Assembly: GCA_964630405.1 (NCBI GenBank)
Contig: CAZVUC010000092.1
Location: 7,174-71,173 of the forward strand
DNA length: 64,000 nucleotides
Direction of reading: 5' to 3'
Source of the DNA: an uncultured Syntrophobacterales bacterium
Lineage (GTDB): Bacteria; Desulfobacterota; Binatia; UBA9968; JAJDTQ01
Shown here: positions 1 through 64,000 of the stretch, in pieces
Position numbering within the stretch: the first letter of the stretch is position 1
Layout: the number at the start of each line of letters is the position of its first letter
Notes under the pieces: model-generated
Databases searched by the model: none
Told to the model about the DNA's origin: nothing
What the model saw: the letters and a program-made list of their open reading frames with translations, nothing else
Made by a program: the position numbers and the translations under genes

Positions 1-108
1 CTGACAGGACGCGCAAGAAGGCCTCGCCGCCCGTGAGTCCATTGACTTCGATCATGTTCTTTCCTCCGTTAGAGAATAGATGAGCCTAGAATACGGCGCC
101 GGGGGCGG

Positions 109-1371
109 TCAACTCCTGGCAGCGAAGGTGGGGAGCCACCCGGCCGGCGGCCTCAGGTCCAGGGAGTTTTCGTCGATGGAGGTGCGGCCCGACAGCAGCA
201 CCCGCTCGCCCCGGTACGCCCACACACGCAGGTCCGCCCACACGAACGAGTCGTCGTCGAGCCGGATACGAGGCCGCCCCACCTTCCTCTGGGCGACGTA
301 GCCCTCGCCCTTGCGCACCAGCCGCTGCAGGCGCGAGCGCCCCACTCGGGCGCTCGGCAGGAAGCCCCGGCTGGCGTGGCTGCGGATCGGCTTGAACACG
401 AACTGGTCGCGGTTCTCGACGATGGAATCGAGGTTGTCGGGCCGGAGCAGACGGGTCTCGGGGATGTGCCGGCTCAGGACCTCCCGCTCGCGGGCCTCGA
501 TGCCGAGATCCCGGTCCCATGAAGGGAGCGAAAGAAATTCCAGCAGCCGCTTGTCGCTGCGGGTGGCGTAGGTGAACGGGTTGGGCGCCACGTAGACGCC
601 GCCGTGGAGGAACGCGTCCCGCAAAGGGCGCGTGGTCTCCTTTTCCAGGAAGAAGTCGGTGGAGCGGTTCACGATGAATGAAACCGGCTCGCCATCGTGG
701 TGGAGCCGCTTTCCGTCCCAGCGGAGGTCCGCCGTCGATCCCACTTCCGACCTCCACCCCTCCCCGCGGAACAACTCCCGCAACAGCTCCATCTCTCCGC
801 CGAACTTGCCCCGCTCCAGGGCTTCGGGTTCGTCCAGGATGAGGAAAAGGCCCTTGGGGACGGCACCGAAGAACCCTTCGGCCTCCCGGCGGACCATCTG
901 CTTGACATGTTCACCCAGGCCCGCGGCCGTGGGCGGGGCCTCGAAGGCGGCCTGCCGGTCCGGCTCCAGGAGCGCGTGGAAGGATTCGTTGATGAAGCCG
1001 GCGTAGAGCAGCCCGGAGCCGTTGTCGTTGAACTCGATGACCTGCCACGGACCTTCCGGGGGCAGATGAAAGTCCCAGGCGCTGAAGAAGCACACCTCCG
1101 ACCGGCTCGACGGCACGCTCTGGCCGGACGAACCGACGACGGCCTCCTGCCACACCGGCCGGGTGGTGACGTCCTCGAAGACCTCGATGAAGGCGTCGAT
1201 CTCGTCCAGCACCGCGGCCGGGATCGCCTGGTGGGCGAAGGTCACCGAGAACTCTTCCGGAACGCCGGGGATTCCCGCGGCCCGGAGCCGGCTCCACAAC
1301 TGTTGGCGCCGGTCCGGCATCAGTCCTGGGAACGCCCGCAGCCGTGGGGACGCGGGGTGTCGCGCGTCCAT
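109..1371 (-). CDS. ATP-grasp-like protein (circularly permuted ATP-grasp / glutathionylspermidine-synthase-like family; assignment tentative)
   Basis: 420-aa ORF. Last gene of a co-directional operon (26-bp gap to otsB). Gly-rich loops and acidic residues resemble ATP-grasp folds. No definitive motif was recognised by eye. Confidence 0.4.
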   Translation of the reverse strand: MDARHPASPRLRAFPGLMPDRRQQLWSRLRAAGIPGVPEEFSVTFAHQAIPAAVLDEIDAFIEVFEDVTTRPVWQEAVVGSSGQSVPSSRSEVCFFSAWDFHLPPEGPWQVIEFNDNGSGLLYAGFINESFHALLEPDRQAAFEAPPTAAGLGEHVKQMVRREAEGFFGAVPKGLFLILDEPEALERGKFGGEMELLRELFRGEGWRSEVGSTADLRWDGKRLHHDGEPVSFIVNRSTDFFLEKETTRPLRDAFLHGGVYVAPNPFTYATRSDKRLLEFLSLPSWDRDLGIEAREREVLSRHIPETRLLRPDNLDSIVENRDQFVFKPIRSHASRGFLPSARVGRSRLQRLVRKGEGYVAQRKVGRPRIRLDDDSFVWADLRVWAYRGERVLLSGRTSIDENSLDLRPPAGWLPTFAARS

Positions 1372-1395
1372 ACCCGTGCGTTGACCGGGTTCATG

Positions 1396-2196
1396 TCACG
1401 CGGGCTCTCGGATGGTCCATGCAAGACGTTGAAGGAACCGTCCCACTTCGGCGTCGTCGTTCAACCGGTAGCTCGCCGCCGTCGTCCTCGGATGGTCCGC
1501 GACGAGAATCCCCGCGCCCCGGCCGGCCACCGCCTCGAAGCCGTCCTCGTCGGTGGTGTCATCGCCCAGGTAAAGCGGCACGTGGTCGCCGCCCAGGGCC
1601 TGGAGGATCCATTCCACCGCCTTGCCCTTGTTCCAGTCGAAACGGGGCCTGATCTCGAACACCTTCTTCCCGTGGGTCTTGCGCAGCCCGTCGTAGTCTT
1701 GCAGCAGGCCGTCCACCACGGCCTCGACGTCGGGCACCGCCGCTTCGTCCACGAGGCGGTAGTGAACGGCGATGGAGTAGCCCTTGGTTTCCAGCAGCAG
1801 GCCGGGGACGTGCGCGAGGGCGCCGTCGAGGCGCCGATGCAGCTCTTCCATGACCGGCAGGAACTCCCGCCCCACCTGGTGCCGGATGCCGGAACCGGCG
1901 GGCCCGACGATATCGAAGCCGTGGGTCCCCGCGTAGAAGAGATTGTCGAGCCGCACCCGCTCCTGCACGTCCGCCCGGCCGCGTCCGCTGATCACGGCCG
2001 TGACGCAACGGTCGCCCAGGCGCCGCACCGTGGCGCGCATCTCCTCGGAAAGCACGGCCTGTGCGGGGGTGTCCACGATGGGAGTCAGCGTCCCGTCGTA
2101 GTCCAGGAACACGGCGGCCTGGCGGCCTTCGAGGGCCCTCCGGATGTCAGGGAAATCGGTCAAGGCGGACGGGATGGTCCAATCGACGGCCCTCAT
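1396..2196 (-). CDS. otsB: trehalose-6-phosphate phosphatase (HAD superfamily)
   Basis: HAD motif I 'FLDYDGTL', 'GDDTTDEDGF' motif and overall OtsB-like layout. The internal ATG at 2196 overlaps the upstream gene's stop as ATGA. The N-terminal extension of the raw ORF is low-complexity. Confidence 0.65.
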   Translation of the reverse strand: MRAVDWTIPSALTDFPDIRRALEGRQAAVFLDYDGTLTPIVDTPAQAVLSEEMRATVRRLGDRCVTAVISGRGRADVQERVRLDNLFYAGTHGFDIVGPAGSGIRHQVGREFLPVMEELHRRLDGALAHVPGLLLETKGYSIAVHYRLVDEAAVPDVEAVVDGLLQDYDGLRKTHGKKVFEIRPRFDWNKGKAVEWILQALGGDHVPLYLGDDTTDEDGFEAVAGRGAGILVADHPRTTAASYRLNDDAEVGRFLQRLAWTIREPA

Positions 2197-2933
2197 CCGC
2201 GAGTCCGCCCCCAGCAGTCGTCCACCTCGGCCCAGTCCTCCTCGGGAATCGCGTAGGAGTGGGTCCCGGCGATCAGGCCCGCCCGATTCAGGTTGCTGGG
2301 GCATATCATGCGTTCGTCTATTTCCTTCTCCGCCAGCCTGGCGTCCATGAGGTCATGGCTCCGGTCCGAATGGCCCAACCCCATGGCGTGCCCGATCTCG
2401 TGGGCCGCCATGTTCTGGGCCTCCACGACGCCCACACCCCTGAGCCCGAGGTAGACGTACGCCTTGCGGATGCCTTCCCGCCCGTTGCGGCATTTCAACT
2501 TGGTGGCGCCCACGATCCCCGGCAACACGTCATCGAACAGCTCGATGGTGATATCGGCGTCATCGTCGCCGGTTTCGTGCATGGCAAAGAACGGCAGCAC
2601 GCGTTCCCACTGCGACACCCCCCGGCGCACCGCCAGCGCCGTCTCGAGATCCACGCCGGCCCAGTTGTTGATCTTGTAGGTCACCACCCCACGGTCCGGG
2701 GAGTTCCACCGGGCCACGGCGCCGTCTTCACACGTCATCCGCTGAATTTTCACCATGTCGACATGACCCGGGGCTTCGTGGTCCCGAAGGAATCGAGCGC
2801 CATTTTCCTCGCCGCAGGCGGCCCCGGTCTCCGCGCCTTCGGCGTTCGTGCACGCCTCGCCGTTGGAATGGCACAGGGTCAACGTGAATGCCAGGACGAG
2901 AAGGTGCAGGATTGATTGATTGGGCGTGAACAT
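2193..2933 (-). CDS. secreted zinc metalloprotease, matrixin (M10)-like
   Basis: HEIGHAMGLGHSD matches HExxHxxGxxH. The hydrophobic N-terminus 'MFTPNQSILHLLVLAFTLTLC' is signal-peptide-like. Start chosen at this Met, not the 688-aa raw ORF, which overlaps ybdK on the opposite strand. Confidence 0.55.
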   Translation of the reverse strand: MFTPNQSILHLLVLAFTLTLCHSNGEACTNAEGAETGAACGEENGARFLRDHEAPGHVDMVKIQRMTCEDGAVARWNSPDRGVVTYKINNWAGVDLETALAVRRGVSQWERVLPFFAMHETGDDDADITIELFDDVLPGIVGATKLKCRNGREGIRKAYVYLGLRGVGVVEAQNMAAHEIGHAMGLGHSDRSHDLMDARLAEKEIDERMICPSNLNRAGLIAGTHSYAIPEEDWAEVDDCWGRTRG

Positions 2934-3209
2934 GCTGACGTCGGCATTCTCGTCGTGTGGCGGAAGGCCTTGGGCGCAGTCACCGCAAACCGCGCCCTTA
3001 TACACCGTCCGGTGTCCGGTCTGCAACCCGCGGGGAATCTTGGCCGATCCCGTTGGGGACGCCGCCTCATGGTCTTGTCGACCTGGGCTCGCGTGACTCC
3101 GCCCTTGCCTCCCCGCGCCGCGCGTGCGATATCTCACCGCGTGTGAGTTCCCCGGTGGATGGTTCCAGTGATCCGGCCGTTGCAGGCCGCCAACACGAGC
3201 GAGGCGGAC

Positions 3210-4406
3210 ATGGCGTTCGAGCGACTGCGCAGACTCATGGGTGAAGGCGAGGACGAAGAGGCCGAGGCACAGAAGGACGTGGAGATCACCTTCGGCATCG
3301 AGGAGGAGCTTTGGCTGGTGGATCCGGACAGCCGCGACATCATCGCCGATCCGGACACGGGGATCTTCGACTGGTGCGAGCAGAACCGGGGACCTCACGG
3401 GTTCGTACACGAGCTGCTCCGTTCCCAGCTCGAGACCAACACCCGCGTGTGCGACTCGGTGGCCGACCTGCGCGGCGCGCTCGTGGAGACCCGCCGGATC
3501 GTGGCGGAGGCGGCCAGCCGGCACGGCGCCACGGTGATGGCCGCGTCCACCCATCCCTTCGCGGCCTGGGAATCGCAGATGAGGACGCCCAAGGAACGGT
3601 ACGAAAGGCTGGCAACCCGGTTGCAGGAGAGCGCGCGGCGGCTTCTCGTGAACGGCATGCACATCCACGCCGGTTTCGGGGACGCCGACTCGCGCATCCG
3701 CGTCATGACCGCGATCCGGCGCTACATGCCCCTGCTGCACGCCCTCTCCACGTCGTCGCCGTTCAACGCCGGCCGCGAGACTGGCTACAAGTCCTACCGG
3801 CTCACCATCATGGGCGCGTTGCCGCGCACCGGCCTCCCCGGCCCCATGTGGTCCCGGGCCGAGTTCGACCAACTGGTGGCGGACTACCAGCGGATGAATC
3901 TCATCGGCGACGGCACCGAGCTGTGGTGGGACATCCGGCCGTCCGTGCGCTTTCCCACCATCGAGCTGCGCATCTGCGACCTGTGCCCGCGCATCGACGA
4001 CGCCATGTGCATCGCCACCCTCTACGCCTGCCTTATCCGGCGGCTGTCGCGGCTCGACCGCGAAGGCGGGCTGCCGGCCGAGCCGCCCACCGAGATCATT
4101 GCCGAGAACCGCTGGCTGGCCCAGCGCTACGGCGTGCTCGGCTTCCATGGCGACACCCGGGAGGGCGGCCGCAAGGACGTCGAAGACTACGCCAAGGAAC
4201 TGGTGGAAGAACTGGCCGACGACGCCCGCGCCCTGGACTGCGAGAAGGAGTTGCAACACGCCCTCACCATCATCCGCGAGGGCACCGGCGCCGACCGCCA
4301 GATCGACCTCTTCCGCCTCCGCCGGGTGGAGGGCGACACCGACGATCAGGCGCTGCGCGCGGTGGTGGACCTGGTGATCGCGGAGACGCGGGAGGGGATC
4401 GACTGA
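3210..4406 (+). CDS. carboxylate-amine ligase, YbdK / GCS2 (glutamate-cysteine ligase family 2)
   Basis: 'FGIEEELWLVD' N-terminal motif, 'WWDIRP', 'IELRICD'. Length of about 400 aa is typical of the YbdK family. Confidence 0.7.
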   Translation: MAFERLRRLMGEGEDEEAEAQKDVEITFGIEEELWLVDPDSRDIIADPDTGIFDWCEQNRGPHGFVHELLRSQLETNTRVCDSVADLRGALVETRRIVAEAASRHGATVMAASTHPFAAWESQMRTPKERYERLATRLQESARRLLVNGMHIHAGFGDADSRIRVMTAIRRYMPLLHALSTSSPFNAGRETGYKSYRLTIMGALPRTGLPGPMWSRAEFDQLVADYQRMNLIGDGTELWWDIRPSVRFPTIELRICDLCPRIDDAMCIATLYACLIRRLSRLDREGGLPAEPPTEIIAENRWLAQRYGVLGFHGDTREGGRKDVEDYAKELVEELADDARALDCEKELQHALTIIREGTGADRQIDLFRLRRVEGDTDDQALRAVVDLVIAETREGID

Positions 4407-4546
4407 AACGTCGCGGAGGCGCTCGCGCCCCTTTGAACCGGATTCGTTCCGTCACCGCGCCCAGGACGACACGATGATCTCGCAAGCGGAACCCGCGGCG
4501 CGTCGCAGCTTCCGGTCAAGCGTCGCCAGCGGGCAGGCCAGGACGA

Positions 4547-4783
4547 TCACTTCCGGCCCGCGTCACGTGCGCGCAGAAGCCGAGAGGGTTCAACGCGCGA
4601 GCCCAGGGCTTCTTTACGCTCACGAACACCCTGGAGCCACGCGCCGAGATGGGGACGTGAGACGATGCGCTCCAACTCACGGCGGAGATACTCCTGCAGG
4701 GATTGTCGTTGCAATGCCGCCCGCGCCACGAGCTCATCGCGTACATGCTCCGGAACGTCTCGGATGATGATCTGTACCGACAT
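4547..4783 (-). CDS. ribbon-helix-helix antitoxin-like protein (FitA/VapB, Arc/MetJ type)
   Basis: 'MSVQIIIRDVPEHVRDELVARAA...QEYLRRELERIV' is a typical RHH antitoxin N-terminus. No adjacent PIN/toxin ORF found. Sits immediately downstream of the DUF499 gene. Confidence 0.5.
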   Translation of the reverse strand: MSVQIIIRDVPEHVRDELVARAALQRQSLQEYLRRELERIVSRPHLGAWLQGVRERKEALGSRVEPSRLLRARDAGRK

Positions 4784-4917
4784 GAAAGTAATTTGCCCTC
4801 GCTGACAACAGTCCGCAAGCACAGCTGCCCATTTTGAGGACGATACGAACAGGCCCGGTGCTGCGCAGCGGTGGACCTAGTCGTTAAGGAAACCGCGAGG
4901 GTGTTGGGTCGTAGAGG

Positions 4918-7695
4918 TCAGGAGCGCTCGATTTGTACGTGTTCGATCATACCGAGGTCGGTCAGGATCTGTCGGAGTTCCGTCTCGAAGTTGTTGGCCA
5001 GAGCCGCGTCGACCGTCACTGAACACTCAACTGTCACGTCGAGGTTTTCTCCGGACCTAAGTTTAGGCAAGAGTTTGGTCCCGAGCCGGTTCCAGAGTCC
5101 AGGAGGCACATTTCCAACCAGCCGAAGTAACGTTTCCTTTCCTGCCGACGCCGAACCTTCAGCGGAAGGCGTGCCCGGACTCGGTTCAAGCACGAAGCCT
5201 GACCCCGATTCTTGGCCTGACGTGGGCGCTGGTTGAGGCGGCGGCAAAGTTCCGGTTGCCCGGAGTTGCTCGGCCTTGGCTTTCGTCAGGAGAAAGACAT
5301 CGGCCTCGAACGCCACCTCCTCCGCGTACACCGGCTCTTTGTACCATACCCGCTCATATTGACCGCCGCCCTTGTCGCCGGAGGCGAGACCGAAGTCTCC
5401 GCGACCGACGAAATCCACAACGCGCCCGCGAAGAACCATGTCCGGATCCATCAGGCGTGTCAAAGCGCCGTTCAGAAAACTCTGCCGCAGACTCGTCAAC
5501 GGCCATGCCCCGATGTCCTTGAAAGCCGGCGGCCAATGACGGTCAATGTATCCTGCGCCGACGGTCTCATTCAGCAAGGCCCCTGACTTCAACGCTGCGA
5601 CGATGCGTCCGCACAATGTTTCACTGGCACTGGCGTGGCCCGCTCCGAGGTCAATGATCTTGAGGCCGTGCTTGGCCTGTGCATCCCCGAGCGCCACGAA
5701 GCGATAGCCGGCCCACACCTCGTCCTTGGCAGCTTCTTCTGCGTCCCGTACATGCGCCTGAATCTCGGAGCGGTCCGCCCGCTCGAATTCCGTGCCCAGG
5801 ACTCCTTCGGTCACTTCGCGCGCCACGCGTTTCCAGGCAAGCCAGATTTCGACCTTGTCGAGGAGCTCCCTACCCGGCTTTCTCGCACACCAGACGAGGG
5901 CGCCCGGGTACAGCCGTGGCGAATTGCCACGTTCCCTGGTCCAACGGCTAACACGTTCCACGGCTTGACCACCCTCACTCCACTCCTCCACCGGGTCCAG
6001 GACAACCAGGGTCAGGCGGGGTGAATCCTGCACCGCATCGCCGTTCTCCGGGAAGAAGCCGACTGGAATCGTTGCGCCGCGCGCGAATTCACTCTCTACA
6101 AGCCTCCGGACCGCAGGTCTGGTTTCTGTCTCCTCGTCTAGCGAAGCTCGCCGGTCGCTGACCACCTTTCGCAGAGTTGCCTGATGATGAATACGATAGC
6201 CGTCCGTGCCGATCTTACGGACAAAGAAACCCGACTTCTCCAGAGCCGAGGCCGCGTTGTCGACCGTGGTCGTCTCCACCTCGGGCTCGCCAAGAGCAAA
6301 CCGCAATTCCGGCAAGTGTGCGACCTTGTCCACTTGGCCCCCCGAGGACTCGAACAAGACGGCGGTACCCACGCGGCAGTGAATGTCGCGCAAGGCCCCT
6401 TTTGCATCCGTATCCAGAGCCTTGGCGTGAGCCATGGGACCCGCTACATCGGCGTCGATGGCCACATCGAGCCGCGACTCGCCGAGTTGGCCGAGCACCA
6501 CGGCACGGAACTCGGGAACCTGAAGGGGTGCGGACCCCAACGTGATCAGGGGCTCTGTCCGAGCCTTCTGGAACTGCTCGCGCGCCGCCCAGGAAATCCA
6601 TTGCGCCAGCATTGCAAGGGCACCCCGAGTTTGCTGAAACTGAGGGAGCGCGCGCCACTTACGCTGAAAGACGGACAATGTCGCCGGGTGAAAAGGATAG
6701 CAAGCCTCGAAACGACCCCTCAAAAACTCTCTTGCCTTTGTCTCGGTAGTAGCGGTGTCCACAGCCAGCCATTCCGAGGGAAGCCGCGCAGTCCGCTCGA
6801 AACACCAGTCCGCATAGGTTTTCGCCACCCTCTGACGCACCCGCAACTTGCCAAGGTCCTCAAACAGCCGTCGTCGCACGACCTCGCTGATCTCAGACTC
6901 GTCGTTGGCGATGAGATCGCGGGCGACACGGCGCACAACCTTGGTGATCCGTTCCTGCCACTCCTGGTCCCAATTGGTCATCTCAACCTGACTACGGGGA
7001 AGGCTGATGACTGCGGCCGTCTGCGCCACACCGGTAACCGCCACAGTCAAGTTCTGGAGGAACGCGTGAAAGGACTCCGCCATGTCGCGGTGACGGTTCA
7101 CGAAGTTCAACACTTCATCAAACAACAGAAGCACCGGGCCACCCGCAGCAGAAAATACCCTGACCAATGCATCGGTTCCCGGCGGTGTGGTCCGTGCGGC
7201 GTCACCCAACACCGCTACACCCTTGTCCCCGGCCAACTGACGAGCCAAATCGATCCAAGGCGTCTCCCGTCCCTCGGCGGGGTCCCAAGCGTTGCCAACG
7301 AACACCCCGACTTGGGCGGAGGGTGTCTCGCCTATGCTTGCCTCCTTCAGGAGGTCAGCGACACCGGCAAATTTGTTGGCACGTGCGCCGGCTTTAGCCA
7401 GGTGGTAGAGCGACGTCAGGGTGTGAGTCTTACCGCCACCGAACTGGGTGATGAGCGTCAAGACCGGTGAGGTGTTCTCCGTCTTGCCGGATAGGCGACG
7501 CAGCACCATGCCCGCATGCTCCCACAACGCGCGAGTGAAGTAGGTGCGCGCGAAGAACTGTACCGGATCGCTATAGTCCTCAGGGGCAGATCCTGCCACC
7601 ACCTGCTCCAGGGCGATGGCGAACTCGTCCGGACTGAACGAACGGCCTTCGCGTACCTCCTTGCGGAGCGTCACAACCTTGTACCACGGATCCAC
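4918..7695 (-). CDS. DUF499-family P-loop ATPase (BrxC-like) of the helicase/methylase/ATPase defence triad
   Basis: 925 aa. Walker-A-like 'ITQFGGGKTHTL' near the N-terminus, Walker-B-like 'LLLFDEV', long alpha-helical C-terminal region. Last gene of the operon, 6 bp after the toxin gene. Confidence 0.7.
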   Translation of the reverse strand: MDPWYKVVTLRKEVREGRSFSPDEFAIALEQVVAGSAPEDYSDPVQFFARTYFTRALWEHAGMVLRRLSGKTENTSPVLTLITQFGGGKTHTLTSLYHLAKAGARANKFAGVADLLKEASIGETPSAQVGVFVGNAWDPAEGRETPWIDLARQLAGDKGVAVLGDAARTTPPGTDALVRVFSAAGGPVLLLFDEVLNFVNRHRDMAESFHAFLQNLTVAVTGVAQTAAVISLPRSQVEMTNWDQEWQERITKVVRRVARDLIANDESEISEVVRRRLFEDLGKLRVRQRVAKTYADWCFERTARLPSEWLAVDTATTETKAREFLRGRFEACYPFHPATLSVFQRKWRALPQFQQTRGALAMLAQWISWAAREQFQKARTEPLITLGSAPLQVPEFRAVVLGQLGESRLDVAIDADVAGPMAHAKALDTDAKGALRDIHCRVGTAVLFESSGGQVDKVAHLPELRFALGEPEVETTTVDNAASALEKSGFFVRKIGTDGYRIHHQATLRKVVSDRRASLDEETETRPAVRRLVESEFARGATIPVGFFPENGDAVQDSPRLTLVVLDPVEEWSEGGQAVERVSRWTRERGNSPRLYPGALVWCARKPGRELLDKVEIWLAWKRVAREVTEGVLGTEFERADRSEIQAHVRDAEEAAKDEVWAGYRFVALGDAQAKHGLKIIDLGAGHASASETLCGRIVAALKSGALLNETVGAGYIDRHWPPAFKDIGAWPLTSLRQSFLNGALTRLMDPDMVLRGRVVDFVGRGDFGLASGDKGGGQYERVWYKEPVYAEEVAFEADVFLLTKAKAEQLRATGTLPPPQPAPTSGQESGSGFVLEPSPGTPSAEGSASAGKETLLRLVGNVPPGLWNRLGTKLLPKLRSGENLDVTVECSVTVDAALANNFETELRQILTDLGMIEHVQIERS

Positions 7696-7701
7696 TAGCC
7701 T

Positions 7702-8067
7702 TCACCTCGCTGGCCGCGTGTCGCAGAACGTATCCGAACGTGTGGGGGTCACCACAATCAAGGCGTCTTCCTCTATTGCATTTGCATGCCGACCGATAAG
7801 CTCATCCATGGCGACCACCTTCTCCGCCACTCGCATGTCGACGAAGCGAATGATGCATGGGTGTGGCATGCGACGCACGAAGACCAACTCACCGAAGTCC
7901 TTGTCCTCGGTTATGAGTACTCGTCCCTCTCGATTTGCCCGCGCGAGCAGCACTTCATCCGTGGCATAGGGGTCTACGTCCAACGCGGAGACGACATCGT
8001 GCCCCAAGTCCGCCAACATGCTGCACAAACTGCGGGATGCGGCACAGACATCGAGGAGAAATTTCAA
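7702..8067 (-). CDS. DUF5615-family PIN-like (Mut7-C-like) putative toxin
   Basis: 'MKFLLDVCAAS...VLITEDKDFGEL' resembles DUF5615. TTG start overlaps the DUF433 stop by 4 nt (TTGA). Confidence 0.6.
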   Translation of the reverse strand: MKFLLDVCAASRSLCSMLADLGHDVVSALDVDPYATDEVLLARANREGRVLITEDKDFGELVFVRRMPHPCIIRFVDMRVAEKVVAMDELIGRHANAIEEDALIVVTPTRSDTFCDTRPAR

Positions 8068-8318
8068 GGCGTTGTCCGGACAGGCATTCGCTCATGCACA
8101 TGCTCGCCTGCCATTGCGCGGTGGGCAAAAAGCAGACACGCCTGGATGTCTTCAGCCTCCAACACCGGGTATTCCTGGAGTATCCCCTCTGCCGTATCCC
8201 CTGCCGCAAGCATTCCCAGGATGTGCTCCACCGCGATGCGCATGTCGCGAATGATGGGTTTGCCGCCAAAAACGTCCGCGCGCACGGTAACGCGCTTGAG
8301 TAGCTCGGTTTCAGTCAT
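8064..8318 (-). CDS. DUF433-domain putative antitoxin
   Basis: 'VFGGKPIIRDMRIAVEHILGMLAAGDTAEGILQEYP' matches the DUF433 core. GGAGG Shine-Dalgarno 8 nt upstream. Translationally coupled to the DUF5615 gene. Confidence 0.6.
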   Translation of the reverse strand: MTETELLKRVTVRADVFGGKPIIRDMRIAVEHILGMLAAGDTAEGILQEYPVLEAEDIQACLLFAHRAMAGEHVHERMPVRTTP

Positions 8319-8385
8319 GATGGGTGCCTCCGCGGGCCATCGCTCTAGACTCTACACTACAAGTCGCGATGCAATCCTCGCATGC

Positions 8386-11300
8386 TTACCTCGGTACCGC
8401 CAGCAACATGGCATCCAACAGCCGTTTCTCGTCGCTGCCACGAGGATACAGGGCGGAAAGAGCGTTTGATAGACGCAGGAACTCCTGGCCCCGCTCCTGC
8501 TCGGCCTTCAACAAGGCGCGTAGCGCATTGCTACGACCACTGGCTTGGAGCAGCATGCCGGTGTGGACCCGGTCCAAGGTTGTGGCTCCAAGAGCCTTGG
8601 CGTCGTGCCTGTCGGATACGTCGCCATATTGTGCCGCCGGCTCGCTTACCACGAAACTCTTACCTTCCTGTTGGTCGGGGAAAAGCACTCCCTGAAACGA
8701 TTTCGCGGCAGTCGAACCCTCTTGTTCCAACCACCCGGCTACAACCTCTGCCCCCTGCTCTCCGAAAAGTTGCTTTGCCCGCTCAGTGACGGGCAGCAAC
8801 CGGACCACGCCCTTCTTGGTCTCAATGGTGCGTTTCTCCCACTTGGGCAGATCGATGCCAAGGGGCTGCGCAAAGCGGCGCACGACATCGAAAACCAAGG
8901 AGAAGCCTTTGGCCTTGCCGCTAGGTACTTCTTCGCCATCGGAATCATCGGCCGAAGCACCCTCACCGCTTCCGGTATCCTGCTCAGGCGTCTCCCCGCC
9001 CGTGGTTGCCTGGAGCGTCCACAGGAACAGCGCGGTTAGACGTGCGTCTTCTTCCAGTGCGCCGACCAAACCGTTGCGTGCTTGTGCTTCTGTGCTGCCG
9101 AGCACCTGCTCAAGAGCTGCGCGGCCAACAACCTCCCACACTTTCTCCAGGTACTCGGCAAGTTGAACTTCGTGCCCCTCCGCGGTCTCCACTGATCGAT
9201 AGCGGCTGAAAAGCTCTAGTGCTGGACCAACACAAGCAAACACCAAATCGGCGCCACGAATGCCCTCGTTCTGCAACCGCTCCATCCAATCGGCAACACG
9301 GCCGGGAAGTTCGTTCAAAACATCCCCCCAGTCGCCAACCGGCGCGTCATCCAAACGAGGGCGGCATATGAGATGTACGCTTGTCGCGAGGGCCGCGGAG
9401 TCTTGAGCACGCAGGCGAGCGCCCCTTTCCGTCGCAACCGGCCAAGAACCGGTAATTGTCCATCCGCCCCGGATTATGCCGGACAGAAGTGCCTCCCACC
9501 CTTCGGTAGTCTTGTGTGCAAATACGACGGATCCAATCCCATCCTCGTGCAGCACTCGTCGGCCCTCTGCGAAGGCCCTCGCCATGGTTTCCTCGAACCA
9601 CTGACGGTCCTTCGGCACACCGTCGGCCTGTTTGGATTCGTCCTGTACCGCTTCAGCACCCTTGGGTGAGAGTGAGTTCCGCGAATCGAACGGATCCCGC
9701 AACAACGAATGGTTCGGCAAAGCCCGCTTCAGCCACACGAGAAAGAAATCAGATAGGTCAGCATAGGGAACTGCGTCGTAGTAAGGTGGATCAGTAAACC
9801 AGATTGCAGCCGATTTGTGGGGTAGCGGATGGTCTGTGGCGTCGACTTGCTGTACTTGGGCAGTGGTTTGAGAGATATGGCTAATGGTCTCAACAGCGCT
9901 GTAGACGCTAGCGAAACCCGCACCGAATGCACCAGATGAATCCCCCAACGGAATCGGTTCCACGAAATCCCAGGTCATTGGGATGGCCTGACGACCGAAC
10001 GTGCACGTCGTCTTCTCGAAGGTCAAGTGCCACTTGGTTCCTGAACTGCCATAGTCCGCGCGTTTGCCGACCCCACAGGACAACGTGTCAACCAACTGTC
10101 CGTACAGTTCGTCCCCTGAGACCCGCATGGAGGCGATCGCACCAGTCAGTGCTATCAGCGCTAGTTTCTGTCGCGCCGTAAACAGGTCGCTCCACTCTCG
10201 CATACCGTATCGCTGAACGCGAAATCCCAGTGTGCCAATCGGTGGCAATGGTTCATCGGGCACGGGACAAAGGCCTTGTTGGCCGCTGCGTTCCCACGCT
10301 TGAAGCATCCCGGTCAGCACAGTCTGTGCGCGACGCACTGCTACGTAGTCCTTGGCCGTCGGTAAACGATAGTGGCGTCCCTTCTTGCCCGCCTTTACGA
10401 TGACGACCGCTAGTAATCTAGCCCCCGCGACACGTCGACCTTTCTCGTCAAATACTACATCTGCACCTCCTCGCTGCCCGGAAAGTTGAATCGGCACACG
10501 TGGATTATTCTTGGTCCCCGGCAGTACAGTTCCGCAGCATGGACAAATCACGTTGGCGTTGTTTCCCTTCGCCTTCGTCCCCGTGAGTTCAACAAACCCA
10601 GTCTTGCTATTCTCACTACCCTCGCCTCGCGCTATTCGAAAAGCAACCGGCCCACCCTTCGGCTTCTCACTGATCAACATTGCTCGGCAATTCCCGTGAG
10701 CCGTTTCCCTAAAAAACCGCGCTCTTGTCGCCCCCTTCTTGGATAGCCAAGGAGACCTGTAAATCGGAATCTCGGCGCCACAATTCGGAGCTTCGCACTG
10801 AACCGTACGCGCCCACAAATACGCGATCGGAACTCCCCCGTCGTCATCCTTGGGGTAGAGATCTACTAGTTCCCTCTCCGCCTGCCGAATAATCGCTCCG
10901 CCCGCGCTGCGCAGTTCCTCAATGTTCCTAGGTCCGTGGCGCGGTATGTCGTCCAGCATAACCTTGAGAATCAGGCACGCCACCGGGTTTAGATCACTGG
11001 CAAACGCCTCGCAGTCGAGGCGTAGCGCCTCCAAGGGAATCGAACCACCACCCGCAAACGGGTCCACCACAAGAGGGGGCTCATCACCATGCGCCGCCTT
11101 CACTAGGTTCCTCCCAACCCGCAGGTAAGTTGTATTGTCCGCCATATCCCAGTTGGCGAACGAACCGATGAACCAAAGCAATGCCTTGCGCAACTCCTCG
11201 TCGCCCATCGGCGGCTGCCGAACCTCACTGAGGATCTCCCGTGCCTGCTGCTTGAACGGTTCCGGACAGTGCTCGTCGCAAGGGTCCGGCAGTAACAACG

Positions 11301-11544
11301 CCAACAGCACGGCGCGGCTCGAAGCCAACGGCCTTCGCGCCCACCACAGATGCAGCGTCGACGGATGCCCGTGTCGAATCGATTTCTCACGCGCCGCATG
11401 CCGGGATACTTCGGCCACCGGGAAATCAACCTCTGCGAGCCGTTTACATTCCTTGGGGATCATTGAGTTACCATATAAGTTTCGTGCGTCGGTTTCGGCG
11501 CTGTCTATAGCACTACGCGTCAACCGAGTACGCACACTCTTCAT
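8386..11544 (-). CDS. DUF1156-family N6-adenine (or N4-cytosine) DNA methyltransferase of the defence triad
   Basis: N-terminal DUF1156 signature 'VDFPVAEVSRHAAREKSIRHGHPSTLHLWWARRPLASSRAV'. 'DPFAGGGS' SAM-binding motif I. Catalytic motif IV 'DPPYYD'. Cys cluster 'CEAPNCG...ICPCCG' suggests an inserted zinc ribbon. Confidence 0.75.
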   Translation of the reverse strand: MKSVRTRLTRSAIDSAETDARNLYGNSMIPKECKRLAEVDFPVAEVSRHAAREKSIRHGHPSTLHLWWARRPLASSRAVLLALLLPDPCDEHCPEPFKQQAREILSEVRQPPMGDEELRKALLWFIGSFANWDMADNTTYLRVGRNLVKAAHGDEPPLVVDPFAGGGSIPLEALRLDCEAFASDLNPVACLILKVMLDDIPRHGPRNIEELRSAGGAIIRQAERELVDLYPKDDDGGVPIAYLWARTVQCEAPNCGAEIPIYRSPWLSKKGATRARFFRETAHGNCRAMLISEKPKGGPVAFRIARGEGSENSKTGFVELTGTKAKGNNANVICPCCGTVLPGTKNNPRVPIQLSGQRGGADVVFDEKGRRVAGARLLAVVIVKAGKKGRHYRLPTAKDYVAVRRAQTVLTGMLQAWERSGQQGLCPVPDEPLPPIGTLGFRVQRYGMREWSDLFTARQKLALIALTGAIASMRVSGDELYGQLVDTLSCGVGKRADYGSSGTKWHLTFEKTTCTFGRQAIPMTWDFVEPIPLGDSSGAFGAGFASVYSAVETISHISQTTAQVQQVDATDHPLPHKSAAIWFTDPPYYDAVPYADLSDFFLVWLKRALPNHSLLRDPFDSRNSLSPKGAEAVQDESKQADGVPKDRQWFEETMARAFAEGRRVLHEDGIGSVVFAHKTTEGWEALLSGIIRGGWTITGSWPVATERGARLRAQDSAALATSVHLICRPRLDDAPVGDWGDVLNELPGRVADWMERLQNEGIRGADLVFACVGPALELFSRYRSVETAEGHEVQLAEYLEKVWEVVGRAALEQVLGSTEAQARNGLVGALEEDARLTALFLWTLQATTGGETPEQDTGSGEGASADDSDGEEVPSGKAKGFSLVFDVVRRFAQPLGIDLPKWEKRTIETKKGVVRLLPVTERAKQLFGEQGAEVVAGWLEQEGSTAAKSFQGVLFPDQQEGKSFVVSEPAAQYGDVSDRHDAKALGATTLDRVHTGMLLQASGRSNALRALLKAEQERGQEFLRLSNALSALYPRGSDEKRLLDAMLLAVPR

Positions 11545-11557
11545 TGCACTCCTTCAT

Positions 11558-13675
11558 TCACGCCGTCTTACCCCAGCGGTGCTGGACGTACTTGACGGTT
11601 TCGTCGACGGGAAGCGGCCTGGTCCCGTTGCCAGTCCGGAGGTAGAAGACCGCAGATTTCTTCTCATCCACGTAGATCGGATGGTCGCTTCGTTCGACGG
11701 TGATTTGGCAGACTTCGTGACCGTCGATTTCGTGAAAGGTGACAGTCAAGTATGGCGATGATCCCGCACCAAGATCTCGTGCCACGAGGTCTTGAAAGTG
11801 AAGTTCAAAACCATCACGATCTTTCTTGCGCAGTGTGGCATAGTCAGCCTCAATTCCTACCGCCGTTCCAGCATCGTCAACACCGAGAAGAAGAATGCCA
11901 CCGTCACCGTTCAGGAATCCAGCCAACGTCTTGATGACTACTTCTTCAAGTTCCTTGTTGACCCGTTTTTCGCGACGGTCCCAGCGTAAACTCGACTTGA
12001 ACTCCAACGTCTGGCTTTCGCCACCAGACATCAGACCACGGACAGTTTGTTCGTCCGTTCCGTCTGTCGTATCGTCCGGAAGCCAACCTGCTACGAATTC
12101 GTTCATCTCCTCCGCCAACAAACGCCTGCGGGCGCCCAAAAAATCGGTGTAGTTCTCGGGCCGCCAGAGTTCGCGGTCCATCGGCACCGCCTGAGTTCGC
12201 AGTGCGCCGGGCTGGTTCTTCTCAACCTCAGGCAGATATTCAGACGGCGCGGAACGCCGTTCTTTTTTATCCGCCCGTTGCGTGAGAAAGGCTCGGTTGG
12301 CCAATTCGTTGGTCAGCTTGGAATCAACGTCGCCTTGAAGTTCAGCCTTCTTCAGTACGGATGGCGGGAAGATATGATGATTTTCCTGCCCATTGCTCTT
12401 CCCGGTGACCTTGTCGTAGAGCCGGATACCCGTAAACCAATCGCGTGCATCATGGGCGCGAGCGACCACCTGTGCAAGACGCGCCACCGCGGAGGTTATC
12501 CCAGCCCTGGCCAAATCCGAGGCCTCCAAGACGACACGACCCCGTTCGCGAAGGATTGCGGTCTCCAGTTCGTGGGTTGGATCGAGATCCTGTCCGGCAA
12601 CAAGAGCCACGTCCTGCTGAAGCTTGGTCTCCGCCGCACCCGAATAGCGCTGCCAAAGGCCTGCCAGGTAGAGCCAACGGATGAACCGATTCTTGACTAC
12701 GTCGGTCGGGAACCGTCCGTCATGCCGGGCCAAAAATACGGTGGCCGGCACAAGCACGTTGTTGGTGGGTAGCTCCCTAACATTATCGATAAAGGCTTCG
12801 TGGCGCAGCACGTACACCAAGTACTCAAACGCGACTTGCATATCCGTCCATGCGGCCTGCAACGTCGCAGCGGGCGTCCTAAGGAAAGAACCCTCCAATA
12901 GAACCGAACCGGTCGCCACACCGGCCAAGCAACGAACCAAAAAATTGAAATCCATACCGAAGCCGTGGCCCTCCATCTTCGTCTGGAAGTTGCGCAGTTC
13001 CTCCCGGGCTTCGGGCCAGATACTGCAGACGTGTGCGAGGGCGAGATCCGCATTGGTGAGCGGGGTGCCGGCCCTGTTGACCCTGTTGAAGATCTCGACG
13101 ACCTCATCGACGCCGAATTCATCTCCCGACACTTGGTCAACTGTGTAGGTATATCGGCGGACCTGATCAAGGAGGCTCAGGCGCTTCAGATTGTCCTGTA
13201 TGACCCTGCGCCGATCGTCATCGAGTTGGTCCAAACCTTCCAGGAGCTTGTCGAGACCTGCACTCAGGAACTCGTGAAGGCCGATCCATGCGGGATTCTT
13301 CTCCATCAACGACTTCTGCCAAAACCGAAACTCCTCTGTTTGCATGTTGAAGTATAGATCAAAAAAAAGTGCTTCGCCCTCGTAGAACTGAGGTGCCTCT
13401 CCTTTGAACAACACGTAAAGCGTTGTCAAACGCTGTTGTCCGTCGAGCAAAAGCAGCGAGTGACCGTCTTCGGCCGCTGTTCCGCCGCGTACCAACGACG
13501 GCTTGTAGGTCCGCCATATCAGCAAATGGCCGGTAGGATGCCGGCGGTATAAGGACTGCATGAGGCCGCGTACCTGTTCCTTCGTCCACACGTAACCGCG
13601 CTGGAATTCGGGCAACATGATCTCACCACGCCGCACCTGTCTCAGGAGTTCCTCAATCGACCTCACGTCATGCAT
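11558..13675 (-). CDS. GmrSD-like type IV (modification-dependent) restriction nuclease: DUF262 + DUF1524, fused to a C-terminal AlbA_2/Schlafen-like domain
   Basis: DUF262/ParB-like 'LPEFQRGYVW' and 'DGQQRLTTL'. DUF1524 His-Me finger 'GQENHHIFP'. C-terminal 'GESQTLEFKSS...LAGFLNGDGGILLLGVDDAGTAVGIE' is typical of AlbA_2. GAGGTGG Shine-Dalgarno before the ATG. Confidence 0.65.
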   Translation of the reverse strand: MHDVRSIEELLRQVRRGEIMLPEFQRGYVWTKEQVRGLMQSLYRRHPTGHLLIWRTYKPSLVRGGTAAEDGHSLLLLDGQQRLTTLYVLFKGEAPQFYEGEALFFDLYFNMQTEEFRFWQKSLMEKNPAWIGLHEFLSAGLDKLLEGLDQLDDDRRRVIQDNLKRLSLLDQVRRYTYTVDQVSGDEFGVDEVVEIFNRVNRAGTPLTNADLALAHVCSIWPEAREELRNFQTKMEGHGFGMDFNFLVRCLAGVATGSVLLEGSFLRTPAATLQAAWTDMQVAFEYLVYVLRHEAFIDNVRELPTNNVLVPATVFLARHDGRFPTDVVKNRFIRWLYLAGLWQRYSGAAETKLQQDVALVAGQDLDPTHELETAILRERGRVVLEASDLARAGITSAVARLAQVVARAHDARDWFTGIRLYDKVTGKSNGQENHHIFPPSVLKKAELQGDVDSKLTNELANRAFLTQRADKKERRSAPSEYLPEVEKNQPGALRTQAVPMDRELWRPENYTDFLGARRRLLAEEMNEFVAGWLPDDTTDGTDEQTVRGLMSGGESQTLEFKSSLRWDRREKRVNKELEEVVIKTLAGFLNGDGGILLLGVDDAGTAVGIEADYATLRKKDRDGFELHFQDLVARDLGAGSSPYLTVTFHEIDGHEVCQITVERSDHPIYVDEKKSAVFYLRTGNGTRPLPVDETVKYVQHRWGKTA

Positions 13676-13701
13676 GGCGCCACCTCAAAGTGATACCCCT
13701 T

Positions 13702-16700
13702 TCATACGTCACTGTGTTCCTCCATAGCCTTGGTTATGGCGCCCACCTGCAGCCAATAGTGCTGCACCTTCGTAACCTCATGCCACGGGAACCGAGCCGG
13801 GTTCCCAATGGGTTCCTGCAGTTGCGGTTGGTCCGCGCAGTTGGTCACGACGTAGAGCCAATAGCAGTCGGAGCGATCCTCGGCAACGCGGCGTTCGTTT
13901 GGCGTAAGCAGGATGTTGCCGGTGTTACCGGCAAGACCCTTGACCTCGATCAGACGCAACTCGCTTGAGTGCAGATCATGGCTGGTGACATCGTAGCCAA
14001 GGTTCTTCTGGTGGACGTCGTAGACCTGCCGGCCCTGGGCCGTTTCGTACTCCATGACCACCCGCATAGCGGTCATTTCGGTTTCGGGGTTCGGGCGCAG
14101 GCGGCGGACAACTGGTGTTTCACGGTCCGGGTTGGGCAGGACGAGTGCGCTCGCCAACCGCTCGACTCCTTGCAGCGTTACCGCCCGTTGTCTCTCGATT
14201 TCCTCATTGCGGCGTTGGCGTCGGCCCAGCACTTCGGCGTGACGGATTTCGGCTTGTGCCAAACGGCCTTCGGCGCCAGTGACGTCGTTCGCCACCTCTT
14301 CGGCAGCGCGACCGATTTCGTCGTCGATTCGCTGTAGAACCTCGGTCAAAGAGAGCTCTACGTGTTGGGCAATCCGGTCAACCTCCGCGAGCCGCTCAGA
14401 GCGTACCTCGTCGATAAACGGCGTCAGCGCGTGCTCGTTCAGCCAAGCAGTTGCTTCCGGGAGCGAGGCCACGGGCGGCAGAACGCTCGGTACATCGGTG
14501 GGCATTAGATTGCCGAGGAGTTCCATCCCCTGGATTTGAGGTGGCTGTTCGTCTCTCAACTCCACGGCAAAGAGCCTTTCGTGAATCACATGGCCCAACC
14601 CATCGACCACCTTTGCCTTGTAGAAATCGAGACGCGCCGGTTTTTCGTGGTCCAGGGAATGAAAACAGGCGCCCCTGGTGAAGACTTCCGACCCGAGGTC
14701 CAAACTGTTGCGCCGGAGGGCTTCGAACAGGGGGTGCCCCGGGGTCACCCATTCCAGGTTGTTCTGCTCCGCGGTGACGCGGTCTGTTGACAGTCGTGGA
14801 TAGCGAATCGCCAGATCCGGGAGGTTCCAGGAGGACTCGCGCTCATACTTCTTCAACCGCGACGGAGTGCGTCCCGGTTCGAACGTGTGAGCGATGCCGC
14901 TAACCGGTTTCAAGTCCAGCGCCGCGTCCCGAGCAGACTCGTTGATGAACCGCGCTATTGTCTCGGGTACAACCCGCCGTTCCCGCGCCTTGGCTCGTCG
15001 CTCGGTCAACATGTCCAGATTGAGCTTCTTGGAGGCCAGGCCTTCCAACGCCGTTTGACAGATGGCCCGGAAGTGGCCTTCGTCCACGTTCTTCAGGAGC
15101 CGTTCCTCAAGGTCAGCCTCGCCGAGTTTCTCGGCGTAGAAATCCCGCAGCACGGACTCCACGTGGGCCGACGGAAGGATCTCTCCCACGACGTTGAAGA
15201 CGGCATCGTCATCTAGGGCGTCGCGAATCTCCTGGAGCTTGTCCAAGAGGCGTTGGAGTACCCGGCCCTCAATCGTGTTGGTGGCGACGAAGTTGAAGAT
15301 GAGGCAGTCGAAACGCTGGCCGTAGCGATGGATCCGGCCCATCCGCTGCTCGAGCCTGTTGGGGTTCCAGGGAATGTCGTAGTTGAACAGGATGTGACAG
15401 CACTGGAGGTTGATGCCCTCGCCGGCTGCCTCGGTAGCCACCAGGATTTGGATGTGCCCTTCGCGAAACTGCTGTTCGGTGAATAACCGCGTTCCCGGTT
15501 CGTCGCGCGAGCCGGGCTTCATGCCGCCGTGAATGCATCCGACCCGGAAGCCCCACGACTTCAATTGGTCCATCAGGTAGTCGAGAGTGTCCTTGAACTC
15601 TGTGAAGATAAGCAGGCGCTGATCGGGATGATCGAAAAATCCCTGTTCCCTCATGATTTCCCGCAGCCGGCGTAGCTTTGCTTCATTGCCCGCGCCTTGC
15701 ACGGACTTGACTCGTTCAGAGAGTTCTCGGAGCTCACTGATTTCTTGGCGAACCTCATCTGCGTTGCCCGCCAGCGTGAACGCTTCAAGGATCCGCTCCA
15801 GGCGCTCGCGCTCGGCGTCTTCGAGCTCCTCCAGATCCTCCCAGTCAATGTCCGGCGGGGCCGTCCGTATAAGGTGCTCCGCTTTCTTGAGGCCTTCGTC
15901 CAGCCGCCTTGCCCGGTTGTCGAGCGAGCGTCGCATGGCATAGGTGCTGGAGGCGAGGCGTCGCTGATACAGCGACATGAGAAAACCGACCGCACGAGCC
16001 CTGGGGTCATCGCCTTGTGCAGCGGCCCGGGAGCTCTGGCGTTTAACGAATCGTGTGACCTCCCGGTACAGCTCGAACTCGGCGCCATCGGTAGTGAAGT
16101 CCACCGTGCGCGGGATGCGCTTGGTGAAAACCGGCTTGGCATTCCACTTTCCGTCTGCCTCTCGCTCTGGAAAGTAGACCATCGCTTCCTTGGTGCGCCT
16201 CAGGTAGAAGGGCGCTCGCCTCCGCTCCATGGCTTCGCGGATCGATTTGACGTCAGCGTAAGCGTCCCTATCGAGAAGCTGAAGAAACAGCGTAAAGTTC
16301 TGTGCATCGCCCTTGTGGGGTGTAGCGGTCAGTAAGAGTATGTGATCGGCACCGTCACGGAGCAGTTCCCCAAGCCGGTAGCGCAGGCTCTTGTGAGTCT
16401 CGTCTCGGGCCGACATGCGATGCGCCTCGTCCACTATTACAAGGTCCCAGTGCACTTGGCGAAGGCCCGGGAGGATATCCTGGCGCTTGGCCAGGTCGAG
16501 GGAGGTGATAATATGTTTCTGCTCGATCCACTGGTTGACGCCGAACTGGTCGCGGATGTCGCTGCCCTTGAAGACCAGGAACTTCTCGTCGAACTTTTCT
16601 TTTAGCTCGCGCTGCCACTGGAACGTCAGATTTGCTGGACAGACGATGAGAACCCGTTCGATAAGGCCCCGCAGCTTGAGTTCGCGGACCAGCAGGCCCG

Positions 16701-17112
16701 CCATGATGGTCTTGCCGGCGCCGGCATCGTCCGCCAGGAGAAACCGCACGCTGGGGAGTTTAAGGAGGTGTTCGTAGACCGCTTCGAGCTGATGCGGCAA
16801 CGGGTCAACGCGCGAGATAGAGAGTCCGAAGTATGGGTCGAACTCATAGGCTATGCCGAGGGAATAAGCCTGGAGGCCCAGACGCAGAAGGCGGCCATCT
16901 CGGTCGTAGGAAAAGGTGGAATCGGCAATTGTCAGATTGGATATCTGGTCGGCCGTCAGGGTAACCCGTCGGAATTGCTCCGTTTGTTGACCTACGAGGC
17001 CTGCTGTCCAAACGCCGGACCCATTGGGGCGGATGGTTTCCACCCGCATCGGCTCGCCAAAGAGCGGACCTGTGAGGATCTGTCCCTCCTTGATGGGTGC
17101 TTCGTTTGTCAT
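13702..17112 (-). CDS. SNF2/SF2 helicase with C-terminal DUF3883 (restriction-endonuclease-like) domain; first gene of the defence operon
   Basis: Helicase motif I 'DDAGAGKT', motif II 'DEAHR', motif III 'LLTATP', motif VI 'QRMGRIHRYGQ'. C-terminal 'IEVKG...LTPNERRVAEDRSDCYWLYVVTNC' is DUF3883-like. ATG at 17112 has a GGTGGAG Shine-Dalgarno; the raw ORF starts at a GTG at 17118. Confidence 0.75.
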   Translation of the reverse strand: MTNEAPIKEGQILTGPLFGEPMRVETIRPNGSGVWTAGLVGQQTEQFRRVTLTADQISNLTIADSTFSYDRDGRLLRLGLQAYSLGIAYEFDPYFGLSISRVDPLPHQLEAVYEHLLKLPSVRFLLADDAGAGKTIMAGLLVRELKLRGLIERVLIVCPANLTFQWQRELKEKFDEKFLVFKGSDIRDQFGVNQWIEQKHIITSLDLAKRQDILPGLRQVHWDLVIVDEAHRMSARDETHKSLRYRLGELLRDGADHILLLTATPHKGDAQNFTLFLQLLDRDAYADVKSIREAMERRRAPFYLRRTKEAMVYFPEREADGKWNAKPVFTKRIPRTVDFTTDGAEFELYREVTRFVKRQSSRAAAQGDDPRARAVGFLMSLYQRRLASSTYAMRRSLDNRARRLDEGLKKAEHLIRTAPPDIDWEDLEELEDAERERLERILEAFTLAGNADEVRQEISELRELSERVKSVQGAGNEAKLRRLREIMREQGFFDHPDQRLLIFTEFKDTLDYLMDQLKSWGFRVGCIHGGMKPGSRDEPGTRLFTEQQFREGHIQILVATEAAGEGINLQCCHILFNYDIPWNPNRLEQRMGRIHRYGQRFDCLIFNFVATNTIEGRVLQRLLDKLQEIRDALDDDAVFNVVGEILPSAHVESVLRDFYAEKLGEADLEERLLKNVDEGHFRAICQTALEGLASKKLNLDMLTERRAKARERRVVPETIARFINESARDAALDLKPVSGIAHTFEPGRTPSRLKKYERESSWNLPDLAIRYPRLSTDRVTAEQNNLEWVTPGHPLFEALRRNSLDLGSEVFTRGACFHSLDHEKPARLDFYKAKVVDGLGHVIHERLFAVELRDEQPPQIQGMELLGNLMPTDVPSVLPPVASLPEATAWLNEHALTPFIDEVRSERLAEVDRIAQHVELSLTEVLQRIDDEIGRAAEEVANDVTGAEGRLAQAEIRHAEVLGRRQRRNEEIERQRAVTLQGVERLASALVLPNPDRETPVVRRLRPNPETEMTAMRVVMEYETAQGRQVYDVHQKNLGYDVTSHDLHSSELRLIEVKGLAGNTGNILLTPNERRVAEDRSDCYWLYVVTNCADQPQLQEPIGNPARFPWHEVTKVQHYWLQVGAITKAMEEHSDV

Positions 17113-17305
17113 CTCCACCTACTCACCTGATGTACGAAGGATTTTGTTAAGTTTCTGTGGTTCGCTGTCTATGACATTGCCAAGGAAACCGCAAACGTAC
17201 GGCGGCATTGCGGCAGGCAAAGACGGTTGGAATTTGCCGTCAAAGATTGTTAGGTTAGCTTGAAAATCAAGCTATTCCAGTCCCGCCAGCGCAGGAGGTT
17301 TTGCC

Positions 17306-18370
17306 ATGTCCGTGATCGATGCCGATACCCATGTCGACGAGTCCGAGTCCACCTGGGCCGCGTTGGAGGGGACTCCCTATGCGAAGTACATGCCGGTGAC
17401 GGTCCACATGTCCGACGACGAGGCGAACCGGGCCGGCTTCAACACCACCACCCGGCGCAGTTGGGTAGTGGAGGGCAGGCTCCAGAACCGCGCGGTGCGG
17501 GACGAGATCAACCATCCGCCGCGAGTGCGGCGGGAGCTGGACGACGTGGAGGGCCGCCTGGCCCAAATGGACGAGATGGGCGTGGACATCCAGGTGATCT
17601 TTCCGACCTTCTTCATCCGCCACAACACCCAGAACGCCGAGGCCGAGTGGGCGCTGACCACCACCTACAACCGCTGGCTGGCCGAGAAGTGCGAGCCCAC
17701 CAACGGGCGGCTGCAGTGGGCCGCGGTGCTGCCGTGGCTGGATCCCCAAATGGGCATCGAGGAGCTGCGCTGGGCCAAGGAGCACGGTGCCTGCGGCATC
17801 TTCAAGCGCGGCTTCGACATCGGCAGGAAGGTCACCGACCCGCATTTCTTTCCGGTGTACGAGGAGGCCAACCGCCTGGACATGCCGCTGTGCTTCCACA
17901 CGGGCCATCCGCTGCCGTCGCGGGAGTGGGACCGGGGCTTCCCCATCATGTACGCTTTCGCCGAACTGGTGACCTCCAAGGTTCCGGAGATGTTCCCCAA
18001 CCTGCGCTTCGGCTTCATCGAGTCCGGTGCGTCGTGGATTCCTTACGTGATGTCGCAACTGGGCGCGACCAAGCGTGCCGCGCTGCGCGGTACGGGAACC
18101 GCCCTGCCGCAACTGTGCGACCTGGACCCCGACATCTTCCGCAAGAACCGCACCTACATCACCATCGACCCCATCGACGACGTGGAGTCGCTGCTGAAGT
18201 TCCACACCGAGGACAACCTGATCATCGGCACCGACTACAGCCACACCGACATCTCCGCCAACCTGAGCGGCCTCAACGAGGTGCACAACTGGGTGGACGA
18301 GGGCCGCATCAACAACGACCAGGCCGAGAAGATCCTCAACACCAACTCGCGCGTGTTCTACGGACTGTAG
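17306..18370 (+). CDS. amidohydrolase-2 family metal-dependent hydrolase (ACMSD-like TIM barrel)
   Basis: 'IDADTHV' N-terminal metal-binding motif, 'HTGHP', 'TDYSHTD'. Divergently transcribed from the defence operon. Confidence 0.65.
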   Translation: MSVIDADTHVDESESTWAALEGTPYAKYMPVTVHMSDDEANRAGFNTTTRRSWVVEGRLQNRAVRDEINHPPRVRRELDDVEGRLAQMDEMGVDIQVIFPTFFIRHNTQNAEAEWALTTTYNRWLAEKCEPTNGRLQWAAVLPWLDPQMGIEELRWAKEHGACGIFKRGFDIGRKVTDPHFFPVYEEANRLDMPLCFHTGHPLPSREWDRGFPIMYAFAELVTSKVPEMFPNLRFGFIESGASWIPYVMSQLGATKRAALRGTGTALPQLCDLDPDIFRKNRTYITIDPIDDVESLLKFHTEDNLIIGTDYSHTDISANLSGLNEVHNWVDEGRINNDQAEKILNTNSRVFYGL

Positions 18371-18421
18371 GAACGCGTCTCCATGCGCCTGTTTGAGTAA
18401 GGGCGGGTCCCGGACCCGCCC

Positions 18422-20629
18422 TTATCCGTTTCGGCGCATGGCGCGCCAGACCCTCTCCGGGGTCAGCGGAAGGTCCTTGACGCGGGCGCCGGTGCAGCGG
18501 AACACCGCGTTGGCCACGGCGGGCGCCACCGGGATGATGCCGCCCTCCCCCATGCCCTTGGCGCCGTAGGGCCCGGGGCCGTCACCGTTCTCTACCAGTA
18601 TGGATTCGAAGGTCGCCGGCAGGTTCTCGAAACCCGGGACGCGGTAGTCCACGAGGTTGGGATTGAGGATCTGGCCGTCGCCGTACTCGATGGACTCCAT
18701 CAGCGCATGGCCGATGCCCATCATGGCGGCGCCCTCGTCCTGGCCTTCGCACTGGAGCGGGTTCAGGGCCTTGCCCACGTCGGCCGCCATGATGTAGCGG
18801 CCGAGCCGCACCTCGCCCGTGTCCCGATCCACGTCGAGCTCGGCGGCGCCGATGCCGATCTCCCAGAAAAGCGGGTTGGAGGGGGTCGGGGCCATGCCGC
18901 TGTGGGCGTAGCCGCGGCCGACGATCTCGCCCCCCTGCATGGCGAAATGCCCGCGGATCAGCTCGCCGTAGGAGACGCTCTGACCGCCGGCCCGGGCCTC
19001 GCCCTCGGCGAGCTCGACGGCCTCCCGAGGAGCCTCGAAGTGCTCCATGGCCAGCTCCAGGATCTGCTCGCGGGCGTCCGCCGCGGCCAACTGCGTGGCC
19101 TTGCCCATCACCGTGGTGGAGCGGCTCGATCCGGTGGAGCGGTCGTACGGGGTATAGGCGGTGTCCGGCGGCCGCACCCGCACCTTGTCGAACGGCACGC
19201 GCAGTTCCTCGGCCACGATCTGGCTCATGACCGTGCGCGATCCCTGGCCGATCTCCGAGGTGCCGATGAGCAGCACCACGCTGCCGTCGGAGAGGGCGTG
19301 CACGGTGGAGGTGGACGCCAGCGGCGCACCCGGGTCGGTGACTCCGAACGCCAGCCCGCGGCCCTCCCCGGAGGCGGCCACGGGTCCGTCCCATCCCATC
19401 CGCTCGGTGACCCGGCCGAGCCCTTCCCGGAGGTCGGCGTCCAGGGGCTTGCCGCCGGGCTTCAGCTCCTCGCCCCGGTAGAGCAGGTTCTTCAGCCGGA
19501 AAGCCAGGGGGTCGAGGCCCAGCTCATCGGCGAGGATGTCCATCTGCGACTCGTTGGCCCAGGCGGTTTGCGGGCCGCCGATGGAGCGGAACGAGGCCGC
19601 CGACACGGTGTTGGTGTACACGCAGTGAGACTCCACCCGGAGGTGGGGAATACGGTACGGCCCCAGGATGCGCGTGAGGGTCCGGCTGGTCACCACCGGC
19701 CCAAGCTCTGCGAAGGCCCCTGTGTTGAGGAAGACCTCCGCCTGCTTGGCCACCAGGGTGCCGTCCCGCCTGGCCCCGGTGCGGACCCGACACAGGGCCG
19801 AATGGCGCCGCACGGTCATCATCGCCTCGGACACGTTCTGGGCCACCCGGACCGGCCGCCCGCATTTCTGCGCCAGCGCCACCGCCAGCGGCTCGATCTT
19901 GGCCCCGGACTTGCTGCCGTAGGCGCCGCCCACGTACGGGATGATGACCCGGACGCTCGAAAGCGGGAGGCTGAAGATGTGGGCCAGCTCGAGCTGGACG
20001 CCGAAGGGGTGTGCGCAGGAGCTCCACACCGTCACCCCCTCGGCATCCACCTTGGCCATGGCCACATGGGGCTCCATGGCGTAGTGGTACACCATGGGGA
20101 AGGTGAAGGTGTCCTCGACGACGGTGTCGGCCCCGGCGAACCCGGCCGCCACGTCGCCCTTCTCGAGCCGGTCGCTGAAGCAGATGTTGCCGGGAGCGGC
20201 CTCGTGGACTTGCGGCGCGCCGTCGGCGACGGCCTCCTCGATGGTGACCACCGCGGGCAGCGGCTCGTACTCCACCGCCACCGCGCGGAGCGCGTCGTCC
20301 GCGGTGGCCTCGTCGTCCGCCGCCACCGCGGCCACCGGCTGTCCGGCGAACAGCGCCCGGTCCAGCGCCACGATGGGATGGTCCTGGATCCTGCCGCTGA
20401 AGTACGGATTCCGGTTTCGGAAGTCCTCGCGCGTGAGCACGGCGCGGACGCCCGGAACCCGCTCCGCCGCGCTCGCGTCGATGGAGACGATGCGCGCGTG
20501 GGCGTGAGGGCTCCGCAGGATCTTGCCGCAGAGCATGCCCGGCAGCGTGAGGTCCGAGGCGTATTCGGCCTGTCCCGTGACCTTCGCGACGCCGTCCACC
20601 CGTTGGGCCGCGGTGCCGATGATCTTCAT
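18422..20629 (-). CDS. xanthine dehydrogenase / aldehyde oxidase family molybdopterin-binding large subunit
   Basis: 735 aa. 'MKIIGTAAQRVDGVAKVTGQAEYASD' N-terminus and overall CoxL/XdhA-like layout. No adjacent 2Fe-2S or FAD subunit genes. Confidence 0.7.
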   Translation of the reverse strand: MKIIGTAAQRVDGVAKVTGQAEYASDLTLPGMLCGKILRSPHAHARIVSIDASAAERVPGVRAVLTREDFRNRNPYFSGRIQDHPIVALDRALFAGQPVAAVAADDEATADDALRAVAVEYEPLPAVVTIEEAVADGAPQVHEAAPGNICFSDRLEKGDVAAGFAGADTVVEDTFTFPMVYHYAMEPHVAMAKVDAEGVTVWSSCAHPFGVQLELAHIFSLPLSSVRVIIPYVGGAYGSKSGAKIEPLAVALAQKCGRPVRVAQNVSEAMMTVRRHSALCRVRTGARRDGTLVAKQAEVFLNTGAFAELGPVVTSRTLTRILGPYRIPHLRVESHCVYTNTVSAASFRSIGGPQTAWANESQMDILADELGLDPLAFRLKNLLYRGEELKPGGKPLDADLREGLGRVTERMGWDGPVAASGEGRGLAFGVTDPGAPLASTSTVHALSDGSVVLLIGTSEIGQGSRTVMSQIVAEELRVPFDKVRVRPPDTAYTPYDRSTGSSRSTTVMGKATQLAAADAREQILELAMEHFEAPREAVELAEGEARAGGQSVSYGELIRGHFAMQGGEIVGRGYAHSGMAPTPSNPLFWEIGIGAAELDVDRDTGEVRLGRYIMAADVGKALNPLQCEGQDEGAAMMGIGHALMESIEYGDGQILNPNLVDYRVPGFENLPATFESILVENGDGPGPYGAKGMGEGGIIPVAPAVANAVFRCTGARVKDLPLTPERVWRAMRRNG

Positions 20630-20660
20630 GGCCGGACCTTGGCAGGTTGGAGCTAGGCCA

Positions 20661-21557
20661 CTAGAACTCCATGCAGTCTTCGGCGACCACCACCTCGCCC
20701 GGGTAGTGCTTCCGCACCTCCTCGGCCCAGGGCTCGTAGTCGGTGCTGTCGACGCGCCGGGTGAAGTGGGACAGCACCACCTTCCTGACGCCGGCCTTGG
20801 TCGCCAGCGCGCCGATGTTCTCCAACCCCATGTGCCCCTGGGTGGCCTGGCGCATGATGCCTTCCTGCTCGGCCGTGCTCATGGCCTGCCAGCGGCCGTC
20901 CTGGATCATCGAGTTCTTGCGTTCGTCACATGACGAGGTCTCGGTGACCAGCACGTCCGCGTCCCTGGCCAGCGCGGTGACCGCGGCGCTGATGCCGGTG
21001 TCGCCGGTGAACACGATCACCCGGTCGGGGGTCTCGAAGCGGTAGGAATAGGACTTGTAGCGGCCTTCGGCGTCTCCCCGGTGGAAACTGAAGTGCGTGT
21101 TCTCCACCGAGGTCACGCGGACGTTGTCGTCCTTGTAGACCTCGCCGACGCCGACGTCGTGGCCGAAGAACACCTTGTCCAGCGGCACGCTCCGGCCGCC
21201 GTCGGCGATGCGGATGTCGGCGCTGATGCTGCAGTACGCCACCGTGGCGTCCACCAGCTCCTTGGTCCGTGGCGGTCCGTAGACGTCGATGGGCGCGGTG
21301 CGCTGCCCGTCCCAGGCCAGGGACATGAGGGTGCCGAGACCCGCCGTGTGGTCGTCGTGATGGTGGGTCAGAAAGATGATCCCCACCTTGCGCACGTCCG
21401 CGCCGGCCCGGGCCATGCGCCGCGCCACCCCGTCGCCGGCGTCCACCACGTAGTAGGTGTCGTTGACGGTGAGCAGGTGCGAGGTCTGCGCCCGGCGGGG
21501 CGTCAACGACGGTCCGCCCGACGTTCCCAGAGTGATCAGTGACGATGGCGTTTTCAT
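20661..21557 (-). CDS. MBL-fold metallo-hydrolase
   Basis: 'THHHDDH' metallo-beta-lactamase motif 2. Confidence 0.65.
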   Translation of the reverse strand: MKTPSSLITLGTSGGPSLTPRRAQTSHLLTVNDTYYVVDAGDGVARRMARAGADVRKVGIIFLTHHHDDHTAGLGTLMSLAWDGQRTAPIDVYGPPRTKELVDATVAYCSISADIRIADGGRSVPLDKVFFGHDVGVGEVYKDDNVRVTSVENTHFSFHRGDAEGRYKSYSYRFETPDRVIVFTGDTGISAAVTALARDADVLVTETSSCDERKNSMIQDGRWQAMSTAEQEGIMRQATQGHMGLENIGALATKAGVRKVVLSHFTRRVDSTDYEPWAEEVRKHYPGEVVVAEDCMEF

Positions 21558-21569
21558 GTTCTCCTCCGT

Positions 21570-22385
21570 TCAACTGCCGGCGCCGTGCCGCTTCTCTCCG
21601 GCGATGAGACCATAGTGGAAGCCGCCGCTGATGTGAAGCCGGTCGCCGGTCTTCTCGAAACGAAAATATCTCTCCTGGAAGCGGGCCCGGAGCTCCGCCG
21701 GCCGCCGGTGCAGCTCGTCCACCACCTCGATCCAGTGCCGGCCCGTGGGGACCCCGTCGATGCCGTCCTGGTCCACATTGTAGGTGTGCCGTTCCGCGGC
21801 CGCCACTTCGAGACCGCCGTCGGCCATCAACCGGCGGATCTCCTCCAGCGCGAAGAAACGGAATCCCGCGCCGTGGGAGCGCTGGAAGACCTCGTTGATG
21901 ACTCCGTTCACGGCCGCGTCCAGCGCGTCGTCTCCGGCCACGATCACCGGATCGAGGATGAACAGGCGGCCGCCGGGCTTGAGCACGCGCGCGGCCTCCA
22001 TCACCATGTCCCGGGCGCTGACGAAGTGGTGGAGGCTGAAAGCCACCCATGCGCGGTCGAAGATGCCGGCCCGGAGCGGCATGCGCTCGGCCGTGGCCGC
22101 GATCCGGCCATAGCGGGGAATGGGATCGGCGTCCGGCTCCCGGGACACCCGGAGCATGGCCAGGGCCTCGTCGATGCCGACGATGCTGCCGGCGGCCAGG
22201 CGCCGAGAGACCGGACGGGCGAACCGGCCGGTGCCGGTGGCCACGTCCAGCACCGTCTCGTCGCCACGCAACGCCAAGGCCTCGATCAAACGGTCCGCCA
22301 ACTGCCCGCGGATGTCCGACAGCGCCGCCCGGCGGTCGAACTCCACCGCGTGGGCGTGATCGTGGAAGGGTGAGTGTCGGCTCAT
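21570..22385 (-). CDS. class I SAM-dependent methyltransferase
   Basis: 'VLDVATGTG' motif I. Confidence 0.65.
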   Translation of the reverse strand: MSRHSPFHDHAHAVEFDRRAALSDIRGQLADRLIEALALRGDETVLDVATGTGRFARPVSRRLAAGSIVGIDEALAMLRVSREPDADPIPRYGRIAATAERMPLRAGIFDRAWVAFSLHHFVSARDMVMEAARVLKPGGRLFILDPVIVAGDDALDAAVNGVINEVFQRSHGAGFRFFALEEIRRLMADGGLEVAAAERHTYNVDQDGIDGVPTGRHWIEVVDELHRRPAELRARFQERYFRFEKTGDRLHISGGFHYGLIAGEKRHGAGS

Positions 22386-23005
22386 TCGTCAGGTCCCCTG
22401 TGGGCCGTGTCCGACTCGTCGACCCAGTCGCCTTCGGCATACGACATTCCATCCCTCCCCGGCACCGTGCGTTCCCGCCCGGCCCGGTAGAAGCTGCAAC
22501 TCTTGGGACCATAGCAGAAGGTCTCGAACCGGTAGCGTTTCTCGGACGGGTTCCACGGGTCCAACACCAGTGTCACGGGCATGCGGCAGCCCCAGATGCA
22601 GGTCGCGCACCGCCTTTCGTAGCTCCGGGGATCCAACCGCCGGTGTCCCCGCCCGCGGTACGTCTCCAGGTCCGGCGGCACGCCATGGAACGGCGGGCCG
22701 TCCGATCCCTCCACCTCGGCGTCCCGAAGGACCTTGAGCCGGCTCACCCTGTACCACCCCGCCGTCTCCAACCGCGGGTCGGCCACGGGCACCGCCACCC
22801 CGCTTACCTCCATTCCCACGTGGAAGCCGTGCTTCGCATGCGCCGACCGGCCGACGGCGATGCGGACTTCACCGCTCTGGCCGGCGCAGGTCCCTTCGAT
22901 CCGCAACACATAGCCATGATAGCCATGAGACCGTTCGTCAAGGGAACGGGCAAGCCGTATCCGCGGCTGCACCGAGACGATGGTGCCGGACCAGGGCGCC
23001 TTCAC
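22382..23005 (-). CDS. Cys-rich hypothetical protein
   Basis: GTG start overlaps the LLM gene stop as GTGA. Contains 'CATCIWGC' and 'FCYGPKSCSFY' cysteine clusters. Also overlaps the downstream methyltransferase gene by 4 nt. Confidence 0.4.
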   Translation of the reverse strand: MKAPWSGTIVSVQPRIRLARSLDERSHGYHGYVLRIEGTCAGQSGEVRIAVGRSAHAKHGFHVGMEVSGVAVPVADPRLETAGWYRVSRLKVLRDAEVEGSDGPPFHGVPPDLETYRGRGHRRLDPRSYERRCATCIWGCRMPVTLVLDPWNPSEKRYRFETFCYGPKSCSFYRAGRERTVPGRDGMSYAEGDWVDESDTAHRGPDE

Positions 23006-24015
23006 GGTAGCGGGCACTCCGGCGTAAGACGTTTCAACTCGGGAATCACTTCCTCGCCGAAGCGCTGGATGGTTTCGAGGGTGACGGACGACTCCATGCC
23101 GGGCCAGTCGACCATGAACCACATGATCTCGGCGCCGAACTCTTGGTGGTAGGAGAGCACCTGCTCGGCCACCTCGGTCGGGCTGCCGAGGACGAGACGG
23201 TCCTGCTGCAACTGCTCGAACGGCAGGTCGTAGCGCTCCCCCGGCTGGCCCCAGCGCTGGTAGCGTTCGTAGCGCCGCTCGTAGCCCTCGCGGATGCGGT
23301 CTTCCGCCTCCTTGCGGCTGTCGGCGACACAGAGGTCGCGGAAGATGTAGAGGCCCTCGAAGGGTCTGCCTTGCGCCTCCAGGGCGCGCTTGTACACGGG
23401 CACGGCCTCGCGCAGGAACGTCTTGGTGTGACGGCGGCTGGCGATCCAGTGGTCGGCCACCTCCGGCACGCGGGCGACGGTGGGCACCGTGTCGGCCCCC
23501 AGCAGGATGGGCGGCCGGGGCTTCCGCAGGGGCTTGGGATGGATGGTGACGCCGTCGATGCGGTAGAAACGGCCGTCGTGATGCACCTCATCCTCGGTCC
23601 ACAGCCGCTTCACCACCTCGATGCCCTCCTCGAGCCGGAGCCGCTTCTCGCGCATGGGCACGCCCATGGAGGTGAACTCGACGTCACGGTAGCCTTGTCC
23701 GATGCCGAACAGGAACTTGCCGTCGCACAGGTTGTCGAGGGTGGCCGTGTACTCCGCCACCATCAGCGGCTGGTGCATGGGCAGGAGGAATATCGCCGTG
23801 CCCAGGTACATGCCGGGGGTCAGGCCGGCGAAGTAGGACAGCAACGGCAGGGACTGCAGCATGGCGGCGTCCGGCCCGGTGGAGTAGTGCTGGGCCACGA
23901 ACAGCGCCTCGTAGTTGCTGGCGTGGGCCACCCGCGCCCGTTCCGTGAAGTCGCGGCAGACGCCGGCCCGGTCCAGATCCGAGGGATAGCTGCCGAACGC
24001 GATGCCAAAACGCAT
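23002..24015 (-). CDS. LLM-class (luciferase-like) flavin/F420-dependent oxidoreductase
   Basis: 337 aa with typical luciferase-like monooxygenase composition: 'MRFGIAFGS' start, 'GIGQGY'. Confidence 0.65.
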   Translation of the reverse strand: MRFGIAFGSYPSDLDRAGVCRDFTERARVAHASNYEALFVAQHYSTGPDAAMLQSLPLLSYFAGLTPGMYLGTAIFLLPMHQPLMVAEYTATLDNLCDGKFLFGIGQGYRDVEFTSMGVPMREKRLRLEEGIEVVKRLWTEDEVHHDGRFYRIDGVTIHPKPLRKPRPPILLGADTVPTVARVPEVADHWIASRRHTKTFLREAVPVYKRALEAQGRPFEGLYIFRDLCVADSRKEAEDRIREGYERRYERYQRWGQPGERYDLPFEQLQQDRLVLGSPTEVAEQVLSYHQEFGAEIMWFMVDWPGMESSVTLETIQRFGEEVIPELKRLTPECPLP

Positions 24016-24078
24016 GATGAAAACCTCCCGTTGCTCTCACCCGGGCAAGTCATTCCTGGGCTGACCACCTCACGGGAT

Positions 24079-24843
24079 TCAGCCGATTACCCGCTCCACC
24101 GGCACGCTCCGGACGTCCATTTCAAATTCCAGTCCCTGGACCGGCGGCCGGGCGTACGTCCATGTGACGCCGTCCGGCGCCGCACCCCGGCGGACCACCT
24201 CGTCGGCGAGAAACCCATGGATTTCGTGGACCGAGTAGACCTGGCTCGTGGTGGCGTCCGCCCACGCCACGCCCAACGCCGCCATCCGAAGCTCCAACGC
24301 TCCGAGGACGAATTGCGCCTTTTCCCGCATTGCATCGGGCGAAGTGTCCCCGAGGCGGATGATCCGGTCCCCGTATCCTCCCGGTCCTTCGGGCGCTTCG
24401 CCGGAGCCCGCGATCACGAAGCTCTTCAGCCCTGCCGCGTCACCCGCCTCGGCCGGTACCGTGTACGAAAATGCATGGAAGCAGGGTTCCATGGGAGGAT
24501 GCACCTCGGGACACACGTTCGACCGTGCGACGGGATTGTCCTCGTCCTTGAAGATGCCCCACCGTTCGAGCGTGCTCACGTAGACCCGATTGAAGGCAAC
24601 GAAGCCTTCTTCCGTGAACTGCCCTGGCGAGCGCAGCTCACAGGCGCAGAACGCGGCGGGCGGGCGGCCGAGGCCGTCAAGATACGTCTCGATCCGGCGG
24701 AACCCTTCGTCAAGCGGCACGGGCCGCGCGAACCGGGCGCGTTCGATGACGAATCCCGGCACCGCCGAGACGCCCCCCGAGTACTGGAACCGCCCCCTCA
24801 CGTACCGGTACCCGCCGGGTTCGAATACTGTTATTTCCGCCAT
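24079..24843 (-). CDS. hypothetical protein
   Basis: 254-aa ORF co-directional with the LLM cluster. No recognisable motif. Confidence 0.4.
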   Translation of the reverse strand: MAEITVFEPGGYRYVRGRFQYSGGVSAVPGFVIERARFARPVPLDEGFRRIETYLDGLGRPPAAFCACELRSPGQFTEEGFVAFNRVYVSTLERWGIFKDEDNPVARSNVCPEVHPPMEPCFHAFSYTVPAEAGDAAGLKSFVIAGSGEAPEGPGGYGDRIIRLGDTSPDAMREKAQFVLGALELRMAALGVAWADATTSQVYSVHEIHGFLADEVVRRGAAPDGVTWTYARPPVQGLEFEMDVRSVPVERVIG

Positions 24844-24870
24844 ATCGCACCTCCGGTATCTGGTGTCCGG

Positions 24871-26322
24871 TCAAGCCTCGGCCCGCCTGGCGATCTCCCG
24901 CGCCAGCCCGTCGAAGATCCTGGCGTGGACCGGGTAAAGCCCGTACCAGTAAAGCAGGCCGCCCAGCCCCTTGGGAAGGAAAGCCGCGGTCTGCTCCAGC
25001 CGGGTCTTCCCGTCCTCCGTCTCCGACACCCGGAACTGGAGCCAGGCGCGGCCCGGCAGCTTCATCTCCGCCCTCAGGCGGACCAGCCGGCCCGGCTCCA
25101 GGGCCTCCACCCGCCAGAAATCCAGCGCGTCGCCGACGCGCAACTCGTCGGGGTGGCGGCGTCCCCGCCGCAGCCCCGCGCCCCCCAGCAGGCGGTCGAC
25201 CATGCCCCGAATCCGCCACATCCAGTCGCCGTAGAACCATCCCCGATCGCCGCCGATTCCGGTGAACACCCGGTACACCTCCCGGGCGGGCGCGTCCACC
25301 TGTCGTGTGCGGCGCTCGAAAATCATGCCTTCGTGGGACTCCACGCGGGAGAAGGAGTCGGCCACCGCGGGAGCGCCATGGGCGTCGCTCCAGGCGGTCT
25401 CGATGCGCCCGTGCTCCAGGTCCTCAATCACCTCCGCGATGGCCCCGGCGTAGTCCCGGGGCGAGATCGCCGGGAACAGCTCCCGGGCCAGATCGTCGGT
25501 CACCACCACCTCGTTCCGGAGCCCGTCGATGAGGGGACCGCTGACGCCGGAAGGGATCGGCGTGATCCAGTGCACCCAGTACGATGACAGGCGCGGCGTG
25601 AGCACCGGCACCGGCGCCAGCCAGCGCCCGAGGCCCCGGGCCCGGGCATAGCCCAGCATCATGCCCTTGTAGGTGGTGACCCCTTCGCCGCCGATCTCGA
25701 TGACCTTGTCGCCGCAGGCGGCGTTGGTCAAGGCCGCCGCCAGATAGTCCAGCACGTCGTTCACCGCGATGGGCTGGACCCGCGAATAGACCCATCGCGG
25801 GCACACCATCACCGGCAGACGTTCCACCAGGTAGCGGATCATCTCGAAGGAGATGCTGCCGGAGCCCACGATCACCGCCGCCCTGAACTCCGTCACCGGA
25901 ACGCCCCCTTCCCGGAGCGCACGACCCGTGTCCTGCCTGGAACGCAGATGTTGCGACAGGTCGGCCTCAGGGTTCCCGAGGCCGCCCAGGTAGACGATGC
26001 GCCGCACGCGGTTTTCTCGGGCCACCTGACCGAAGAGCCGCGCCGCCTCCACGTCCAGCTCGTGAAACCCGGCGCCGCTGGCCATGCTGTGGATCAGGTA
26101 GTAGGTGCAGTCCACCCCGGCCAGGGCCCGCGACAGCGTATCACGGTCCAGCGCGTCGCCCTCGACGATCTCGACCCGGTCCGCCCAGGATCGCGAGCGC
26201 ACCCGTGCCGCGCTGCGCGCGAGAACACGAACACGATGGCCGTCGGCGAGCAGACGCGGGGCCAGCCTGCCGCCGATGTAGCCGGTGGCGCCGGTGACGA
26301 GGACTGTTGCCGATGGGTTCAT
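24871..26322 (-). CDS. NAD(P)-binding SDR/NmrA-like protein with C-terminal DUF2867
   Basis: 'VLVTGATGYIGGRL' Rossmann motif. The C-terminal half ('WFYGDWMWRIRG') resembles DUF2867. Confidence 0.65.
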   Translation of the reverse strand: MNPSATVLVTGATGYIGGRLAPRLLADGHRVRVLARSAARVRSRSWADRVEIVEGDALDRDTLSRALAGVDCTYYLIHSMASGAGFHELDVEAARLFGQVARENRVRRIVYLGGLGNPEADLSQHLRSRQDTGRALREGGVPVTEFRAAVIVGSGSISFEMIRYLVERLPVMVCPRWVYSRVQPIAVNDVLDYLAAALTNAACGDKVIEIGGEGVTTYKGMMLGYARARGLGRWLAPVPVLTPRLSSYWVHWITPIPSGVSGPLIDGLRNEVVVTDDLARELFPAISPRDYAGAIAEVIEDLEHGRIETAWSDAHGAPAVADSFSRVESHEGMIFERRTRQVDAPAREVYRVFTGIGGDRGWFYGDWMWRIRGMVDRLLGGAGLRRGRRHPDELRVGDALDFWRVEALEPGRLVRLRAEMKLPGRAWLQFRVSETEDGKTRLEQTAAFLPKGLGGLLYWYGLYPVHARIFDGLAREIARRAEA

Positions 26323-26400
26323 GCTGGGGAAGGGCCGCCATGGCGCGGGCGATGACGCGCTACCAGCTTCCTGCTGCCGATCCTGCGATGATGACGCTCT

Positions 26401-26754
26401 TTATCTGTTCTCGGTCAGCCGCCCGGAAAGGTACTTGTGAATGATGCTCGACAACAGCGTCTGGTATGGGATTCCCTCCTCGCGCGCACGCGCGTGTGCG
26501 AGGTTGAAGTCGCGCTCGGTAACCCGCAAATTGACTCTCCGGGTCTTGTTGAACGTATTGCGGGCCGCGTGCCGGGCCGTCTCCATCTCACGCTGGGCTC
26601 CTGAAGCAGGCGTTAACTCGCCCCGATCGAAGCGTTCCAGTATCTCCCGTTCTTCGGCATTCAGTTGTTTCTTCACGGTGACCGTCTCCTCTAATGTGTG
26701 CAGTTTGTCAACACCTGGTGAGGGGCCGGGCGAGCGATCCGGCATCCTCGCCAC
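26401..26754 (-). CDS. BrnA/CopG-family (COG3514-like) antitoxin-like protein
   Basis: 'RVNLRVTERDFNLAHARAREEGIPYQTLLSSIIHKYLSG' is the typical BrnA C-terminal RHH region. Start codon uncertain. Confidence 0.5.
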   Translation of the reverse strand: MARMPDRSPGPSPGVDKLHTLEETVTVKKQLNAEEREILERFDRGELTPASGAQREMETARHAARNTFNKTRRVNLRVTERDFNLAHARAREEGIPYQTLLSSIIHKYLSGRLTENR

Positions 26755-26769
26755 ACGACAGATGGAACA

Positions 26770-26943
26770 TCAACGGCCTGACCGCCGTAAGCCAGCAAGC
26801 ACCTCGCGGAAACTGTTGAGGCCCGCTTCGAGGTTCTCGATGATCTCTTCGGCCAAGTCGTCGGGTTCGGGCAGGTTGTGCAGGTCGGTCAGGCTCTTGT
26901 CCTTGAGCCAGAAGATGTCGAGGCTGGTCATATGATTTCCCAT
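26770..26943 (-). CDS. small hypothetical protein upstream of BrnA-like gene (possible cognate partner)
   Basis: About 57 aa from 'MTSLDIFWLKDK...'. Occupies the toxin position but does not look like BrnT/DUF497. Confidence 0.3.
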   Translation of the reverse strand: MGNHMTSLDIFWLKDKSLTDLHNLPEPDDLAEEIIENLEAGLNSFREVLAGLRRSGR

Positions 26944-27092
26944 CGTCAAAGGCCGCAACACAGCCACAAACATTTTGTTTATTGCATTTGAAACCCTGCC
27001 TGGGATAGTATGCGGCCCTCACCGAAGGTATGCCCACGGCGAGGAGGGCTCGTCGCAGGCGAGGCTGTTGGGCGCCAAACAAGGAGGAGGAC

Positions 27093-27524
27093 ATGTCTTA
27101 TTCTGGAGGGTGCGACCACATACACAGTAGCTCGGACAACGATCCGATCGATGTCCACACCTGTCACTGCTCCGTCTGCAAACGCGTTACGGGACAAGCC
27201 ACGACCCATGTCGCGTTTTTCAATCACGGTGACATCGTCGTCGACAACCCCGGCGGCCTGAACCGCCAGCCGTTCAACGATCAGAACCCGGATGGTCCCC
27301 TGGAGCTCTGCACCTGCGCGGACTGCGGCACGCCCATCATGCTCGACGACAAGATGGGGCGCATTCGCGCCATCGCGCCGAACCTGATGGGCTTTGACCC
27401 GGACAGCATGCCGGCGACCTATCATGCCTTCTACGATCCGGCCACCGGCGTCCCGAGGCCGGACGACGGCCGCCCGGTCTATGAAGGGCTTCGCCCCGAC
27501 TTCGTCTGGCCTGAGGGATCCTGA
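27093..27524 (+). CDS. GFA (glutathione-dependent formaldehyde-activating / CENP-V) family protein
   Basis: 'CHCSVCKR' and 'CTCADCG' zinc-binding Cys motifs. AAGGAGGAGG Shine-Dalgarno before the ATG. Confidence 0.65.
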   Translation: MSYSGGCDHIHSSSDNDPIDVHTCHCSVCKRVTGQATTHVAFFNHGDIVVDNPGGLNRQPFNDQNPDGPLELCTCADCGTPIMLDDKMGRIRAIAPNLMGFDPDSMPATYHAFYDPATGVPRPDDGRPVYEGLRPDFVWPEGS

Positions 27525-27558
27525 GAAGAGGGGTCCCTTTCCACGACACCACAAACAA

Positions 27559-27592
27559 CAAGACCCCGAAGGGTTCTCCCCTCGGGGTCTTG
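27559..27592 (+). terminator. GC-rich stem-loop downstream of the GFA gene (possible intrinsic terminator, weak U-tract)
   Basis: CAAGACCCCGAAGG ... CCTCGGGGTCTTG inverted repeat with about a 13-bp stem. Confidence 0.35.
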
Positions 27593-27626
27593 TGTCAACT
27601 GGTGTCTGGATCGGCGCCCGGAGATA

Positions 27627-27640
27627 TGGCTCCCGGGGAG
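27627..27640. repeat. attR-like 14-bp direct repeat of the tRNA-Asn 3' end (TGGCTCCCGGGGAG)
   Basis: Identical 14-mer at 37821-37834 inside the tRNA-Asn gene. The integrase gene lies immediately inside. Confidence 0.55.
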
Positions 27641-27723
27641 TGCGCCGTCCCCGGTCCTCACCCAGTCTCAACCAGCCTCATAAGCATCCGATACTACTTA
27701 CTTTTCTTTCCGTCCCTTGTCTC

Positions 27724-27752
27724 TTGACGTCTCGCGAAGTTTCCTTTATTAT
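27724..27752 (+). promoter_or_regulatory. sigma70-like promoter for the integrase (TTGACG-N17-TATTAT), followed by operator-like repeats
   Basis: Consensus-like hexamers at 17-bp spacing in a locally AT-rich stretch. TTATCAC/GTGATAA inverted repeat at 27749-27769 and a second GTGATAAC at 27789-27796. Confidence 0.4.
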
Positions 27753-27814
27753 CACCAAAAAAGTGATAACCGAAGCAATATTCGGTTGGTGATAACTGGA
27801 AGGGAGACGAACCC

Positions 27815-28981
27815 GTGAAACGTCCCAAGGTGCTTTCCGCCGCCTTCGTGAGGTCCGTGACTCGCAGTGGCCGCTACGGCGATGGTGCAGGCGGTTTCGG
27901 CCTGTCACTGCTAGTGAAGCCGATGGCCAACGGGCGGCTGTCGAAGACATGGTCACAAAGGTTACGGATCAACGGCCGCCCTGTCAACGTCGGGTTGGGC
28001 AGCTACCCGGTGACGACCCTGGCCGAAGCCCGCAGCAAGGCGCTGGCGAACCGCCGGGCCGTGGAACAAGGGCGCCACCCTCGCGGCGGTGGCGTCCCAA
28101 CGTTCGAGGCGGCAACCGAAACGGTGATCGCCTTGCACGGTCCCTCCTGGAAATCGGGGTCCAAGACCGAAGCGCAATGGCGTAGCACGTTCGCGGAGTA
28201 CGTCTTCCCGCGAATCGGGCGCAAGCGCGTTGACGAAGTAACCGCCGCGGACGTGCTCTTGTTCCTAACCCCGCTGGCACTGGAGAAGCCGGAGACCGCA
28301 CGGAAGCTGCGTGCGCGCCTTGGTCTCGTGTTCAAATGGGCCATGGGCCAAGGTTTGCGAGGTGACAATCCGGCTGGCGAGAGTATCACGGGGGCGTTGC
28401 CACGGAACGGCTCCCGTGCAGTGCATCACCGGGCATTGCCGCATGAGCAGGTAGGTGACGCCATCCGCAAGGTGCGCGCCAGTGACGCCTACAAGGCCAC
28501 GGTGCTGTGTTTCGAGTTCTTGACTTTGACGGCGACCCGATCCGCAGAGGCGAGACTTGCTGCCTGGGACGAAGTCGACCGCGACAACCTCGTCTGGACC
28601 GTGCCACCGCCCAGGATGAAGAGTGGAAAGCCGCACGCGGTTCCTCTGACCAGCGCGACGTTGCGGGTGTTGGACGAAGCCGCCGAACTATCGGACGGGA
28701 GCGGGCTCGTCTTCCCAAGCGTAACGGGCAAGCCGTTGTCGGATTCCACGATCAGCAAACTCTGCCGGGAGAACGCCATCGGATGTGTTCCGCACGGGAT
28801 GCGTAGCTCTTTCCGTTCCTGGGCGGCGGACACCGGCCAGCCAGCGGAGGTCGCCGAAGAATGTCTCGCGCATGTCAACCCTAACAAGGTCGAATCAGCT
28901 TACCAGCGGAGCACGATGCTTGAGCGCCGGTCCGAATTGATGGCGGCGTGGGCGACGTACATTGAGGAGGACTGCCGATGA
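27815..28981 (+). CDS. int: tyrosine-type site-specific integrase (P4-like)
   Basis: Catalytic residues in context: 'LTATRSAEARLAAW' (Arg), 'HGMRSSFRSW' (HxxR), 'ESAYQRS' (Tyr). GTG start. Confidence 0.8.
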   Translation: MKRPKVLSAAFVRSVTRSGRYGDGAGGFGLSLLVKPMANGRLSKTWSQRLRINGRPVNVGLGSYPVTTLAEARSKALANRRAVEQGRHPRGGGVPTFEAATETVIALHGPSWKSGSKTEAQWRSTFAEYVFPRIGRKRVDEVTAADVLLFLTPLALEKPETARKLRARLGLVFKWAMGQGLRGDNPAGESITGALPRNGSRAVHHRALPHEQVGDAIRKVRASDAYKATVLCFEFLTLTATRSAEARLAAWDEVDRDNLVWTVPPPRMKSGKPHAVPLTSATLRVLDEAAELSDGSGLVFPSVTGKPLSDSTISKLCRENAIGCVPHGMRSSFRSWAADTGQPAEVAEECLAHVNPNKVESAYQRSTMLERRSELMAAWATYIEEDCR

Positions 28982-29529
28982 GAAAACCGCCTCTCTGGAC
29001 GTACGAAGGGAACGAAGCCGCGATATCCGCGTGGCTCGACGGTTTGTTGAACCGTGACTACTCGCCTGGCGGCCTACTGACCACATCGTGGCTCTACGGC
29101 GAGGCGATGCCCGATTCCACCTGGACACGAGACAAGGAGCTCCGGGAATGGATTGACGCGTCGGAAGACCACTTCCGGGCTTGGGACGGCTTACAGCACC
29201 TCCTGCGAACGCTGAGGCGAAACGAGCAACCCATAACCTTGCCCTTACTGCTTTGGGCACTGGACGTAGCCGACGGTACGAGAGAACCGCCAAAGAGGCC
29301 GCGCGGCCGTGACGCCAAAGAGAACCACTACCGAGACCTTGCCATCGTGATGGCGATCCATGCCTTGAACGCAGGCGATCTTCCTGAGTTCTCGAACACG
29401 GGGGAGTCCGTCATCGGGCTCGTGGCGAAGAAGGTAGGGCTGTCATATGAAGCGGTCCGCACCATTTGGCTCGAAAGAAGGGAATCCTACCTCCAAGACT
29501 ACCTCCTCCGCTGGGATCGCGGATTCTGA
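28978..29529 (+). CDS. hypothetical protein (integrase-proximal accessory gene)
   Basis: 183-aa ORF overlapping the int stop by 4 nt. No recognisable motif. Confidence 0.4.
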   Translation: MRKPPLWTYEGNEAAISAWLDGLLNRDYSPGGLLTTSWLYGEAMPDSTWTRDKELREWIDASEDHFRAWDGLQHLLRTLRRNEQPITLPLLLWALDVADGTREPPKRPRGRDAKENHYRDLAIVMAIHALNAGDLPEFSNTGESVIGLVAKKVGLSYEAVRTIWLERRESYLQDYLLRWDRGF

Positions 29530-29616
29530 GCAACTTCCCGTGGGTAAGGAAATCGGATTTGTTCATCACGACAGCGGTGGGCGCAGTGGGTATCTTGGGG
29601 GCGAAAGGAGGCTCCC

Positions 29617-29814
29617 TTGGAACAGCAAATACTGCGGTGCCGCGAAGTTCAACGAGTCACCGGTTTATCAAAACCTACCTTGTATCGCATGATCGCCAGC
29701 GGCGCCTTCCCACGCCCGGTCAAGCTCGGTGTGAGAAGTGTCGGCTGGCGCGCTTCCGAGATTGAACGCTGGATCGAAGGGCGGCCGGAGACCACCGGCC
29801 AAGCCGAGGCTTGA
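29617..29814 (+). CDS. alpA: AlpA-family transcriptional regulator / excisionase-like HTH protein
   Basis: 'REVQRVTGLSKPTLYRMIASGAFPRPVKLG' AlpA signature. TTG start with AAAGGAGG Shine-Dalgarno. Confidence 0.65.
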   Translation: MEQQILRCREVQRVTGLSKPTLYRMIASGAFPRPVKLGVRSVGWRASEIERWIEGRPETTGQAEA

Positions 29815-31052
29815 TGGACGGCAACGGTCACATCGCCGGTAACGTCGACCTCACGGACCTCGTCGCCGAGCACGGCGGCTACGCGGACCTCGAGGCCCGC
29901 CGCACCGCCGAGTTCATCGAGATCGTCGAGGAGTTCGGCGGTTGGCGAGACAAGGCCGAACGCCTCGCCCATGAAGCCGGAGTCACACGCGACGAGGTCT
30001 TCCGTGCCTTCGATGCCGCGGCCACGCTTGCCCGGCACAACGAACCCGACCAGGCCGTCCGGCGCTTCCGCGAAATCCTCGACCCCCGATTCGGTTTTCT
30101 TTCCCCTTCCCCTATAGGGAAAAACCAGAAAACAGAAACCGGTTGGCAGTTCGAGAGCATCGGCGATCTGCTGAACGCCCCGGAAGAAGATGTCGACTTC
30201 CTGGTGGACGGGCTTCTACCCACTGGTGGCCTGTCTCTCCTCGTGGCTCCGCCGAAGGCCGGGAAAAGCACACTCGCCCGCTGTCTGGCCATCGCCGTCG
30301 CTCGCGGCGTCTCCTGGCTCGGGCGAGAAACCCAGCAGGGTGCCGTCCTATGCGTCTTCCTGGAAGAGAAGCAAGCGGAAGTCGCTCGTCACTTCAAGAA
30401 ACTCGGGGCGCGGGAAGACGACGCCATCGACCTCGCCTACCGGCGCCCACTGAAGGACGCGATAGCTCAACTCGGGGCGGAGATCGAGAAGACCAAGCCC
30501 ACCCTGCTCATCATCGACCCGCTGTTCAAGTTCGTTCGTGTGCCCGATGGTAACGACTACGCACAAGTCACCAACGCGCTGGAGCCCGTGCTCGCCCTGG
30601 CGCGGAATTCCGGCGTGCACGTCCTGGCAGTCCACCACGCCCGCAAGAGCGGCGGCTCCCTCGGTGAGGAGACCCTCGGTTCCACCGCCGTTTTTGGGGC
30701 GGTGGACGCCGCGGTCTTCATGAAGCGGGACGAGTCGAGCCGGTCGGTCTACTCGGTCAACAGATACGGCGAGGACCTGGAAGAGAGCATCCTCACGATG
30801 GACGATTGCGGCTGGGTGGACATCGTCGGCAGCAAGGCGGAGATCAACCGCAAGGCCGCAGCCGATGAGATCGTCACCTACTTGGCGGGGCGGACCGAGC
30901 CAGTCCAGCAGAAGGACATCATCGACAGCATCACTGGCACGAAGAAAACCGTCATCGCTGCCCTGAAGGGGCTGGTGGACAACAAGCGGATTGAGCGGAT
31001 TGGAGCGGGTCGGAGGGGTGACCCGTTTCGGTTTTCTGGTCTTGGGGTATAG
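29811..31052 (+). CDS. AAA_25/RepA-like P-loop ATPase (putative replication initiator/helicase loader of the element)
   Basis: Walker A 'VAPPKAGKST', Walker B 'LLIIDP', 'AVHHARK'. Overlaps the alpA stop (ATGA). Confidence 0.6.
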   Translation: MMDGNGHIAGNVDLTDLVAEHGGYADLEARRTAEFIEIVEEFGGWRDKAERLAHEAGVTRDEVFRAFDAAATLARHNEPDQAVRRFREILDPRFGFLSPSPIGKNQKTETGWQFESIGDLLNAPEEDVDFLVDGLLPTGGLSLLVAPPKAGKSTLARCLAIAVARGVSWLGRETQQGAVLCVFLEEKQAEVARHFKKLGAREDDAIDLAYRRPLKDAIAQLGAEIEKTKPTLLIIDPLFKFVRVPDGNDYAQVTNALEPVLALARNSGVHVLAVHHARKSGGSLGEETLGSTAVFGAVDAAVFMKRDESSRSVYSVNRYGEDLEESILTMDDCGWVDIVGSKAEINRKAAADEIVTYLAGRTEPVQQKDIIDSITGTKKTVIAALKGLVDNKRIERIGAGRRGDPFRFSGLGV

Positions 31053-31072
31053 GGGAAGGAAACTGAAACCGA

Positions 31073-31261
31073 ATGAGCCTTCGCCGATTCAAGGCCCGGA
31101 GCCGAAGCCAGCCGGGCCTCAAGCATGAGCTGGTAGTGTCGCCGGACGGCCGGGTGCTAAGCTGCTCGTGTCCAGGATTCGGATACCGGGGACAGTGCTA
31201 CCACGCGGCGCGGTTGATGCGGTTCCTGGAAGAATTTACCGAAAGGGGAGGGACGCCATGA
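31073..31261 (+). CDS. small SWIM-type zinc-finger protein
   Basis: 'SCSCPGFGYRGQCYHAARL' CxC...CxH pattern. Confidence 0.35.
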   Translation: MSLRRFKARSRSQPGLKHELVVSPDGRVLSCSCPGFGYRGQCYHAARLMRFLEEFTERGGTP

Positions 31262-31503
31262 GCAAGGACAAGGAGAGGGAGTTCGAGGCGTACTTGGGGA
31301 AGGTCGTGGCAGCGGTGGCGCTGAGCATCCTTCAGGATGATGATGCAGTCGGTGAAGAGCGGATGCGTGAGGTCCTGGCCGAGGCTATGGGCGTCATAGT
31401 CAAGGCCGAGCACGGGGACGAGGAGGCCATTGACCGGATCAAGCACGCCGGCGAGGGCTTCAATGCCATCATCCAAGCGCTCGGCAGGCAGTTGGTGAAC
31501 TGA
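31258..31503 (+). CDS. hypothetical small acidic protein
   Basis: Internal ATG (MSKDKEREFE) overlapping the previous stop as ATGA. Confidence 0.35.
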   Translation: MSKDKEREFEAYLGKVVAAVALSILQDDDAVGEERMREVLAEAMGVIVKAEHGDEEAIDRIKHAGEGFNAIIQALGRQLVN

Positions 31504-31505
31504 CC

Positions 31506-31772
31506 ATGGAACAGAGGCACATGAGGGTCAAGGTGGTCTCAGAGGTGAGACAGTTGAAGCAGGATCGCCCTGGCGGCTGGATGATGTCCTATGCGGCCGA
31601 CGTTGAAACCGAAGACGGCACACGATTGACGATCTATTCGCACGGCGCTGTGGCGACCAAGATGAACCAGCACGTTAACGGCGACTTCATCGACATCCAG
31701 GTCCAGGTGGTGAAGCGAGATGACGGCAGCAGGCACCTGATCGCGAAGACCATCGAGGGCGTGGGCATCTGA
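31506..31772 (+). CDS. hypothetical protein (candidate small terminase/packaging specificity factor)
   Basis: 88-aa ORF immediately upstream of TerL. No motif recognised. Confidence 0.35.
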   Translation: MEQRHMRVKVVSEVRQLKQDRPGGWMMSYAADVETEDGTRLTIYSHGAVATKMNQHVNGDFIDIQVQVVKRDDGSRHLIAKTIEGVGI

Positions 31773-31842
31773 CCCCCTCGGGGAGCCCTGAGACTGTTGC
31801 GTCGGGAGGGGCGTTACAACGCGGGGTGGAGACACGAAATCC

Positions 31843-33342
31843 ATGAAGGCGCTTGTTGACTACCTGGACACCCTGACGGTGACGCAGGGTGAGGGCGCCG
31901 GCGGACCCTTCCCGGTGCTGCCCTGGCAACGGCGGTTTGTGCGAGGCGCGTTCGGCGTCCGCGGCAATTCCGCCTTGAGCGTCGCCCGAGGCAACGGAAA
32001 GACAACGTTGGTGGCCGGGATCGGGGCGGCGGCGCTGGAAGGGCCGTTGCGCGTTGCCCGTGGTGAGGTGGTGATCGTCGCCAGTTCGTTTGAGCAAGCC
32101 AGGGTTGCTTTCGAGCACACCTACGCGTTCATGCAGGCCAAAGGCCACGACCTGGACAACCGCAAGCGTTGGCGGGTGTGGGACACGGCGCAACAGGCGC
32201 GAATCGAGTGCAGGGAGACAGGGGCGCGGGTGCGCTGCATCGGCTCCGATCCCAAGCGGGCTCATGGGTTGGCACCCCTGATCGTGCTTGCAGACGAACC
32301 GGCGCAGTGGGGAGCCCAAGGCGACGCCATGCGGGCGGCGCTTCGCACGAGCATGGGGAAGGTGAAGGGCTCGCGGCTCATTGCCCTGGGGACCCGGCCG
32401 AAGTCGAGCCTTCACTGGTTCGCGCGGATGCTGGAGGGGAGCGGCGCGGCCTACGCGCAGTCGCACGCCGCGCGGCCGGATGACCGGCGGTTCACCATGC
32501 AGACCTGGCGGAAGGCGAACCCTTCCCTTCCGTACATGCCGGAGCTGCTGGCGACGATCCGCGAGGAAGCCGACGAAGCGAAGCGGGACCCGGCGTTGCT
32601 GGCGTCGTTCGAAGCGTTGCGGCTGAACCTGGGAACGAGCGACACACAGGAAACCACGCTCCTGGATGCTGGCACCTGGGAGCGTATCGAGGGCGATGCG
32701 GAAGCGGCCGGAGAGTATATCCTAGGCGTGGACCTGGGGAGCGGCGCGGCCATGTCGGCGGTGGCGGCCTACTGGCCAGGGAGCGGGCGGCTGGACGTGC
32801 GGGCGGCCTTTCCGGCGCACCCTGAGCTTGGGGAACGTGGGCTCCAGGATGGCGTCGGGCGCCTGTACCTGGATATGCACCGGCGCGGCGAGCTTGTCAC
32901 CTTGGGCGAGCACGTCTCCGACGTCGGCGGGCTCTTGCGGCTGGCGTTCAACACCTGGGGCCGGCCGGGCGCCGTGGTGTGCGACCGATGGCGCGAAGCG
33001 GAGCTGCGGGAAGCTCTGTCCGCGGTGAGCTTTCCCATGACGGCGCTCGTGCTCCGGGGCATGGGGTTTCAGGACGGCGGCGAGGACGTGCGGCGGTTCC
33101 GCAAGGCGGCCCTGGCCGGGGAGGTCCGGCCGCTCGTGTCCTTGCTCATGCGTTCCGCCATGAGTGAAGCCCGCTGCATCATGGACCCGGCCGGCAACTC
33201 GAAACTGTGCAAGGGCACCGAGGGCGGCCGGCGTCTCCGGGCTCGGGATGATGCGGTGGCGGCCGCGATCCTGGCCGTGGCCGAAGGGTCAAGGCGCGGC
33301 GCAAAGCCGAGGGCTGCCGGGCTCTACCTGGGGATTGCATGA
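31843..33342 (+). CDS. terL: phage terminase large subunit
   Basis: Walker A 'RGNGKTTL', Walker B 'IVLADEP'. Nuclease-domain acidic residues in the C-terminal half. Confidence 0.7.
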   Translation: MKALVDYLDTLTVTQGEGAGGPFPVLPWQRRFVRGAFGVRGNSALSVARGNGKTTLVAGIGAAALEGPLRVARGEVVIVASSFEQARVAFEHTYAFMQAKGHDLDNRKRWRVWDTAQQARIECRETGARVRCIGSDPKRAHGLAPLIVLADEPAQWGAQGDAMRAALRTSMGKVKGSRLIALGTRPKSSLHWFARMLEGSGAAYAQSHAARPDDRRFTMQTWRKANPSLPYMPELLATIREEADEAKRDPALLASFEALRLNLGTSDTQETTLLDAGTWERIEGDAEAAGEYILGVDLGSGAAMSAVAAYWPGSGRLDVRAAFPAHPELGERGLQDGVGRLYLDMHRRGELVTLGEHVSDVGGLLRLAFNTWGRPGAVVCDRWREAELREALSAVSFPMTALVLRGMGFQDGGEDVRRFRKAALAGEVRPLVSLLMRSAMSEARCIMDPAGNSKLCKGTEGGRRLRARDDAVAAAILAVAEGSRRGAKPRAAGLYLGIA

Positions 33343-33623
33343 GGCGGCGGAACCATCCGGCGATCCTGGACCCCCGGCGCTGGCGGCGCGTTCGGTTGCG
33401 TGTACTGGACCGCGACGGCTGGCGGTGCCGGACGTGCGGCAAGGCTGGCGGGCTTGAGGTCGACCACATCAAACCCGTTCACCACGGCGGCGACCCTTGG
33501 GCGCTCGCAAACCTGCAAGCTCTGTGTGCGTGGCCGTGTCACGGGGAGAAAACCCGGCGCGAGAACACCCGCGACACGCCGGCCCGGCGGGCCTGGCGCG
33601 CCTTGGTCGCGGACCTGCTCTAA
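33339..33623 (+). CDS. HNH endonuclease (terminase-associated)
   Basis: 'CRTCG...EVDHIKPV..GG....NLQALC..CH'. Overlaps the terL stop. Confidence 0.65.
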   Translation: MRRRNHPAILDPRRWRRVRLRVLDRDGWRCRTCGKAGGLEVDHIKPVHHGGDPWALANLQALCAWPCHGEKTRRENTRDTPARRAWRALVADLL

Positions 33624-33726
33624 AACTCACCCTAAGTTTTCGATTGTTCACTATTGACTTGTCTCTTGTGATAAGGTAAATATATCAAAATATGATAATC
33701 AGTAATTTTTATTTTATGGAGGCACC

Positions 33727-34914
33727 ATGACCGCAAAATCCCGAATCGCCCTGCGCATGAGCCAACGCAGGCAGAGAGTCAACGAGCTGCTCTCCCTGGA
33801 CGAACTGACCGAGGAGCAGCGCTCCGAGCTCGGGACGCTGACCACAGCGCTCCAGAATGACGAAGTCGAGTTGCGGGCGGCCATCGCGGCGGAGCCCGAC
33901 TCCATCATCACAGTGAACGACGACACGGCCGAGGGCCGCGAACTCAGCGAGCTCGTGGGGCGCTGCAACCTGGGCAACATCTACGACGCTGCTCTGGAAC
34001 ACCGCAACGCCACGGGCGCGGAACGCGAGCTCCAGGAGCACTATGGCCTGGCCGGGAACCAGGTACCGCTGGATCTGCTGGAGACCAGGGCCGTGACGCC
34101 GGCGCCGGCGGACGTGGGCCAGAACCAGCAGCCCATCATCCCGGGCGTCTTTCCGATGGCTTGCGCGGCTTTCCTGGGGATCGCCATGCCCCGCGTAGGC
34201 GTCGGCGAGTCCGTGTTCCCGGTGCTGACGCAGAACGCCACCGCGCACACGCCGGCAGAGAATGCGGCTGCGGCGGAGACCACGGGCGCGTTCAGCGCGG
34301 ACGTGCTGTCCCCAGCGCGGCTCCAGGCGTCGTTCTTCTACAGCCGCGAGGACCGGGCCCGGTTCGCCGGCATGGACGCGGCGCTGCGGGAGAACCTGAG
34401 CATGGCCCTGGGTGACAAGCTGGATCAACAGATTCTCGCGGGCTCTCCCAACGGGCTCCTGGCGGGCAACAACCTGACGAAGGTTGCCGCCGGCGCCGTC
34501 ACGGATTTCGCCGGCTACCGTAAGGGCCTCGTGTATGATCGGATCGATGGCACCTATGCCAGCGTCGCCGGTGAGGTCAAGGCGGTCGTGGGTGCCCCGA
34601 CGCTGGCGCACATGAGCTCCACCTACCGGAGCAACAACGCCGACGACAGCGCCCTGGATTCCGTCGTGCGGATTTCCGGCGGCGTGAAGGTGTCGGCTCA
34701 CGTTCCCGCGGTGGCGTCGAACAAGCAGAATACGCTTGTCCGGCGCGGCATGAGGCGCGACGCGGTGGCTCCCGTGTGGGAAGGCGTCACGTTGATCCCC
34801 GACGAGGTGACGAAGGCCGGAACGGGCCAGATCGTCATCACGGCGGTCATGCTCTACGCTTCCAAGGTGCTCCGCGCGGACGGGTTCGCCAAGGTCGAGG
34901 TCCAGCACGCGTGA
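33727..34914 (+). CDS. phage major capsid protein, HK97-like
   Basis: 395 aa. An N-terminal delta-domain-like helical region followed by a Gly/Ala-rich core, as in HK97-fold capsids. Family call by overall resemblance. Confidence 0.6.
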   Translation: MTAKSRIALRMSQRRQRVNELLSLDELTEEQRSELGTLTTALQNDEVELRAAIAAEPDSIITVNDDTAEGRELSELVGRCNLGNIYDAALEHRNATGAERELQEHYGLAGNQVPLDLLETRAVTPAPADVGQNQQPIIPGVFPMACAAFLGIAMPRVGVGESVFPVLTQNATAHTPAENAAAAETTGAFSADVLSPARLQASFFYSREDRARFAGMDAALRENLSMALGDKLDQQILAGSPNGLLAGNNLTKVAAGAVTDFAGYRKGLVYDRIDGTYASVAGEVKAVVGAPTLAHMSSTYRSNNADDSALDSVVRISGGVKVSAHVPAVASNKQNTLVRRGMRRDAVAPVWEGVTLIPDEVTKAGTGQIVITAVMLYASKVLRADGFAKVEVQHA

Positions 34915-35010
34915 TTCAGGCTTTGCCGGGGTTCTATGTGAGGGTGCCCCGGCATTTGGGGGCGGTTCCTGGCACTCGCCGCCCCCTCCCTCCCAAAAGA
35001 GACATCGACA

Positions 35011-35577
35011 ATGGAAACGCGCTTGATCTTTCCCCTGGAGCTTCGGCGAAAGGGCAGGACGCTCACGGGGCGGTTCCCGTACCGGTCCATGGCGACGATA
35101 TCCGACCGGGGCAGGACCCGGAAGGAAACCTTCTCGCCGCGGGCGTTCTCCTACGCCGTCGAGGACGAGTCCAGAGAGATCAACATTCTGCTCGGTCATT
35201 CCTTCGACCGCCCCATCGGTTCCAAGCGGGCGGGCTCCGCCACGTTCGAGGACACCGACGAGGCGCTCATCTTCACCGTCAACCTGCCCGACCCCGAAGC
35301 GCAACCCACCTACCTGCGCGACTTCCTGGCGGCCTTCGCCGGCGGCATGGTGCAGCCGGGCGTGTCGCCGGGATTTCGCGTCCCGCCGACGTCTACCGTT
35401 CCCGGTGCTGAAACCCTCGAACCCGAGGTCGGCAATCCGGACGTCATGGTGCGCACCATCAACGCCGCGGTTCTCTATGAGGCCAGCATCGTGTCCAGGG
35501 CCGCCTACGGCGAAACAACCGTGGACGTGAGGAAATGGATGCCAGCCCCAGCGCCGAGGATTCGCCGGTGGCTGTAA
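35011..35577 (+). CDS. HK97-family prohead protease
   Basis: 'ILLGHSFDRPIGS' region. Size and position match prohead proteases. Confidence 0.55.
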   Translation: METRLIFPLELRRKGRTLTGRFPYRSMATISDRGRTRKETFSPRAFSYAVEDESREINILLGHSFDRPIGSKRAGSATFEDTDEALIFTVNLPDPEAQPTYLRDFLAAFAGGMVQPGVSPGFRVPPTSTVPGAETLEPEVGNPDVMVRTINAAVLYEASIVSRAAYGETTVDVRKWMPAPAPRIRRWL

Positions 35578-35861
35578 CCCTCACCGCCGCGCAACTCGCC
35601 GGGGCGCTCCGCCTTGGCGACAGCGCCGAGGAGACCGCCGAGGTCGAGCGGCTGCTGACCTACGCCACCGAGGCCGTCACCAAGCACGCGCTGGACGCGC
35701 CCGAAGCGACGGCAAACGAGGCGGTGGTGCGCTTGGCTGCGTACCTGTTCGACATGCCCAACGCCGGCAGGGGTGACGGCTACGCCAACGCCATGAGGAA
35801 CAGCGGTGCCGGGCGGATTCTCCTGCCCTACGTCGTCCACCGTGCGGGAGACACGGCCTGA
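35535..35861 (+). CDS. phage head-tail connector (gp6-like) protein
   Basis: 'LTAAQLAGALRLGDSAEETAEVERLLTYATEAV' is the typical gp6/DNA-packaging N-terminus. Confidence 0.5.
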   Translation: MDASPSAEDSPVAVTLTAAQLAGALRLGDSAEETAEVERLLTYATEAVTKHALDAPEATANEAVVRLAAYLFDMPNAGRGDGYANAMRNSGAGRILLPYVVHRAGDTA

Positions 35862-36202
35862 TGCCCATGGACCGACGCATAGCGGTCTCCTTCACAACCA
35901 CCACGTACCAGCGCGGCCAGGCGGTGCCGACGACTACGACGCGGCAGGTATGGGCGACGAAGTTGCAGGATGCCGTGGCGCGGGTGCCGGACGCCAGCGG
36001 CACGAGGTCGGATGCATCACGGGCATACCGCATCCGCTACTGGAAGGACTTGGTGACGGCCATCGAGGCCGGGGAGACCGTCACGGTGCTGGACCCGGAC
36101 GTGAGCACTGAAGCTCTTGTCGTGGGCAGTATCGGCGAACCGGAGGGAACGCGGCGCCAGCCAGGCCCACGTCGGCGATTCCTGGACCTGCTGATTCGTT
36201 GA
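35861..36202 (+). CDS. phage head-closure / head-tail joining protein
   Basis: 113 aa, position after the connector. Start overlaps the previous stop. Confidence 0.4.
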   Translation: MPMDRRIAVSFTTTTYQRGQAVPTTTTRQVWATKLQDAVARVPDASGTRSDASRAYRIRYWKDLVTAIEAGETVTVLDPDVSTEALVVGSIGEPEGTRRQPGPRRRFLDLLIR

Positions 36203-36212
36203 GGGGAAGTTC

Positions 36213-37262
36213 ATGCGCTGGCCTTGGCAAAGAAGGGAGACGCGGGCGGACAGTTCCTACACCGACGCGCTGGTTGCGGCCATCACCGCCAACGCCAGCG
36301 GGCAGAGCACGGCCTTCCCTACCGCTACCGCGGCCCTGGAGGCGTGCGCTGGTTTCGTCGGCCGGGCGTTCGCGGCGGCCGAGGTATCGGCGCCGGCCAT
36401 GTACCGGGATGCCCTGGATCCGGCCTGCATGGCCCTGATCGGCCGGGCGCTCGTGCGGCGAGGCGAGTTGGTGCTCTTCATCGACGTCATGGACGGCGAG
36501 CTGCGGTTGCTCCCGTGCCAGACTCACGACGTGGACGGCGACACGGACCCGTCAACCTGGACCTACCGATGCACCCTGGGCGGTCCCTCCAGGACTCGGA
36601 CGTATGAGCCGGTCCCTGCCGCCGGCGTCGTCCACGTCGCCTATGCTCGCGACCCTGAAACCCCTTGGCGCGGCTATGGACCCCTCCAGGTAGCGCTCCT
36701 GGCCGGACGGTTGAGTGCCGAGACCGTGGCGGCCCTGGCCGACGAAACGAGCGGGCCGCGCGGCCATCTGCTCCCGGTTCCCGTCGATGGCGCTGACCCT
36801 ACGGTGACGGCGCTCAAGCAGGACCTGAAGAACCTGAAGGGCAAGGCGGCGCTGGTGCAAGGCGGGGATTGGGACAACACCGGCACTGGCGGCATGGCGT
36901 CGTGGAAGCCCAACCGGATCGGCTCGAACCCGCCCGACGCGCTGGTTAAGCAGGCGGACCTTGCCACCAGGGAGGTCTACGCCGCCTGCGGCATCAACCC
37001 GGCAATCTTCCAGGACGCCCAAGGCACAGCGGCCCGGGAGGCGTACCGGCAGGCGCTGTTCGGCTTGATAGCTCCCCTGGGGCGATTGGTGGCGGCGGAG
37101 TTGAGCGAGAAGCTGGAGGCCGAAATCTCCCTGGACTGGACGGAACTGCGGGCGTCCGATATCGCCGGCCGGGCGCGGGCGTTCCAGTCCCTGGTGGGCG
37201 GCGGCATGGACGTCGCCAAGGCTGCCGCCCTGTCGGGCCTAGTGGTGACTGAGGAACCGTGA
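36213..37262 (+). CDS. phage portal protein (HK97 family)
   Basis: 'MRWPWQRR' start and about 350-aa size are typical of HK97-type portals. Family call by resemblance. Confidence 0.6.
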   Translation: MRWPWQRRETRADSSYTDALVAAITANASGQSTAFPTATAALEACAGFVGRAFAAAEVSAPAMYRDALDPACMALIGRALVRRGELVLFIDVMDGELRLLPCQTHDVDGDTDPSTWTYRCTLGGPSRTRTYEPVPAAGVVHVAYARDPETPWRGYGPLQVALLAGRLSAETVAALADETSGPRGHLLPVPVDGADPTVTALKQDLKNLKGKAALVQGGDWDNTGTGGMASWKPNRIGSNPPDALVKQADLATREVYAACGINPAIFQDAQGTAAREAYRQALFGLIAPLGRLVAAELSEKLEAEISLDWTELRASDIAGRARAFQSLVGGGMDVAKAAALSGLVVTEEP

Positions 37263-37318
37263 GCACACCGTTCTGTGAGTGTGGCCGGGCTTTCTCACCA
37301 CCGAGAGCGGTTATAGTG

Positions 37319-37675
37319 TCATCCGAAGGGGTAACGCGGCCTTGAGGTAGCAACCAGCCTCGCCAACTCTGCCCGCGGATTCGGTGCAGGAGGCTTTACC
37401 GGAGTTGCGAGCAGCCTTGCCAGCTCTGACAGCCCCTTCATTGGCCTTGTCAGCTCCCTCATTGGCCTTGTCAGCTCTGACAGCTCCCTCATCGGTCTTG
37501 CGAGCTCCCTTAGAGGATTTGTAGCTGCAACCAGCCTCGCCAACTCTGCCCGCGGATTCGGTGCAGGCTTTGAAACATGTACTGATCGGCGTGGCTCTAA
37601 TTCGGACCGGCGCCGCCAACGACCTTCAAGGACGTCAAGTCGAAAGTAAAACTCAGCTTCAGTCAGGAACGCCAT
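37319..37675 (-). CDS. repeat-containing small protein (or noncoding repeat region) next to attL
   Basis: Perfect Shine-Dalgarno 'AAGGAGGA' 7 nt before the ATG at 37675. Encodes 7-8-aa repeats (ELxRPMREL) and two 'PAPNPRAELARLVA' copies arising from a 41-bp perfect DNA direct repeat. Confidence 0.3.
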   Translation of the reverse strand: MAFLTEAEFYFRLDVLEGRWRRRSELEPRRSVHVSKPAPNPRAELARLVAATNPLRELARPMRELSELTRPMRELTRPMKGLSELARLLATPVKPPAPNPRAELARLVATSRPRYPFG

Positions 37676-37820
37676 CTTGGTTTCCTCCTTTACGGAAACT
37701 TACCATGGGCGCCGCTCCGGACACAAGCTGCGGCATTCACAGGAAAGCATACCAGTGGTAATAACCAGAAATTCAATGTAGACAATAGGTGTGTAATATC
37801 AAATAGTTATAAAGAAGTAG

Positions 37821-37896
<76 letters not shown>

Positions 37897-37926
37897 ACGA
37901 CTGGCTAAACCTAACACACGCCCCTG

Positions 37927-38415
37927 TCAATTTCCAGGTGCGGCGAATCCGAGGCGCTTGAGTTCCTCCACCATGAGCTGCTGGTGGGTGGCGGCCCAGA
38001 AGACCCGGCGGCAGCCCGGACAGTGCGAGAAGACCTCCTGAGTCTCGTACACGTAAGGCGGCACGGTGTCGGCGACCTGTTCCCTGGCGATGGGTTGCAG
38101 CGGCGAGTTGCACTCGACGCAGCGGGTCAGGAGACCGCCGAAAGGGTCCAGCCCGCATTCTTCCACCACCTGCTTCAACTGTCCGCGGAAATGGTCGTCC
38201 CGGATGAAGATGCTCTGGTCCCGATTCCGGCGGTACACCTTGCGGTCCCGGGTCAGGATGACCCGCCGCTCACTGGCTGCCGTCCGCGCCAGTCCATGGC
38301 CGGACAGATGCTGGCCGCAGATGACGTCCTGGCCGATGATCCGGAGCCACTTGGCCAGCCGCCCGAGCATCTTGTCGGCGGCGAATCTCAACGCGTCGTC
38401 CGTGCGCTCAACCAT
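37927..38415 (-). CDS. Mut7-C RNase-domain (PIN-like, DUF5615-related) protein with C-terminal zinc ribbon
   Basis: 'FAADKMLGRLAKWLRIIGQDV' is the Mut7-C N-terminal signature. 'CVECNSPL...CPGCRRV' zinc ribbon. Start chosen at the internal ATG (MVERTDD). Confidence 0.6.
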   Translation of the reverse strand: MVERTDDALRFAADKMLGRLAKWLRIIGQDVICGQHLSGHGLARTAASERRVILTRDRKVYRRNRDQSIFIRDDHFRGQLKQVVEECGLDPFGGLLTRCVECNSPLQPIAREQVADTVPPYVYETQEVFSHCPGCRRVFWAATHQQLMVEELKRLGFAAPGN

Positions 38416-38426
38416 TGCCGCGACTC

Positions 38427-38777
38427 CTACCTCGGATCGATCACCTGGTCGAGGTGGATCCAGATGACCCGGGAGTAGCGGAACAGGAACGGGGCGGACA
38501 CCACCAGCACGAGGCAGCACGCGATGTAGATAGGGGCGGCGCCGAAGCCGAGCAGCAGCATGGCGACGATCACGGGAAGGACCTCCGCGAGGGCCAGCGC
38601 GTAGCTGAAGTACATGGCGCCGACAAAGTAGCCTTGCTCACGCTCGAACTCAAGGCCGCAGACCGGGCACCGGGGATTCATCCTCAGGAGGCGGGCGAAG
38701 ATGGGGCCGGCGGCGCAGCGGGGGCAGCGGAGCCGGACGATGCCCCATAGTTTCTTACGGCGTCTCGCATATCCCAT
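38427..38777 (-). CDS. DUF983-family membrane protein with zinc ribbon
   Basis: 'RCPRCAAGPIF...RCPVCGLEFE' then two hydrophobic helices. Confidence 0.5.
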   Translation of the reverse strand: MGYARRRKKLWGIVRLRCPRCAAGPIFARLLRMNPRCPVCGLEFEREQGYFVGAMYFSYALALAEVLPVIVAMLLLGFGAAPIYIACCLVLVVSAPFLFRYSRVIWIHLDQVIDPR

Positions 38778-39888
38778 GGGTCACGCCCCCTTCGGAAGTC
38801 CCGCCGGCGGTCGTCGCGGGCAGCGCATCGAACGGATCGCCGGCGTCCCCGGCGGCGCGCACGGCCTCGATGGTCCGGCTCACTTGTCCGCCTTCCCGCC
38901 GGTAGAGTTCCTCGAACCGCTCCAGGTGGGTGACGTACAGCAGGTGCTGCAGGATCACGGCGTTGTCGAGGGGTCGGCGGCTGAAGGAAGCGTACCGGTG
39001 TCCCGGGCTTCCGGCCAGCGCCTCGCCCCACTGCCGCCGGCTTCGGGCGAACACCCGCTCGCGGCGGCTCAGCTTGTCCGCCTCGGGCGCCGGCTCCGCG
39101 TACAGCGCCCGCAGGCAGCGCGTCAGCTCCATCATCAGCCCGGAGAATTCCAGCTCTTCCCGCCACGCCCGGCGTGCGGCCTCGGCCTCGGCGCTCCCCG
39201 GACCGTGGCGCCGGACGAAAAAATCCATGGCGCCCCGCTTGCCGACGAAGTTGGCCAGGCTTTCGTTGAAGGCCACCGAGCCCTTCACGAACAGCGTGTT
39301 GTGGAGCAGCTCGTGCAGCACCACGTCCGCGAGACTCACCCGGTCGAGCTTCAGGAGGCGGCCCAGCAGCGGGTCGTCGAACCAGCCCAGGGTGCTGAAG
39401 GCGCCGGCCGTGCGGATGTTGGTGTCGTAGCCCCGGCGCGCCAGCGATTCGGCTTCCTCACGGGCGCCGTCGGGGTCGAAGTAGCCCTTGTAGGGGACAC
39501 GGCCGACGAACGGGAACCACCAGGTGTAGGGTTCGAGCGAGGTCTTGGGAACCGCCGTCAGCACGTGCAGCAGCACCGGGCGGTCCACATAGGAGTACGC
39601 CGCGTAGCTGCCGCCGACGTTCAGCCGGAGATGGTCGGCGGCATAGTCCCGGACATCCAGCACCATCTCGAGCTTGCGGCGGACGTCGGGCCCGAGCCCC
39701 TCCGTCGCCAGCATGGCGGTGATGGGCGTGCGGCGCCACAGGATCCGGCCCTCCTCGTAGGCGGCCCGGATGTAGTACTCCGCGGAGCAACCGGACAGGA
39801 CCAGCAGCAGGAGGCCCCAGACGAGTAGCCTGAGAGTCCCCGCGACCGCCCTCGCTCCCGGCGCGCGGCTAATCGACGACCGCCGCAT
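38755..39888 (-). CDS. predicted aminopeptidase lipoprotein (COG4324-like zinc peptidase)
   Basis: Lipobox 'VLSGCS' after a hydrophobic signal. 'VVLHELLHN' HExxH zinc motif. Confidence 0.6.
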   Translation of the reverse strand: MRRSSISRAPGARAVAGTLRLLVWGLLLLVLSGCSAEYYIRAAYEEGRILWRRTPITAMLATEGLGPDVRRKLEMVLDVRDYAADHLRLNVGGSYAAYSYVDRPVLLHVLTAVPKTSLEPYTWWFPFVGRVPYKGYFDPDGAREEAESLARRGYDTNIRTAGAFSTLGWFDDPLLGRLLKLDRVSLADVVLHELLHNTLFVKGSVAFNESLANFVGKRGAMDFFVRRHGPGSAEAEAARRAWREELEFSGLMMELTRCLRALYAEPAPEADKLSRRERVFARSRRQWGEALAGSPGHRYASFSRRPLDNAVILQHLLYVTHLERFEELYRREGGQVSRTIEAVRAAGDAGDPFDALPATTAGGTSEGGVTHGICETP

Positions 39889-41725
39889 CGCGTGTTCCCA
39901 GCGCGTCCGCGGCGCCGGCCTCCCCCTGGAACTGCAACTGGTGGAGCCGGTAGTACACCCCGCCCTTCTCCATCAACTCGGAGTGGGAACCCATCTCGCG
40001 GATCACGCCCCGGTGGAAGACCACGATGCGGTCGGCGTTCCGGATGGTCGAAAGGCGGTGGGCGATGACCAGGCAGGTGCGGTTGGCCATGATCTTCTCG
40101 AAGGCCCCCTGCACCAGGAACTCGGTCTCGGTGTCGACGCTGGAAGTGGCCTCGTCCAGCACCAGGATCTCCGGGTCGACGACGAACATCCGCACCAGCG
40201 CCAGGAGTTGCCGCTGTCCCGCCGACAGGTTGTTGCCCCGCTCCCGCACCGGGGCCTGCAAACCGCCCGGCAGGCGCCGGACGAAACCCTCGGCGTTGGC
40301 GTTGCGGAGAGCCCCCCGGATCCGGTCCTCGGAGACGCCCGGCTTGCCCAGCTTCAGGTTCGAAAGGATGTCGCCGGAGAACAGGAAGACGTCCTGGAGC
40401 ACCACCCCCATGTGGCGTCGCAGGGCGTCGAGGTCCCATTCACGGACGTCGCGGCCGCCCACGCGCACCGCGCCGCTGTCCACGTCGTAGAACCGGCTCA
40501 TGAGCTTGATGGTGGTGGTCTTGCCGGAACCGGTGGCGCCGATGACCGCCACCCGCTCGCCCGGCTCGATCCTGAAGGACACGCCCTTGAGCACCGGGTC
40601 TCCGGGCCGGTAGCTGAACCAGACGTCGTCGAACTCCACCGCGCCGCGGGAGGATTGGATCACGGCGGGCGTGGCAGTGGCGGCGGACCCCCGAGCGGAG
40701 TCCGGGGAAGCAGCCCCACCCGACCTCTCCGGCGGCGTATCCAGCAGTTCGAAGATGCGCTCGGCCGCGGTCATGGCTGCCTGGATCACGGCGTATTTGT
40801 TGCTGAAGTCGCGCAACGGCACGAACAGCCGGCGGATGTACTCGCTGAAGGCCACGAACGTGCCGATGCCCACGACCCCCTGCAGCACCTCGCCGCCGCC
40901 GTACCAGAGCAGCAGCGCTATGCTCAGCGAGCCCGCGGCCTCGACCATGGAGAACAGCGACGCCTCGTAGACGTTGGAGCGCCGGATGGCGTCCCGGTGG
41001 GCCCGGTTGAGGTCGTCGAACTCCTCGAAGCTCCGCTCTTGCCGGTTGAAGAGCTGGATCACGGCCATGCCCGGGATGGCTTCGCCGAGGTAGGCGTTGA
41101 CCCGGGCGATGCGCGTCCGGATCAGGCGGTAGGTCTGACGCGCCTTGACGCGGAAGACGTTGATGCCCAGCAGCAGGAAGGGCATCATCGCCAGCGACAC
41201 CAGCGCCAGCTCCAGGTGGAGCGACATCATGATGGTGACGATGGCCACGATCAGGACGATGTCGGCCACGAGGTTCATGGCGCCGGCAGCGAACATCTCC
41301 TGCAGCACCTCGACGTCCGTGGTCATGCGGGTCATCACGCGGCCCACGGGGTTGCGGTCGAAGTAGCTCATGGGCAGCCGCTGCACGTGAGAGAACACTT
41401 CCACGCGCAGGTCGGCGAGACACCGTTGGGCCACCAGCATGGACAGGTAGTACTGGAAGAAGAACGTCGCGGCTTCGGCCAGCAGCGCCGCGCCGAAGAG
41501 CACGCCGGTGGTGAGCAGCGTGAAGCCGTCACCGGCCGCGACGGCGTCGAAGCCGGTCTTGAGGAGCAGCGGCTGGACCAGGTTGAAGACCTGGTGCACC
41601 GGCAGGAGCAGCGCCGACAGGAAGAACACTTTCCGGTGCGGCCGGATGAACCGCCACAACCGCCGGGCCAGCTCTACGTCGTAGGCCTTGCCGGAAACGG
41701 TCTCCTGTTCTTCCCGGGCGTTCAT
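39869..41725 (-). CDS. ABC transporter permease/ATP-binding fusion protein (exporter, MsbA-like)
   Basis: N-terminal transmembrane region. Walker A 'GATGSGKTT', signature 'LSAGQRQ', Walker B 'LVLDEATS'. Confidence 0.75.
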   Translation of the reverse strand: MNAREEQETVSGKAYDVELARRLWRFIRPHRKVFFLSALLLPVHQVFNLVQPLLLKTGFDAVAAGDGFTLLTTGVLFGAALLAEAATFFFQYYLSMLVAQRCLADLRVEVFSHVQRLPMSYFDRNPVGRVMTRMTTDVEVLQEMFAAGAMNLVADIVLIVAIVTIMMSLHLELALVSLAMMPFLLLGINVFRVKARQTYRLIRTRIARVNAYLGEAIPGMAVIQLFNRQERSFEEFDDLNRAHRDAIRRSNVYEASLFSMVEAAGSLSIALLLWYGGGEVLQGVVGIGTFVAFSEYIRRLFVPLRDFSNKYAVIQAAMTAAERIFELLDTPPERSGGAASPDSARGSAATATPAVIQSSRGAVEFDDVWFSYRPGDPVLKGVSFRIEPGERVAVIGATGSGKTTTIKLMSRFYDVDSGAVRVGGRDVREWDLDALRRHMGVVLQDVFLFSGDILSNLKLGKPGVSEDRIRGALRNANAEGFVRRLPGGLQAPVRERGNNLSAGQRQLLALVRMFVVDPEILVLDEATSSVDTETEFLVQGAFEKIMANRTCLVIAHRLSTIRNADRIVVFHRGVIREMGSHSELMEKGGVYYRLHQLQFQGEAGAADALGTRDAAVVD

Positions 41726-41761
41726 TGGAAATACCGTGGCCTTTTCGATGGCCCTCCAGCG

Positions 41762-43510
41762 CTACAGCTCATCCAGCTCCTCCGACATCTGCTGCCGCCG
41801 GTACATCTGCGCGTAGACCCCGTCGGCACGGAGCAGCGACTCGTGGTTGCCGCGCTCGACGATGCGGCCGTCCTCCAGCACCAGAATCTCGTCGGCCTGG
41901 CTGATCACCGCCATCCGGTGGGAGACGATGATGCAGGTCTTGTCCTTGAGGACGCTCTCGAAGCCATGGAGGATCCGCTGCTCGGTCTGCGAGTCCACAC
42001 TCGAAAGGCAGTCGTCCAGGATCAGGAAGTCGGGGTCCGCCAGGATCGCCCGGGCCAGGGTGGCCCGCTGCTTCTGGCCGCCCGAGAGGGTGATGCCCCG
42101 CTCCCCCACACGGGTATCGAGACCGTCCGGGAAGACCTCCACCTCGCTCTCGAGGTCGGCTACGTCCAGGACGCGCCGGACCTCCTGCTCGCTGGCCTCG
42201 GCGTCGCCGAACTTCAGGTTCTCCTGGATGGAGGTGGAGAACAGGAAGGGGTCCTGGGGCGCGTAGCCAATGGCGCCCCGCAGCTCCTCCAGCGACAGCG
42301 ACCGGATATCGACGCCGCCCATGCGGATGGCGCCGGAGGTGACGTCGTGGAGCCGCGGGATCAGGTGCGTCAGCGTGCTCTTGCCCGACCCGGTGCGTCC
42401 GACGATGGCCACCTTGCGGCCCGGCGGCACCTCGAAGCTGATGTCCCGGAGCACGGGCTCGCGCTTGCCGTCGCCGTTGTAGGCGAAGGACACGTTGTCG
42501 AACTCGATGCCCCGCTCCCTGTCCGTCAGCGGCACCGGCCGTTCCGGATCGGCAATGGCGGGCTCGACCTCGAAGATCTCTTCCAGCCGCTCCATGGCGG
42601 CGCGGCCGCGCTCGATCAGCGAGATCATCCAGCCGAAGGCCGCCATGGGCCAGGCGAGCACGTTCAGGTACAGGATGAACGCCACCAGGTCGGCCACCCC
42701 GGTCTGGGCGCGGATGGTCAGCCAGCCGCCGTACCACAGCACCACCAGCACCGTGAGCCCGTGCAGCGCCACCATCAAGGGGTTGATCATGCCCCGGCAG
42801 CGGGCCAGGTCCATGTTGCGCCCCTGGTACTCTTCGTTGAGCTCGGTGAACCGGACCGTCTGGGGCTCCGCCTGCACGTACGCCTTGACCACGTGCATTC
42901 CGCTGAGGTCCTCCTGGACGTGGGCGCTCATGCGGGACATCTGCCGCTGGACCCGGAGCGACGCCCGCTGGATGCGCCCGCGGAACTGCCGGAACACGAA
43001 GGCCAGCAGCGTGAGGCACGCCGCCACCGCCAGCGTCAACTGCACGTTCATGGCGAACATGAACACCGCCGCGTAGACGAAGTAGAGGGGAGTGTTCACC
43101 AGGTTGAGAAACCCGGGGCCCAGCAGTTGGCGAACGGCGTTGATGTCGTTGATGGCCCGGGACATCAGGTCGCCGGTGCGCTGGGACTGGTAATAGCCCA
43201 GGGGAAGCTTCTCGAGATGGGCGAAGAGGTCGTTCCGGATGTCGTACTCGACGTTCCGGCCGGCGTTGAAGATGATGGAGCGGGAGACGCCTCGCAGCAG
43301 GCCGCCCCCGATGGCGGCCAGCGCGATCCACAGCACGTAGCCGCCCAGCTCGGAGTGGGGGTCGCCCCGCTCGATGACGTCGATGGCGCCCCGCACCCAC
43401 CACGGCACCAACATGAGCAGGCTGGTAGTGCCCACCAGGCACAACCCGCCCAGCAGATAACGGCGCCAGTACTGCCACAGATATTCGGTTAACCGTGCGA
43501 TGCCGGCCAT
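41762..43510 (-). CDS. ABC transporter permease/ATP-binding fusion protein (heterodimeric partner)
   Basis: Walker A 'GRTGSGKST', signature 'LSGGQKQR', Walker B 'LILDDCLS'. Confidence 0.75.
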   Translation of the reverse strand: MAGIARLTEYLWQYWRRYLLGGLCLVGTTSLLMLVPWWVRGAIDVIERGDPHSELGGYVLWIALAAIGGGLLRGVSRSIIFNAGRNVEYDIRNDLFAHLEKLPLGYYQSQRTGDLMSRAINDINAVRQLLGPGFLNLVNTPLYFVYAAVFMFAMNVQLTLAVAACLTLLAFVFRQFRGRIQRASLRVQRQMSRMSAHVQEDLSGMHVVKAYVQAEPQTVRFTELNEEYQGRNMDLARCRGMINPLMVALHGLTVLVVLWYGGWLTIRAQTGVADLVAFILYLNVLAWPMAAFGWMISLIERGRAAMERLEEIFEVEPAIADPERPVPLTDRERGIEFDNVSFAYNGDGKREPVLRDISFEVPPGRKVAIVGRTGSGKSTLTHLIPRLHDVTSGAIRMGGVDIRSLSLEELRGAIGYAPQDPFLFSTSIQENLKFGDAEASEQEVRRVLDVADLESEVEVFPDGLDTRVGERGITLSGGQKQRATLARAILADPDFLILDDCLSSVDSQTEQRILHGFESVLKDKTCIIVSHRMAVISQADEILVLEDGRIVERGNHESLLRADGVYAQMYRRQQMSEELDEL

Positions 43511-43758
43511 GACGGAAGAAGCCGAACCCCTTGTAAATCAGGTAGTTGAAAGCCTCACGGAAGCAGATACACCGCAAGGCGGCCAGTATTCAATCTAGCC
43601 AAGAACGTGGTGGATTACCAACCGCCTGGTACCCCTGGCCCCGCGCTCCGACCTTGACAAAAAAGCCGGGAATTGATACTGAATTGGCTTAGTTTCCCAG
43701 GTTTTTTCTCAAGAACAGACATCGTTAGCGAGTTCAACCACCTCGTCGGACGGCCCGC

Positions 43759-44412
43759 ATGTCGCGAACGGATTCACACAAGAACATGGCCGAGTTGGGA
43801 GCGCACGAAAGCAGGCTCTACTCCGACCTCGCCCCCCTTTACGACAAGACCTTCGCGAAGTTCTTCTACTCCCGCGAACGGACCGTGATACAGAACCTGC
43901 GGCTGCCGGCCGGGGCCGAGATCCTGGAAGTCGGGGTCGGCACGGGCACGTCGTTTCCCGCTTTTCCGCGGGACTGCCACGTCATCGGCGTCGATCAGGC
44001 GCCAAAAATGCTCGCCCACGCCAGGGAGAAGATCGCCAAGAACAACTGGCGCCACCTCGAAGTCATGGAGATGGACGCCTTGAACCTCACCTTTCCCGAC
44101 AACGCCTTCGACTACGTGATGGCGTTCCACGTCGTGACGGTGGTGCCCGACCCCGTCAAGATGATGTCCGAGATGCAGCGCGTCTGCCGCCCCGGCGGAA
44201 CCATCGTCATCGTCAACCACTTCACCACCGAGTCGCCTTTCTGGGGCAAGCTCACCCATTCCCTCGACCCCGTCACCCGCCGGCTGGGCTGGAGCACCAA
44301 CCTCAAGCTGAAGCCGTTCCTGGAGGAAACGGGATTCAGCGGCTGCAAGGCCTACAAGTTCTCCCGCTTCTCACTCTACACGGTGGTGGTGGGCACCAAC
44401 GACAGGGAATAG
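43759..44412 (+). CDS. class I SAM-dependent methyltransferase
   Basis: 'ILEVGVGTG' motif I. Confidence 0.65.
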   Translation: MSRTDSHKNMAELGAHESRLYSDLAPLYDKTFAKFFYSRERTVIQNLRLPAGAEILEVGVGTGTSFPAFPRDCHVIGVDQAPKMLAHAREKIAKNNWRHLEVMEMDALNLTFPDNAFDYVMAFHVVTVVPDPVKMMSEMQRVCRPGGTIVIVNHFTTESPFWGKLTHSLDPVTRRLGWSTNLKLKPFLEETGFSGCKAYKFSRFSLYTVVVGTNDRE

Positions 44413-44430
44413 ACCTCCGGGGACCGGGTC

Positions 44431-45570
44431 ATGATCGAGTGGCTCGGTATCAGCCACCTCTTCGAGCTTTCCGGGACGGAAGCGATCGCGGGGTTCTTCA
44501 CCCCGTTGGCGGTCTTCGCCGTTTTCTTCCTGGCGCAGCTCGTTCTGCCGGGAAAACGGGTCCCCGGTTACGTCATCGATCCCGAAACCGGCGAACCCCG
44601 CAGCTACCGGCTGAACGGTCTTCTGGTGTTCGCGATCGCGCTGATCGTGTGGGCTCTCGAGCTCACCGGAATGCCGCGCGATTGGTTCTACCGCTCCTCG
44701 GTCTACGCGGTGGCCGGCGGGACGGTCTTCGCCACCATCGTTACCGTCATTGCGGTGTTCAGCCGGCCGCCAGACAAGGCAAGGAACCCGCTCCTGGCCC
44801 TGTGGTTCGGGCGGGCCCAGGAGCTGTCGTTCTTCAACCAACGCTTCGACGTAAAGATGTACCTCTATGTCGTCGGCGGGACGATGTTGTCGCTCAACGC
44901 CCTGTCCGGGGCCGCGTACCACTACGAACTCTTTGGCGAAGATTCCAATCCGGGCGTTTTCCTGTATGCGGCGTTCTTCACGTTCTACATACTGGACTAC
45001 TTCATCTTCGAACGGGTCCAGCTCTACACCTACGATCTGATCCACGAGAATCTCGGCTTCAAGCTGTTCTGGGGTTGCTTCGTGGTCTACGGGTGGCTGT
45101 TCATCCTCCCGTTGTGGGGCATGGCCGCATACCCGGACCCCGGATTCTCGTCGGCATGGACGTGTGTCTGGCTCATCGGAACGGCTGCGCTGTTCCTGTT
45201 CGGGTGGGCCATCTCGCGCGGCGCCAACATGCAGAAGTACACGTTCAAGCGTTGGCCCGACCGAAAGTTTCTCGGGTTCATGGAGCCCGACTACATCGAG
45301 GCCGGCGACCGCAAGATCCTGTGCAACGGTCTCTGGGGCGTCGCCCGCCACTTCAACTACATGGGCGAAGGGTTCCTTGCCCTGTCCATCGCCCTGGCAT
45401 TCGGCTACTTCACCAACCCTTGGGCCTGGACCTACTTCGCCTTCATCGTCTCGATGTTCACCTACCGTCAACGTGATGACGACAGGCACTGTGCCGAGAA
45501 ATACGGCGCCGACAAGTGGGCGGAGTATCAGAGGCGGGTAAAGTACCGGATTTGTCCCGGCGTTTATTGA
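44431..45570 (+). CDS. ERG4/ERG24-family sterol-reductase-like polytopic membrane reductase
   Basis: Multi-pass hydrophobic protein. C-terminal 'LWGVARHFNYMGE' matches the ERG4/ERG24 / steroid 5-alpha-reductase / ICMT 'RHxxY...E' NADPH-binding signature. Confidence 0.55.
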   Translation: MIEWLGISHLFELSGTEAIAGFFTPLAVFAVFFLAQLVLPGKRVPGYVIDPETGEPRSYRLNGLLVFAIALIVWALELTGMPRDWFYRSSVYAVAGGTVFATIVTVIAVFSRPPDKARNPLLALWFGRAQELSFFNQRFDVKMYLYVVGGTMLSLNALSGAAYHYELFGEDSNPGVFLYAAFFTFYILDYFIFERVQLYTYDLIHENLGFKLFWGCFVVYGWLFILPLWGMAAYPDPGFSSAWTCVWLIGTAALFLFGWAISRGANMQKYTFKRWPDRKFLGFMEPDYIEAGDRKILCNGLWGVARHFNYMGEGFLALSIALAFGYFTNPWAWTYFAFIVSMFTYRQRDDDRHCAEKYGADKWAEYQRRVKYRICPGVY

Positions 45571-45782
45571 GAGGGGTCCCGGTTTAGGCCGCCAGACGCA
45601 CCATCGCATCTCGCCGAATGAATGGACATCCTTGAAAATTGCGCGTTGGGTGCGGGATTTTCAAGGATATCCCGCGCAGGTTCGCCGAGAAAGTGGGGAA
45701 TTCGGGGGGCGAATTGAAGTGCCACCGCTAGCGCGCGTAGTCCCCGGTCAGTCAACAAGGACCGCCGACCGTGCCTGAACCT

Positions 45783-46160
45783 TCAGCTCAACTCTAGACT
45801 CAGCGCTACTGAGAAAACATCCGTCAAGCTCCGCAGTCGTTCCAGTTCAGTGTTGATGGCCGCGATAACGTCCATTACAGAGGCCTCTGCGTCTATCGAC
45901 ACAGAGAGGTCAGGTACGGGATGTTCCAGACGGTTGATTCGTTCGACACCAATCCAGTAACGGCTAATTTCTTCCTGAATTCGGCGCAGGGTGTCGTCTT
46001 GGATCGTAAAGAACGAATCGGCGAACAATGCTTCATGGTCACGCTTCATAGCCCGTAGCGACTCTGGCGTATGGGCCTCCACATCGCTATCGATCTCCAC
46101 GTGATGTCGATGGCAAAGAACCATGAGGTTACGGAAGGCTCGTCGGTCCTGGTCCGACAT
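45783..46160 (-). CDS. hypothetical protein with HNH-like remnant motif
   Basis: 'NLMVLCHRHHVEID' near the N-terminus. TATAAT is 6 nt upstream of the ATG and there is no Shine-Dalgarno (possible leaderless transcript). Confidence 0.4.
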   Translation of the reverse strand: MSDQDRRAFRNLMVLCHRHHVEIDSDVEAHTPESLRAMKRDHEALFADSFFTIQDDTLRRIQEEISRYWIGVERINRLEHPVPDLSVSIDAEASVMDVIAAINTELERLRSLTDVFSVALSLELS

Positions 46161-46376
46161 TTCGTCATTATACCTAGGTCAACCGGGCGCGACCGCCTCA
46201 ATGTGACAAAGTTGCCCCACAAACAGATTCTTGTCGGTTACCAAGATATGACTACATCCAGGAAACGCGCATTGGTTGCCGGATTTGGCAAACAATGCCT
46301 TGATGGCAGCGAGCGTGGGTTGCAGTCTTGCCATTATTGGGTCGGTGCCAAATCGTGCTGTACCGATGCCGAGCAG

Positions 46377-46802
46377 TCAGGCGGCCGCCCAGGGATCCAA
46401 CAACACGACCTCCATCTCCACAAAGTCCCGTATGTTGCGCGTGACAAGCGTTAGCCCGTGCCGTCGTGCGACGGCGGCGATCTGAGCGTCCGCCATGGGT
46501 TTCGGGCGCCCGGATCTGTCGCCGTCGCCCATGATCTCACCCCATATCACCGCCGCTTCACGGTCGAAGGGGAGAATCCGCCCTTGAAACTGCGCCGCCA
46601 GATCGTAGTCGATCCAGCGTTGGAAGCGTTCCCTTCTCACGCGATCCCTCATGCGCCGGACACCACGCACCAGTTCGCCAAGACTGATGGATGAAAGGAA
46701 CAGGTCGCTGGCTATCTGGCGGCTGATCCAATCGACCACCCGATGTTCGGGTCGTGGCTTGAGGGTCTCGCTGACCACGTTGGTGTCGATCAGGTACGCC
46801 AT
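46377..46802 (-). CDS. vapC: PIN-domain toxin VapC
   Basis: 'MAYLIDTNVVSE' PIN motif, 'LVTRNIRDF'. Start overlaps the vapB stop. Confidence 0.65.
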   Translation of the reverse strand: MAYLIDTNVVSETLKPRPEHRVVDWISRQIASDLFLSSISLGELVRGVRRMRDRVRRERFQRWIDYDLAAQFQGRILPFDREAAVIWGEIMGDGDRSGRPKPMADAQIAAVARRHGLTLVTRNIRDFVEMEVVLLDPWAAA

Positions 46803-47122
46803 CACTCGAGATCGATGGCGCGGCCCGTGGTTCGATCACGCTCGACCGTCAGATCCTCACCCACTAGCGGCGAGGCGCGCAGAAAAGCCACAAGCTCGGT
46901 GCCGGTGCGCACGGGTTCGATGGCCGCCATGGACGCGAACGCGTCGCGTACCCTCGTGGCCTCGGCACCGCCTGCGCGAAGGGCGCTGGCCACGGCCTTT
47001 ACGAGCCCGGAGTCGTTGGCGGGCACGGTCACCTCAACTCGTCGCAACCCCTCGGCGGTCGTCCGTACGCGGTGCCGGATGACACGGGATTTCGATCCTT
47101 CTTGTTCCGGTTGTCTGGCCAT
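46802..47122 (-). CDS. vapB: antitoxin VapB-like protein
   Basis: 106-aa ORF immediately upstream of and overlapping vapC. Confidence 0.5.
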   Translation of the reverse strand: MARQPEQEGSKSRVIRHRVRTTAEGLRRVEVTVPANDSGLVKAVASALRAGGAEATRVRDAFASMAAIEPVRTGTELVAFLRASPLVGEDLTVERDRTTGRAIDLE

Positions 47123-47203
47123 TGAACCTCACTCGGAAACGTTTCCGGATTTTATCCGGGCCGTGGATTCAGGTCAAGCACCGAATCCCCATCCATCGGA
47201 TTG

Positions 47204-47869
47204 TTACGGAATGGGCGGGTTCACCAGCGCGCTCTCACCGTCCGCGTCGCCATCTTCCCCCGTCACCCTCACCTTCCGGCCCTCGATCACGAGCCGGCCC
47301 TCGCTGTAGAGCTGGATGGCGCGGGGGTAGATGCGGTGCTCCTGGACCAGGATCCGTTGCGCCAGCGTCTCTTCGGTATCGTCGGGCAGGACCGGGACCA
47401 CGGCCTGGATGATGACGGGGCCTTCGTCGCAGCCTTCCGTGACGAAGTGCACGGTGCAGCCGGAGAACTTGACGCCGTACTCGCAAGCCTGTTTCTGGCC
47501 GTGGAGGCCGGCGAAGGAAGGCGACAGCGCGGGATGGATGTTCATGATGCAGTCGGGGAAGCTCCGGATGAAGTACGGCGACAGCAGCCTCATGAAGCCG
47601 GCCAGCACCACGAGCTCCACGCCTTGCTCCTTGAGGTGCTCCACCACGACCTGGTCGTAGGCCTCCCGCGACGGGTGGCCGCGGTGGTCGATGACGGTGG
47701 CGGGGATGCCGTGGTTGCGGGCGCGGGTGAGGCCGTAGGCGTTCTCGCGGTTGCTGAGGACGGTGCGGATCTCGGCGTCGAGCCGATCCTGCTCGATGGC
47801 GTCGATGATCGCCTGGAGGTTGGTGCCGCCTCCGGAGAGGAGCACGCCGATGGGGACCTTGCGGCTCAT
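47204..47869 (-). CDS. purN: phosphoribosylglycinamide formyltransferase
   Basis: 'IGVLLSGGGTNLQAIIDA' and 'HPALSPSFAG' PurN signatures. Confidence 0.8.
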   Translation of the reverse strand: MSRKVPIGVLLSGGGTNLQAIIDAIEQDRLDAEIRTVLSNRENAYGLTRARNHGIPATVIDHRGHPSREAYDQVVVEHLKEQGVELVVLAGFMRLLSPYFIRSFPDCIMNIHPALSPSFAGLHGQKQACEYGVKFSGCTVHFVTEGCDEGPVIIQAVVPVLPDDTEETLAQRILVQEHRIYPRAIQLYSEGRLVIEGRKVRVTGEDGDADGESALVNPPIP

Positions 47870-47877
47870 GAGAAACC

Positions 47878-48912
47878 CTACTTGATGAACGAGACCCCGC
47901 GGCGGCCCTTGCGGACCTCGCCGATGACGGCGTAGGGCTCACGGCGGCGGCGCAGCGCGCGCTCGACTCCGGGTGCGTCCGCCGCGCCCACCACCAGGGC
48001 CATGCCGATGCCGTTGTTGAAGGTGCGGTCCATCTCCGCCTGGGGCACGCCTCCCAGCCGCGCCACGAGATCGAATATCGGCGGCACCGACCAGCTTCCC
48101 CGCCGGATCCACGCGCGCAGCCCCGGCGGCAGCGCCCGCGGCAGGTTCTCGGCGATGCCGCCGCCGGTTACGTGGGCCATGCCCTTGATCCGGTGCCGGG
48201 CGGTCAGGGCGCGGATCAGGCCGGCATAGATCCGGGTGGGTTTCAGCAACTCGTCGGCCAGGGAATGCCCCAGCTCCGCCACCCGGGACTTCAACCGGAG
48301 CTTGGCCGTTTCCAGCAGGACCTTCCGCGCCAGCGAATAGCCGTTGCTGTGGAGTCCGCTGGAGGGCAAGGCGATGATCACGTCGCCGGCGCGCACCGCG
48401 CGGGGATCGGGTATGCGGTCCTTCTCCACGATGCCGACGCAGAACCCCGCCAGATCGTACTCCCCATCCCGATACAAGGACGGCATCTCCGCGGTTTCTC
48501 CGCCCAGGAGCGCGCACCCCGCCAGGCGGCAGCCTTCCGCCACCCCGCCCACGACCGCCTTGAAGGTCGCGGCCTCCAGCTTGCCGGTAGCGAAGTAGTC
48601 GAGGAAGAACAGCGGCTGCGCGGCCTGGGTGATGATGTCGTTGACGCTCATGGCCACCAGGTCGATGCCCACGGTGTCGTGGCGGCCGGCCAGGAAGGCG
48701 ATCTTGAGCTTGGTGCCGACGCCGTCGGTGGACGATACCAGCACCGGCCGCCGGCCGCGGATGCGCGTGAGGTCGAAGAGTCCGCCGAACCCGCCGATGC
48801 CACCCATGAGGCCGGGGCGGGCGGTCTTGCGGGCCATGGACGCCACCGAGCGGACCAGCCGGTTGGCCGCGTCCACGTCCACGCCGGCGTCCTTGTACGT
48901 GAGCTCTGCCAT
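47878..48912 (-). CDS. purM: phosphoribosylformylglycinamidine cyclo-ligase (AIR synthetase)
   Basis: 'MAELTYKDAGVDVDAANRLV' and 'GIGGFGGLF' PurM signatures. Confidence 0.85.
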   Translation of the reverse strand: MAELTYKDAGVDVDAANRLVRSVASMARKTARPGLMGGIGGFGGLFDLTRIRGRRPVLVSSTDGVGTKLKIAFLAGRHDTVGIDLVAMSVNDIITQAAQPLFFLDYFATGKLEAATFKAVVGGVAEGCRLAGCALLGGETAEMPSLYRDGEYDLAGFCVGIVEKDRIPDPRAVRAGDVIIALPSSGLHSNGYSLARKVLLETAKLRLKSRVAELGHSLADELLKPTRIYAGLIRALTARHRIKGMAHVTGGGIAENLPRALPPGLRAWIRRGSWSVPPIFDLVARLGGVPQAEMDRTFNNGIGMALVVGAADAPGVERALRRRREPYAVIGEVRKGRRGVSFIK

Positions 48913-48935
48913 GAATGGTCGTCGGGGACGTCGCG

Positions 48936-49640
48936 CTATTGTTGCCCCTGGAGCTGCGCCTGCAGCATCTCCAGGGCGCGCCGCGCCGCTTCCTGTTCGG
49001 ACTGCTTTTTGCTCCGGCCCTCCCCCTGGCCCACCAGATGGCCGTCCACCCGGATCTCGGTCTCGAAGTACTTGTCGTGGCTCGGGCCTGATTCCCGCAC
49101 CAGCCGGTAGCTGGGCGGGACGCGGTAGAGGCGCTGGGTCACCTCCTGGAGACGGGTCTTGTAGTCGTCGAGCCCCAGCGCGCCGTCATCCAGGTCCGCG
49201 GCGAAATGGTTCTCCACCACGGGTTTCACCGTTTCGTAACCGGCCTCCCAGTAGATGCCGCCCAGCAGCGCCTCCAGCGACGCCGCCAGGATGGACTCCT
49301 TGTGCCGGCCGCCGGTGCGCTCCTCGCCCTTCCCCACGCGGAGCACCGCGCCCACCCGCAGCAGGCGCGCCTTTTCCGCCAGCACCCGCCGGTTCACCAG
49401 CGACGCGCGCATGCGCGACAGGTCTCCCTCGCTCCGTTCCGGGAACCGGCGCATGAGCAGGTCGCTGATGGCGAGACCCAGCACCGCGTCGCCCAGGAAC
49501 TCCAGGGACTCGTTGTGGGCGTCCATGCCGCCGCCGCGGGAGACATGGGTCAGGCAGCGCTCCAGCAGCGCCGGGTCCCGGAAGCGGTAGCCGAGAGCGC
49601 TCTGGAGTTGCTCCAGCTCGGAGGAGTCCGCCGTCAGCAT
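48936..49640 (-). CDS. rnc: ribonuclease III
   Basis: 'ERLEFLGDAVL' RNase III signature and C-terminal dsRBD. Start chosen at the internal Met to avoid overlap with mtaB. Confidence 0.8.
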   Translation of the reverse strand: MLTADSSELEQLQSALGYRFRDPALLERCLTHVSRGGGMDAHNESLEFLGDAVLGLAISDLLMRRFPERSEGDLSRMRASLVNRRVLAEKARLLRVGAVLRVGKGEERTGGRHKESILAASLEALLGGIYWEAGYETVKPVVENHFAADLDDGALGLDDYKTRLQEVTQRLYRVPPSYRLVRESGPSHDKYFETEIRVDGHLVGQGEGRSKKQSEQEAARRALEMLQAQLQGQQ

Positions 49641-50938
49641 TCGACTTCCCCCCACAGGCGTCCGCGGGTCCACTCCCGAAGCCGGACGCGGACTTCGCGG
49701 TGAACCAGGTCGGGACCGCCGGCGAAAAGCACCGGCAGGTAGTTGCGGCTGTATCCCTTGAGTCCGCCCGGCTCCCCCGTCACCGGCTCCTCCACCAGAA
49801 CGGACACCCGGCGTCCCACCTGGCGCCGGTAGAACTCGTGCTTCTTCCGGGTGCCGAGCTCACGCGCCCGGCGCGAACGTTCCTTCTTCTCGGCCGGCGG
49901 CACGTGGTCGGACATGGCCGCAGCCGGAGTGCCCCGGCGGGCGGAGTAAGGGAACACGTGGAAGTAGGTGAGCGGAAGGTCCGCGAGGAAATCCAGCGAC
50001 GCCCCGAACGCCTCCTCGGTCTCTCCCGGAAAACCCACGATGACGTCCGTCCCCAAGGCGGCCCGGGGCAGCTTCCCCCGGGCACGCGCCATCAAGCGGG
50101 CGAAAAAGGCGGTGTCGTAGTTGCGGCGCATCTTCTTGAGGATGCCGTCCTCGCCGGCCTGGACACACACGTGCAGGTGCGGGCAGATCACCTCCGAGTC
50201 GGCCATCACCGCCAGCAGCTCGTCGGTGACCTCGCGAGGGTCGAGGGAGCTGAGACGCAGGCGGCGGATCAACCCGCTGCCAGCGATCCGCCGCACCAAC
50301 TCGCTCAGGGAGACCCGGGGCGCCAGATCGTAGCCGTACCCGCCGAGATGAATGCCGGTCAGGACGATCTCGGAATAGCCCGCCTCCGCGAGCCCGCGCA
50401 CCTGTTCGAGGACCCGTTCCGGCGGCACGCTGCGGCTGCGTCCCCGGGCGGTGGGGATGATGCAGTAGCTGCAGGCGAAGTTGCACCCTTCCTGCACCTT
50501 GAGAAACGCCCGGGTGCGGCCGAGGAAGCGCCGCGCCCCGAGCACGCCCACGTCGCGCTCGTCCCGCGGATTGCCCACCGAGACCTCCGGCCCGGCCCCG
50601 GACTCGCCGCCGGCGACGTAACGCACCAGCTCATCCATGCGGTTGAGGCCCACCACGAAATCGACGCCCGGCAGCCGGGAGACTTCCTCGGGGCTCACCT
50701 GCGCGTAGCAGCCGGTGACCACCACCCGCGACGCCGGGCTCCGCCGCCTGGCCTTGCGCACGAGCTGACGGGCCTCCCAGTCCGCCCGGTCCGTCACCGT
50801 GCAGGTATTGACGACGTACACGTCGGCGGGCTCCTCGAAGGGAACGAAGGAGCACGACTCCCGGGCCAGCCGTTCCTGGATCACGGCCGAGTCATACTGG
50901 TTGATCTTGCAGCCCAGTGTCTTGATGGCGACTCGCAT
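49634..50938 (-). CDS. radical-SAM methylthiotransferase (MiaB/MtaB/RimO family; MtaB-like)
   Basis: 'MRVAIKTLGCKINQYDS' N-terminus. 'CNFACSYC' radical-SAM cluster motif. C-terminal TRAM-like region. Confidence 0.7.
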   Translation of the reverse strand: MRVAIKTLGCKINQYDSAVIQERLARESCSFVPFEEPADVYVVNTCTVTDRADWEARQLVRKARRRSPASRVVVTGCYAQVSPEEVSRLPGVDFVVGLNRMDELVRYVAGGESGAGPEVSVGNPRDERDVGVLGARRFLGRTRAFLKVQEGCNFACSYCIIPTARGRSRSVPPERVLEQVRGLAEAGYSEIVLTGIHLGGYGYDLAPRVSLSELVRRIAGSGLIRRLRLSSLDPREVTDELLAVMADSEVICPHLHVCVQAGEDGILKKMRRNYDTAFFARLMARARGKLPRAALGTDVIVGFPGETEEAFGASLDFLADLPLTYFHVFPYSARRGTPAAAMSDHVPPAEKKERSRRARELGTRKKHEFYRRQVGRRVSVLVEEPVTGEPGGLKGYSRNYLPVLFAGGPDLVHREVRVRLREWTRGRLWGEVEC

Positions 50939-50960
50939 GGTCTTCCGCGGGCTCCCGGGG

Positions 50961-52022
50961 TCAGGACAACTTGTCGATCCAGCCGCCCCCGAGCACCTGA
51001 TCGTCACGATAGAAGACCGCCGCCTGGCCCGGGGTCACGGACGGCAGCGGCTCGTCGGGCCGGACCTCGACGCCATGGCCGCCCAGGGGCCGCAGCGTAC
51101 ACGGAACCGGCTTCGAGCGGTAACGTATCTGCACCTCGGCAGCCGTCTCTCCGTCCGGCGGCACCCCCAGCCAGTTCAGGCGGCCGGCGGTAAAGGACGG
51201 GGTGGCCAGCGCTTCCCGCGGCCCCACCACCACGCGTCTTTGCCCGGCGTCGATGCGGAGCACGTACAACGGCTCCGGCGCGGCGAGGCCGAGCCCCCTT
51301 CTCTGTCCCACGGTGAACCCGTGCACCCCGTCGTGACGCCCCAGGACGTTCCCGCCGCTGTCCACGATCTCGCCGGAGCCGAGCTGGTCCGGCCGGGCGA
51401 AGGACTCCACCACCGCGCGGTGGTCGCCGAGGCAGATGTCCTGGCTCTCCAGCCGCTCGGCCACCGGGAGGCCCATCTCCCGGGCCTTGGCGCGCACCGC
51501 CTCCTTGTGAAGCTCACCCAGGGGAAACTCGGTGTGATCGAGCTGGCGCGGCGAAAGCGCGAACAGAAAGTACGACTGGTCCTTGTTGCGGTCCGACCCG
51601 CGCAACAGCGCGGCCCCGCCGGACCGCCGGCTGATGCGGGCGTAGTGGCCCGTGGCCACGCGGGAAATGCCCTTGGCCCGGGCCCACTCCAGCAGCTTCT
51701 CGATCTTGAACTGGCGATTGCAGGCGATGCAGGGATTGGGCGTGGCGCCGTCCAGGTAGCTCCGGGCGAAGGGCGCCACCACCACCTTGCGGAAAGCCGT
51801 CCGCTGGTCCAGCACCGTGTGCGGGATGCCCAGCAGCGCCGCCACCGCCTCCGCTCCCCGGTGGTCCGAGCAATTGCGCGGACCCAGGTTCCGGCCCTCC
51901 CAAAGGCGCAGCGACACCCCCACCACCTGGTACCCCTGCTCCACCAGGAGGCCGGCGGCCACGGAGCTGTCCACGCCTCCGCTCATGGCAACCGCCACCT
52001 TTCTGTCCGCTGATGCCTTCAC
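50961..52022 (-). CDS. mnmA: tRNA 2-thiouridine(34) synthase
   Basis: PP-loop 'VAVAMSGGVDSSVAA' and 'CIACN' motifs. Confidence 0.8.
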   Translation of the reverse strand: MKASADRKVAVAMSGGVDSSVAAGLLVEQGYQVVGVSLRLWEGRNLGPRNCSDHRGAEAVAALLGIPHTVLDQRTAFRKVVVAPFARSYLDGATPNPCIACNRQFKIEKLLEWARAKGISRVATGHYARISRRSGGAALLRGSDRNKDQSYFLFALSPRQLDHTEFPLGELHKEAVRAKAREMGLPVAERLESQDICLGDHRAVVESFARPDQLGSGEIVDSGGNVLGRHDGVHGFTVGQRRGLGLAAPEPLYVLRIDAGQRRVVVGPREALATPSFTAGRLNWLGVPPDGETAAEVQIRYRSKPVPCTLRPLGGHGVEVRPDEPLPSVTPGQAAVFYRDDQVLGGGWIDKLS

Positions 52023-52037
52023 CGTGCTTTGTCCGTG

Positions 52038-52796
52038 TCAGTGCTTCCCCCGCCCCACCCCTCCTGGATTCCCGCCCCGGATCGGGTCCGGGGCAGGCTT
52101 TTCGCGGGAATGACGGAGAAGTTGCCGCGCCTCCAGGTCCTCCTGCTTGGCATCGAGTTCGTTGACCCGTTTCTCGAGCCGTTGGATGTATTCGGCCAGG
52201 TTGTTGAGGGACTTGGCCATGGGATCGGGCAGCCGGTCGTGGTCCAGGGCGATGGGCTGCTCCATGGGATCCCGGTGCACGCCGTCCCCTTCCACCACCT
52301 TGCCGGGCACGCCCACCACCGTGGAGTTGGCCGGCACGTCCTTGACCACCACCGACCCGGAGCCGATCTTGCTGTTCCGTCCCACCACCACCGGGCCCAG
52401 CACGGTGGCGCCGGCGCCGATGACGACGAAGTCCTCCACCGTAGGGTGGCGCTTCTCCCTGCGCAGGCTGATGCCGCCGAGGGTCACGCCCTGGAACAGG
52501 GTCACGTCATCGCCGATCTCCGTGGTCTCGCCGATGACCACTCCCATGCCGTGATCGATGAAGAACCGGCGGCCCACGGTGGCGCCCGGATGGATCTCGA
52601 CGCCGGTGAGGAAGCGGCTCAGGTGACTGACGAAACGTCCGAGGTTCTTCCAGCCGCGGCGCCACAGCCCGTGAGCGAAGCGATGGAGCAGCAGCGCGTG
52701 CACCCCCGGATAGCTGACCAGGACCTCGAACAGGTTCCGCGCGGCGGGGTCCCGCTCGAACGGCACCTGAACGTCCTCTTTCAGGATACTCCACAT
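52038..52796 (-). CDS. cysE: serine O-acetyltransferase
   Basis: Hexapeptide-repeat region and '[11 protein letters not shown]' motif. Start at the internal Met (MWSILKEDV). The C-terminal tail is longer than a typical CysE. Confidence 0.65.
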
Positions 52797-52849
52797 GAGC
52801 GGTGAGGCTTTCGGACGGCCTCGCGGCAGGGGCTTGCCGGAGCCTCCGG

Positions 52850-54481
52850 TCAGGACGCGGGCGCCGCGGCGGCCCGGGCTTTCCCGGCGTGGCTCTTCCC
52901 CGCGTGGCCCTTCCTCTTCTTGTCCTTGTAGAGCTTGTAGTCGATGCTGTCCACGAGCGCCTGCCAGCTCGCCTCTATGACGTTCTGGGACACCCCCACC
53001 GTACCCCACTGGGTCTGGCCGTCACCCGACTCGATGAGCACCCGGACCACGGCGCCCGTGCCCTCCCCGGACGACAGCACCCGGACCTTGTAGTCCAGAA
53101 GCTCCACCTCCTCCAGGTTCGGGAAGAAACCGGTGAGCGCCTTGCGCAGGGCCTGGTCCAGCGCGTGGACCGGACCGTTGCCGAGGGCCGCGGCGTGTTC
53201 CATCACGCCGTTCACCTCCACCTTCACGGTGGCCTCGGAAAGCGGCGGCTCGTTCTCCACCCGCTTCTCGTCGATGACCCGGAACCCGTCGAGCCGGAAG
53301 TTGCGCTTCTTCCGCCCCAGCGCCTCCTGGATCAACAGCTCGAAGGACGCCTCCGCCGCCTCGAACTCGTAGCCCCGGCTCTCCATCTCCTTGATGCGGT
53401 TGAGGATCTGGTGCACGGCCTGGTCCTGGCCGTTCAGGTCGATGTCGTACTCGCGGGCCTTGTAGACGATGTTGCTGCGGCCGGAGAGGTCCGACACCAG
53501 CACGCGCTGGCGGCTGCCCACCAGCTCCGGCTCGATGTGCTCGTAGGTCTCGCGGTTCTTGATGATGCCCGAAACGTGCAGCCCGCCCTTGTGCGCGAAG
53601 GCGCTCTCGCCCACGTAGGCCTGCCGCTTGCTCGGCACGACGTTGGCCAGTTCGTAAACCAGATGCGAGATCTCCCGCAGCCGGCGCAACTGCGACGCCC
53701 TGACGCACTTGTATCCCTGCTTCAACTGGAGGTTGGGCAGCACCGAGCACAGGTTCAGGTTGCCGCAACGCTCGCCGAAGCCGTTGATGGTGCCCTGGAC
53801 CTGCCGGACGCCGTTTTCCACCGCTACCATGGTGTTGGCCACCGCCAGCTCGCAGTCGTTGTGGCAATGGATCCCCAGTGGCGTCTTGACCGTTTCCTTG
53901 ACCCGGGCCACCGCCGCGCCGATGTCGCCCGGCATGTTGCCGCCGTTGGTGTCGCACAGGACGATCCAGTCGGCGCCGCCCTCCGCGGCCGCCCGGAGAC
54001 ACTCCAGCGCGAACTCCGGATTGCTGCGGTAGCCGTCGAAGAAGTGCTCGGCGTCGAACACCACCTCGTCGACGCGTTTCTTCATGTACGAGATGGAATC
54101 GGCGATGACCTCCAGGTTGGCCTTCTTGCTGATGCGCAGATCGTCTCGCACGTGGAGGTCCCAGGTCTTGCCCACCAGCGTCACCACCGGGGTCTTGGCC
54201 GCCAGCAGCAGCTTCAGGCTGGCGTCCTGGGCCGGCTTGACCGAAGGCCTCCGGGTGGTGCCGAAGGACGCCACCCGGGTCTTCCTGAGATTCAGCTTTG
54301 CGACTTCCTTGAAAAACTCGGCGTCGCGGGGGTTGGATCCGGGATAACCGCCTTCAATGTAGTGAATGCCCAGCTCGGCCAGGCTCTCGGCGACTCGCAG
54401 CTTGTCCTTCAGGCTGAAAGAAACGTCCTCGCTCTGGCACCCGTCCCGCAAGGTCGTATCGTACAACAACAGATCACTCAT
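52850..54481 (-). CDS. cimA: citramalate synthase / 2-isopropylmalate synthase family
   Basis: '[13 protein letters not shown]' and '[13 protein letters not shown]' DRE-TIM metallolyase motifs. About 540 aa with a LeuA-dimer-like C-terminus. Confidence 0.7.
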
Positions 54482-54485
54482 GCCC

Positions 54486-55700
54486 TCACCTGCCTTCGAT
54501 CAATGAAGCGTGCAGCGAATCCACCGCCCTGTGGCTGTCCTTCTCATCCACCACCACCGACACCTTGATCTCGGAGGTCGAGATCATCTCGATGTTGATC
54601 GACTGATCCGCCAGGGCCTGAAACATTTTGGCCGCCACGCCGGCGTGCGTTCTCACGCCGACGCCCACCACCGACACCTTGGCGATGTGGGTATCGGAGG
54701 TCACTCCCTTAGCTTGGATCAAGGGCGCGGTTTTTTCAATCAATTCCATGGCTTTTCGGTGGTCCTTCTTGGGCACCGTGAAGGTGACGTCGGTGGTGCC
54801 GTCCTCGCCGGCGTTCTGGATGATCATGTCCACCACGATGTTGGCCTCCGCGATGGGGCCGAAGATCTGGGCGGCCAGCCCGGCGCGGTCCGGCACGCTC
54901 CGGATGGTGATCTTGGCTTCGTCGTTGTCGCAGGTCACTGCCGAAACCAGAACCGAATCCATTCGCTCATCCTCCTCGACCAGCCAGGTGCCGTCGACGT
55001 CACTGAAGCTCGAGCGCAGGTGCACCCTGACGCCGAACCGCTTCGCGGTCTCCACCGAGCGGATCTGCAGCACCCGGGCTCCCAGACTGGCCATCTCAAG
55101 CATTTCGTCGTAAGTGACCCGATCCAGCTTCCGCGCCCTGGAACACACGAAGGGATCGGCCGTGTAGATCCCGTCCACGTCCGTATAGATCTCGCACACC
55201 GAGGCGCCGAGGGCGGCGGCCATGGCCACCGCGCTGGTGTCCGATCCGCCGCGCCCCAGGGTGGTGATGTTGTCGGCCTCGTCGACTCCCTGGAAGCCCG
55301 CCACCACCACCACTTCGTTGCGCTTCAGCGACTCCAGCACGCGGGTGGAGTCGATGCTCTTGATCCGCGCGCGGCCGTGCACGCTGTCGGTGGCGATGCG
55401 CACCTGGTGGCCGAGAAACGAGCGCGCCGATTGCCCGAGGTCCTTGAGCGCGAGCGCCAGCAGGGCGCAGGAAACCTGCTCCCCGGACGCCAGCAGCACG
55501 TCGATCTCCCGGTCGTCCACGTGCGACGACACCTGGTTGGCCAGGTTCAGGAGCCGGTTGGTCTCGCCCGACATGGCCGACACCACCACCACCACGTCGT
55601 TCCCCTGCCCGCGCGCGGCCGCCACGCGCTGGGCGACGTTCCGGATGCGCTCCACCATGCCCACGGAGGTGCCGCCGTATTTCTGTACGATCAATGCCAT
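54486..55700 (-). CDS. lysC: aspartate kinase
   Basis: 'MALIVQKYGGTSVG' start. C-terminal ACT domains. Confidence 0.8.
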   Translation of the reverse strand: MALIVQKYGGTSVGMVERIRNVAQRVAAARGQGNDVVVVVSAMSGETNRLLNLANQVSSHVDDREIDVLLASGEQVSCALLALALKDLGQSARSFLGHQVRIATDSVHGRARIKSIDSTRVLESLKRNEVVVVAGFQGVDEADNITTLGRGGSDTSAVAMAAALGASVCEIYTDVDGIYTADPFVCSRARKLDRVTYDEMLEMASLGARVLQIRSVETAKRFGVRVHLRSSFSDVDGTWLVEEDERMDSVLVSAVTCDNDEAKITIRSVPDRAGLAAQIFGPIAEANIVVDMIIQNAGEDGTTDVTFTVPKKDHRKAMELIEKTAPLIQAKGVTSDTHIAKVSVVGVGVRTHAGVAAKMFQALADQSINIEMISTSEIKVSVVVDEKDSHRAVDSLHASLIEGR

Positions 55701-55789
55701 CTATCGTGCTTCATTCATTGTCCACGGGCGGAGACTTCGCGCGACGACGGGTCACGGGCCCGGTCGAAACTCGCCCCTACGGCGGCCTC

Positions 55790-56298
55790 TCACGGACACC
55801 CGGCCCCGTCCGCTTCCTTCAGCGCGGCGACCATCTCCTCGTAGCGCCGCCCGTGGCCCGCGAAGCGCAATGCTCGGCGTTCCTCGTCCACGTAGCGAAA
55901 GTGGACGCCCATGAACTCCTGGGCCCCGGCCGCGTCCAGCCGCTCGAACCACTCCACCACGCAGACGCTGCCGGAGGCGAAGTACTCCTCGAGGTGCAGG
56001 TCCTCCATCTCCGATCCGGGGGCCACGCGAAAGAGGTCCACGTGGACCACCGGCAGCCGGCCCTCGTATTCGTTGATGAGCGTGAAGGTGGGGCTCCGGA
56101 CCCAACTGTTCCCACCCACCTCGAGCCCTTCGGCCAACCCGTGCACGAAGCAGGTCTTGCCGCTCCCCAGGTCGCCCGAGAGCCCCAGGATCTCCCCGCC
56201 CCGGAGCAGTCCCGCCAGCGCCCGCCCGAGCGCCCGGGTCTCGTCCGGCGAGCCGGTGGTGATGTGGTACTCCTTGGCGTTCAAAACCCTATCATCTC
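55790..56298 (-). CDS. tsaE: tRNA threonylcarbamoyladenosine biosynthesis ATPase TsaE
   Basis: 'LSGDLGSGKTCFVHG' P-loop. Start uncertain: TTG or GTG overlapping the nnr stop. Confidence 0.55.
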
Positions 56299-57849
56299 CT
56301 TGATCTGCATGAACTCGTTGATGGCCCTCGGCAGCTCGTCCACCACGTCCGACGCGATGAGGCCGACGCCGCCGCGGTCGTCCGCCACCCGGTCGCCGGT
56401 GCGGCCGTGGAGATATACCCCCAGACGGACGGCATCCTCCGGCGCCAGCCCCTGGGCCAGAAACCCCGCGACGATGCCGGCGAGGACGTCGCCCATGCCC
56501 CCGCTGGCCATGCCGGGGTTGCCGGTGGGATTGATGGACACCCGCCCCTCGGGGGTGGCCATCACCGTCCTCGCGCCCTTGAGGACCAGGTAGCAGCGGT
56601 TCTCCACGGCGAAGGCCCGGGCGATGCCGACTCGGTCGCCGTTGATCTCTTCCGTGCTCATTCCGGCGAGGCGGCCCATCTCCCCCGGGTGCGGCGTCAG
56701 CACCGGCGCAACCCGCGCCTCCCGAAGCCGGCTCACGTCCGCCGCCAGGTTGTTGAGGCCGTCGGCGTCGATGAGCCACGGCAGGCCGCAATGCTCCAGC
56801 AGCGTGTCCAGCGTCTTCCGGGCGGACGCATGGACGCCCACGCCGGGGCCGAACAGCACCGCGCTCTTGCGCTCGGCCAGACCCTCCCACTCACCGGCCC
56901 CGAGCGCCGGCCACTGCTGCTGGCCCGGCTCGCCGAGCGTCTCGGTCATGGGCTCCACCAGGGCGCCGGCCAGGACGTCGTTGAGCCCGCTGGGCGCCGC
57001 CAGGGTTACCAGTCCGGTGCCCACCCGCATGGCCCCGCGACAGGAGAGCACCGCGGCGCCCGTCTTTCCCCGCGACCCGGCCATCACCAGCAGATGGCCG
57101 TAGCTGCCCTTGTGCGAGTCTTCCGCCCGGCGCGGCAGGAACCACACCACGTCGGCCGGGTCCAGCAACTCGGCCGCGGGGGCCACCTCCGCCACCGCCT
57201 CCTGCCGGATGCCGATGTCGGCCACCACCAACTCGCCGCAGTAGCCCGCCCCGGGGTAGACCACCTGCCCGATCTTGGGGTAGCCGAAGGTCACCGTGAC
57301 CTCGGCCTGGACCGCCGCTCCCAGGGGCAGGCCCCGGTCGGAGTCCAGCCCCGACGGCGTGTCCACCGCGACCACGGGAACGCCCGACGCGTTTACGAGC
57401 TCCACCACGTCCGCCAGGAACCCGTCCACCGGCTTCCCCAGCCCGGTTCCCAGGACCGCGTCCACCAGCAGGCCCTTGTCCCGGATGTGCCGGCCCAGGC
57501 TCTCGAGGTCGCCGGACGGGATTTCCGTGAACAGCCCCCCTCCGGTGCGGTAGCGCTCCAGGTTGGCCGCCGCGTCCGGCGACAGCTCCTGCTCCCGGGC
57601 CAGGCACGCCACCTCGCACGGAAACTCCCGGTCCTTCAACAGCCGGGCGATGACCAGCCCGTCGCCGCCGTTGTTGCCCTTGCCCGCCACCACCAGCACG
57701 CCGCGCTTCGCCAGTTGGGTCCAGCGCTTGAGGACGACGTCCACCACCGCCTGCCCGGCCCGCTCCATGAGGGTCAGGCTCGGAACCCTGTGGGCGGTGA
57801 TGGTGAGACGGTCCAGCCGGCGCATCTCTTCCGCGGTTACTACATACAT
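56281..57849 (-). CDS. nnr: bifunctional NAD(P)H-hydrate repair enzyme Nnr (epimerase/dehydratase; YjeF family)
   Basis: 'VLVVAGKGNNGGDG' (N-terminal domain) and 'GPGVG' / 'GDVLAG' (C-terminal carbohydrate-kinase-like domain). Confidence 0.75.
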   Translation of the reverse strand: MYVVTAEEMRRLDRLTITAHRVPSLTLMERAGQAVVDVVLKRWTQLAKRGVLVVAGKGNNGGDGLVIARLLKDREFPCEVACLAREQELSPDAAANLERYRTGGGLFTEIPSGDLESLGRHIRDKGLLVDAVLGTGLGKPVDGFLADVVELVNASGVPVVAVDTPSGLDSDRGLPLGAAVQAEVTVTFGYPKIGQVVYPGAGYCGELVVADIGIRQEAVAEVAPAAELLDPADVVWFLPRRAEDSHKGSYGHLLVMAGSRGKTGAAVLSCRGAMRVGTGLVTLAAPSGLNDVLAGALVEPMTETLGEPGQQQWPALGAGEWEGLAERKSAVLFGPGVGVHASARKTLDTLLEHCGLPWLIDADGLNNLAADVSRLREARVAPVLTPHPGEMGRLAGMSTEEINGDRVGIARAFAVENRCYLVLKGARTVMATPEGRVSINPTGNPGMASGGMGDVLAGIVAGFLAQGLAPEDAVRLGVYLHGRTGDRVADDRGGVGLIASDVVDELPRAINEFMQIKEMIGF

Positions 57850-57852
57850 GAG

Positions 57853-58584
57853 TCAGTGACCGGTCCGATCCGCCTCGGCGATGAGGGCCTTCATCTCCGT
57901 CACCGCCTGGACCATGCCGACCATGATGGAGCGGGCGACGATGCTGTGCCCGATGTTGAGCTCGACGATCTCCCCGATGGCCGCGATGGGAGCGACGTTG
58001 CCGGCATTGAGGCCGTGACCGCCGTGGACCTCGAGACCCATGCCCGCCGCCAGGCCCGCGCCCAGGCGCACCGCCTCGAGCTCCTTCTCCAGGCGTGCCC
58101 CGTCGGCGTTGGCGTAGGCGCCGGTGTGGATTTCCACGGCGTCGGCGCCGAGCTCCCGGCTGGCTTCGAGCTGCTTCAGGTCGGGATCCACGAACAGGCT
58201 CACGCGAATCCCCGCGTCCCGCAGACGGGACACCACGTCCCGTAGCTGTTTCCCGTGGGCGACCACGTCGAGCCCGCCTTCGGTGGTCAGCTCCTCCCGC
58301 CGCTCGGGCACCAGGCAGGCGTCGTCGGGCTTGAGCGTCAGCGCCTGCCGGGTCATTTCCGGGGTGCCGGCCATCTCGAGGTTGAGCGCGGCGGTCAGGC
58401 GCTGCCGCAGCCGGGCCACGTCCCGTTCCTGGATGTGCCGGCGGTCCTCGCGCAAGTGCACGGTGATGACCTGGGCGCCCGCCTGCTCCGCCAGCAGCGC
58501 CGCCTCCACCGGATCCGGGATGTCGATCATCCGCGCCTGCCGTACGGTGGCCACGTGATCGACGTTCACTCCGAGACGCGTCAT
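57853..58584 (-). CDS. pdxJ: pyridoxine 5'-phosphate synthase
   Basis: 'LGVNVDHVATVRQAR' start and 'HLREDRRHI'. Start at the internal ATG; the raw ORF has a Gly/Arg-rich artefactual extension. Confidence 0.8.
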   Translation of the reverse strand: MTRLGVNVDHVATVRQARMIDIPDPVEAALLAEQAGAQVITVHLREDRRHIQERDVARLRQRLTAALNLEMAGTPEMTRQALTLKPDDACLVPERREELTTEGGLDVVAHGKQLRDVVSRLRDAGIRVSLFVDPDLKQLEASRELGADAVEIHTGAYANADGARLEKELEAVRLGAGLAAGMGLEVHGGHGLNAGNVAPIAAIGEIVELNIGHSIVARSIMVGMVQAVTEMKALIAEADRTGH

Positions 58585-60014
58585 CCCGGGACTCCCAGAT
58601 CGGCCTGGATGGCGTCGGCGATCCCTTGCGCCAGCCGCCGTATCTCGTCCTCGGACTCTCCCTCGAGCATCACCCGGGCCAGCGGCTCGGTGCCGGAGTA
58701 GCGCACCAGGACCCGGCCCCGGCCGTCCAGCAGGTGCTCGCTCTCGGTGATGCGCGCCTGCGCCCGGACCAGCTCGGAGAGCGGACGCTTCTCGCGCACG
58801 GGTACGTTCACCACCACCTGAGGGAGCTTGCCCATGCCGCGGCGAAGCTCGCTCAGGGGCTTCTCCTGCTCGATCATCAGGGCCAGCACCTGCAACGCCG
58901 TGAGACAGCCGTCGCCCGTGGTGTTGTGGTCCAGGAACACCAAGTGTCCGGACTGCTCGCCGCCGAGGTTGTGGCCGCCCTGGCGCATGGCCTCCACCAC
59001 GTAGCGGTCGCCGATGCCCGTACGGAGGACCTCGATGCCGTGTTCCCGGAGGCCGACGTCGAGCCCCATGTTGCTCATCACCGTCGCCACCACGGCGCCG
59101 GTCGGAAGCCGGCCGGCGCGCTTCATCTCGATGGCGCACATGGCCAGCACCTCGTCGCCGTCCACCAGCGCGCCCTTTTCGTCGATGAACAGCGCCCGGT
59201 CGGCGTCGCCGTCCAGGCACACCGCCAGGTCCGCGCCGTGCTCCAGGAGCGCTGCCCGGGCCGTCTCCGGGTGCACCGAGCCGCAGTCCAGGTTGATGTT
59301 GGTGCCGTCGGGCTCCACCGCCACCGGAATGACCTCGGCCCCGAGCTCTCTCAAGACGTCCGGCGCCACCCGGTACGCCGCGCCGTTGGCGCAGTCCACC
59401 ACGACCTTGAGGCCTTCCAGCGTCAGGTGCCCGGGGAACGTGCTCTTGAGGAAGGCGATGGTCCTCCCCAGGGCGTCGGCGATGCGGTACGCCTTGCCGA
59501 TGTCCGTGGCCGCCGGCCGGTGCCCGCCGTGTTCATCGTTCAGGACCAGGTCTTCCATGCGCCGCTCCCACTCATCCGGGAGCTTGAAGCCGTCGCTGGA
59601 GAAGAACTTGATGCCGTTGTCCTGGTAGGAGTTGTGGGATGCCGAGATCACCACCCCGGCGTCGGCCCGCATGCTGCGGGTGAGGAACGCCACGGCCGGG
59701 GTCGGCAGCGGACCCACCAGCAGGACGTCCGCCCCCATCGAGCAGATCCCCGAGGCCAGCGCGGTCTCGAACATGTAGCCCGACAGGCGGGTGTCCTTGC
59801 CGATGAGGATGCGCCGCCGGTGGGTGCGCTTTCGTCCGAGGGCGGCGCGCCCGGCCTGGCCCGCGCCCGGGCCGCCGACCACGTCAGCGATGGCCCGGCC
59901 CAGCCTCAGCGACGTTTCCGAGGTCATGGGCTCCTGGTTGGCGGTGCCGCGGATTCCGTCGGTGCCGAACAGACGGCGCCGGCCCGGAGTCGCTTGTGGT
60001 CCGTTGTATGTCAT
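58581..60014 (-). CDS. glmM: phosphoglucosamine mutase
   Basis: 'FGTDGIRG' N-terminal motif. Active-site Ser region 'SASHN'. Confidence 0.8.
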   Translation of the reverse strand: MTYNGPQATPGRRRLFGTDGIRGTANQEPMTSETSLRLGRAIADVVGGPGAGQAGRAALGRKRTHRRRILIGKDTRLSGYMFETALASGICSMGADVLLVGPLPTPAVAFLTRSMRADAGVVISASHNSYQDNGIKFFSSDGFKLPDEWERRMEDLVLNDEHGGHRPAATDIGKAYRIADALGRTIAFLKSTFPGHLTLEGLKVVVDCANGAAYRVAPDVLRELGAEVIPVAVEPDGTNINLDCGSVHPETARAALLEHGADLAVCLDGDADRALFIDEKGALVDGDEVLAMCAIEMKRAGRLPTGAVVATVMSNMGLDVGLREHGIEVLRTGIGDRYVVEAMRQGGHNLGGEQSGHLVFLDHNTTGDGCLTALQVLALMIEQEKPLSELRRGMGKLPQVVVNVPVREKRPLSELVRAQARITESEHLLDGRGRVLVRYSGTEPLARVMLEGESEDEIRRLAQGIADAIQADLGVPG

Positions 60015-60021
60015 GGGCTCC

Positions 60022-60963
60022 CTAAGCAGACTGAACTCCCCGGAGCGCCGCGCCGCGGATCGCGTCCGCCACCCGCACCGCCCTCAGGGTTTCCGCCACG
60101 TCGTGGACCCGCACCATGTGGGCTCCCGCCAGCACCGCCGCGGTCGCACCGGCCAAACTCCCCTCCAGCCGGCCGGCCGGTCCGGCGGGCGGCCGCGGCG
60201 CCGCGGCTTCCTCGATCCGGCCGAGGAACGACTTGCGGGACAGGCCCACCAGCACCGGCCGCCCCAGCTCCCCGAGCGCGCGCAGGTGCCGCAACAACGC
60301 CAGGTTGTGCTCCAGTCCCTTGCCGAAGCCGATGCCCGGGTCCACCACGATCCGCTCCGGTCCGACTCCGCTCTTCACGGCATGGGCGACGCGCTCCCGC
60401 AGGAAGTCGGCGACCTCGCGGACCACGTCGTCGTAGCGCGGCGCCACCTGCATGGTGCGGGGCCGCCCCTGCATGTGCATGAGCACCACCGGAACGTCCT
60501 CGCCCGCCACCAGCCCAGCCATGGCCGGATCGAACCGCAGGGCGCTGATGTCGTTCACCATGTCCGCGCCCTCGTCCAGCGCCCGCCGCGCCACCTCGGC
60601 CTTGTAGGTGTCGATGCTGATGGGCACCGGCGTCCGTTGCCGCAGCCCGCGGATCACCGGCAGCACCCGGTCGAGCTCCTCGGCCGCCGACACCGCGGCC
60701 GCGCCCGGCCGGGTGGACTCGCCGCCCACGTCCACGATGCTCGCGCCTTGGCGGGCCATCTCCACCCCCCTCGCCACCGCGGCATCGACATCCGGGTAGC
60801 GGCCGCCGTCGGCGAAGGAATCGGGGGTGACGTTCAGGATACCCATCACCGCCGTGCGGCCGCGCATGTCCACCTGCCCGTGGCGCGTCGCCAGCATCGC
60901 GTCCGGCCCAAGGTCGAAGTCGGCGATCGGTGACGGCTCGGGCCGGCTTGGCTTGATGCGCAT
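60022..60963 (-). CDS. folP: dihydropteroate synthase
   Basis: 'VMGILNVTPDSFADGG' motif. Start at the internal ATG at 60963; the upstream extension overlaps the terminator hairpins. Confidence 0.75.
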   Translation of the reverse strand: MRIKPSRPEPSPIADFDLGPDAMLATRHGQVDMRGRTAVMGILNVTPDSFADGGRYPDVDAAVARGVEMARQGASIVDVGGESTRPGAAAVSAAEELDRVLPVIRGLRQRTPVPISIDTYKAEVARRALDEGADMVNDISALRFDPAMAGLVAGEDVPVVLMHMQGRPRTMQVAPRYDDVVREVADFLRERVAHAVKSGVGPERIVVDPGIGFGKGLEHNLALLRHLRALGELGRPVLVGLSRKSFLGRIEEAAAPRPPAGPAGRLEGSLAGATAAVLAGAHMVRVHDVAETLRAVRVADAIRGAALRGVQSA

Positions 60964-60984
60964 GGTTGGACTCTGGAAACGGGT

Positions 60985-61051
60985 GGGGGCGGGGTTCAAA
61001 CCCGCCCGCGAATGGTGCCACGCGGGCGCGGGCGGGGTTCAAACCCGCCCC
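60985..61051 (-). terminator. two tandem GC-rich hairpins (GGGCGGGG-TTCAAA-CCCGCCC) immediately after the ftsH stop
   Basis: Hairpins at about 60985-61007 and 61027-61051. The second abuts the ftsH stop codon. Confidence 0.4.
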
Positions 61052-62898
61052 TACGCGGGAACGGGTGTCGTGGGCAGGTCGGGACCGCTGTCTCCCATGT
61101 ATTCCTTGACGATGACGTCGATCTCCGCCCCGTCCAGCACTTCCTTGTCCAGCAGCTCCATGGCGACCCGATGCAAAAGCTCGAGGTGGGTGGTCAGGAT
61201 ATCCTTGGCCTTTTCGTAGCACCCCTGGATGATGTGCCGGACCTCCCTGTCGATCTCCACCGCCGTGCTTTCCGAGTAGTCCTGTTGCTGGGTGAAGTCG
61301 CGGCCGAGAAAGATCTGCTCTTCCTTCTTGCCGAAGGTCATGGGCCCCAGCTTCTCGCTCATGCCCCACTCGCAGACCATCCGGTGAGCGATCTCGGTGG
61401 CGCGCTCGATGTCGTTGCCGGCGCCCGTGGTCATGTGGTCGAGGATCAGCTCTTCCGCGACCCGCCCGCCGAACAGGATGGTCACGTTGTTCAGCAGATG
61501 CTGCTTGTCCTGGCTGTGGCGCTCGTCCACGGGGAGCTGCTGGGTGAGGCCCAGCGCCATGCCGCGCGGGATGATGGTCACCTTGTGGACCGGGTCCGCG
61601 CCCGGCAGAAGCTTCGCCACCAGCGCATGACCGGACTCGTGATAGGCGGTGTTCCGCTTCTCCTCGTCGCTGATGATCATGCTCTTGCGCTCGGTCCCCA
61701 TCATGACTTTGTCCTTGGCGAGCTCAAAGTCATTCATGTTGACCTTTTCCTTGTCGTTCCGCGCCGCCAGCAGGGCCGCCTCGTTGACCAGGTTCTCGAG
61801 GTCGGCGCCGGCGAAACCGGGCGTGCCCCGGGCCAGCACCCGGATGTCCACGTCGTTCTCCAGTGGCACCCGGCGGCTGTGCACGGCCAGGATTCCTTCG
61901 CGCCCCTTGATGTCGGGCCGGGGCACCACCACGCGGCGGTCGAACCGGCCCGGCCGCAGCAAAGCCGGGTCCAGGACGTCGGGCCGGTTGGTGGCGGCGA
62001 TGAGGATCACCCCGTCGTTGGCCTCGAACCCGTCCATCTCCACCAGCAACTGGTTGAGAGTCTGCTCCCGCTCGTCGTGGCCGCCGCCCAGTCCGGCGCC
62101 GCGCTGGCGGCCGACCGCGTCGATCTCGTCCACGAAGACGATGCACGGGGCCTGCTTCTTGGCCTGAACGAACAGGTCCCGCACCCGCGAGGCGCCCACG
62201 CCCACGAACATCTCGACGAAATCCGAGCCGCTGATGCTGAAGAAGGGCACTCCGGCCTCACCCGCGATGGCCCGCGCCAGCAGGGTCTTGCCCGTGCCCG
62301 GGGGCCCCACCAGCAGGCAGCCCTTGGGGATCCGTCCGCCCAGGCGGGTGAACTTCTTGGGGTCCTTGAGGAACGCGATGACTTCCTGCAACTCGTCCTT
62401 GGCTTCGTCCACCCCGGCCACGTCGCTGAACGTGACCCGCGCCTGGTTCTCGTTCAGCAGGCGCGCCCGGCTCTTGCCGAAGGACATGGCCTTGCCGCCC
62501 CCCGCCTGCATCTGCCGCATGAAGAAGATCCACACGCCCACCAGGAGCAGCATCGGGAACCAGTTCACCAGCAGCACGAAGTACCAGGGGGAATCGTCCT
62601 CGGGCTTGGCGGCGATACGGATGTTCTTCTCCCGGAGCGTCGTCACCAACCCTGGGTCGCTGGGCGAAAAGGTCCGGAAGCGCTCGCCGCTCTGGTACTT
62701 GCCCTGGACGTGCCGGCCCTGGATCGTCACCTCCTGCACGTCGCCGCGCTCCACCGCGGACCAGAAGTCGCTGTAGACGATCTCGGGCTCCCTGCCCTGT
62801 TGCCGCGTGAACACGTTGAAGAGCAACAGGAACATCAACCCCAGGACGAGCCACAGGGCGAGGTTTTTGGTCGCTTGATTCAAAGGGGGTTTCTCCAA
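61051..62898 (-). CDS. ftsH: ATP-dependent zinc metalloprotease FtsH
   Basis: Two N-terminal TM helices. Walker A 'GPPGTGKT', Walker B 'IVFVDEID'. Zinc motif 'HESGHAL'. Confidence 0.85.
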
Positions 62899-63038
62899 CC
62901 TACCGTTTCCTCGAAAAAGTTAACACAGGGGTATGGCTACTTCAATTCAATAAGAACGGGAGCGGTCCAAGTCAACCGAGGGGCTCCGCCCGGGGGCACG
63001 CGGTCACGGGGGCGTCTGGGGTGGCCTTCCGCGCGCCT

Positions 63039-64000
63039 CTACGAGACCTTGATCCGCCAGACCGCCTCGGTCTCGGGCTCCAACCTCGCGAAATCACTCC
63101 GGGCGCAGCCGGGGACCCACACGATCTCCTCCCCCGCCAGGAGCAGCGGAAGGGTCCGGCGCCGGGAGCGCGGGACCTTCTTTTCGATGAAAAGGTCCTT
63201 GAGCTTCTTGTGGCCGGCCATGCCCAGGGGCCGGAACCGGTCTCCGGGCCGGGAGTTGCGGACCCGGAGCTCCCCGCCGTTCCGTTCCAGGCATGAGAGG
63301 TCGAAGGCCGCCTCGAAGGCGCCCTCCGGCATCTCCAGGGTCGTGGAGCGCCACGCCGTGACCTGGACCCCGGCCTCGGGGACCACCACCTCGCCCTCCA
63401 GCGGCAGCGGGTAGGAATAGTCCTCGGTGCGCGGGGGTTCCTTCCGGGCGCCTTCCGCGGACCGCGTCAGCCGCACCGAATCGTACTCCCGCAACACCGT
63501 CCAGGATCCGGGAAGGGACACGCTGGCGTGGGGACGGGGGCCGCCGATGGCCTGCAGCACGGCGTCCACGTGCGCGAAACCGATGCGCCGGAGCGTCCCC
63601 AGGCCGCGGTTCAACCAGAATCGCACCAGCCGGGGCCGGAGCTCGGGTTCGAGGCCGAGAAAGGCGGCCCGGTCCAGCACGTCGCCGCGGACAACCCGCG
63701 GGTACACCCCGGCCACCCGCCGTTCCAGCAGCGCGTGGTCGGAGCGGAGCATCCCGGCCAGCCGGGCGAGGCGGAGCTCCAGGCCGTCGTCCGTCTGTTC
63801 CCCGAGTCCCGGCAACACGGTCCGGCGGATCCGGTTCCGCAGGTAGCGGGTGTCGCGGTTGGTGCGGTCTTCCCGATAGTCCAGCCCGCGGCTTTCCAGA
63901 TATTCGAGGATCTCGTCCCGGGCGACATCCAGCAGCGGACGGATCAACAGCGTCCCGTCGGCCCCGGCGCCATCCCGCGCCAGCGGCCGCACCGCCGGCA
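63039..64000 (-). CDS. tilS: tRNA(Ile)-lysidine synthetase (partial; N-terminus beyond window end)
   Basis: TilS central/C-terminal region 'REDRTNRDTRYLRNRIR'. Conserved tilS-ftsH gene order. Confidence 0.6.
   Translation of the reverse strand, partial: PAVRPLARDGAGADGTLLIRPLLDVARDEILEYLESRGLDYREDRTNRDTRYLRNRIRRTVLPGLGEQTDDGLELRLARLAGMLRSDHALLERRVAGVYPRVVRGDVLDRAAFLGLEPELRPRLVRFWLNRGLGTLRRIGFAHVDAVLQAIGGPRPHASVSLPGSWTVLREYDSVRLTRSAEGARKEPPRTEDYSYPLPLEGEVVVPEAGVQVTAWRSTTLEMPEGAFEAAFDLSCLERNGGELRVRNSRPGDRFRPLGMAGHKKLKDLFIEKKVPRSRRRTLPLLLAGEEIVWVPGCARSDFARLEPETEAVWRIKVS

Follow-up and report, generated by a model that had tools for sequence, protein, structure and literature searches.

Defence-type genes stand close together on one strand of the window, the whole 64,000-nucleotide stretch of DNA analysed here from an uncultured Syntrophobacterales bacterium. 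Do they form one composite antiphage system, or a known system that carries additional modules? Six minus-strand genes extend from 4918 to 17118, and the ORF coordinates give gaps of 26, 13, 67, -4 (an overlap) and 6 bp between them (Table 1). The compact co-directional layout and the gene order described in the original prediction, including the 4-nt overlap within the toxin-antitoxin pair, agree with these coordinates. Its domain assignments were likewise confirmed in an HMM check, in which the Pfam matches of the operon proteins were judged by the curated cut-offs and all of them pass. The flanks are unrelated metabolic genes, as had been proposed, with GCS2/YbdK on the left and an amidohydrolase on the right. 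The GC content of the segment between them (4402-17279) is 0.591, compared with 0.676 to its left and 0.667 to its right. This low-GC segment measures 12.9 kb and the operon, which is intact, 12.2 kb.

Table 1. Coordinates of the features of the locus, as positions in the window.
Feature	Position	Strand	Description
hmaA	13702-17118	-	1138 aa; SNF2-rel_dom + Helicase_C + NOV_C (Pfam)
Embedded GmrSD-Schlafen gene	11558-13675	-	705 aa; GmrSD_N + SLFN_AlbA_2 (Pfam)
hmaB	8386-11544	-	1052 aa; DUF1156 (Pfam)
Embedded DUF433 gene, putative antitoxin (COG2442)	8064-8318	-	84 aa; Pfam DUF433
Embedded DUF5615 PIN-like gene, putative toxin	7702-8067	-	121 aa, TTG start; Pfam DUF5615
hmaC	4918-7695	-	925 aa; DUF499 (Pfam)
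FitA-like RHH gene (VapB/FitA-like antitoxin)	4547-4822	-	91 aa; Pfam FitA-like_RHH
VapC/PIN toxin-gene remnant	4452-4550	-	32 codons; match to PIN genes of L024/L025/L027
Presumed hma promoter leader	17119-17279		From hmaA to the amidohydrolase promoter region; non-conserved
Variable hotspot cargo	4402-17279		Between the GCS2 and Amidohydro_2 genes
GCS2/YbdK gene	3159-4406	+	Left flank
Amidohydro_2 gene	17306-18370	+	Right flank; exact-sequence cluster named 'amidohydrolase family protein', homologues annotated Amidohydro_2

The six genes probably constitute a single operon that is read from a putative promoter in the leader at 17119-17279. A consensus promoter scan of this leader returned no sigma-70-like site, and blastn detected no homology between it and two loci of relatives, L022 and L024. 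Promoter and terminator scans of the island gave no excess over shuffled sequences, and neither Rfam nor Tandem Repeats Finder gave a match within it.

Comparison with the loci of relatives shows that the conserved flanks stop at 4401 and resume at 17280-17291. At the same GCS2/amidohydrolase junction, DUF4276 and AAA_15/21 genes are present in L022, and PIN/RHH pairs together with a DprA-like protein and a DEAD helicase in L024 and L025; L025 additionally contains another hmaA with HEPN. The same six genes as in the window are found in L031, adjoining GCS2. These data demonstrate that the junction is a lineage-specific and strain-variable defence hotspot, newly described here, whose cargo differs in relatives. 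The hotspot is defined without an integrase or tRNA, in an uncultured lineage. No integrase family was matched among the scanned island and flank proteins, and the sole tRNA of the window is a tRNA-Asn at 37821, consistent with the earlier observation that neither kind of gene marks the edges. At the island ends, only two short sequences came into question as att sites, the 11-nt direct match AAGGAAACCGC (at 4886 and at 17182) and an inverted match of 11 nt; both are near chance level and were rejected.

To the left of hmaC, the RHH gene lies outside the Hma operon; it is a VapB-like resident of the hotspot. It matches Pfam FitA-like_RHH at 1.3e-06 and NCBIfam VapB at 1.9e-06, the latter under its cut-off, and its nucleotide sequence is 76% identical to that of the RHH gene in the RHH-PIN pair that adjoins the amidohydrolase gene in L024, L025 and L027. 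Beside it, positions 4471-4535 match the 3' portion of a 139-aa PIN gene with 83% identity in L024 and L027 (82% in L025). The remainder of this partner gene is absent, leaving a VapC remnant.

The original prediction had suggested that the triad may be catalogued as a helicase-methylase-ATPase system, which turns out to be the Hma system of PADLOC (Payne 2021, PMC8565338), also described as the Type-1 DUF499-centred BREX-related system (PMC12839542, NAR 2026). HmaA matches profile PDLC00659 at 1.4e-171, HmaB matches PDLC00661 at 1.9e-103 and HmaC matches PDLC00662 at 9.4e-93, values that exclude chance for the triad. According to the definition of Payne 2024, each hma gene occurs once, on one strand, with at most three embedded genes between neighbours. 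Here, one gene lies in the hmaA-hmaB gap and two in the hmaB-hmaC gap, all on the minus strand. Judged by these matches, the triad is a complete Hma system. The three core proteins, their domain architectures, gene order and strand as well as the two embedding slots are all those of Hma/Type-1, including the N-terminal DUF1156 and the target-recognition-domain (TRD) insert after the SAM-binding motif of the methyltransferase and, at the level of motifs, the C-terminal PD-(D/E)xK nuclease of the helicase. No defining difference was found; the window copy is devoid of the optional HEPN and carries one particular combination of cargo.

BREX type 3 and DISARM resemble this locus in having a BrxC-like ATPase, a PglX-like methyltransferase and a BrxHII/DrmD-like Snf2 helicase, and their methylation-based self/non-self logic is common with Hma. 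Membership of BREX was rejected because the island proteins have no PglZ, BrxA, BrxB or BrxL matches in Pfam or PADLOC. DISARM was rejected because no gene for DrmA (helicase), DrmB (DUF1998) or DrmC (PLD) is present and the Snf2 core reaches, for the optional DrmD, an NCBIfam score of 348, compared with a cut-off of 610.

The alignment of HmaA with its profile is near full-length (570.9 bits; protein residues 53-1096, profile positions 50-1135 of 1176). The protein contains the motifs GAGKT at residue 133, DEAH at 230, TATP at 264 and QRMGRIHRYGQ at 591. Its NOV_C domain, a Pfam family earlier named DUF3883, is matched at 7.1e-22 and contains D1043, E1058-x-K1060 and E1075. The spacing of E1058, K1060 and E1075 is identical to that of the essential E1104/K1106/E1121 of the Halomonas protein (PMC11232893). 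We propose D1043 as the equivalent of D1084, the fourth essential NOV_C residue in Halomonas, with a spacing that differs (15 residues before the glutamate here, 20 in Halomonas). According to its motifs, HmaA is a Snf2-family helicase with a predicted C-terminal NOV_C nuclease of the PD-(D/E)xK type. The statement that no mechanistic characterisation was available for such a cassette is outdated, since Halomonas HmaA has been reported to protect against T4 and its NOV_C domain to be a Mn2+-dependent nickase (PMC11232893). In the same organism, HmaA was sufficient for protection and overexpression of HmaB left T4 sensitivity unaltered, so that a split of labour similar to restriction-modification is an unproven proposal for any Hma.

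HmaB also matches PDLC00660 (5e-102), and most of the profile is covered. Pfam DUF1156 is detected at residues 41-92 (3.6e-23), and the match to NCBIfam DUF1156_antiphage is under its cut-off. Motif I (FAGGG at 163) and motif IV (DPPY at 585) are separated by about 420 aa. When HmaB was compared with 7 homologues, residues 251-350 and 451-550 were found to be hypervariable and the best-conserved blocks were residues 51-200 and about 650-850. HmaB is predicted to be a DUF1156 N6-adenine DNA methyltransferase whose central part is a large variable region, and hypervariability between motifs I and IV is as expected for a specificity determinant. This hypervariability of the central region among otherwise similar cassettes is a new observation. 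As the homologues align only from residue 20-28 on, translation of hmaB may really begin at Met28.

HmaC aligns over residues 1-787 with profile positions 3-792 of 941. It matches Pfam DUF499 (4.1e-13) and contains the P-loop GGGKT and the motif LLLFDE at 189; its homologues fall into more than 120 clusters at 75% identity or more. By these features HmaC is assigned as a DUF499 ORC/Cdc6-like AAA+ ATPase that has no N-terminal HEPN domain, an optional part of DUF499 proteins present in 1,370 of 2,446 Type-1 taxa (PMC12839542).

The gene embedded between hmaA and hmaB encodes a protein with matches to Pfam GmrSD_N (1.8e-30) and SLFN_AlbA_2 (PF04326, 3.3e-18). HEC-05 is its best PADLOC match (3.1e-42, with the profile covered to its end) and BrxU 7P9K the sole sequence match in the PDB (phmmer, E 1.7e-13). 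The DGQQR motif at 78 is invariant among the compared homologues, H433, N456 and N460 show no variation across 20 homologues, and 146-148 of 149 representative clusters keep E553-x4-E558-x-K560. In the 'HH' motif, the second residue (position 434) varies (H, Y, A). Pfam DUF1524 (PF07510) is below significance on this protein; P0050, which is 69% identical to it, has a recorded match. The full-length AF2 model (mean pLDDT 56) is confident for the Schlafen domain only, with pLDDT 76-94 in the C-terminal region 541-705, and unreliable in the HNH region. Foldseek matches comprise 3LMM, BrxU, SLFN13 (5YD0, 1.9e-4), SLFN5/14/11 and the SAMD9 tRNase domain. As modelled, the C-terminus is a Schlafen nuclease fold. 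HNH activity is uncertain because DUF1524 is not significant, residue 434 is variable and confidence in the AF2 model is limited to the Schlafen domain. It is newly observed here that the embedded nuclease retains DGQQR, HNH-like and Schlafen Ex4ExK motifs.

GmrSD proteins with a C-terminal AlbA_2 domain have been on record since 2017 (PMC5714182), and phage defence has been demonstrated for a DUF262-Schlafen fusion of E. coli (bioRxiv 10.1101/2025.07.24.666596). The GmrSD family comprises type IV restriction enzymes, which are expected to cleave DNA carrying modifications such as hmC or glucosyl-hmC. The window protein resembles the family members BrxU/HEC-05 in its DGQQR-bearing DUF262 domain, its long helical linker and its HNH-like region, and also in that its gene is embedded in a system based on methylation (BREX, Hma or type I restriction-modification). 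However, its sequence similarity to BrxU is low, and BrxU has no counterpart of the C-terminal Schlafen/AlbA_2 domain (about 165 aa). The pSlfn7 (DUF262-Slfn) group, for example the UC4224 protein of E. coli, which gives protection from T3 and T7, has the same Pfam pair in the same order and the Ex4(E/D)xK motif, and both proteins are encoded in a defence hotspot. BLASTP aligns the two with 27% identity over 63 aa (E 0.002). In contrast to the window protein, the UC4224 protein is 589 aa long, has no recognisable HNH stretch and is encoded in a P2-like prophage rather than in Hma. On sequence grounds, the two proteins belong to a common architecture class but to different families.

The hmaB-hmaC gap contains a DUF433 gene (Pfam 2.1e-21) whose stop overlaps the start of a DUF5615 gene by 4 nt. 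The DUF5615 protein matches its Pfam profile at 9e-18 (residues 1-108, profile positions 1-109 of 110), with weaker PIN_10 and Mut7-C matches. The same pair is located between hmaB and hmaC in L030, L031 and L004, and after hmaB in L014, where hmaC lies beyond the fetched locus. Our literature search found no paper naming DUF433 and DUF5615 together. The adjacent, overlapping genes suggest a putative module of the VapBC type (PIN-COG2442), PIN-COG2442 pairs being a type of the VapBC toxin-antitoxin family (PMC2701414, PMC3834315). As here, in modules such as Synechocystis vapBC10 (PIN-COG2442) a small DUF433 gene comes first and a PIN-like gene overlaps its end. The pair in the window differs in that its toxin is of the DUF5615 PIN-like family and not of the canonical PF01850 PIN family, and in being embedded between hmaB and hmaC.

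Such a pair could act selfishly, as an addiction module only, or regulate transcription of the locus, in either case without serving directly as an antiphage effector, a real possibility to which we give somewhat less than an even chance. PIN-COG2442 pairs are classical VapBC-type modules, no PADLOC model matches either the DUF433 or the DUF5615 protein, and RHH/PIN pairs abound in the hotspot, where one of them has decayed. Moreover, in both L025 and L031 an RHH-PIN pair extends into the 5' end of hmaA, which fits autoregulated promoters or stabilisation of the island. On the other hand, a published listing of back-up effectors in BREX and BREX-related systems includes PIN endoRNases.

The original prediction had regarded a nuclease and a toxin-antitoxin pair inside the cassette as an unusual and possibly new composite. 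This view is not supported, since embedding is common to most published Hma systems and the order and orientation of the six genes in the window recur on two other contigs, L030 and L031, of other uncultured bacteria. Embedded genes were reported in 931 of 1,485 Hma systems (62.7%; Payne 2024) and, in another survey, in about 66.5% of Hma (Liu 2024); GmrSD-like genes (HEC-05/HEC-06) are often among them and 96.7% of embedded genes are oriented like the host system (Payne 2024). For hmaA, the GmrSD-Schlafen gene, hmaB, the DUF433 gene, the DUF5615 gene and hmaC respectively, amino acid identities to the window are 92/86/73/88/83/88% in L031 and 91/85/66/88/83/91% in L030, that is, 83-92% except for the methylase.

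The co-occurrence of such genes with hma was surveyed in relatives. For the GmrSD-Schlafen gene it was seen in 10 of 16 genomes, which span about eight phyla and in which hma genes lie on one or both sides of it. The association was not exclusive, and other cargo occupies the same slots elsewhere. In the hmaA-hmaB slot, relatives have NYN, AAA_21 + DUF4276, MNT + HEPN or kinase genes; in the hmaB-hmaC slot they have MNT + HEPN, DUF2283, AAA_21 + DUF4276 or DUF433 + DUF5615 (the HmaC-anchored part of this survey is a small sample of three loci with HmaC homologues). The embedded genes are modular cargo.

These arrangements bear on two related readings. One holds that the six genes are an integrated 'super-system' in which the GmrSD-Schlafen protein and the DUF433/DUF5615 pair are obligate, co-evolved parts of Hma, for example sensors, regulators or triggered effectors. 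The recurrence on three contigs (the window, L030 and L031) and the presence of the GmrSD-Schlafen gene by hma genes in so many phyla agree with it, as do the tight couplings: the genes of the pair overlap by 4 nt, and DUF5615 is separated from hmaC by 6 bp in the window and by 0 bp in L031. Lone DUF433 genes are also found immediately upstream of hmaC, GmrSD-Schlafen or ATPase genes in L003, L004, L014 and L015. Nevertheless, unrelated cargo fills the same slots in L032 and L033 (77-82% HmaC identity) and in L006, L007 and L009, and in L025, whose HmaA is 82% identical, HEPN replaces GmrSD-Schlafen. In addition, the GmrSD-Schlafen gene has no detectable Hma neighbours at 6 of the 16 loci (L005, L008, L010, L011, L016 and L017), and BrxU and HEC-05/06 are protective by themselves (Payne 2024). 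A PADLOC scan of its neighbours in L005, L008, L010 and L016 found no known system save one PDC-S03 match. We consider obligate integration unlikely. The second reading is that the recurrent arrangement would be a co-adapted unit and not a chance stack, in which a three-enzyme GmrSD-Schlafen protein couples modified-DNA sensing to DNA and tRNA cleavage and DUF433 proteins regulate the locus or serve as antitoxins for two or more effectors. This is similarly doubtful; if true, it would define a multi-layer Hma subtype whose layers communicate.

That the cluster is a relic without activity, or serves a purpose other than defence such as DNA repair, chromatin remodelling or epigenetic regulation, is very improbable, for although decayed copies exist elsewhere (hmaB disrupted by an IS in L019-L021, fragments in L013 and L028) and Snf2 helicases and orphan methyltransferases may have housekeeping roles, all six ORFs of the operon are full-length with intact motifs, the low GC and the strain-variable hotspot point to accessory, horizontally acquired DNA, the homologous Halomonas HmaA defends in experiment (PMC11232893) and the neighbours in relatives are defence-type genes.

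We regard it as highly probable that the locus is a complete Hma system with two independent auxiliary modules in its two slots, in one operon and in a strain-variable hotspot of a high-GC bacterium. In such a complete Hma system with auxiliary modules, HmaB would methylate adenines, as its DPPY motif suggests, in a host-specific motif probably read by the hypervariable central region. By analogy with published BrxC, HmaC may assemble or license a scanning complex on DNA. HmaA would then translocate on unmethylated invader DNA, and its C-terminal PD-(D/E)xK domain would nick or cleave it, nickase activity and T4 defence being known from the Halomonas homologue only. Phages that evade methylation-based discrimination by hypermodified DNA would be handled by the GmrSD-Schlafen protein, through what its motifs and fold suggest to be BrxU-like, NTP-regulated HNH cleavage, and its Ex4ExK domain could add cleavage of tRNA/RNA as an abortive back-up. 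The DUF433/DUF5615 pair may stabilise the island and/or serve as a last-resort RNase.

Taken together, the operon is a real but ordinary Hma copy with extra modules, and little in it is conceptually new. By its predicted functions, it stacks three layers, namely a system based on methylation, a Schlafen-bearing nuclease directed at modified DNA, and a toxin-antitoxin pair. It also brings to light a GmrSD-HNH-Schlafen family of about 700 aa that is widespread across phyla, is lodged preferentially in the hmaA-hmaB slot and has, to our knowledge, no characterised member. Natural variants for assessing the independence or co-operation of the layers are at hand in L030 and L031, with the same gene order and another methylase variable region, and in L025, L032 and L033, with the same core and other cargo.

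Pfam searches confirmed, above curated cut-offs, each of the domain names given in the original prediction, and its description of a compact minus-strand island with metabolic flanks stands: the six ORFs of the hma cluster are spaced by 26, 13 and 67 bp, a 4-nt overlap and 6 bp, as calculated from ORF coordinates. The GC content of 4402–17279 is 0.591 versus 0.676 and 0.667 on the flanking sides. Pfam, Rfam and tandem-repeat scans of the island revealed no integrase, Rfam match or tandem repeat, and the sole tRNA of the window is located at 37821, far from the island, in agreement with the earlier statement that neither an integrase nor a tRNA marks its edges. Gene content and operon-like layout are established in the window, and the segment is a genuine defence operon, intact and with clear limits.

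Features of the Hma island and its neighbours (window coordinates; island domains from Pfam)
Feature	Domains	Coordinates	Strand	Length
hmaA	SNF2-rel_dom + Helicase_C + NOV_C (formerly DUF3883)	13702–17118	-	1138 aa
GmrSD-Schlafen gene	GmrSD_N + SLFN_AlbA_2	11558–13675	-	705 aa
hmaB	DUF1156	8386–11544	-	1052 aa
DUF433 gene	DUF433	8064–8318	-	84 aa
DUF5615 gene	DUF5615	7702–8067	-	121 aa
hmaC	DUF499	4918–7695	-	925 aa
Small seventh ORF	FitA-like RHH	4547–4822	-	
GCS2/YbdK ligase gene (left flank)	GCS2	3159–4406	+	
Amidohydrolase gene (right flank)	Amidohydro_2	17306–18370	+	

The Pfam and PADLOC searches proposed with the original prediction identified the triad as HmaA, HmaB and HmaC. In PADLOC-DB, HmaA matched its profile over nearly the full length (1.4e-171), and the matches of HmaB (1.9e-103) and HmaC (9.4e-93) covered most of theirs. 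Hma was named by Payne et al. 2021, by whom it was detected in 26 phyla (PMC8565338); a 2026 comparative study describes the same triad as a "Type-1 DUF499-centred BREX-related system", consisting of a BrxC-like ORC/Cdc6 AAA+ ATPase, an N6-adenine methyltransferase that combines DUF1156 with a target-recognition-domain (TRD) insert, and a Snf2 helicase whose C-terminus is an active PD-(D/E)xK nuclease (PMC12839542). All diagnostic Hma motifs are present and intact in the window proteins: GAGKT, DEAH, TATP and QRMGRIHRYGQ in HmaA, FAGGG (at 163) and DPPY (at 585) in HmaB, GGGKT and LLLFDE in HmaC. The NOV_C domain of HmaA carries D1043, E1058-x-K1060 and E1075. E1058, K1060 and E1075 have the spacing of E1104, K1106 and E1121 in Halomonas HmaA, in which combined mutation of four residues (these three and D1084) abolished defence and nicking (PMC11232893). 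D1043 is a candidate for the equivalent of D1084, its distance to the Glu being 15 residues here and 20 in Halomonas. The N-terminal HEPN domain, an optional feature, is absent from window HmaC. The core is a complete, already catalogued Hma system. Assignment to BREX failed, PglZ being absent from the island proteins in Pfam and PADLOC searches, as did assignment to DISARM: DrmA, DrmB and DrmC are absent and the DrmD NCBIfam score is under its cut-off.

The original prediction had regarded a type IV nuclease and a toxin-antitoxin module within the cassette as an "unusual, possibly new, composite architecture". This view does not hold, as embedded genes were found in 62.7% of 1,485 curated Hma systems, with GmrSD-like genes "frequently embedded" (Payne 2024), and an independent study reported insertions, a GmrSD-related gene among them, in ~66.5% of hma loci (Liu 2024). 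A 2026 survey likewise counts GmrSD, PIN, HEPN and Schlafen nucleases among the effectors with an auxiliary or back-up role within BREX and BREX-related loci (PMC12839542). The proposed neighbourhood survey, restricted to one genome per species, recovered 16 GmrSD-Schlafen loci from Vicinamibacterales, Spirochaetia, Bipolaricaulota, Coriobacteriia, Gemmatimonadota, Dehalococcoidia, Immundisolibacterales and Longimicrobiales. The gene adjoins Hma genes in 10 of them (between hmaA and hmaB in 8, the other 2 being cut by contig ends) and has no detectable Hma neighbour in the remaining 6. Two relatives, L030 and L031, share the identical six-gene order, with amino-acid identities of 91/85/66/88/83/91% and 92/86/73/88/83/88%, respectively (hmaA, GmrSD-Schlafen, hmaB, DUF433, DUF5615, hmaC). 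At the same positions, other relatives carry NYN, AAA_21 + DUF4276, MNT + HEPN, DUF2283, UvrD, a kinase/ORC-like protein or a second methyltransferase; the two slots, hmaA-hmaB and hmaB-hmaC, are clearly modular. Hma and its embedded layout had thus been catalogued before, and the exact composite recurs elsewhere. It seems improbable to us that the six genes, in this recurrent arrangement, form a co-adapted unit of several layers with a three-enzyme GmrSD-HNH-Schlafen effector. Decayed Hma + GmrSD-Schlafen loci were also seen (L019–L021, 12147–13765; L013; L028); in L019–L021, hmaB is broken by an ISL3 transposase, more IS elements lie nearby and a tyrosine integrase adjoins hmaA.

The GmrSD-Schlafen protein matches PADLOC HEC-05, a BrxU-type Hma-embedded candidate (3.1e-42), and BrxU is its only sequence match in the PDB. 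It contains DGQQR at residue 78, and H433, N456 and N460 of an HNH-like stretch are invariant among 20 homologues. HNH competence is predicted as likely only, because Pfam DUF1524 is below significance and AF2 models this region poorly. A Schlafen/AlbA_2 domain is modelled with confidence in the C-terminal 165 residues (AF2, pLDDT 76–94), with Foldseek matches to SLFN13, SLFN5, SLFN14, SLFN11, the SAMD9 tRNase domain and bacterial AlbA_2 proteins. Its motif E553-x4-E558-x-K560 is kept in 146–148 of the 149 representative clusters sharing the domain, and Ex4(E/D)xK is the catalytic motif of prokaryotic Schlafen tRNases (bioRxiv 10.1101/2025.07.24.666596); Schlafen fold and motif are both established here. 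The protein family is large and strongly conserved: its best 120 clusters are all ~700 aa long, contain both domains and are 66–85% identical. The GmrSD + AlbA_2 architecture was listed already in 2017 (PMC5714182), and DUF262-Slfn fusions account for 1.8% of the prokaryotic Schlafens catalogued; one such fusion, found in E. coli UC4224, confers protection from T3 and T7 (bioRxiv 10.1101/2025.07.24.666596). This protein has the same Pfam pair as the window protein but lacks the HNH-like stretch and shows 27% identity over 63 aa only; by sequence, the two belong to one architecture class and to different families. No characterised member of the window family was found in the literature searched. 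The UC4224 gene (9001–10770 of locus L034, from NZ_CP104472.1) sits in a P2-like prophage variable region, between a portal gene and a DinI-like gene. In a representative search, 6,650 clusters had the Schlafen-type domain as their C-terminal module, joined to a wide variety of N-terminal partners. A C-terminal SLFN_AlbA_2 like that of the window protein also ends a type I restriction R subunit (HSDR_N, ResIII, T1R_D3-like) immediately upstream of the Hma locus in L004 (78–3269).

The DUF433/DUF5615 pair corresponds by family to the PIN-COG2442 type of VapBC toxin-antitoxin module. DUF5615 is matched over its full length from a TTG start, and the 4-nt overlap with DUF433 is present. DUF433, with or without DUF5615, comes after hmaB in four relatives (L003, L004, L014, L015). 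Solo DUF433 genes occur in L003 (13125–13403, 17939–18187), L004 (17191–17445), L014 (9682–9921) and L015 (9683–9922, 16406–16654), directly upstream of hmaC, GmrSD-Schlafen or AAA_15/21 ATPase genes; regulation or neutralisation by DUF433 may extend beyond PIN toxins. In L025 (5066–5744) and L031 (1–562), the 5' end of hmaA shares 4 nt with an RHH-PIN pair, so that the hma operon may be transcribed there from a toxin-antitoxin promoter; no such pair lies upstream of hmaA in the window. Elsewhere in the window, in another lower-GC patch, a canonical PIN (PF01850) gene (46377–47122, minus strand) is preceded by a 106-aa ORF without Pfam hit, probably forming a further VapBC-type pair.

HmaB is the least conserved core protein among similar cassettes (66–73% versus 83–92% for the others). 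Sliding-window identity is highest in residues 51–200 and about 650–850 and falls to 18–42% in residues 251–350 and 451–550, which both lie in the stretch from motif I to DPPY. Exactly at this variable region, nucleotide homology with L030 and L031 is interrupted. Such central variability is the appearance expected of a swappable target-recognition region and suggests swapping; it supports, short of proof, a restriction-modification-like role.

The site was compared among relatives with an amidohydrolase of the same 90%-identity cluster. Conserved flanks end at 4401 and restart at 17280–17291. In L022, a 5-Mb genome, the flanks are as in the window (trehalose phosphatase, M10 peptidase and GCS2 on one side, Amidohydro_2, xanthine dehydrogenase and an MBL-fold protein on the other) and the junction (7683–9975) holds only a DUF4276 + AAA_15/21 pair. 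L024 (886–9986) carries PIN/RHH pairs, a DprA-like protein and a DEAD helicase; L025 (1–9986) has the same genes plus an hmaA of 82% identity and, after it, HEPN and methyltransferase genes. In L031 (559–12786), the same six-gene cassette abuts GCS2 (87% nucleotide identity in GCS2). The GCS2/Amidohydro_2 junction (4402–17279) is a strain-variable defence hotspot without integrase or tRNA. Full-length RHH/PIN pairs adjoin the amidohydrolase in L024, L025 and L027. Since the window RHH gene is 76% identical in nucleotides to the RHH of this pair and 4471–4535 matches the 3' end of its PIN gene, 4452–4822 (minus strand) represents an orphan VapB/FitA-like RHH with a 32-codon VapC/PIN remnant. 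Relative to the layout of these three loci, the window cassette lies between the RHH/PIN pair and the amidohydrolase. No credible att repeats were found at the island ends. An 11-nt direct repeat (AAGGAAACCGC, 4886–4896 and 17182–17192) lies just inside both segment ends; with a uniform base composition, chance would give ~0.03 matches of this kind, and more in GC-rich DNA, and the repeat is probably fortuitous because an equally long inverted match is also present. A second low-GC patch (about 0.61–0.63, 26–32 kb) encodes a tyrosine integrase (Arm-DNA-bind_3 + Phage_int_M + Phage_integrase) and an AAA_25 protein (27815–31052, plus strand); this is probably an integrated element of small size with no relation to the Hma island.

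A Halomonas HmaA homologue defends against T4 and has nickase activity (PMC11232893), BrxU, HEC-05 and HEC-06 defend (Payne 2024), and prokaryotic Schlafens cleave tRNA (bioRxiv 10.1101/2025.07.24.666596). In Halomonas, HmaA alone sufficed and HmaB overexpression left T4 sensitivity unchanged (Liu 2024); given this result, a restriction-modification logic is, for every Hma system, a proposal that may apply. Under this proposal, HmaB would mark self DNA with m6A and HmaA would attack unmarked DNA, with HmaC-dependent assembly or licensing. GmrSD-Schlafen would target modified-DNA phages, possibly with an RNA-level back-up, and the DUF433/DUF5615 pair would serve as stabiliser and/or abortive effector.

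Follow-up and report, generated by a model that had tools for sequence, protein, structure and literature searches.

On a modest balance of probability, we read the gene described here as encoding an anti-phage enzyme of the BrxU/GmrSD lineage that is complete in a single polypeptide, carries a second, Schlafen-type nuclease head and forms a second layer of defence inside an Hma operon. The gene, called GmrSD-Slfn below, lies in a window (the whole stretch of DNA that was analysed, 64,000 nucleotides) on contig CAZVUC010000092.1 of an uncultured Syntrophobacterales bacterium (assembly GCA_964630405.1). Judged from its sequence, its 705-amino-acid product keeps apparently intact catalytic motifs in three modules: an NTPase, a His-Me finger DNase and a Schlafen nuclease (Table 1). 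Both the nesting of such genes in Hma loci and the fusion of DUF262 to Schlafen domains have already been published; the under-described feature is the presence of two nuclease heads on one protein.

Table 1. Positions within the window of the GmrSD-Slfn gene, its domains and the operon that surrounds it.
Feature	Position (nt)	Strand	Extent and evidence
Low-GC island holding the whole operon	4800..17300		GC 0.53-0.63 inside vs 0.66-0.71 in the flanks
HmaC: DUF499 AAA+ ATPase	4918..7695	-	PADLOC HmaC 9.4e-93; Pfam DUF499 4.1e-13
DUF5615/PIN-like small protein	7702..8067	-	Pfam PF18480 9e-18; PIN_10 2.9e-4; Mut7-C 1e-3
DUF433 small protein, first of the second embedded pair	8064..8318	-	Pfam PF04255 2.1e-21
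HmaB: DUF1156 amino-methyltransferase	8386..11544	-	PADLOC HmaB 1.9e-103; Pfam DUF1156 3.6e-23
GmrSD/BrxU-like protein with C-terminal Schlafen domain	11558..13675	-	705 aa, ATG start
Schlafen/AlbA_2 nuclease-type domain	11573..12058	-	aa 540-701; Pfam PF04326, predicted fold
His-Me finger (DUF1524-like) region	12086..12454	-	aa 408-530; motif, conservation, BrxU fold match
Alpha-helical linker	12455..13027	-	aa 217-407; AF2 all-helical (from about aa 208), mostly pLDDT 70-93
DUF262 / ParB-like NTPase domain	13028..13657	-	aa 7-216; Pfam PF03235
HmaA: SNF2 helicase with C-terminal NOV_C (PD-(D/E)XK-type) nuclease domain	13702..17118	-	PADLOC HmaA 1.4e-171

The BrxU-like core of the protein

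The first-pass annotation had placed the open reading frame exactly; the frame is on the minus strand, starts with ATG, encodes 705 aa and is preceded by a Shine-Dalgarno sequence (GAGGTG, 5 nt upstream of the ATG). A pseudogene or a chance open reading frame was ruled out by the intact, full-length frame, the Shine-Dalgarno sequence and the existence of full-length homologues (66-85% identical; more than 120 clusters). Pfam assigns two domains to the protein, GmrSD_N (PF03235; aa 7-216, E=1.8e-30) and SLFN_AlbA_2 (PF04326; aa 553-688, E=3.3e-18), and since both scores are far over the curated cut-offs, these assignments are not due to chance. A search of NCBIfam returned no model for the protein. 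The best PADLOC profile was HEC-05 PDLC04151 (3.1e-42), in which aa 72-528 correspond to profile positions 112-593 of 600; the profile stops ahead of the Schlafen tail. A second HEC-05 profile, PDLC04150, matched at 9.7e-27. BrxU (7p9k) was the best hit in a sequence search of the PDB (1.7e-13), as well as the top Foldseek match for the full-length model (2e-10, 627 columns).

The three motifs that had been taken as typical of modification-dependent GmrSD/BrxU-type enzymes are all present, namely PEFQRGYVW (aa 22-30), DGQQR (aa 78-82; nt 13430-13444) and ENHHIFP (aa 431-437). Within the DUF262 domain, FQR (aa 24-26) and DGQQR are invariant in 29 close homologues and nearly so in 112 representatives at 50% identity. 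AF2 models this region poorly (pLDDT 30-40), and the DUF262 assignment therefore rests on sequence. In GmrSD enzymes, the two domains are joined by an alpha-helical linker of 200-400 residues (Machnicka 2015); such a linker is seen here in the AF2 model and in the alignment of this part of the protein to BrxU residues 167-433.

The proposed combination of DUF262 with DUF1524 stood for the first domain, which Pfam recognizes, whereas the DUF1524 model misses the protein itself. Even when the isolated aa 378-535 were searched at E<=10, PF07510 (DUF1524/GmrSD_C) gave no match, the only match being AHH (HNH/EndoVII clan) at 0.15; the same model does match 10 of the 29 homologues that are 66-85% identical to the protein, with a best E of 3e-5. 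The DUF1524 identity is thus supported only indirectly, by the motif, its conservation and the fold match to BrxU. HHIFP (aa 433-437; nt 12365-12379) corresponds to DHIYP in BrxU and GmrSD, and the orthologous S. meliloti protein has the canonical DHIFP. Two asparagines, N456 and N460, follow the motif, and H433, F436 and N460 are invariant in the close homologues (n=29). H434, which aligns with the catalytic H475 of BrxU, is a histidine in 22 of these 29, compared with all 29 for H433. [HD]-H-[IVL]-F-P and N460 are kept in relatives with a Schlafen tail, with no tail and with other tails.

The Schlafen-type tail and its replacements

The additional AlbA_2/Schlafen-like domain that had been proposed at the C-terminus was confirmed both by the PF04326 match and by its Schlafen fold, and the C-terminus is predicted to be folded rather than disordered (pLDDT 80-93 in the full-length model; mean pLDDT 89 and pTM 0.85 in a model of the domain). 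When this domain model was compared with the PDB using Foldseek, the top 32 matches all had the Slfn fold (DIP2311, SLFN5/11/12/13/14 and the SAMD9 tRNase, the last with a TMq of 0.60). Its Ex4ExK motif reads ESQTLEFK (aa 553-560; nt 11996-12019) and supplies E553, E558 and K560; E553, E558 and D601 align with E205, E210 and D248 of rSLFN13. The catalytic residues of Schlafen proteins have been defined by mutagenesis. E553, E558 and K560 occur in 29 of 29 close homologues and D601 in 26 of 29, while Ex4ExK is kept in nearly all Slfn-bearing representatives at 50% identity and the catalytic residues are conserved at 27-54% identity. Because the structural matches are exclusively of the Schlafen/SAMD9 type and the catalytic triad E553, E558 and D601 is kept, the tail is probably a nuclease rather than an ATP- or DNA-binding add-on. 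Its earlier description as a putative nucleic-acid- or ATP-binding module is therefore better replaced by that of a Schlafen-type nuclease. An ATP-binding "divergent AAA" domain, as the old Pfam name AAA_4 would have it, was ruled out by the Schlafen-type fold and motifs.

Close relatives that share the same GmrSD/BrxU-like core have a HEPN-like tail, a tail of another kind ("AWPEGLQ") or no tail. The HEPN-like tails occupy the same position as the Schlafen tail and contain an invariant RNxxxH motif; it is this motif, together with sub-threshold Pfam HEPN matches, that led us to read them as HEPN, and a PDB profile search with these tails found nothing. Their presence in the same position lends comparative support to an RNase role for the Schlafen tail.

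These findings bear on an alternative that we consider unlikely, in which the tail is non-catalytic and, by binding nucleic acid or by targeting, brings the His-Me finger to a particular DNA or RNA-DNA structure, making the protein a type IV restriction enzyme with a single nuclease and an additional reader domain; the first-pass description of the tail came close to this view. The AlbA_2 domain of SAMD9, one of the closest structures retrieved (7ksp, TMq 0.61), was indeed first solved as a DNA-binding domain, but a newer deposition (9o0d) presents the same domain as a tRNase. DNA-binding extensions at the C-terminus are known from other GmrSD relatives; the sister proteins of this family hold a HEPN-like, RNase-type tail in that slot. 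Annotation as a regulator with a HATPase_c_4 domain is common among bacterial AlbA_2 proteins, and genes of this type are found near two of the loci (L022 and L023); however, the full Schlafen RNase triad is present here and is conserved across deep divergence, and in published bacterial cases mutation of Ex4(E/D)xK abolishes defence.

A different alternative, which we regard as decidedly unlikely, would make the Schlafen RNase the sole true effector, with the GmrSD-like body (and a nicking or vestigial His-Me finger) serving as sensor and switch for abortive infection rather than restriction. DUF262-Slfn fusions form class pSlfn7 with one validated member, EcoSlfn7 (Perez Taboada et al., bioRxiv 2025; Nat Microbiol 2026), which works without a recognisable His-Me finger, and pSlfn proteins have been described as Slfn effectors fused to sensors (Perez Taboada et al.). 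In the same direction, the DUF1524 domain of SspE only nicks DNA, and H434 varies among some close homologues. However, the His-Me motif and N460 are conserved equally in Slfn-bearing relatives and in tail-less relatives without another effector, which speaks for DNase activity being under selection in the two groups alike.

The host operon and the distribution of the gene

The gene had been described as embedded between a helicase and a methylase, and these neighbours proved to be HmaA and HmaB, which are encoded on the same strand at distances of only 26 and 13 nt, respectively. In HmaA, Pfam finds SNF2-rel_dom, Helicase_C and NOV_C (PF13020; aa 1014-1101, 7.1e-22), and the motifs GAGKT, DEAH and EVK are present. 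With NOV_C and EVK, HmaA bears the mark of type 1 systems, a helicase fused to a C-terminal PD-(D/E)XK nuclease. HmaB contains FAGGG (aa 163) and DPPY (aa 585), and its ATG is preceded 5 nt upstream by the Shine-Dalgarno sequence AAGGAG. The matches of HmaB and HmaC to the NCBIfam anti-phage DUF1156 and DUF499 models lie below the strict cut-offs. With HmaA, HmaB and HmaC in one locus, the host operon is a type-1 Hma (DUF499 "BREX-related") system.

HmaA is located upstream and HmaB and HmaC downstream of the GmrSD-Slfn gene, all on the minus strand, which is the placement specified for HEC-05. When 4-18.5 kb of the window were scanned for promoters and terminators, counts were no higher than in shuffled sequences, and no internal signals emerged; the gene probably shares a transcript with the Hma genes. 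The operon also contains a second embedded pair, in which the DUF433 and DUF5615 genes overlap by 4 nt, and the DUF433 gene recurs in related Hma loci. Gene by gene, GmrSD-Slfn has the lowest GC (0.562), compared with 0.58-0.61 for the Hma genes and 0.67-0.68 for the flanks. A search of the island borders for att-like direct repeats, an integrase or a tRNA yielded nothing convincing.

The GmrSD-Slfn family is large, with roughly 850 strong homologues, and has members in both bacteria and archaea. The gene is found between HmaA and HmaB in about two thirds of the loci examined (13-14 of 21), and in the rest it stands alone. Standalone copies lie among metabolic genes (loci L006, L008, L009, L014 and L021) and on plasmids of S. 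meliloti and Haloquadratum, and at least 7 genomes or plasmids carry the gene without any Hma gene; several genomes carry it without an adjacent methylase. In a phage collection, no homologue with a Slfn domain was found, and the GmrSD-like matches there were all distant and partial.

This distribution is relevant to the idea that GmrSD-Slfn is not an independent module but an integral subunit of an Hma variant, for example as its restriction nuclease or as a regulator of HmaB, which we hold to be very improbable. The constant position between HmaA and HmaB in those 13-14 loci, the common strand and the probably common transcript would all fit such a role, but HmaA already has its own NOV_C nuclease domain, the gene also occurs without Hma genes, and in other Hma loci the same gap is filled by unrelated modules (AAA_15/21, MNT-HEPN, RHH-PIN and Slfn-HATPase). 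The GC content of GmrSD-Slfn is also lower than that of the Hma genes, and the Hma literature treats nested genes of this kind as embedded independent systems. GmrSD-like genes nested in Hma constitute the published HEC-05/HEC-06 class, of which HEC-05 is BrxU and has been shown to be active (Payne 2024).

Proposed mechanism and comparison with known systems

In the reading that we favour, that of an independent enzyme with two nuclease heads, HmaB would mark self DNA and the helicase-nuclease HmaA would attack unmarked DNA, while GmrSD-Slfn, co-transcribed inside the Hma operon, would provide a further layer of defence. On the model of BrxU, its DUF262 NTPase and linker may sense invader DNA, most likely through modified cytosines that evade methylation-based discrimination, and the His-Me finger may then cut the DNA so sensed. 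The Schlafen head would cleave RNA, most likely tRNA, leading to a shut-off of translation if DNA restriction fails. The parts of this scheme that we infer are modified DNA as the trigger, what each head cleaves, and how the NTPase is coupled to the nucleases. In favour of this reading we counted the tight co-directional packing, the Hma neighbours, the HEC-05 match and the occurrence of the gene on its own; against it we counted the distance of EcoSlfn7 and its lack of a His-Me finger, the PF07510 miss, the variability of H434, the poor model of the DUF262 domain and the sub-threshold HEPN matches of the alternative tails. EcoSlfn7 acts on T7 and T3, neither of which is known to carry cytosine hypermodification, and the trigger therefore need not be modified DNA.

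A more far-reaching proposal, which we offer tentatively as a possibility on the improbable side, is that the BrxU-like body is an NTP-gated switch between dimer and monomer that both controls the His-Me DNase and pairs two Schlafen tails into a tRNA-cutting clamp, such that a single sensing of hypermodified or aberrant DNA would fire restriction and translation shut-off together. The C-terminus of this GmrSD lineage would then be an exchangeable "RNase slot", filled by a Schlafen domain, a HEPN-like domain or the undescribed "AWPEGLQ" domain, and if so, these proteins would make up a class so far not recognised as such, type IV restriction enzymes that are both DNase and RNase. Provided that both heads are active, the protein would couple modification-dependent restriction of DNA to RNA cleavage of the Schlafen type, as used against viruses by human SLFN11 and SAMD9, and would offer a tractable bacterial or archaeal model of Schlafen nuclease switching. 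New immune modules are currently being found by way of nested defence genes, and this locus is a clean natural example, with two modules in one Hma operon. For annotation, thousands of "DUF262 domain-containing protein" entries could be described as BrxU-like with a Schlafen (or HEPN-like) tail.

Compared with the type-1, DUF499-centred BREX-related (BR) or Hma system, the locus has the same HmaA, HmaB and HmaC in a single orientation, interspersed with additional genes, but its HmaC lacks the N-terminal HEPN, and the nested genes form two separate modules, GmrSD-Slfn and DUF433/DUF5615. The phosphorothioate-sensing SspE and DndI share the plan of DUF262, linker and DUF1524. However, they have no Schlafen tail and resemble the protein much more weakly than BrxU/HEC-05 does (the PADLOC SspE matches are weak, as is the structural match to DndI, 9jfl), and no dnd or ssp genes lie near the locus.

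BrxU (PADLOC HEC-05; 7p9k) resembles GmrSD-Slfn in its DUF262 NTPase, which contains DGQQR, in its long helical linker and, as far as the motif shows, in a His-Me finger of the DHIYP type (HHIFP in the protein described here), and is likewise nested in a methylation-based system, BREX or Hma. At 587 aa, BrxU ends after the His-Me finger, whereas the protein described here adds a Schlafen domain of about 165 aa. The two proteins are 18% identical when aligned by structure, GLMQS stands in place of the RLFDS motif of BrxU, and PF07510 does not reach the protein described here. BrxU cleaves DNA containing 5mC, 5hmC or glc-5hmC in an NTP-dependent manner and ignores N6mA. This lack of recognition explains its coexistence with BREX, which writes N6mA, and largely answers, from the literature, a question raised by the first-pass annotation, namely whether the resident methylase and a modification-dependent nuclease would be in conflict; the FAGGG and DPPY motifs of HmaB, which are those of an amino-methyltransferase, and the genomes in which the gene has no adjacent methylase bear on the same question.

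EcoSlfn7, of the "DUF262.pSlfn" architecture (pSlfn7), has the same Pfam composition, with an N-terminal GmrSD_N and a C-terminal SLFN_AlbA_2 domain with Ex4ExK, and as a single-gene defence protects E. coli, lowering the plating efficiency of T7 538-fold (Nat Microbiol 2026). The 705-aa protein likewise unites a Slfn domain containing Ex4(E/D)xK with DUF262 in one polypeptide, and its membership in pSlfn7 stands because the class is defined by domain composition; among the proteins listed for pSlfn7, of which WIE93429.1 is an example, some are about 712 aa long, much like those of this family (Perez Taboada et al.). EcoSlfn7 differs in its length (589 aa), in having DGLQR rather than DGQQR, and in lacking both an HHIFP/DHIYP motif and, by HMM, a His-Me module, so that the recognisable His-Me finger kept by the family described here sets the two apart at the level of sequence. 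In addition, EcoSlfn7 sits in a P2-like prophage rather than in Hma. In a BLASTP comparison of the two proteins only the DUF262 motif aligns (E=0.002), and HMMs built from the linker and His-Me region of this family had no convincing match in EcoSlfn7, so that outside the DUF262 and Slfn motifs the two proteins have essentially nothing in common; since EcoSlfn7 is barely alignable, its function is not transferable by homology.

Finally, the eukaryotic Schlafen RNases (SLFN11/13/14) and the SAMD9 tRNase domain share with the tail their fold and the triad of E-x4-E-x-K plus Asp. The N-domains of eukaryotic SLFN proteins consist of two lobes that form a clamp, whereas the tail described here has just one lobe (about 160 aa), and a clamp would need dimerisation. 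The partner domain differs as well: eukaryotic SLFN proteins are fused to a helicase, and the tail described here is fused to a DNase.

The GmrSD-Slfn protein and its BrxU-like body

The GmrSD-Slfn gene encodes 705 aa from an ATG start, with a GAGGTG Shine-Dalgarno sequence 5 nt upstream, and both its position and the motifs quoted in the first-pass annotation were recovered: PEFQRGYVW (aa 22–30), DGQQR (aa 78–82) and ENHHIFP (aa 431–437). Two of the domains proposed there were matched by Pfam far above the cut-off, namely GmrSD_N/DUF262 (aa 7–216, E = 1.8e-30) and SLFN_AlbA_2 (aa 553–688, E = 3.3e-18). The best PADLOC profile was HEC-05 (“Hma-embedded candidate 05”, the BrxU class of Payne et al.), at 3.1e-42 over aa 72–528, with the alignment extending to profile position 593 of 600. 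BrxU was also the top PDB sequence match (7p9k, 1.7e-13) and the top Foldseek match of the full-length AF2 model (2e-10, 627 columns), with the phosphorothioate sensor DndI ranking far below. The model contains a helical linker (~aa 208–407) and a small beta-beta-alpha region (~aa 431–464); its DUF262 domain was modelled poorly (pLDDT 30–40), so that the DUF262 assignment depends on sequence.

The proposed DUF1524 domain is supported indirectly, by residue conservation and not by the Pfam model itself, as DUF1524/GmrSD_C (PF07510) did not match GmrSD-Slfn even when the region was scanned alone at E ≤ 10. The nuclease motif reads HHIFP, whereas BrxU and GmrSD have DHIYP. H433, F436 and N460 are invariant in 29 close homologues (66–85% identity), H434 is a histidine in 22 of these, and PF07510 matches 10 of them (best 3e-5); the Sinorhizobium meliloti orthologue has DHIFP. 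Among 112 representatives at 50% identity, [HD]-H-[IVL]-F-P and N460 are kept with or without the tail. We conclude that GmrSD-Slfn probably carries a DUF1524-type His-Me finger, from a divergent subfamily on the margin of what the Pfam model recognises.

The Schlafen tail and its alternatives

Modelled alone, aa 530–705 gave a pLDDT of 89 and a pTM of 0.85, and the C-terminus is therefore not disordered, a possibility raised beforehand. The best 32 PDB matches of this model in Foldseek all have the Schlafen/AlbA_2 fold, including Corynebacterium diphtheriae DIP2311, SLFN5/11/12/13/14 and a RecG-related N-domain; the SAMD9 DNA-binding/tRNase domain aligned with a TMq of about 0.6 and an rmsd of 3.9 Å. 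ESQTLEFK (aa 553–560) matches Ex4ExK, the defining active-site motif of Schlafen proteins (Schlafen paper). In a HMMER alignment, E553, E558 and D601 fall on E205, E210 and D248 of rat SLFN13, where mutation of any of the three lowered RNase activity and E205A and E210A were fully inactive. All 29 close homologues have E553, E558 and K560, and 26 of them have D601. Of the 150 best representatives (50% identity level), 63 possess the tail, and nearly all of these retain E-x4-E-[FYL]-K at 27–54% overall identity. The first-pass annotation had proposed a putative ATP- or nucleic-acid-binding module here. That the tail merely binds nucleic acid is, in our estimation, fairly unlikely: given its Schlafen-type fold and conserved catalytic residues, it is best read as a putative nuclease head.

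Other members of the family carry different tails on the same core. About 40 of the 150 representatives stop right after the His-Me finger (505–600 aa), and 30 have other tails. Seven of the latter, five clustering together and two similar singletons (P0163, P0169, P0222, P0226, P0255, P0203 and P0175), end in 150–190 aa with sub-threshold Pfam HEPN matches (Swt1-like 1.9e-4, SAV2148-like 2.4e-4, Abi_2) and an RNxxxH motif, invariant and in the same position in all seven, that corresponds to the HEPN Rx4-6H signature. As a PDB profile search with these tails gave no match, the HEPN assignment is a weak one. Another 17 tails share an unannotated domain of ~85 aa after the His-Me finger, with the signature “AWPEGLQ ... 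GY.FFT” (e.g. P0193, P0186, P0206, P0211 and P0225); it is sometimes followed by 100–330 further residues (DUF5655 in P0225), and in P0161 by a Schlafen domain. Two unrelated RNase-type folds, one of them putative, in the same slot lend independent comparative support to an RNase-effector role.

Most likely, then, a BrxU-like, NTP-regulated restriction enzyme would sense invader DNA, and the added Schlafen nuclease would probably cut tRNA or other RNA, so that the protein could serve as a reserve layer of defence expressed together with Hma. The data show the domain architecture, the intact motifs, the tail fold, the arrangement of the operon, the repeated occurrence between HmaA and HmaB and the autonomy of the gene; we infer the trigger, the substrates, the coupling between modules and any Schlafen clamp built by a dimer. 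A scheme in which the Schlafen domain alone acts as effector, with the body serving as a sensor, seems to us unlikely.

Operon structure and genomic contexts

GmrSD-Slfn lies among six head-to-tail minus-strand genes, between a helicase and a methylase as originally described, and the operon is an Hma system with two nested modules. The Hma name comes from Payne et al.; a 2026 NAR paper renamed it a type-1 DUF499-centred BREX-related system.

Features of the Hma block and the single tRNA gene of the window
Feature	Position	Strand	Evidence or remarks
HmaC, DUF499 ATPase	4918..7695	-	PADLOC HmaC 9.4e-93
DUF5615 gene, PIN-like	7702..8067	-	Pfam
DUF433 gene	8064..8318	-	Pfam
HmaB, DUF1156 methyltransferase	8386..11544	-	PADLOC HmaB 1.9e-103; FAGGG and DPPY motifs
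GmrSD-Slfn	11558..13675	-	705 aa
HmaA, SNF2 helicase, C-terminal NOV_C nuclease domain	13702..17118	-	PADLOC HmaA 1.4e-171
Low-GC island	~4800-17300		whole Hma block
tRNA-Asn	37821-37896		sole tRNA

The gaps flanking GmrSD-Slfn are 26 and 13 nt, both genes downstream of them have good ribosome-binding sites, and a promoter/terminator scan of 4–18.5 kb gave no signal above shuffled expectation. The block forms a low-GC island (0.53–0.63, against 0.66–0.71 in the flanks), with GmrSD-Slfn its lowest-GC gene (0.562); no integrase, tRNA or flanking direct repeats were found at its borders. Other dips to 0.60–0.63 (26000–32000 and 44000–46000) could be further acquired segments. The second nested module, made up of the DUF433 and DUF5615 genes between HmaB and HmaC, which overlap by 4 nt, looks like a toxin-antitoxin-type pair; homologues of both genes lie inside three related Hma loci (L001, L012, L013), and of DUF433 alone in L002, L014 and L015.

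An exhaustive search returned 13,933 GmrSD-like proteins at E ≤ 1e-3, of which 849 reached E ≤ 1e-30. Full-length identity to GmrSD-Slfn is 66–100% in over 120 clusters (90% identity level), all with its two Pfam domains. The hosts come from numerous phyla (Acidobacteriota, Gemmatimonadota, Chloroflexota, Spirochaetia, Bipolaricaulota, Coriobacteriia). Cultured carriers include S. meliloti (pSymA), Haloquadratum walsbyi (plasmid PL100) and the halophilic archaeon DL31, whose proteins have all four modules. A homologue lies between HmaA and HmaB homologues in 13–14 of 21 loci. Standalone copies occur amid metabolic genes (L006, L008, L009, L014, L021) and on the S. meliloti and Haloquadratum plasmids, where no Hma genes are near and RM-type genes are several kilobases away. 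The gene is therefore an autonomous module that strongly favours the space between HmaA and HmaB, in agreement with the “embedded systems” paper (Payne et al.). An integral Hma subunit is a very improbable role for the protein: the gene sits within the operon, but also stands alone without Hma genes.

HmaA-HmaB loci often hold other nested genes: AAA_15/21 ATPases, MNT-HEPN, RHH-PIN, DUF433/DUF5615 and Slfn-HATPase_c_4. In L022 (11135–12829) and L023 (3986–5224), a distinct gene encoding Slfn_AlbA_2 + HATPase_c_4 is located next to or close to the GmrSD-Slfn homologue, so some Hma islands have two Schlafen-domain proteins; these two also hold MNT-HEPN, RHH-PIN, AAA_15/21 (OLD-like), SIR2_2 and DruA genes. 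Decayed copies were seen in L011 (split, with aa 1–445 at 10001–11335 and aa 568–703 at 15019–15432, 3.7 kb apart), L015 (fragments only) and L020 (11147–12765, with HmaB cut to 81 aa beside ISL3, IS66 and other transposases). L002 has an extra Schlafen-like segment just upstream of HmaA, 37% identical to aa 548–701, and a duplicated HmaA C-terminal fragment directly preceding the GmrSD-Slfn gene (2775–3242 and 9382–9936); the duplicated fragment suggests recombination scars at the insertion point. Upstream of the standalone copy in L003 come three long ORFs in the same direction (1267, 773 and 484 aa; 13–7580), none with a Pfam match, and after them a Uma2-family nuclease; they may represent a defence system not yet characterised.

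Relation to known systems

Published work already describes GmrSD-like genes lying inside Hma, BREX and type I RM systems, and the published HEC-05, 99.2% identical to BrxU, is active (Payne et al.). BrxU cleaves 5mC, 5hmC and glc-5hmC DNA with NTP and metal, spares N6mA DNA, and is cycled between dimer and monomer by NTP binding. Whether the resident methylation is protected from the nuclease or the two activities exclude each other, as the first-pass annotation asked, is answered by this precedent: an HmaB-type amino-methyltransferase and a cytosine-modification-dependent nuclease would be complementary at this locus and not in conflict.

DUF262-Slfn fusions make up class pSlfn7 (109 proteins, defence-island score 0.76), of which EcoSlfn7 from Escherichia coli UC4224 lowers T7 plating 538-fold (Perez Taboada et al.). 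Its gene (NZ_CP104472.1, 4519514–4521283; L019) lies in a P2-like prophage, with a portal gene on one side and DinI/replication genes on the other; upstream of it, the annotation marks a small ORF as a pseudogene containing an internal stop. We found no link of GmrSD or HNH with a Schlafen fusion in the literature searched: Machnicka 2015 describes other C-terminal add-ons of GmrSD relatives, in the NAR 2026 survey GmrSD and Schlafen figure as two distinct auxiliary effectors, and the Schlafen (pSlfn) paper mentions neither HNH nor GmrS. EcoSlfn7 (589 aa) has DGLQR and Ex4ExK but, unlike GmrSD-Slfn, lacks the His-Me motif and module, and only the DUF262 motif aligns between the two (E = 0.002). 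GmrSD-Slfn thus belongs to pSlfn7 by domain composition and to HEC-05 by profile and position, and its retained His-Me finger beside a Schlafen head makes it an under-described variant.
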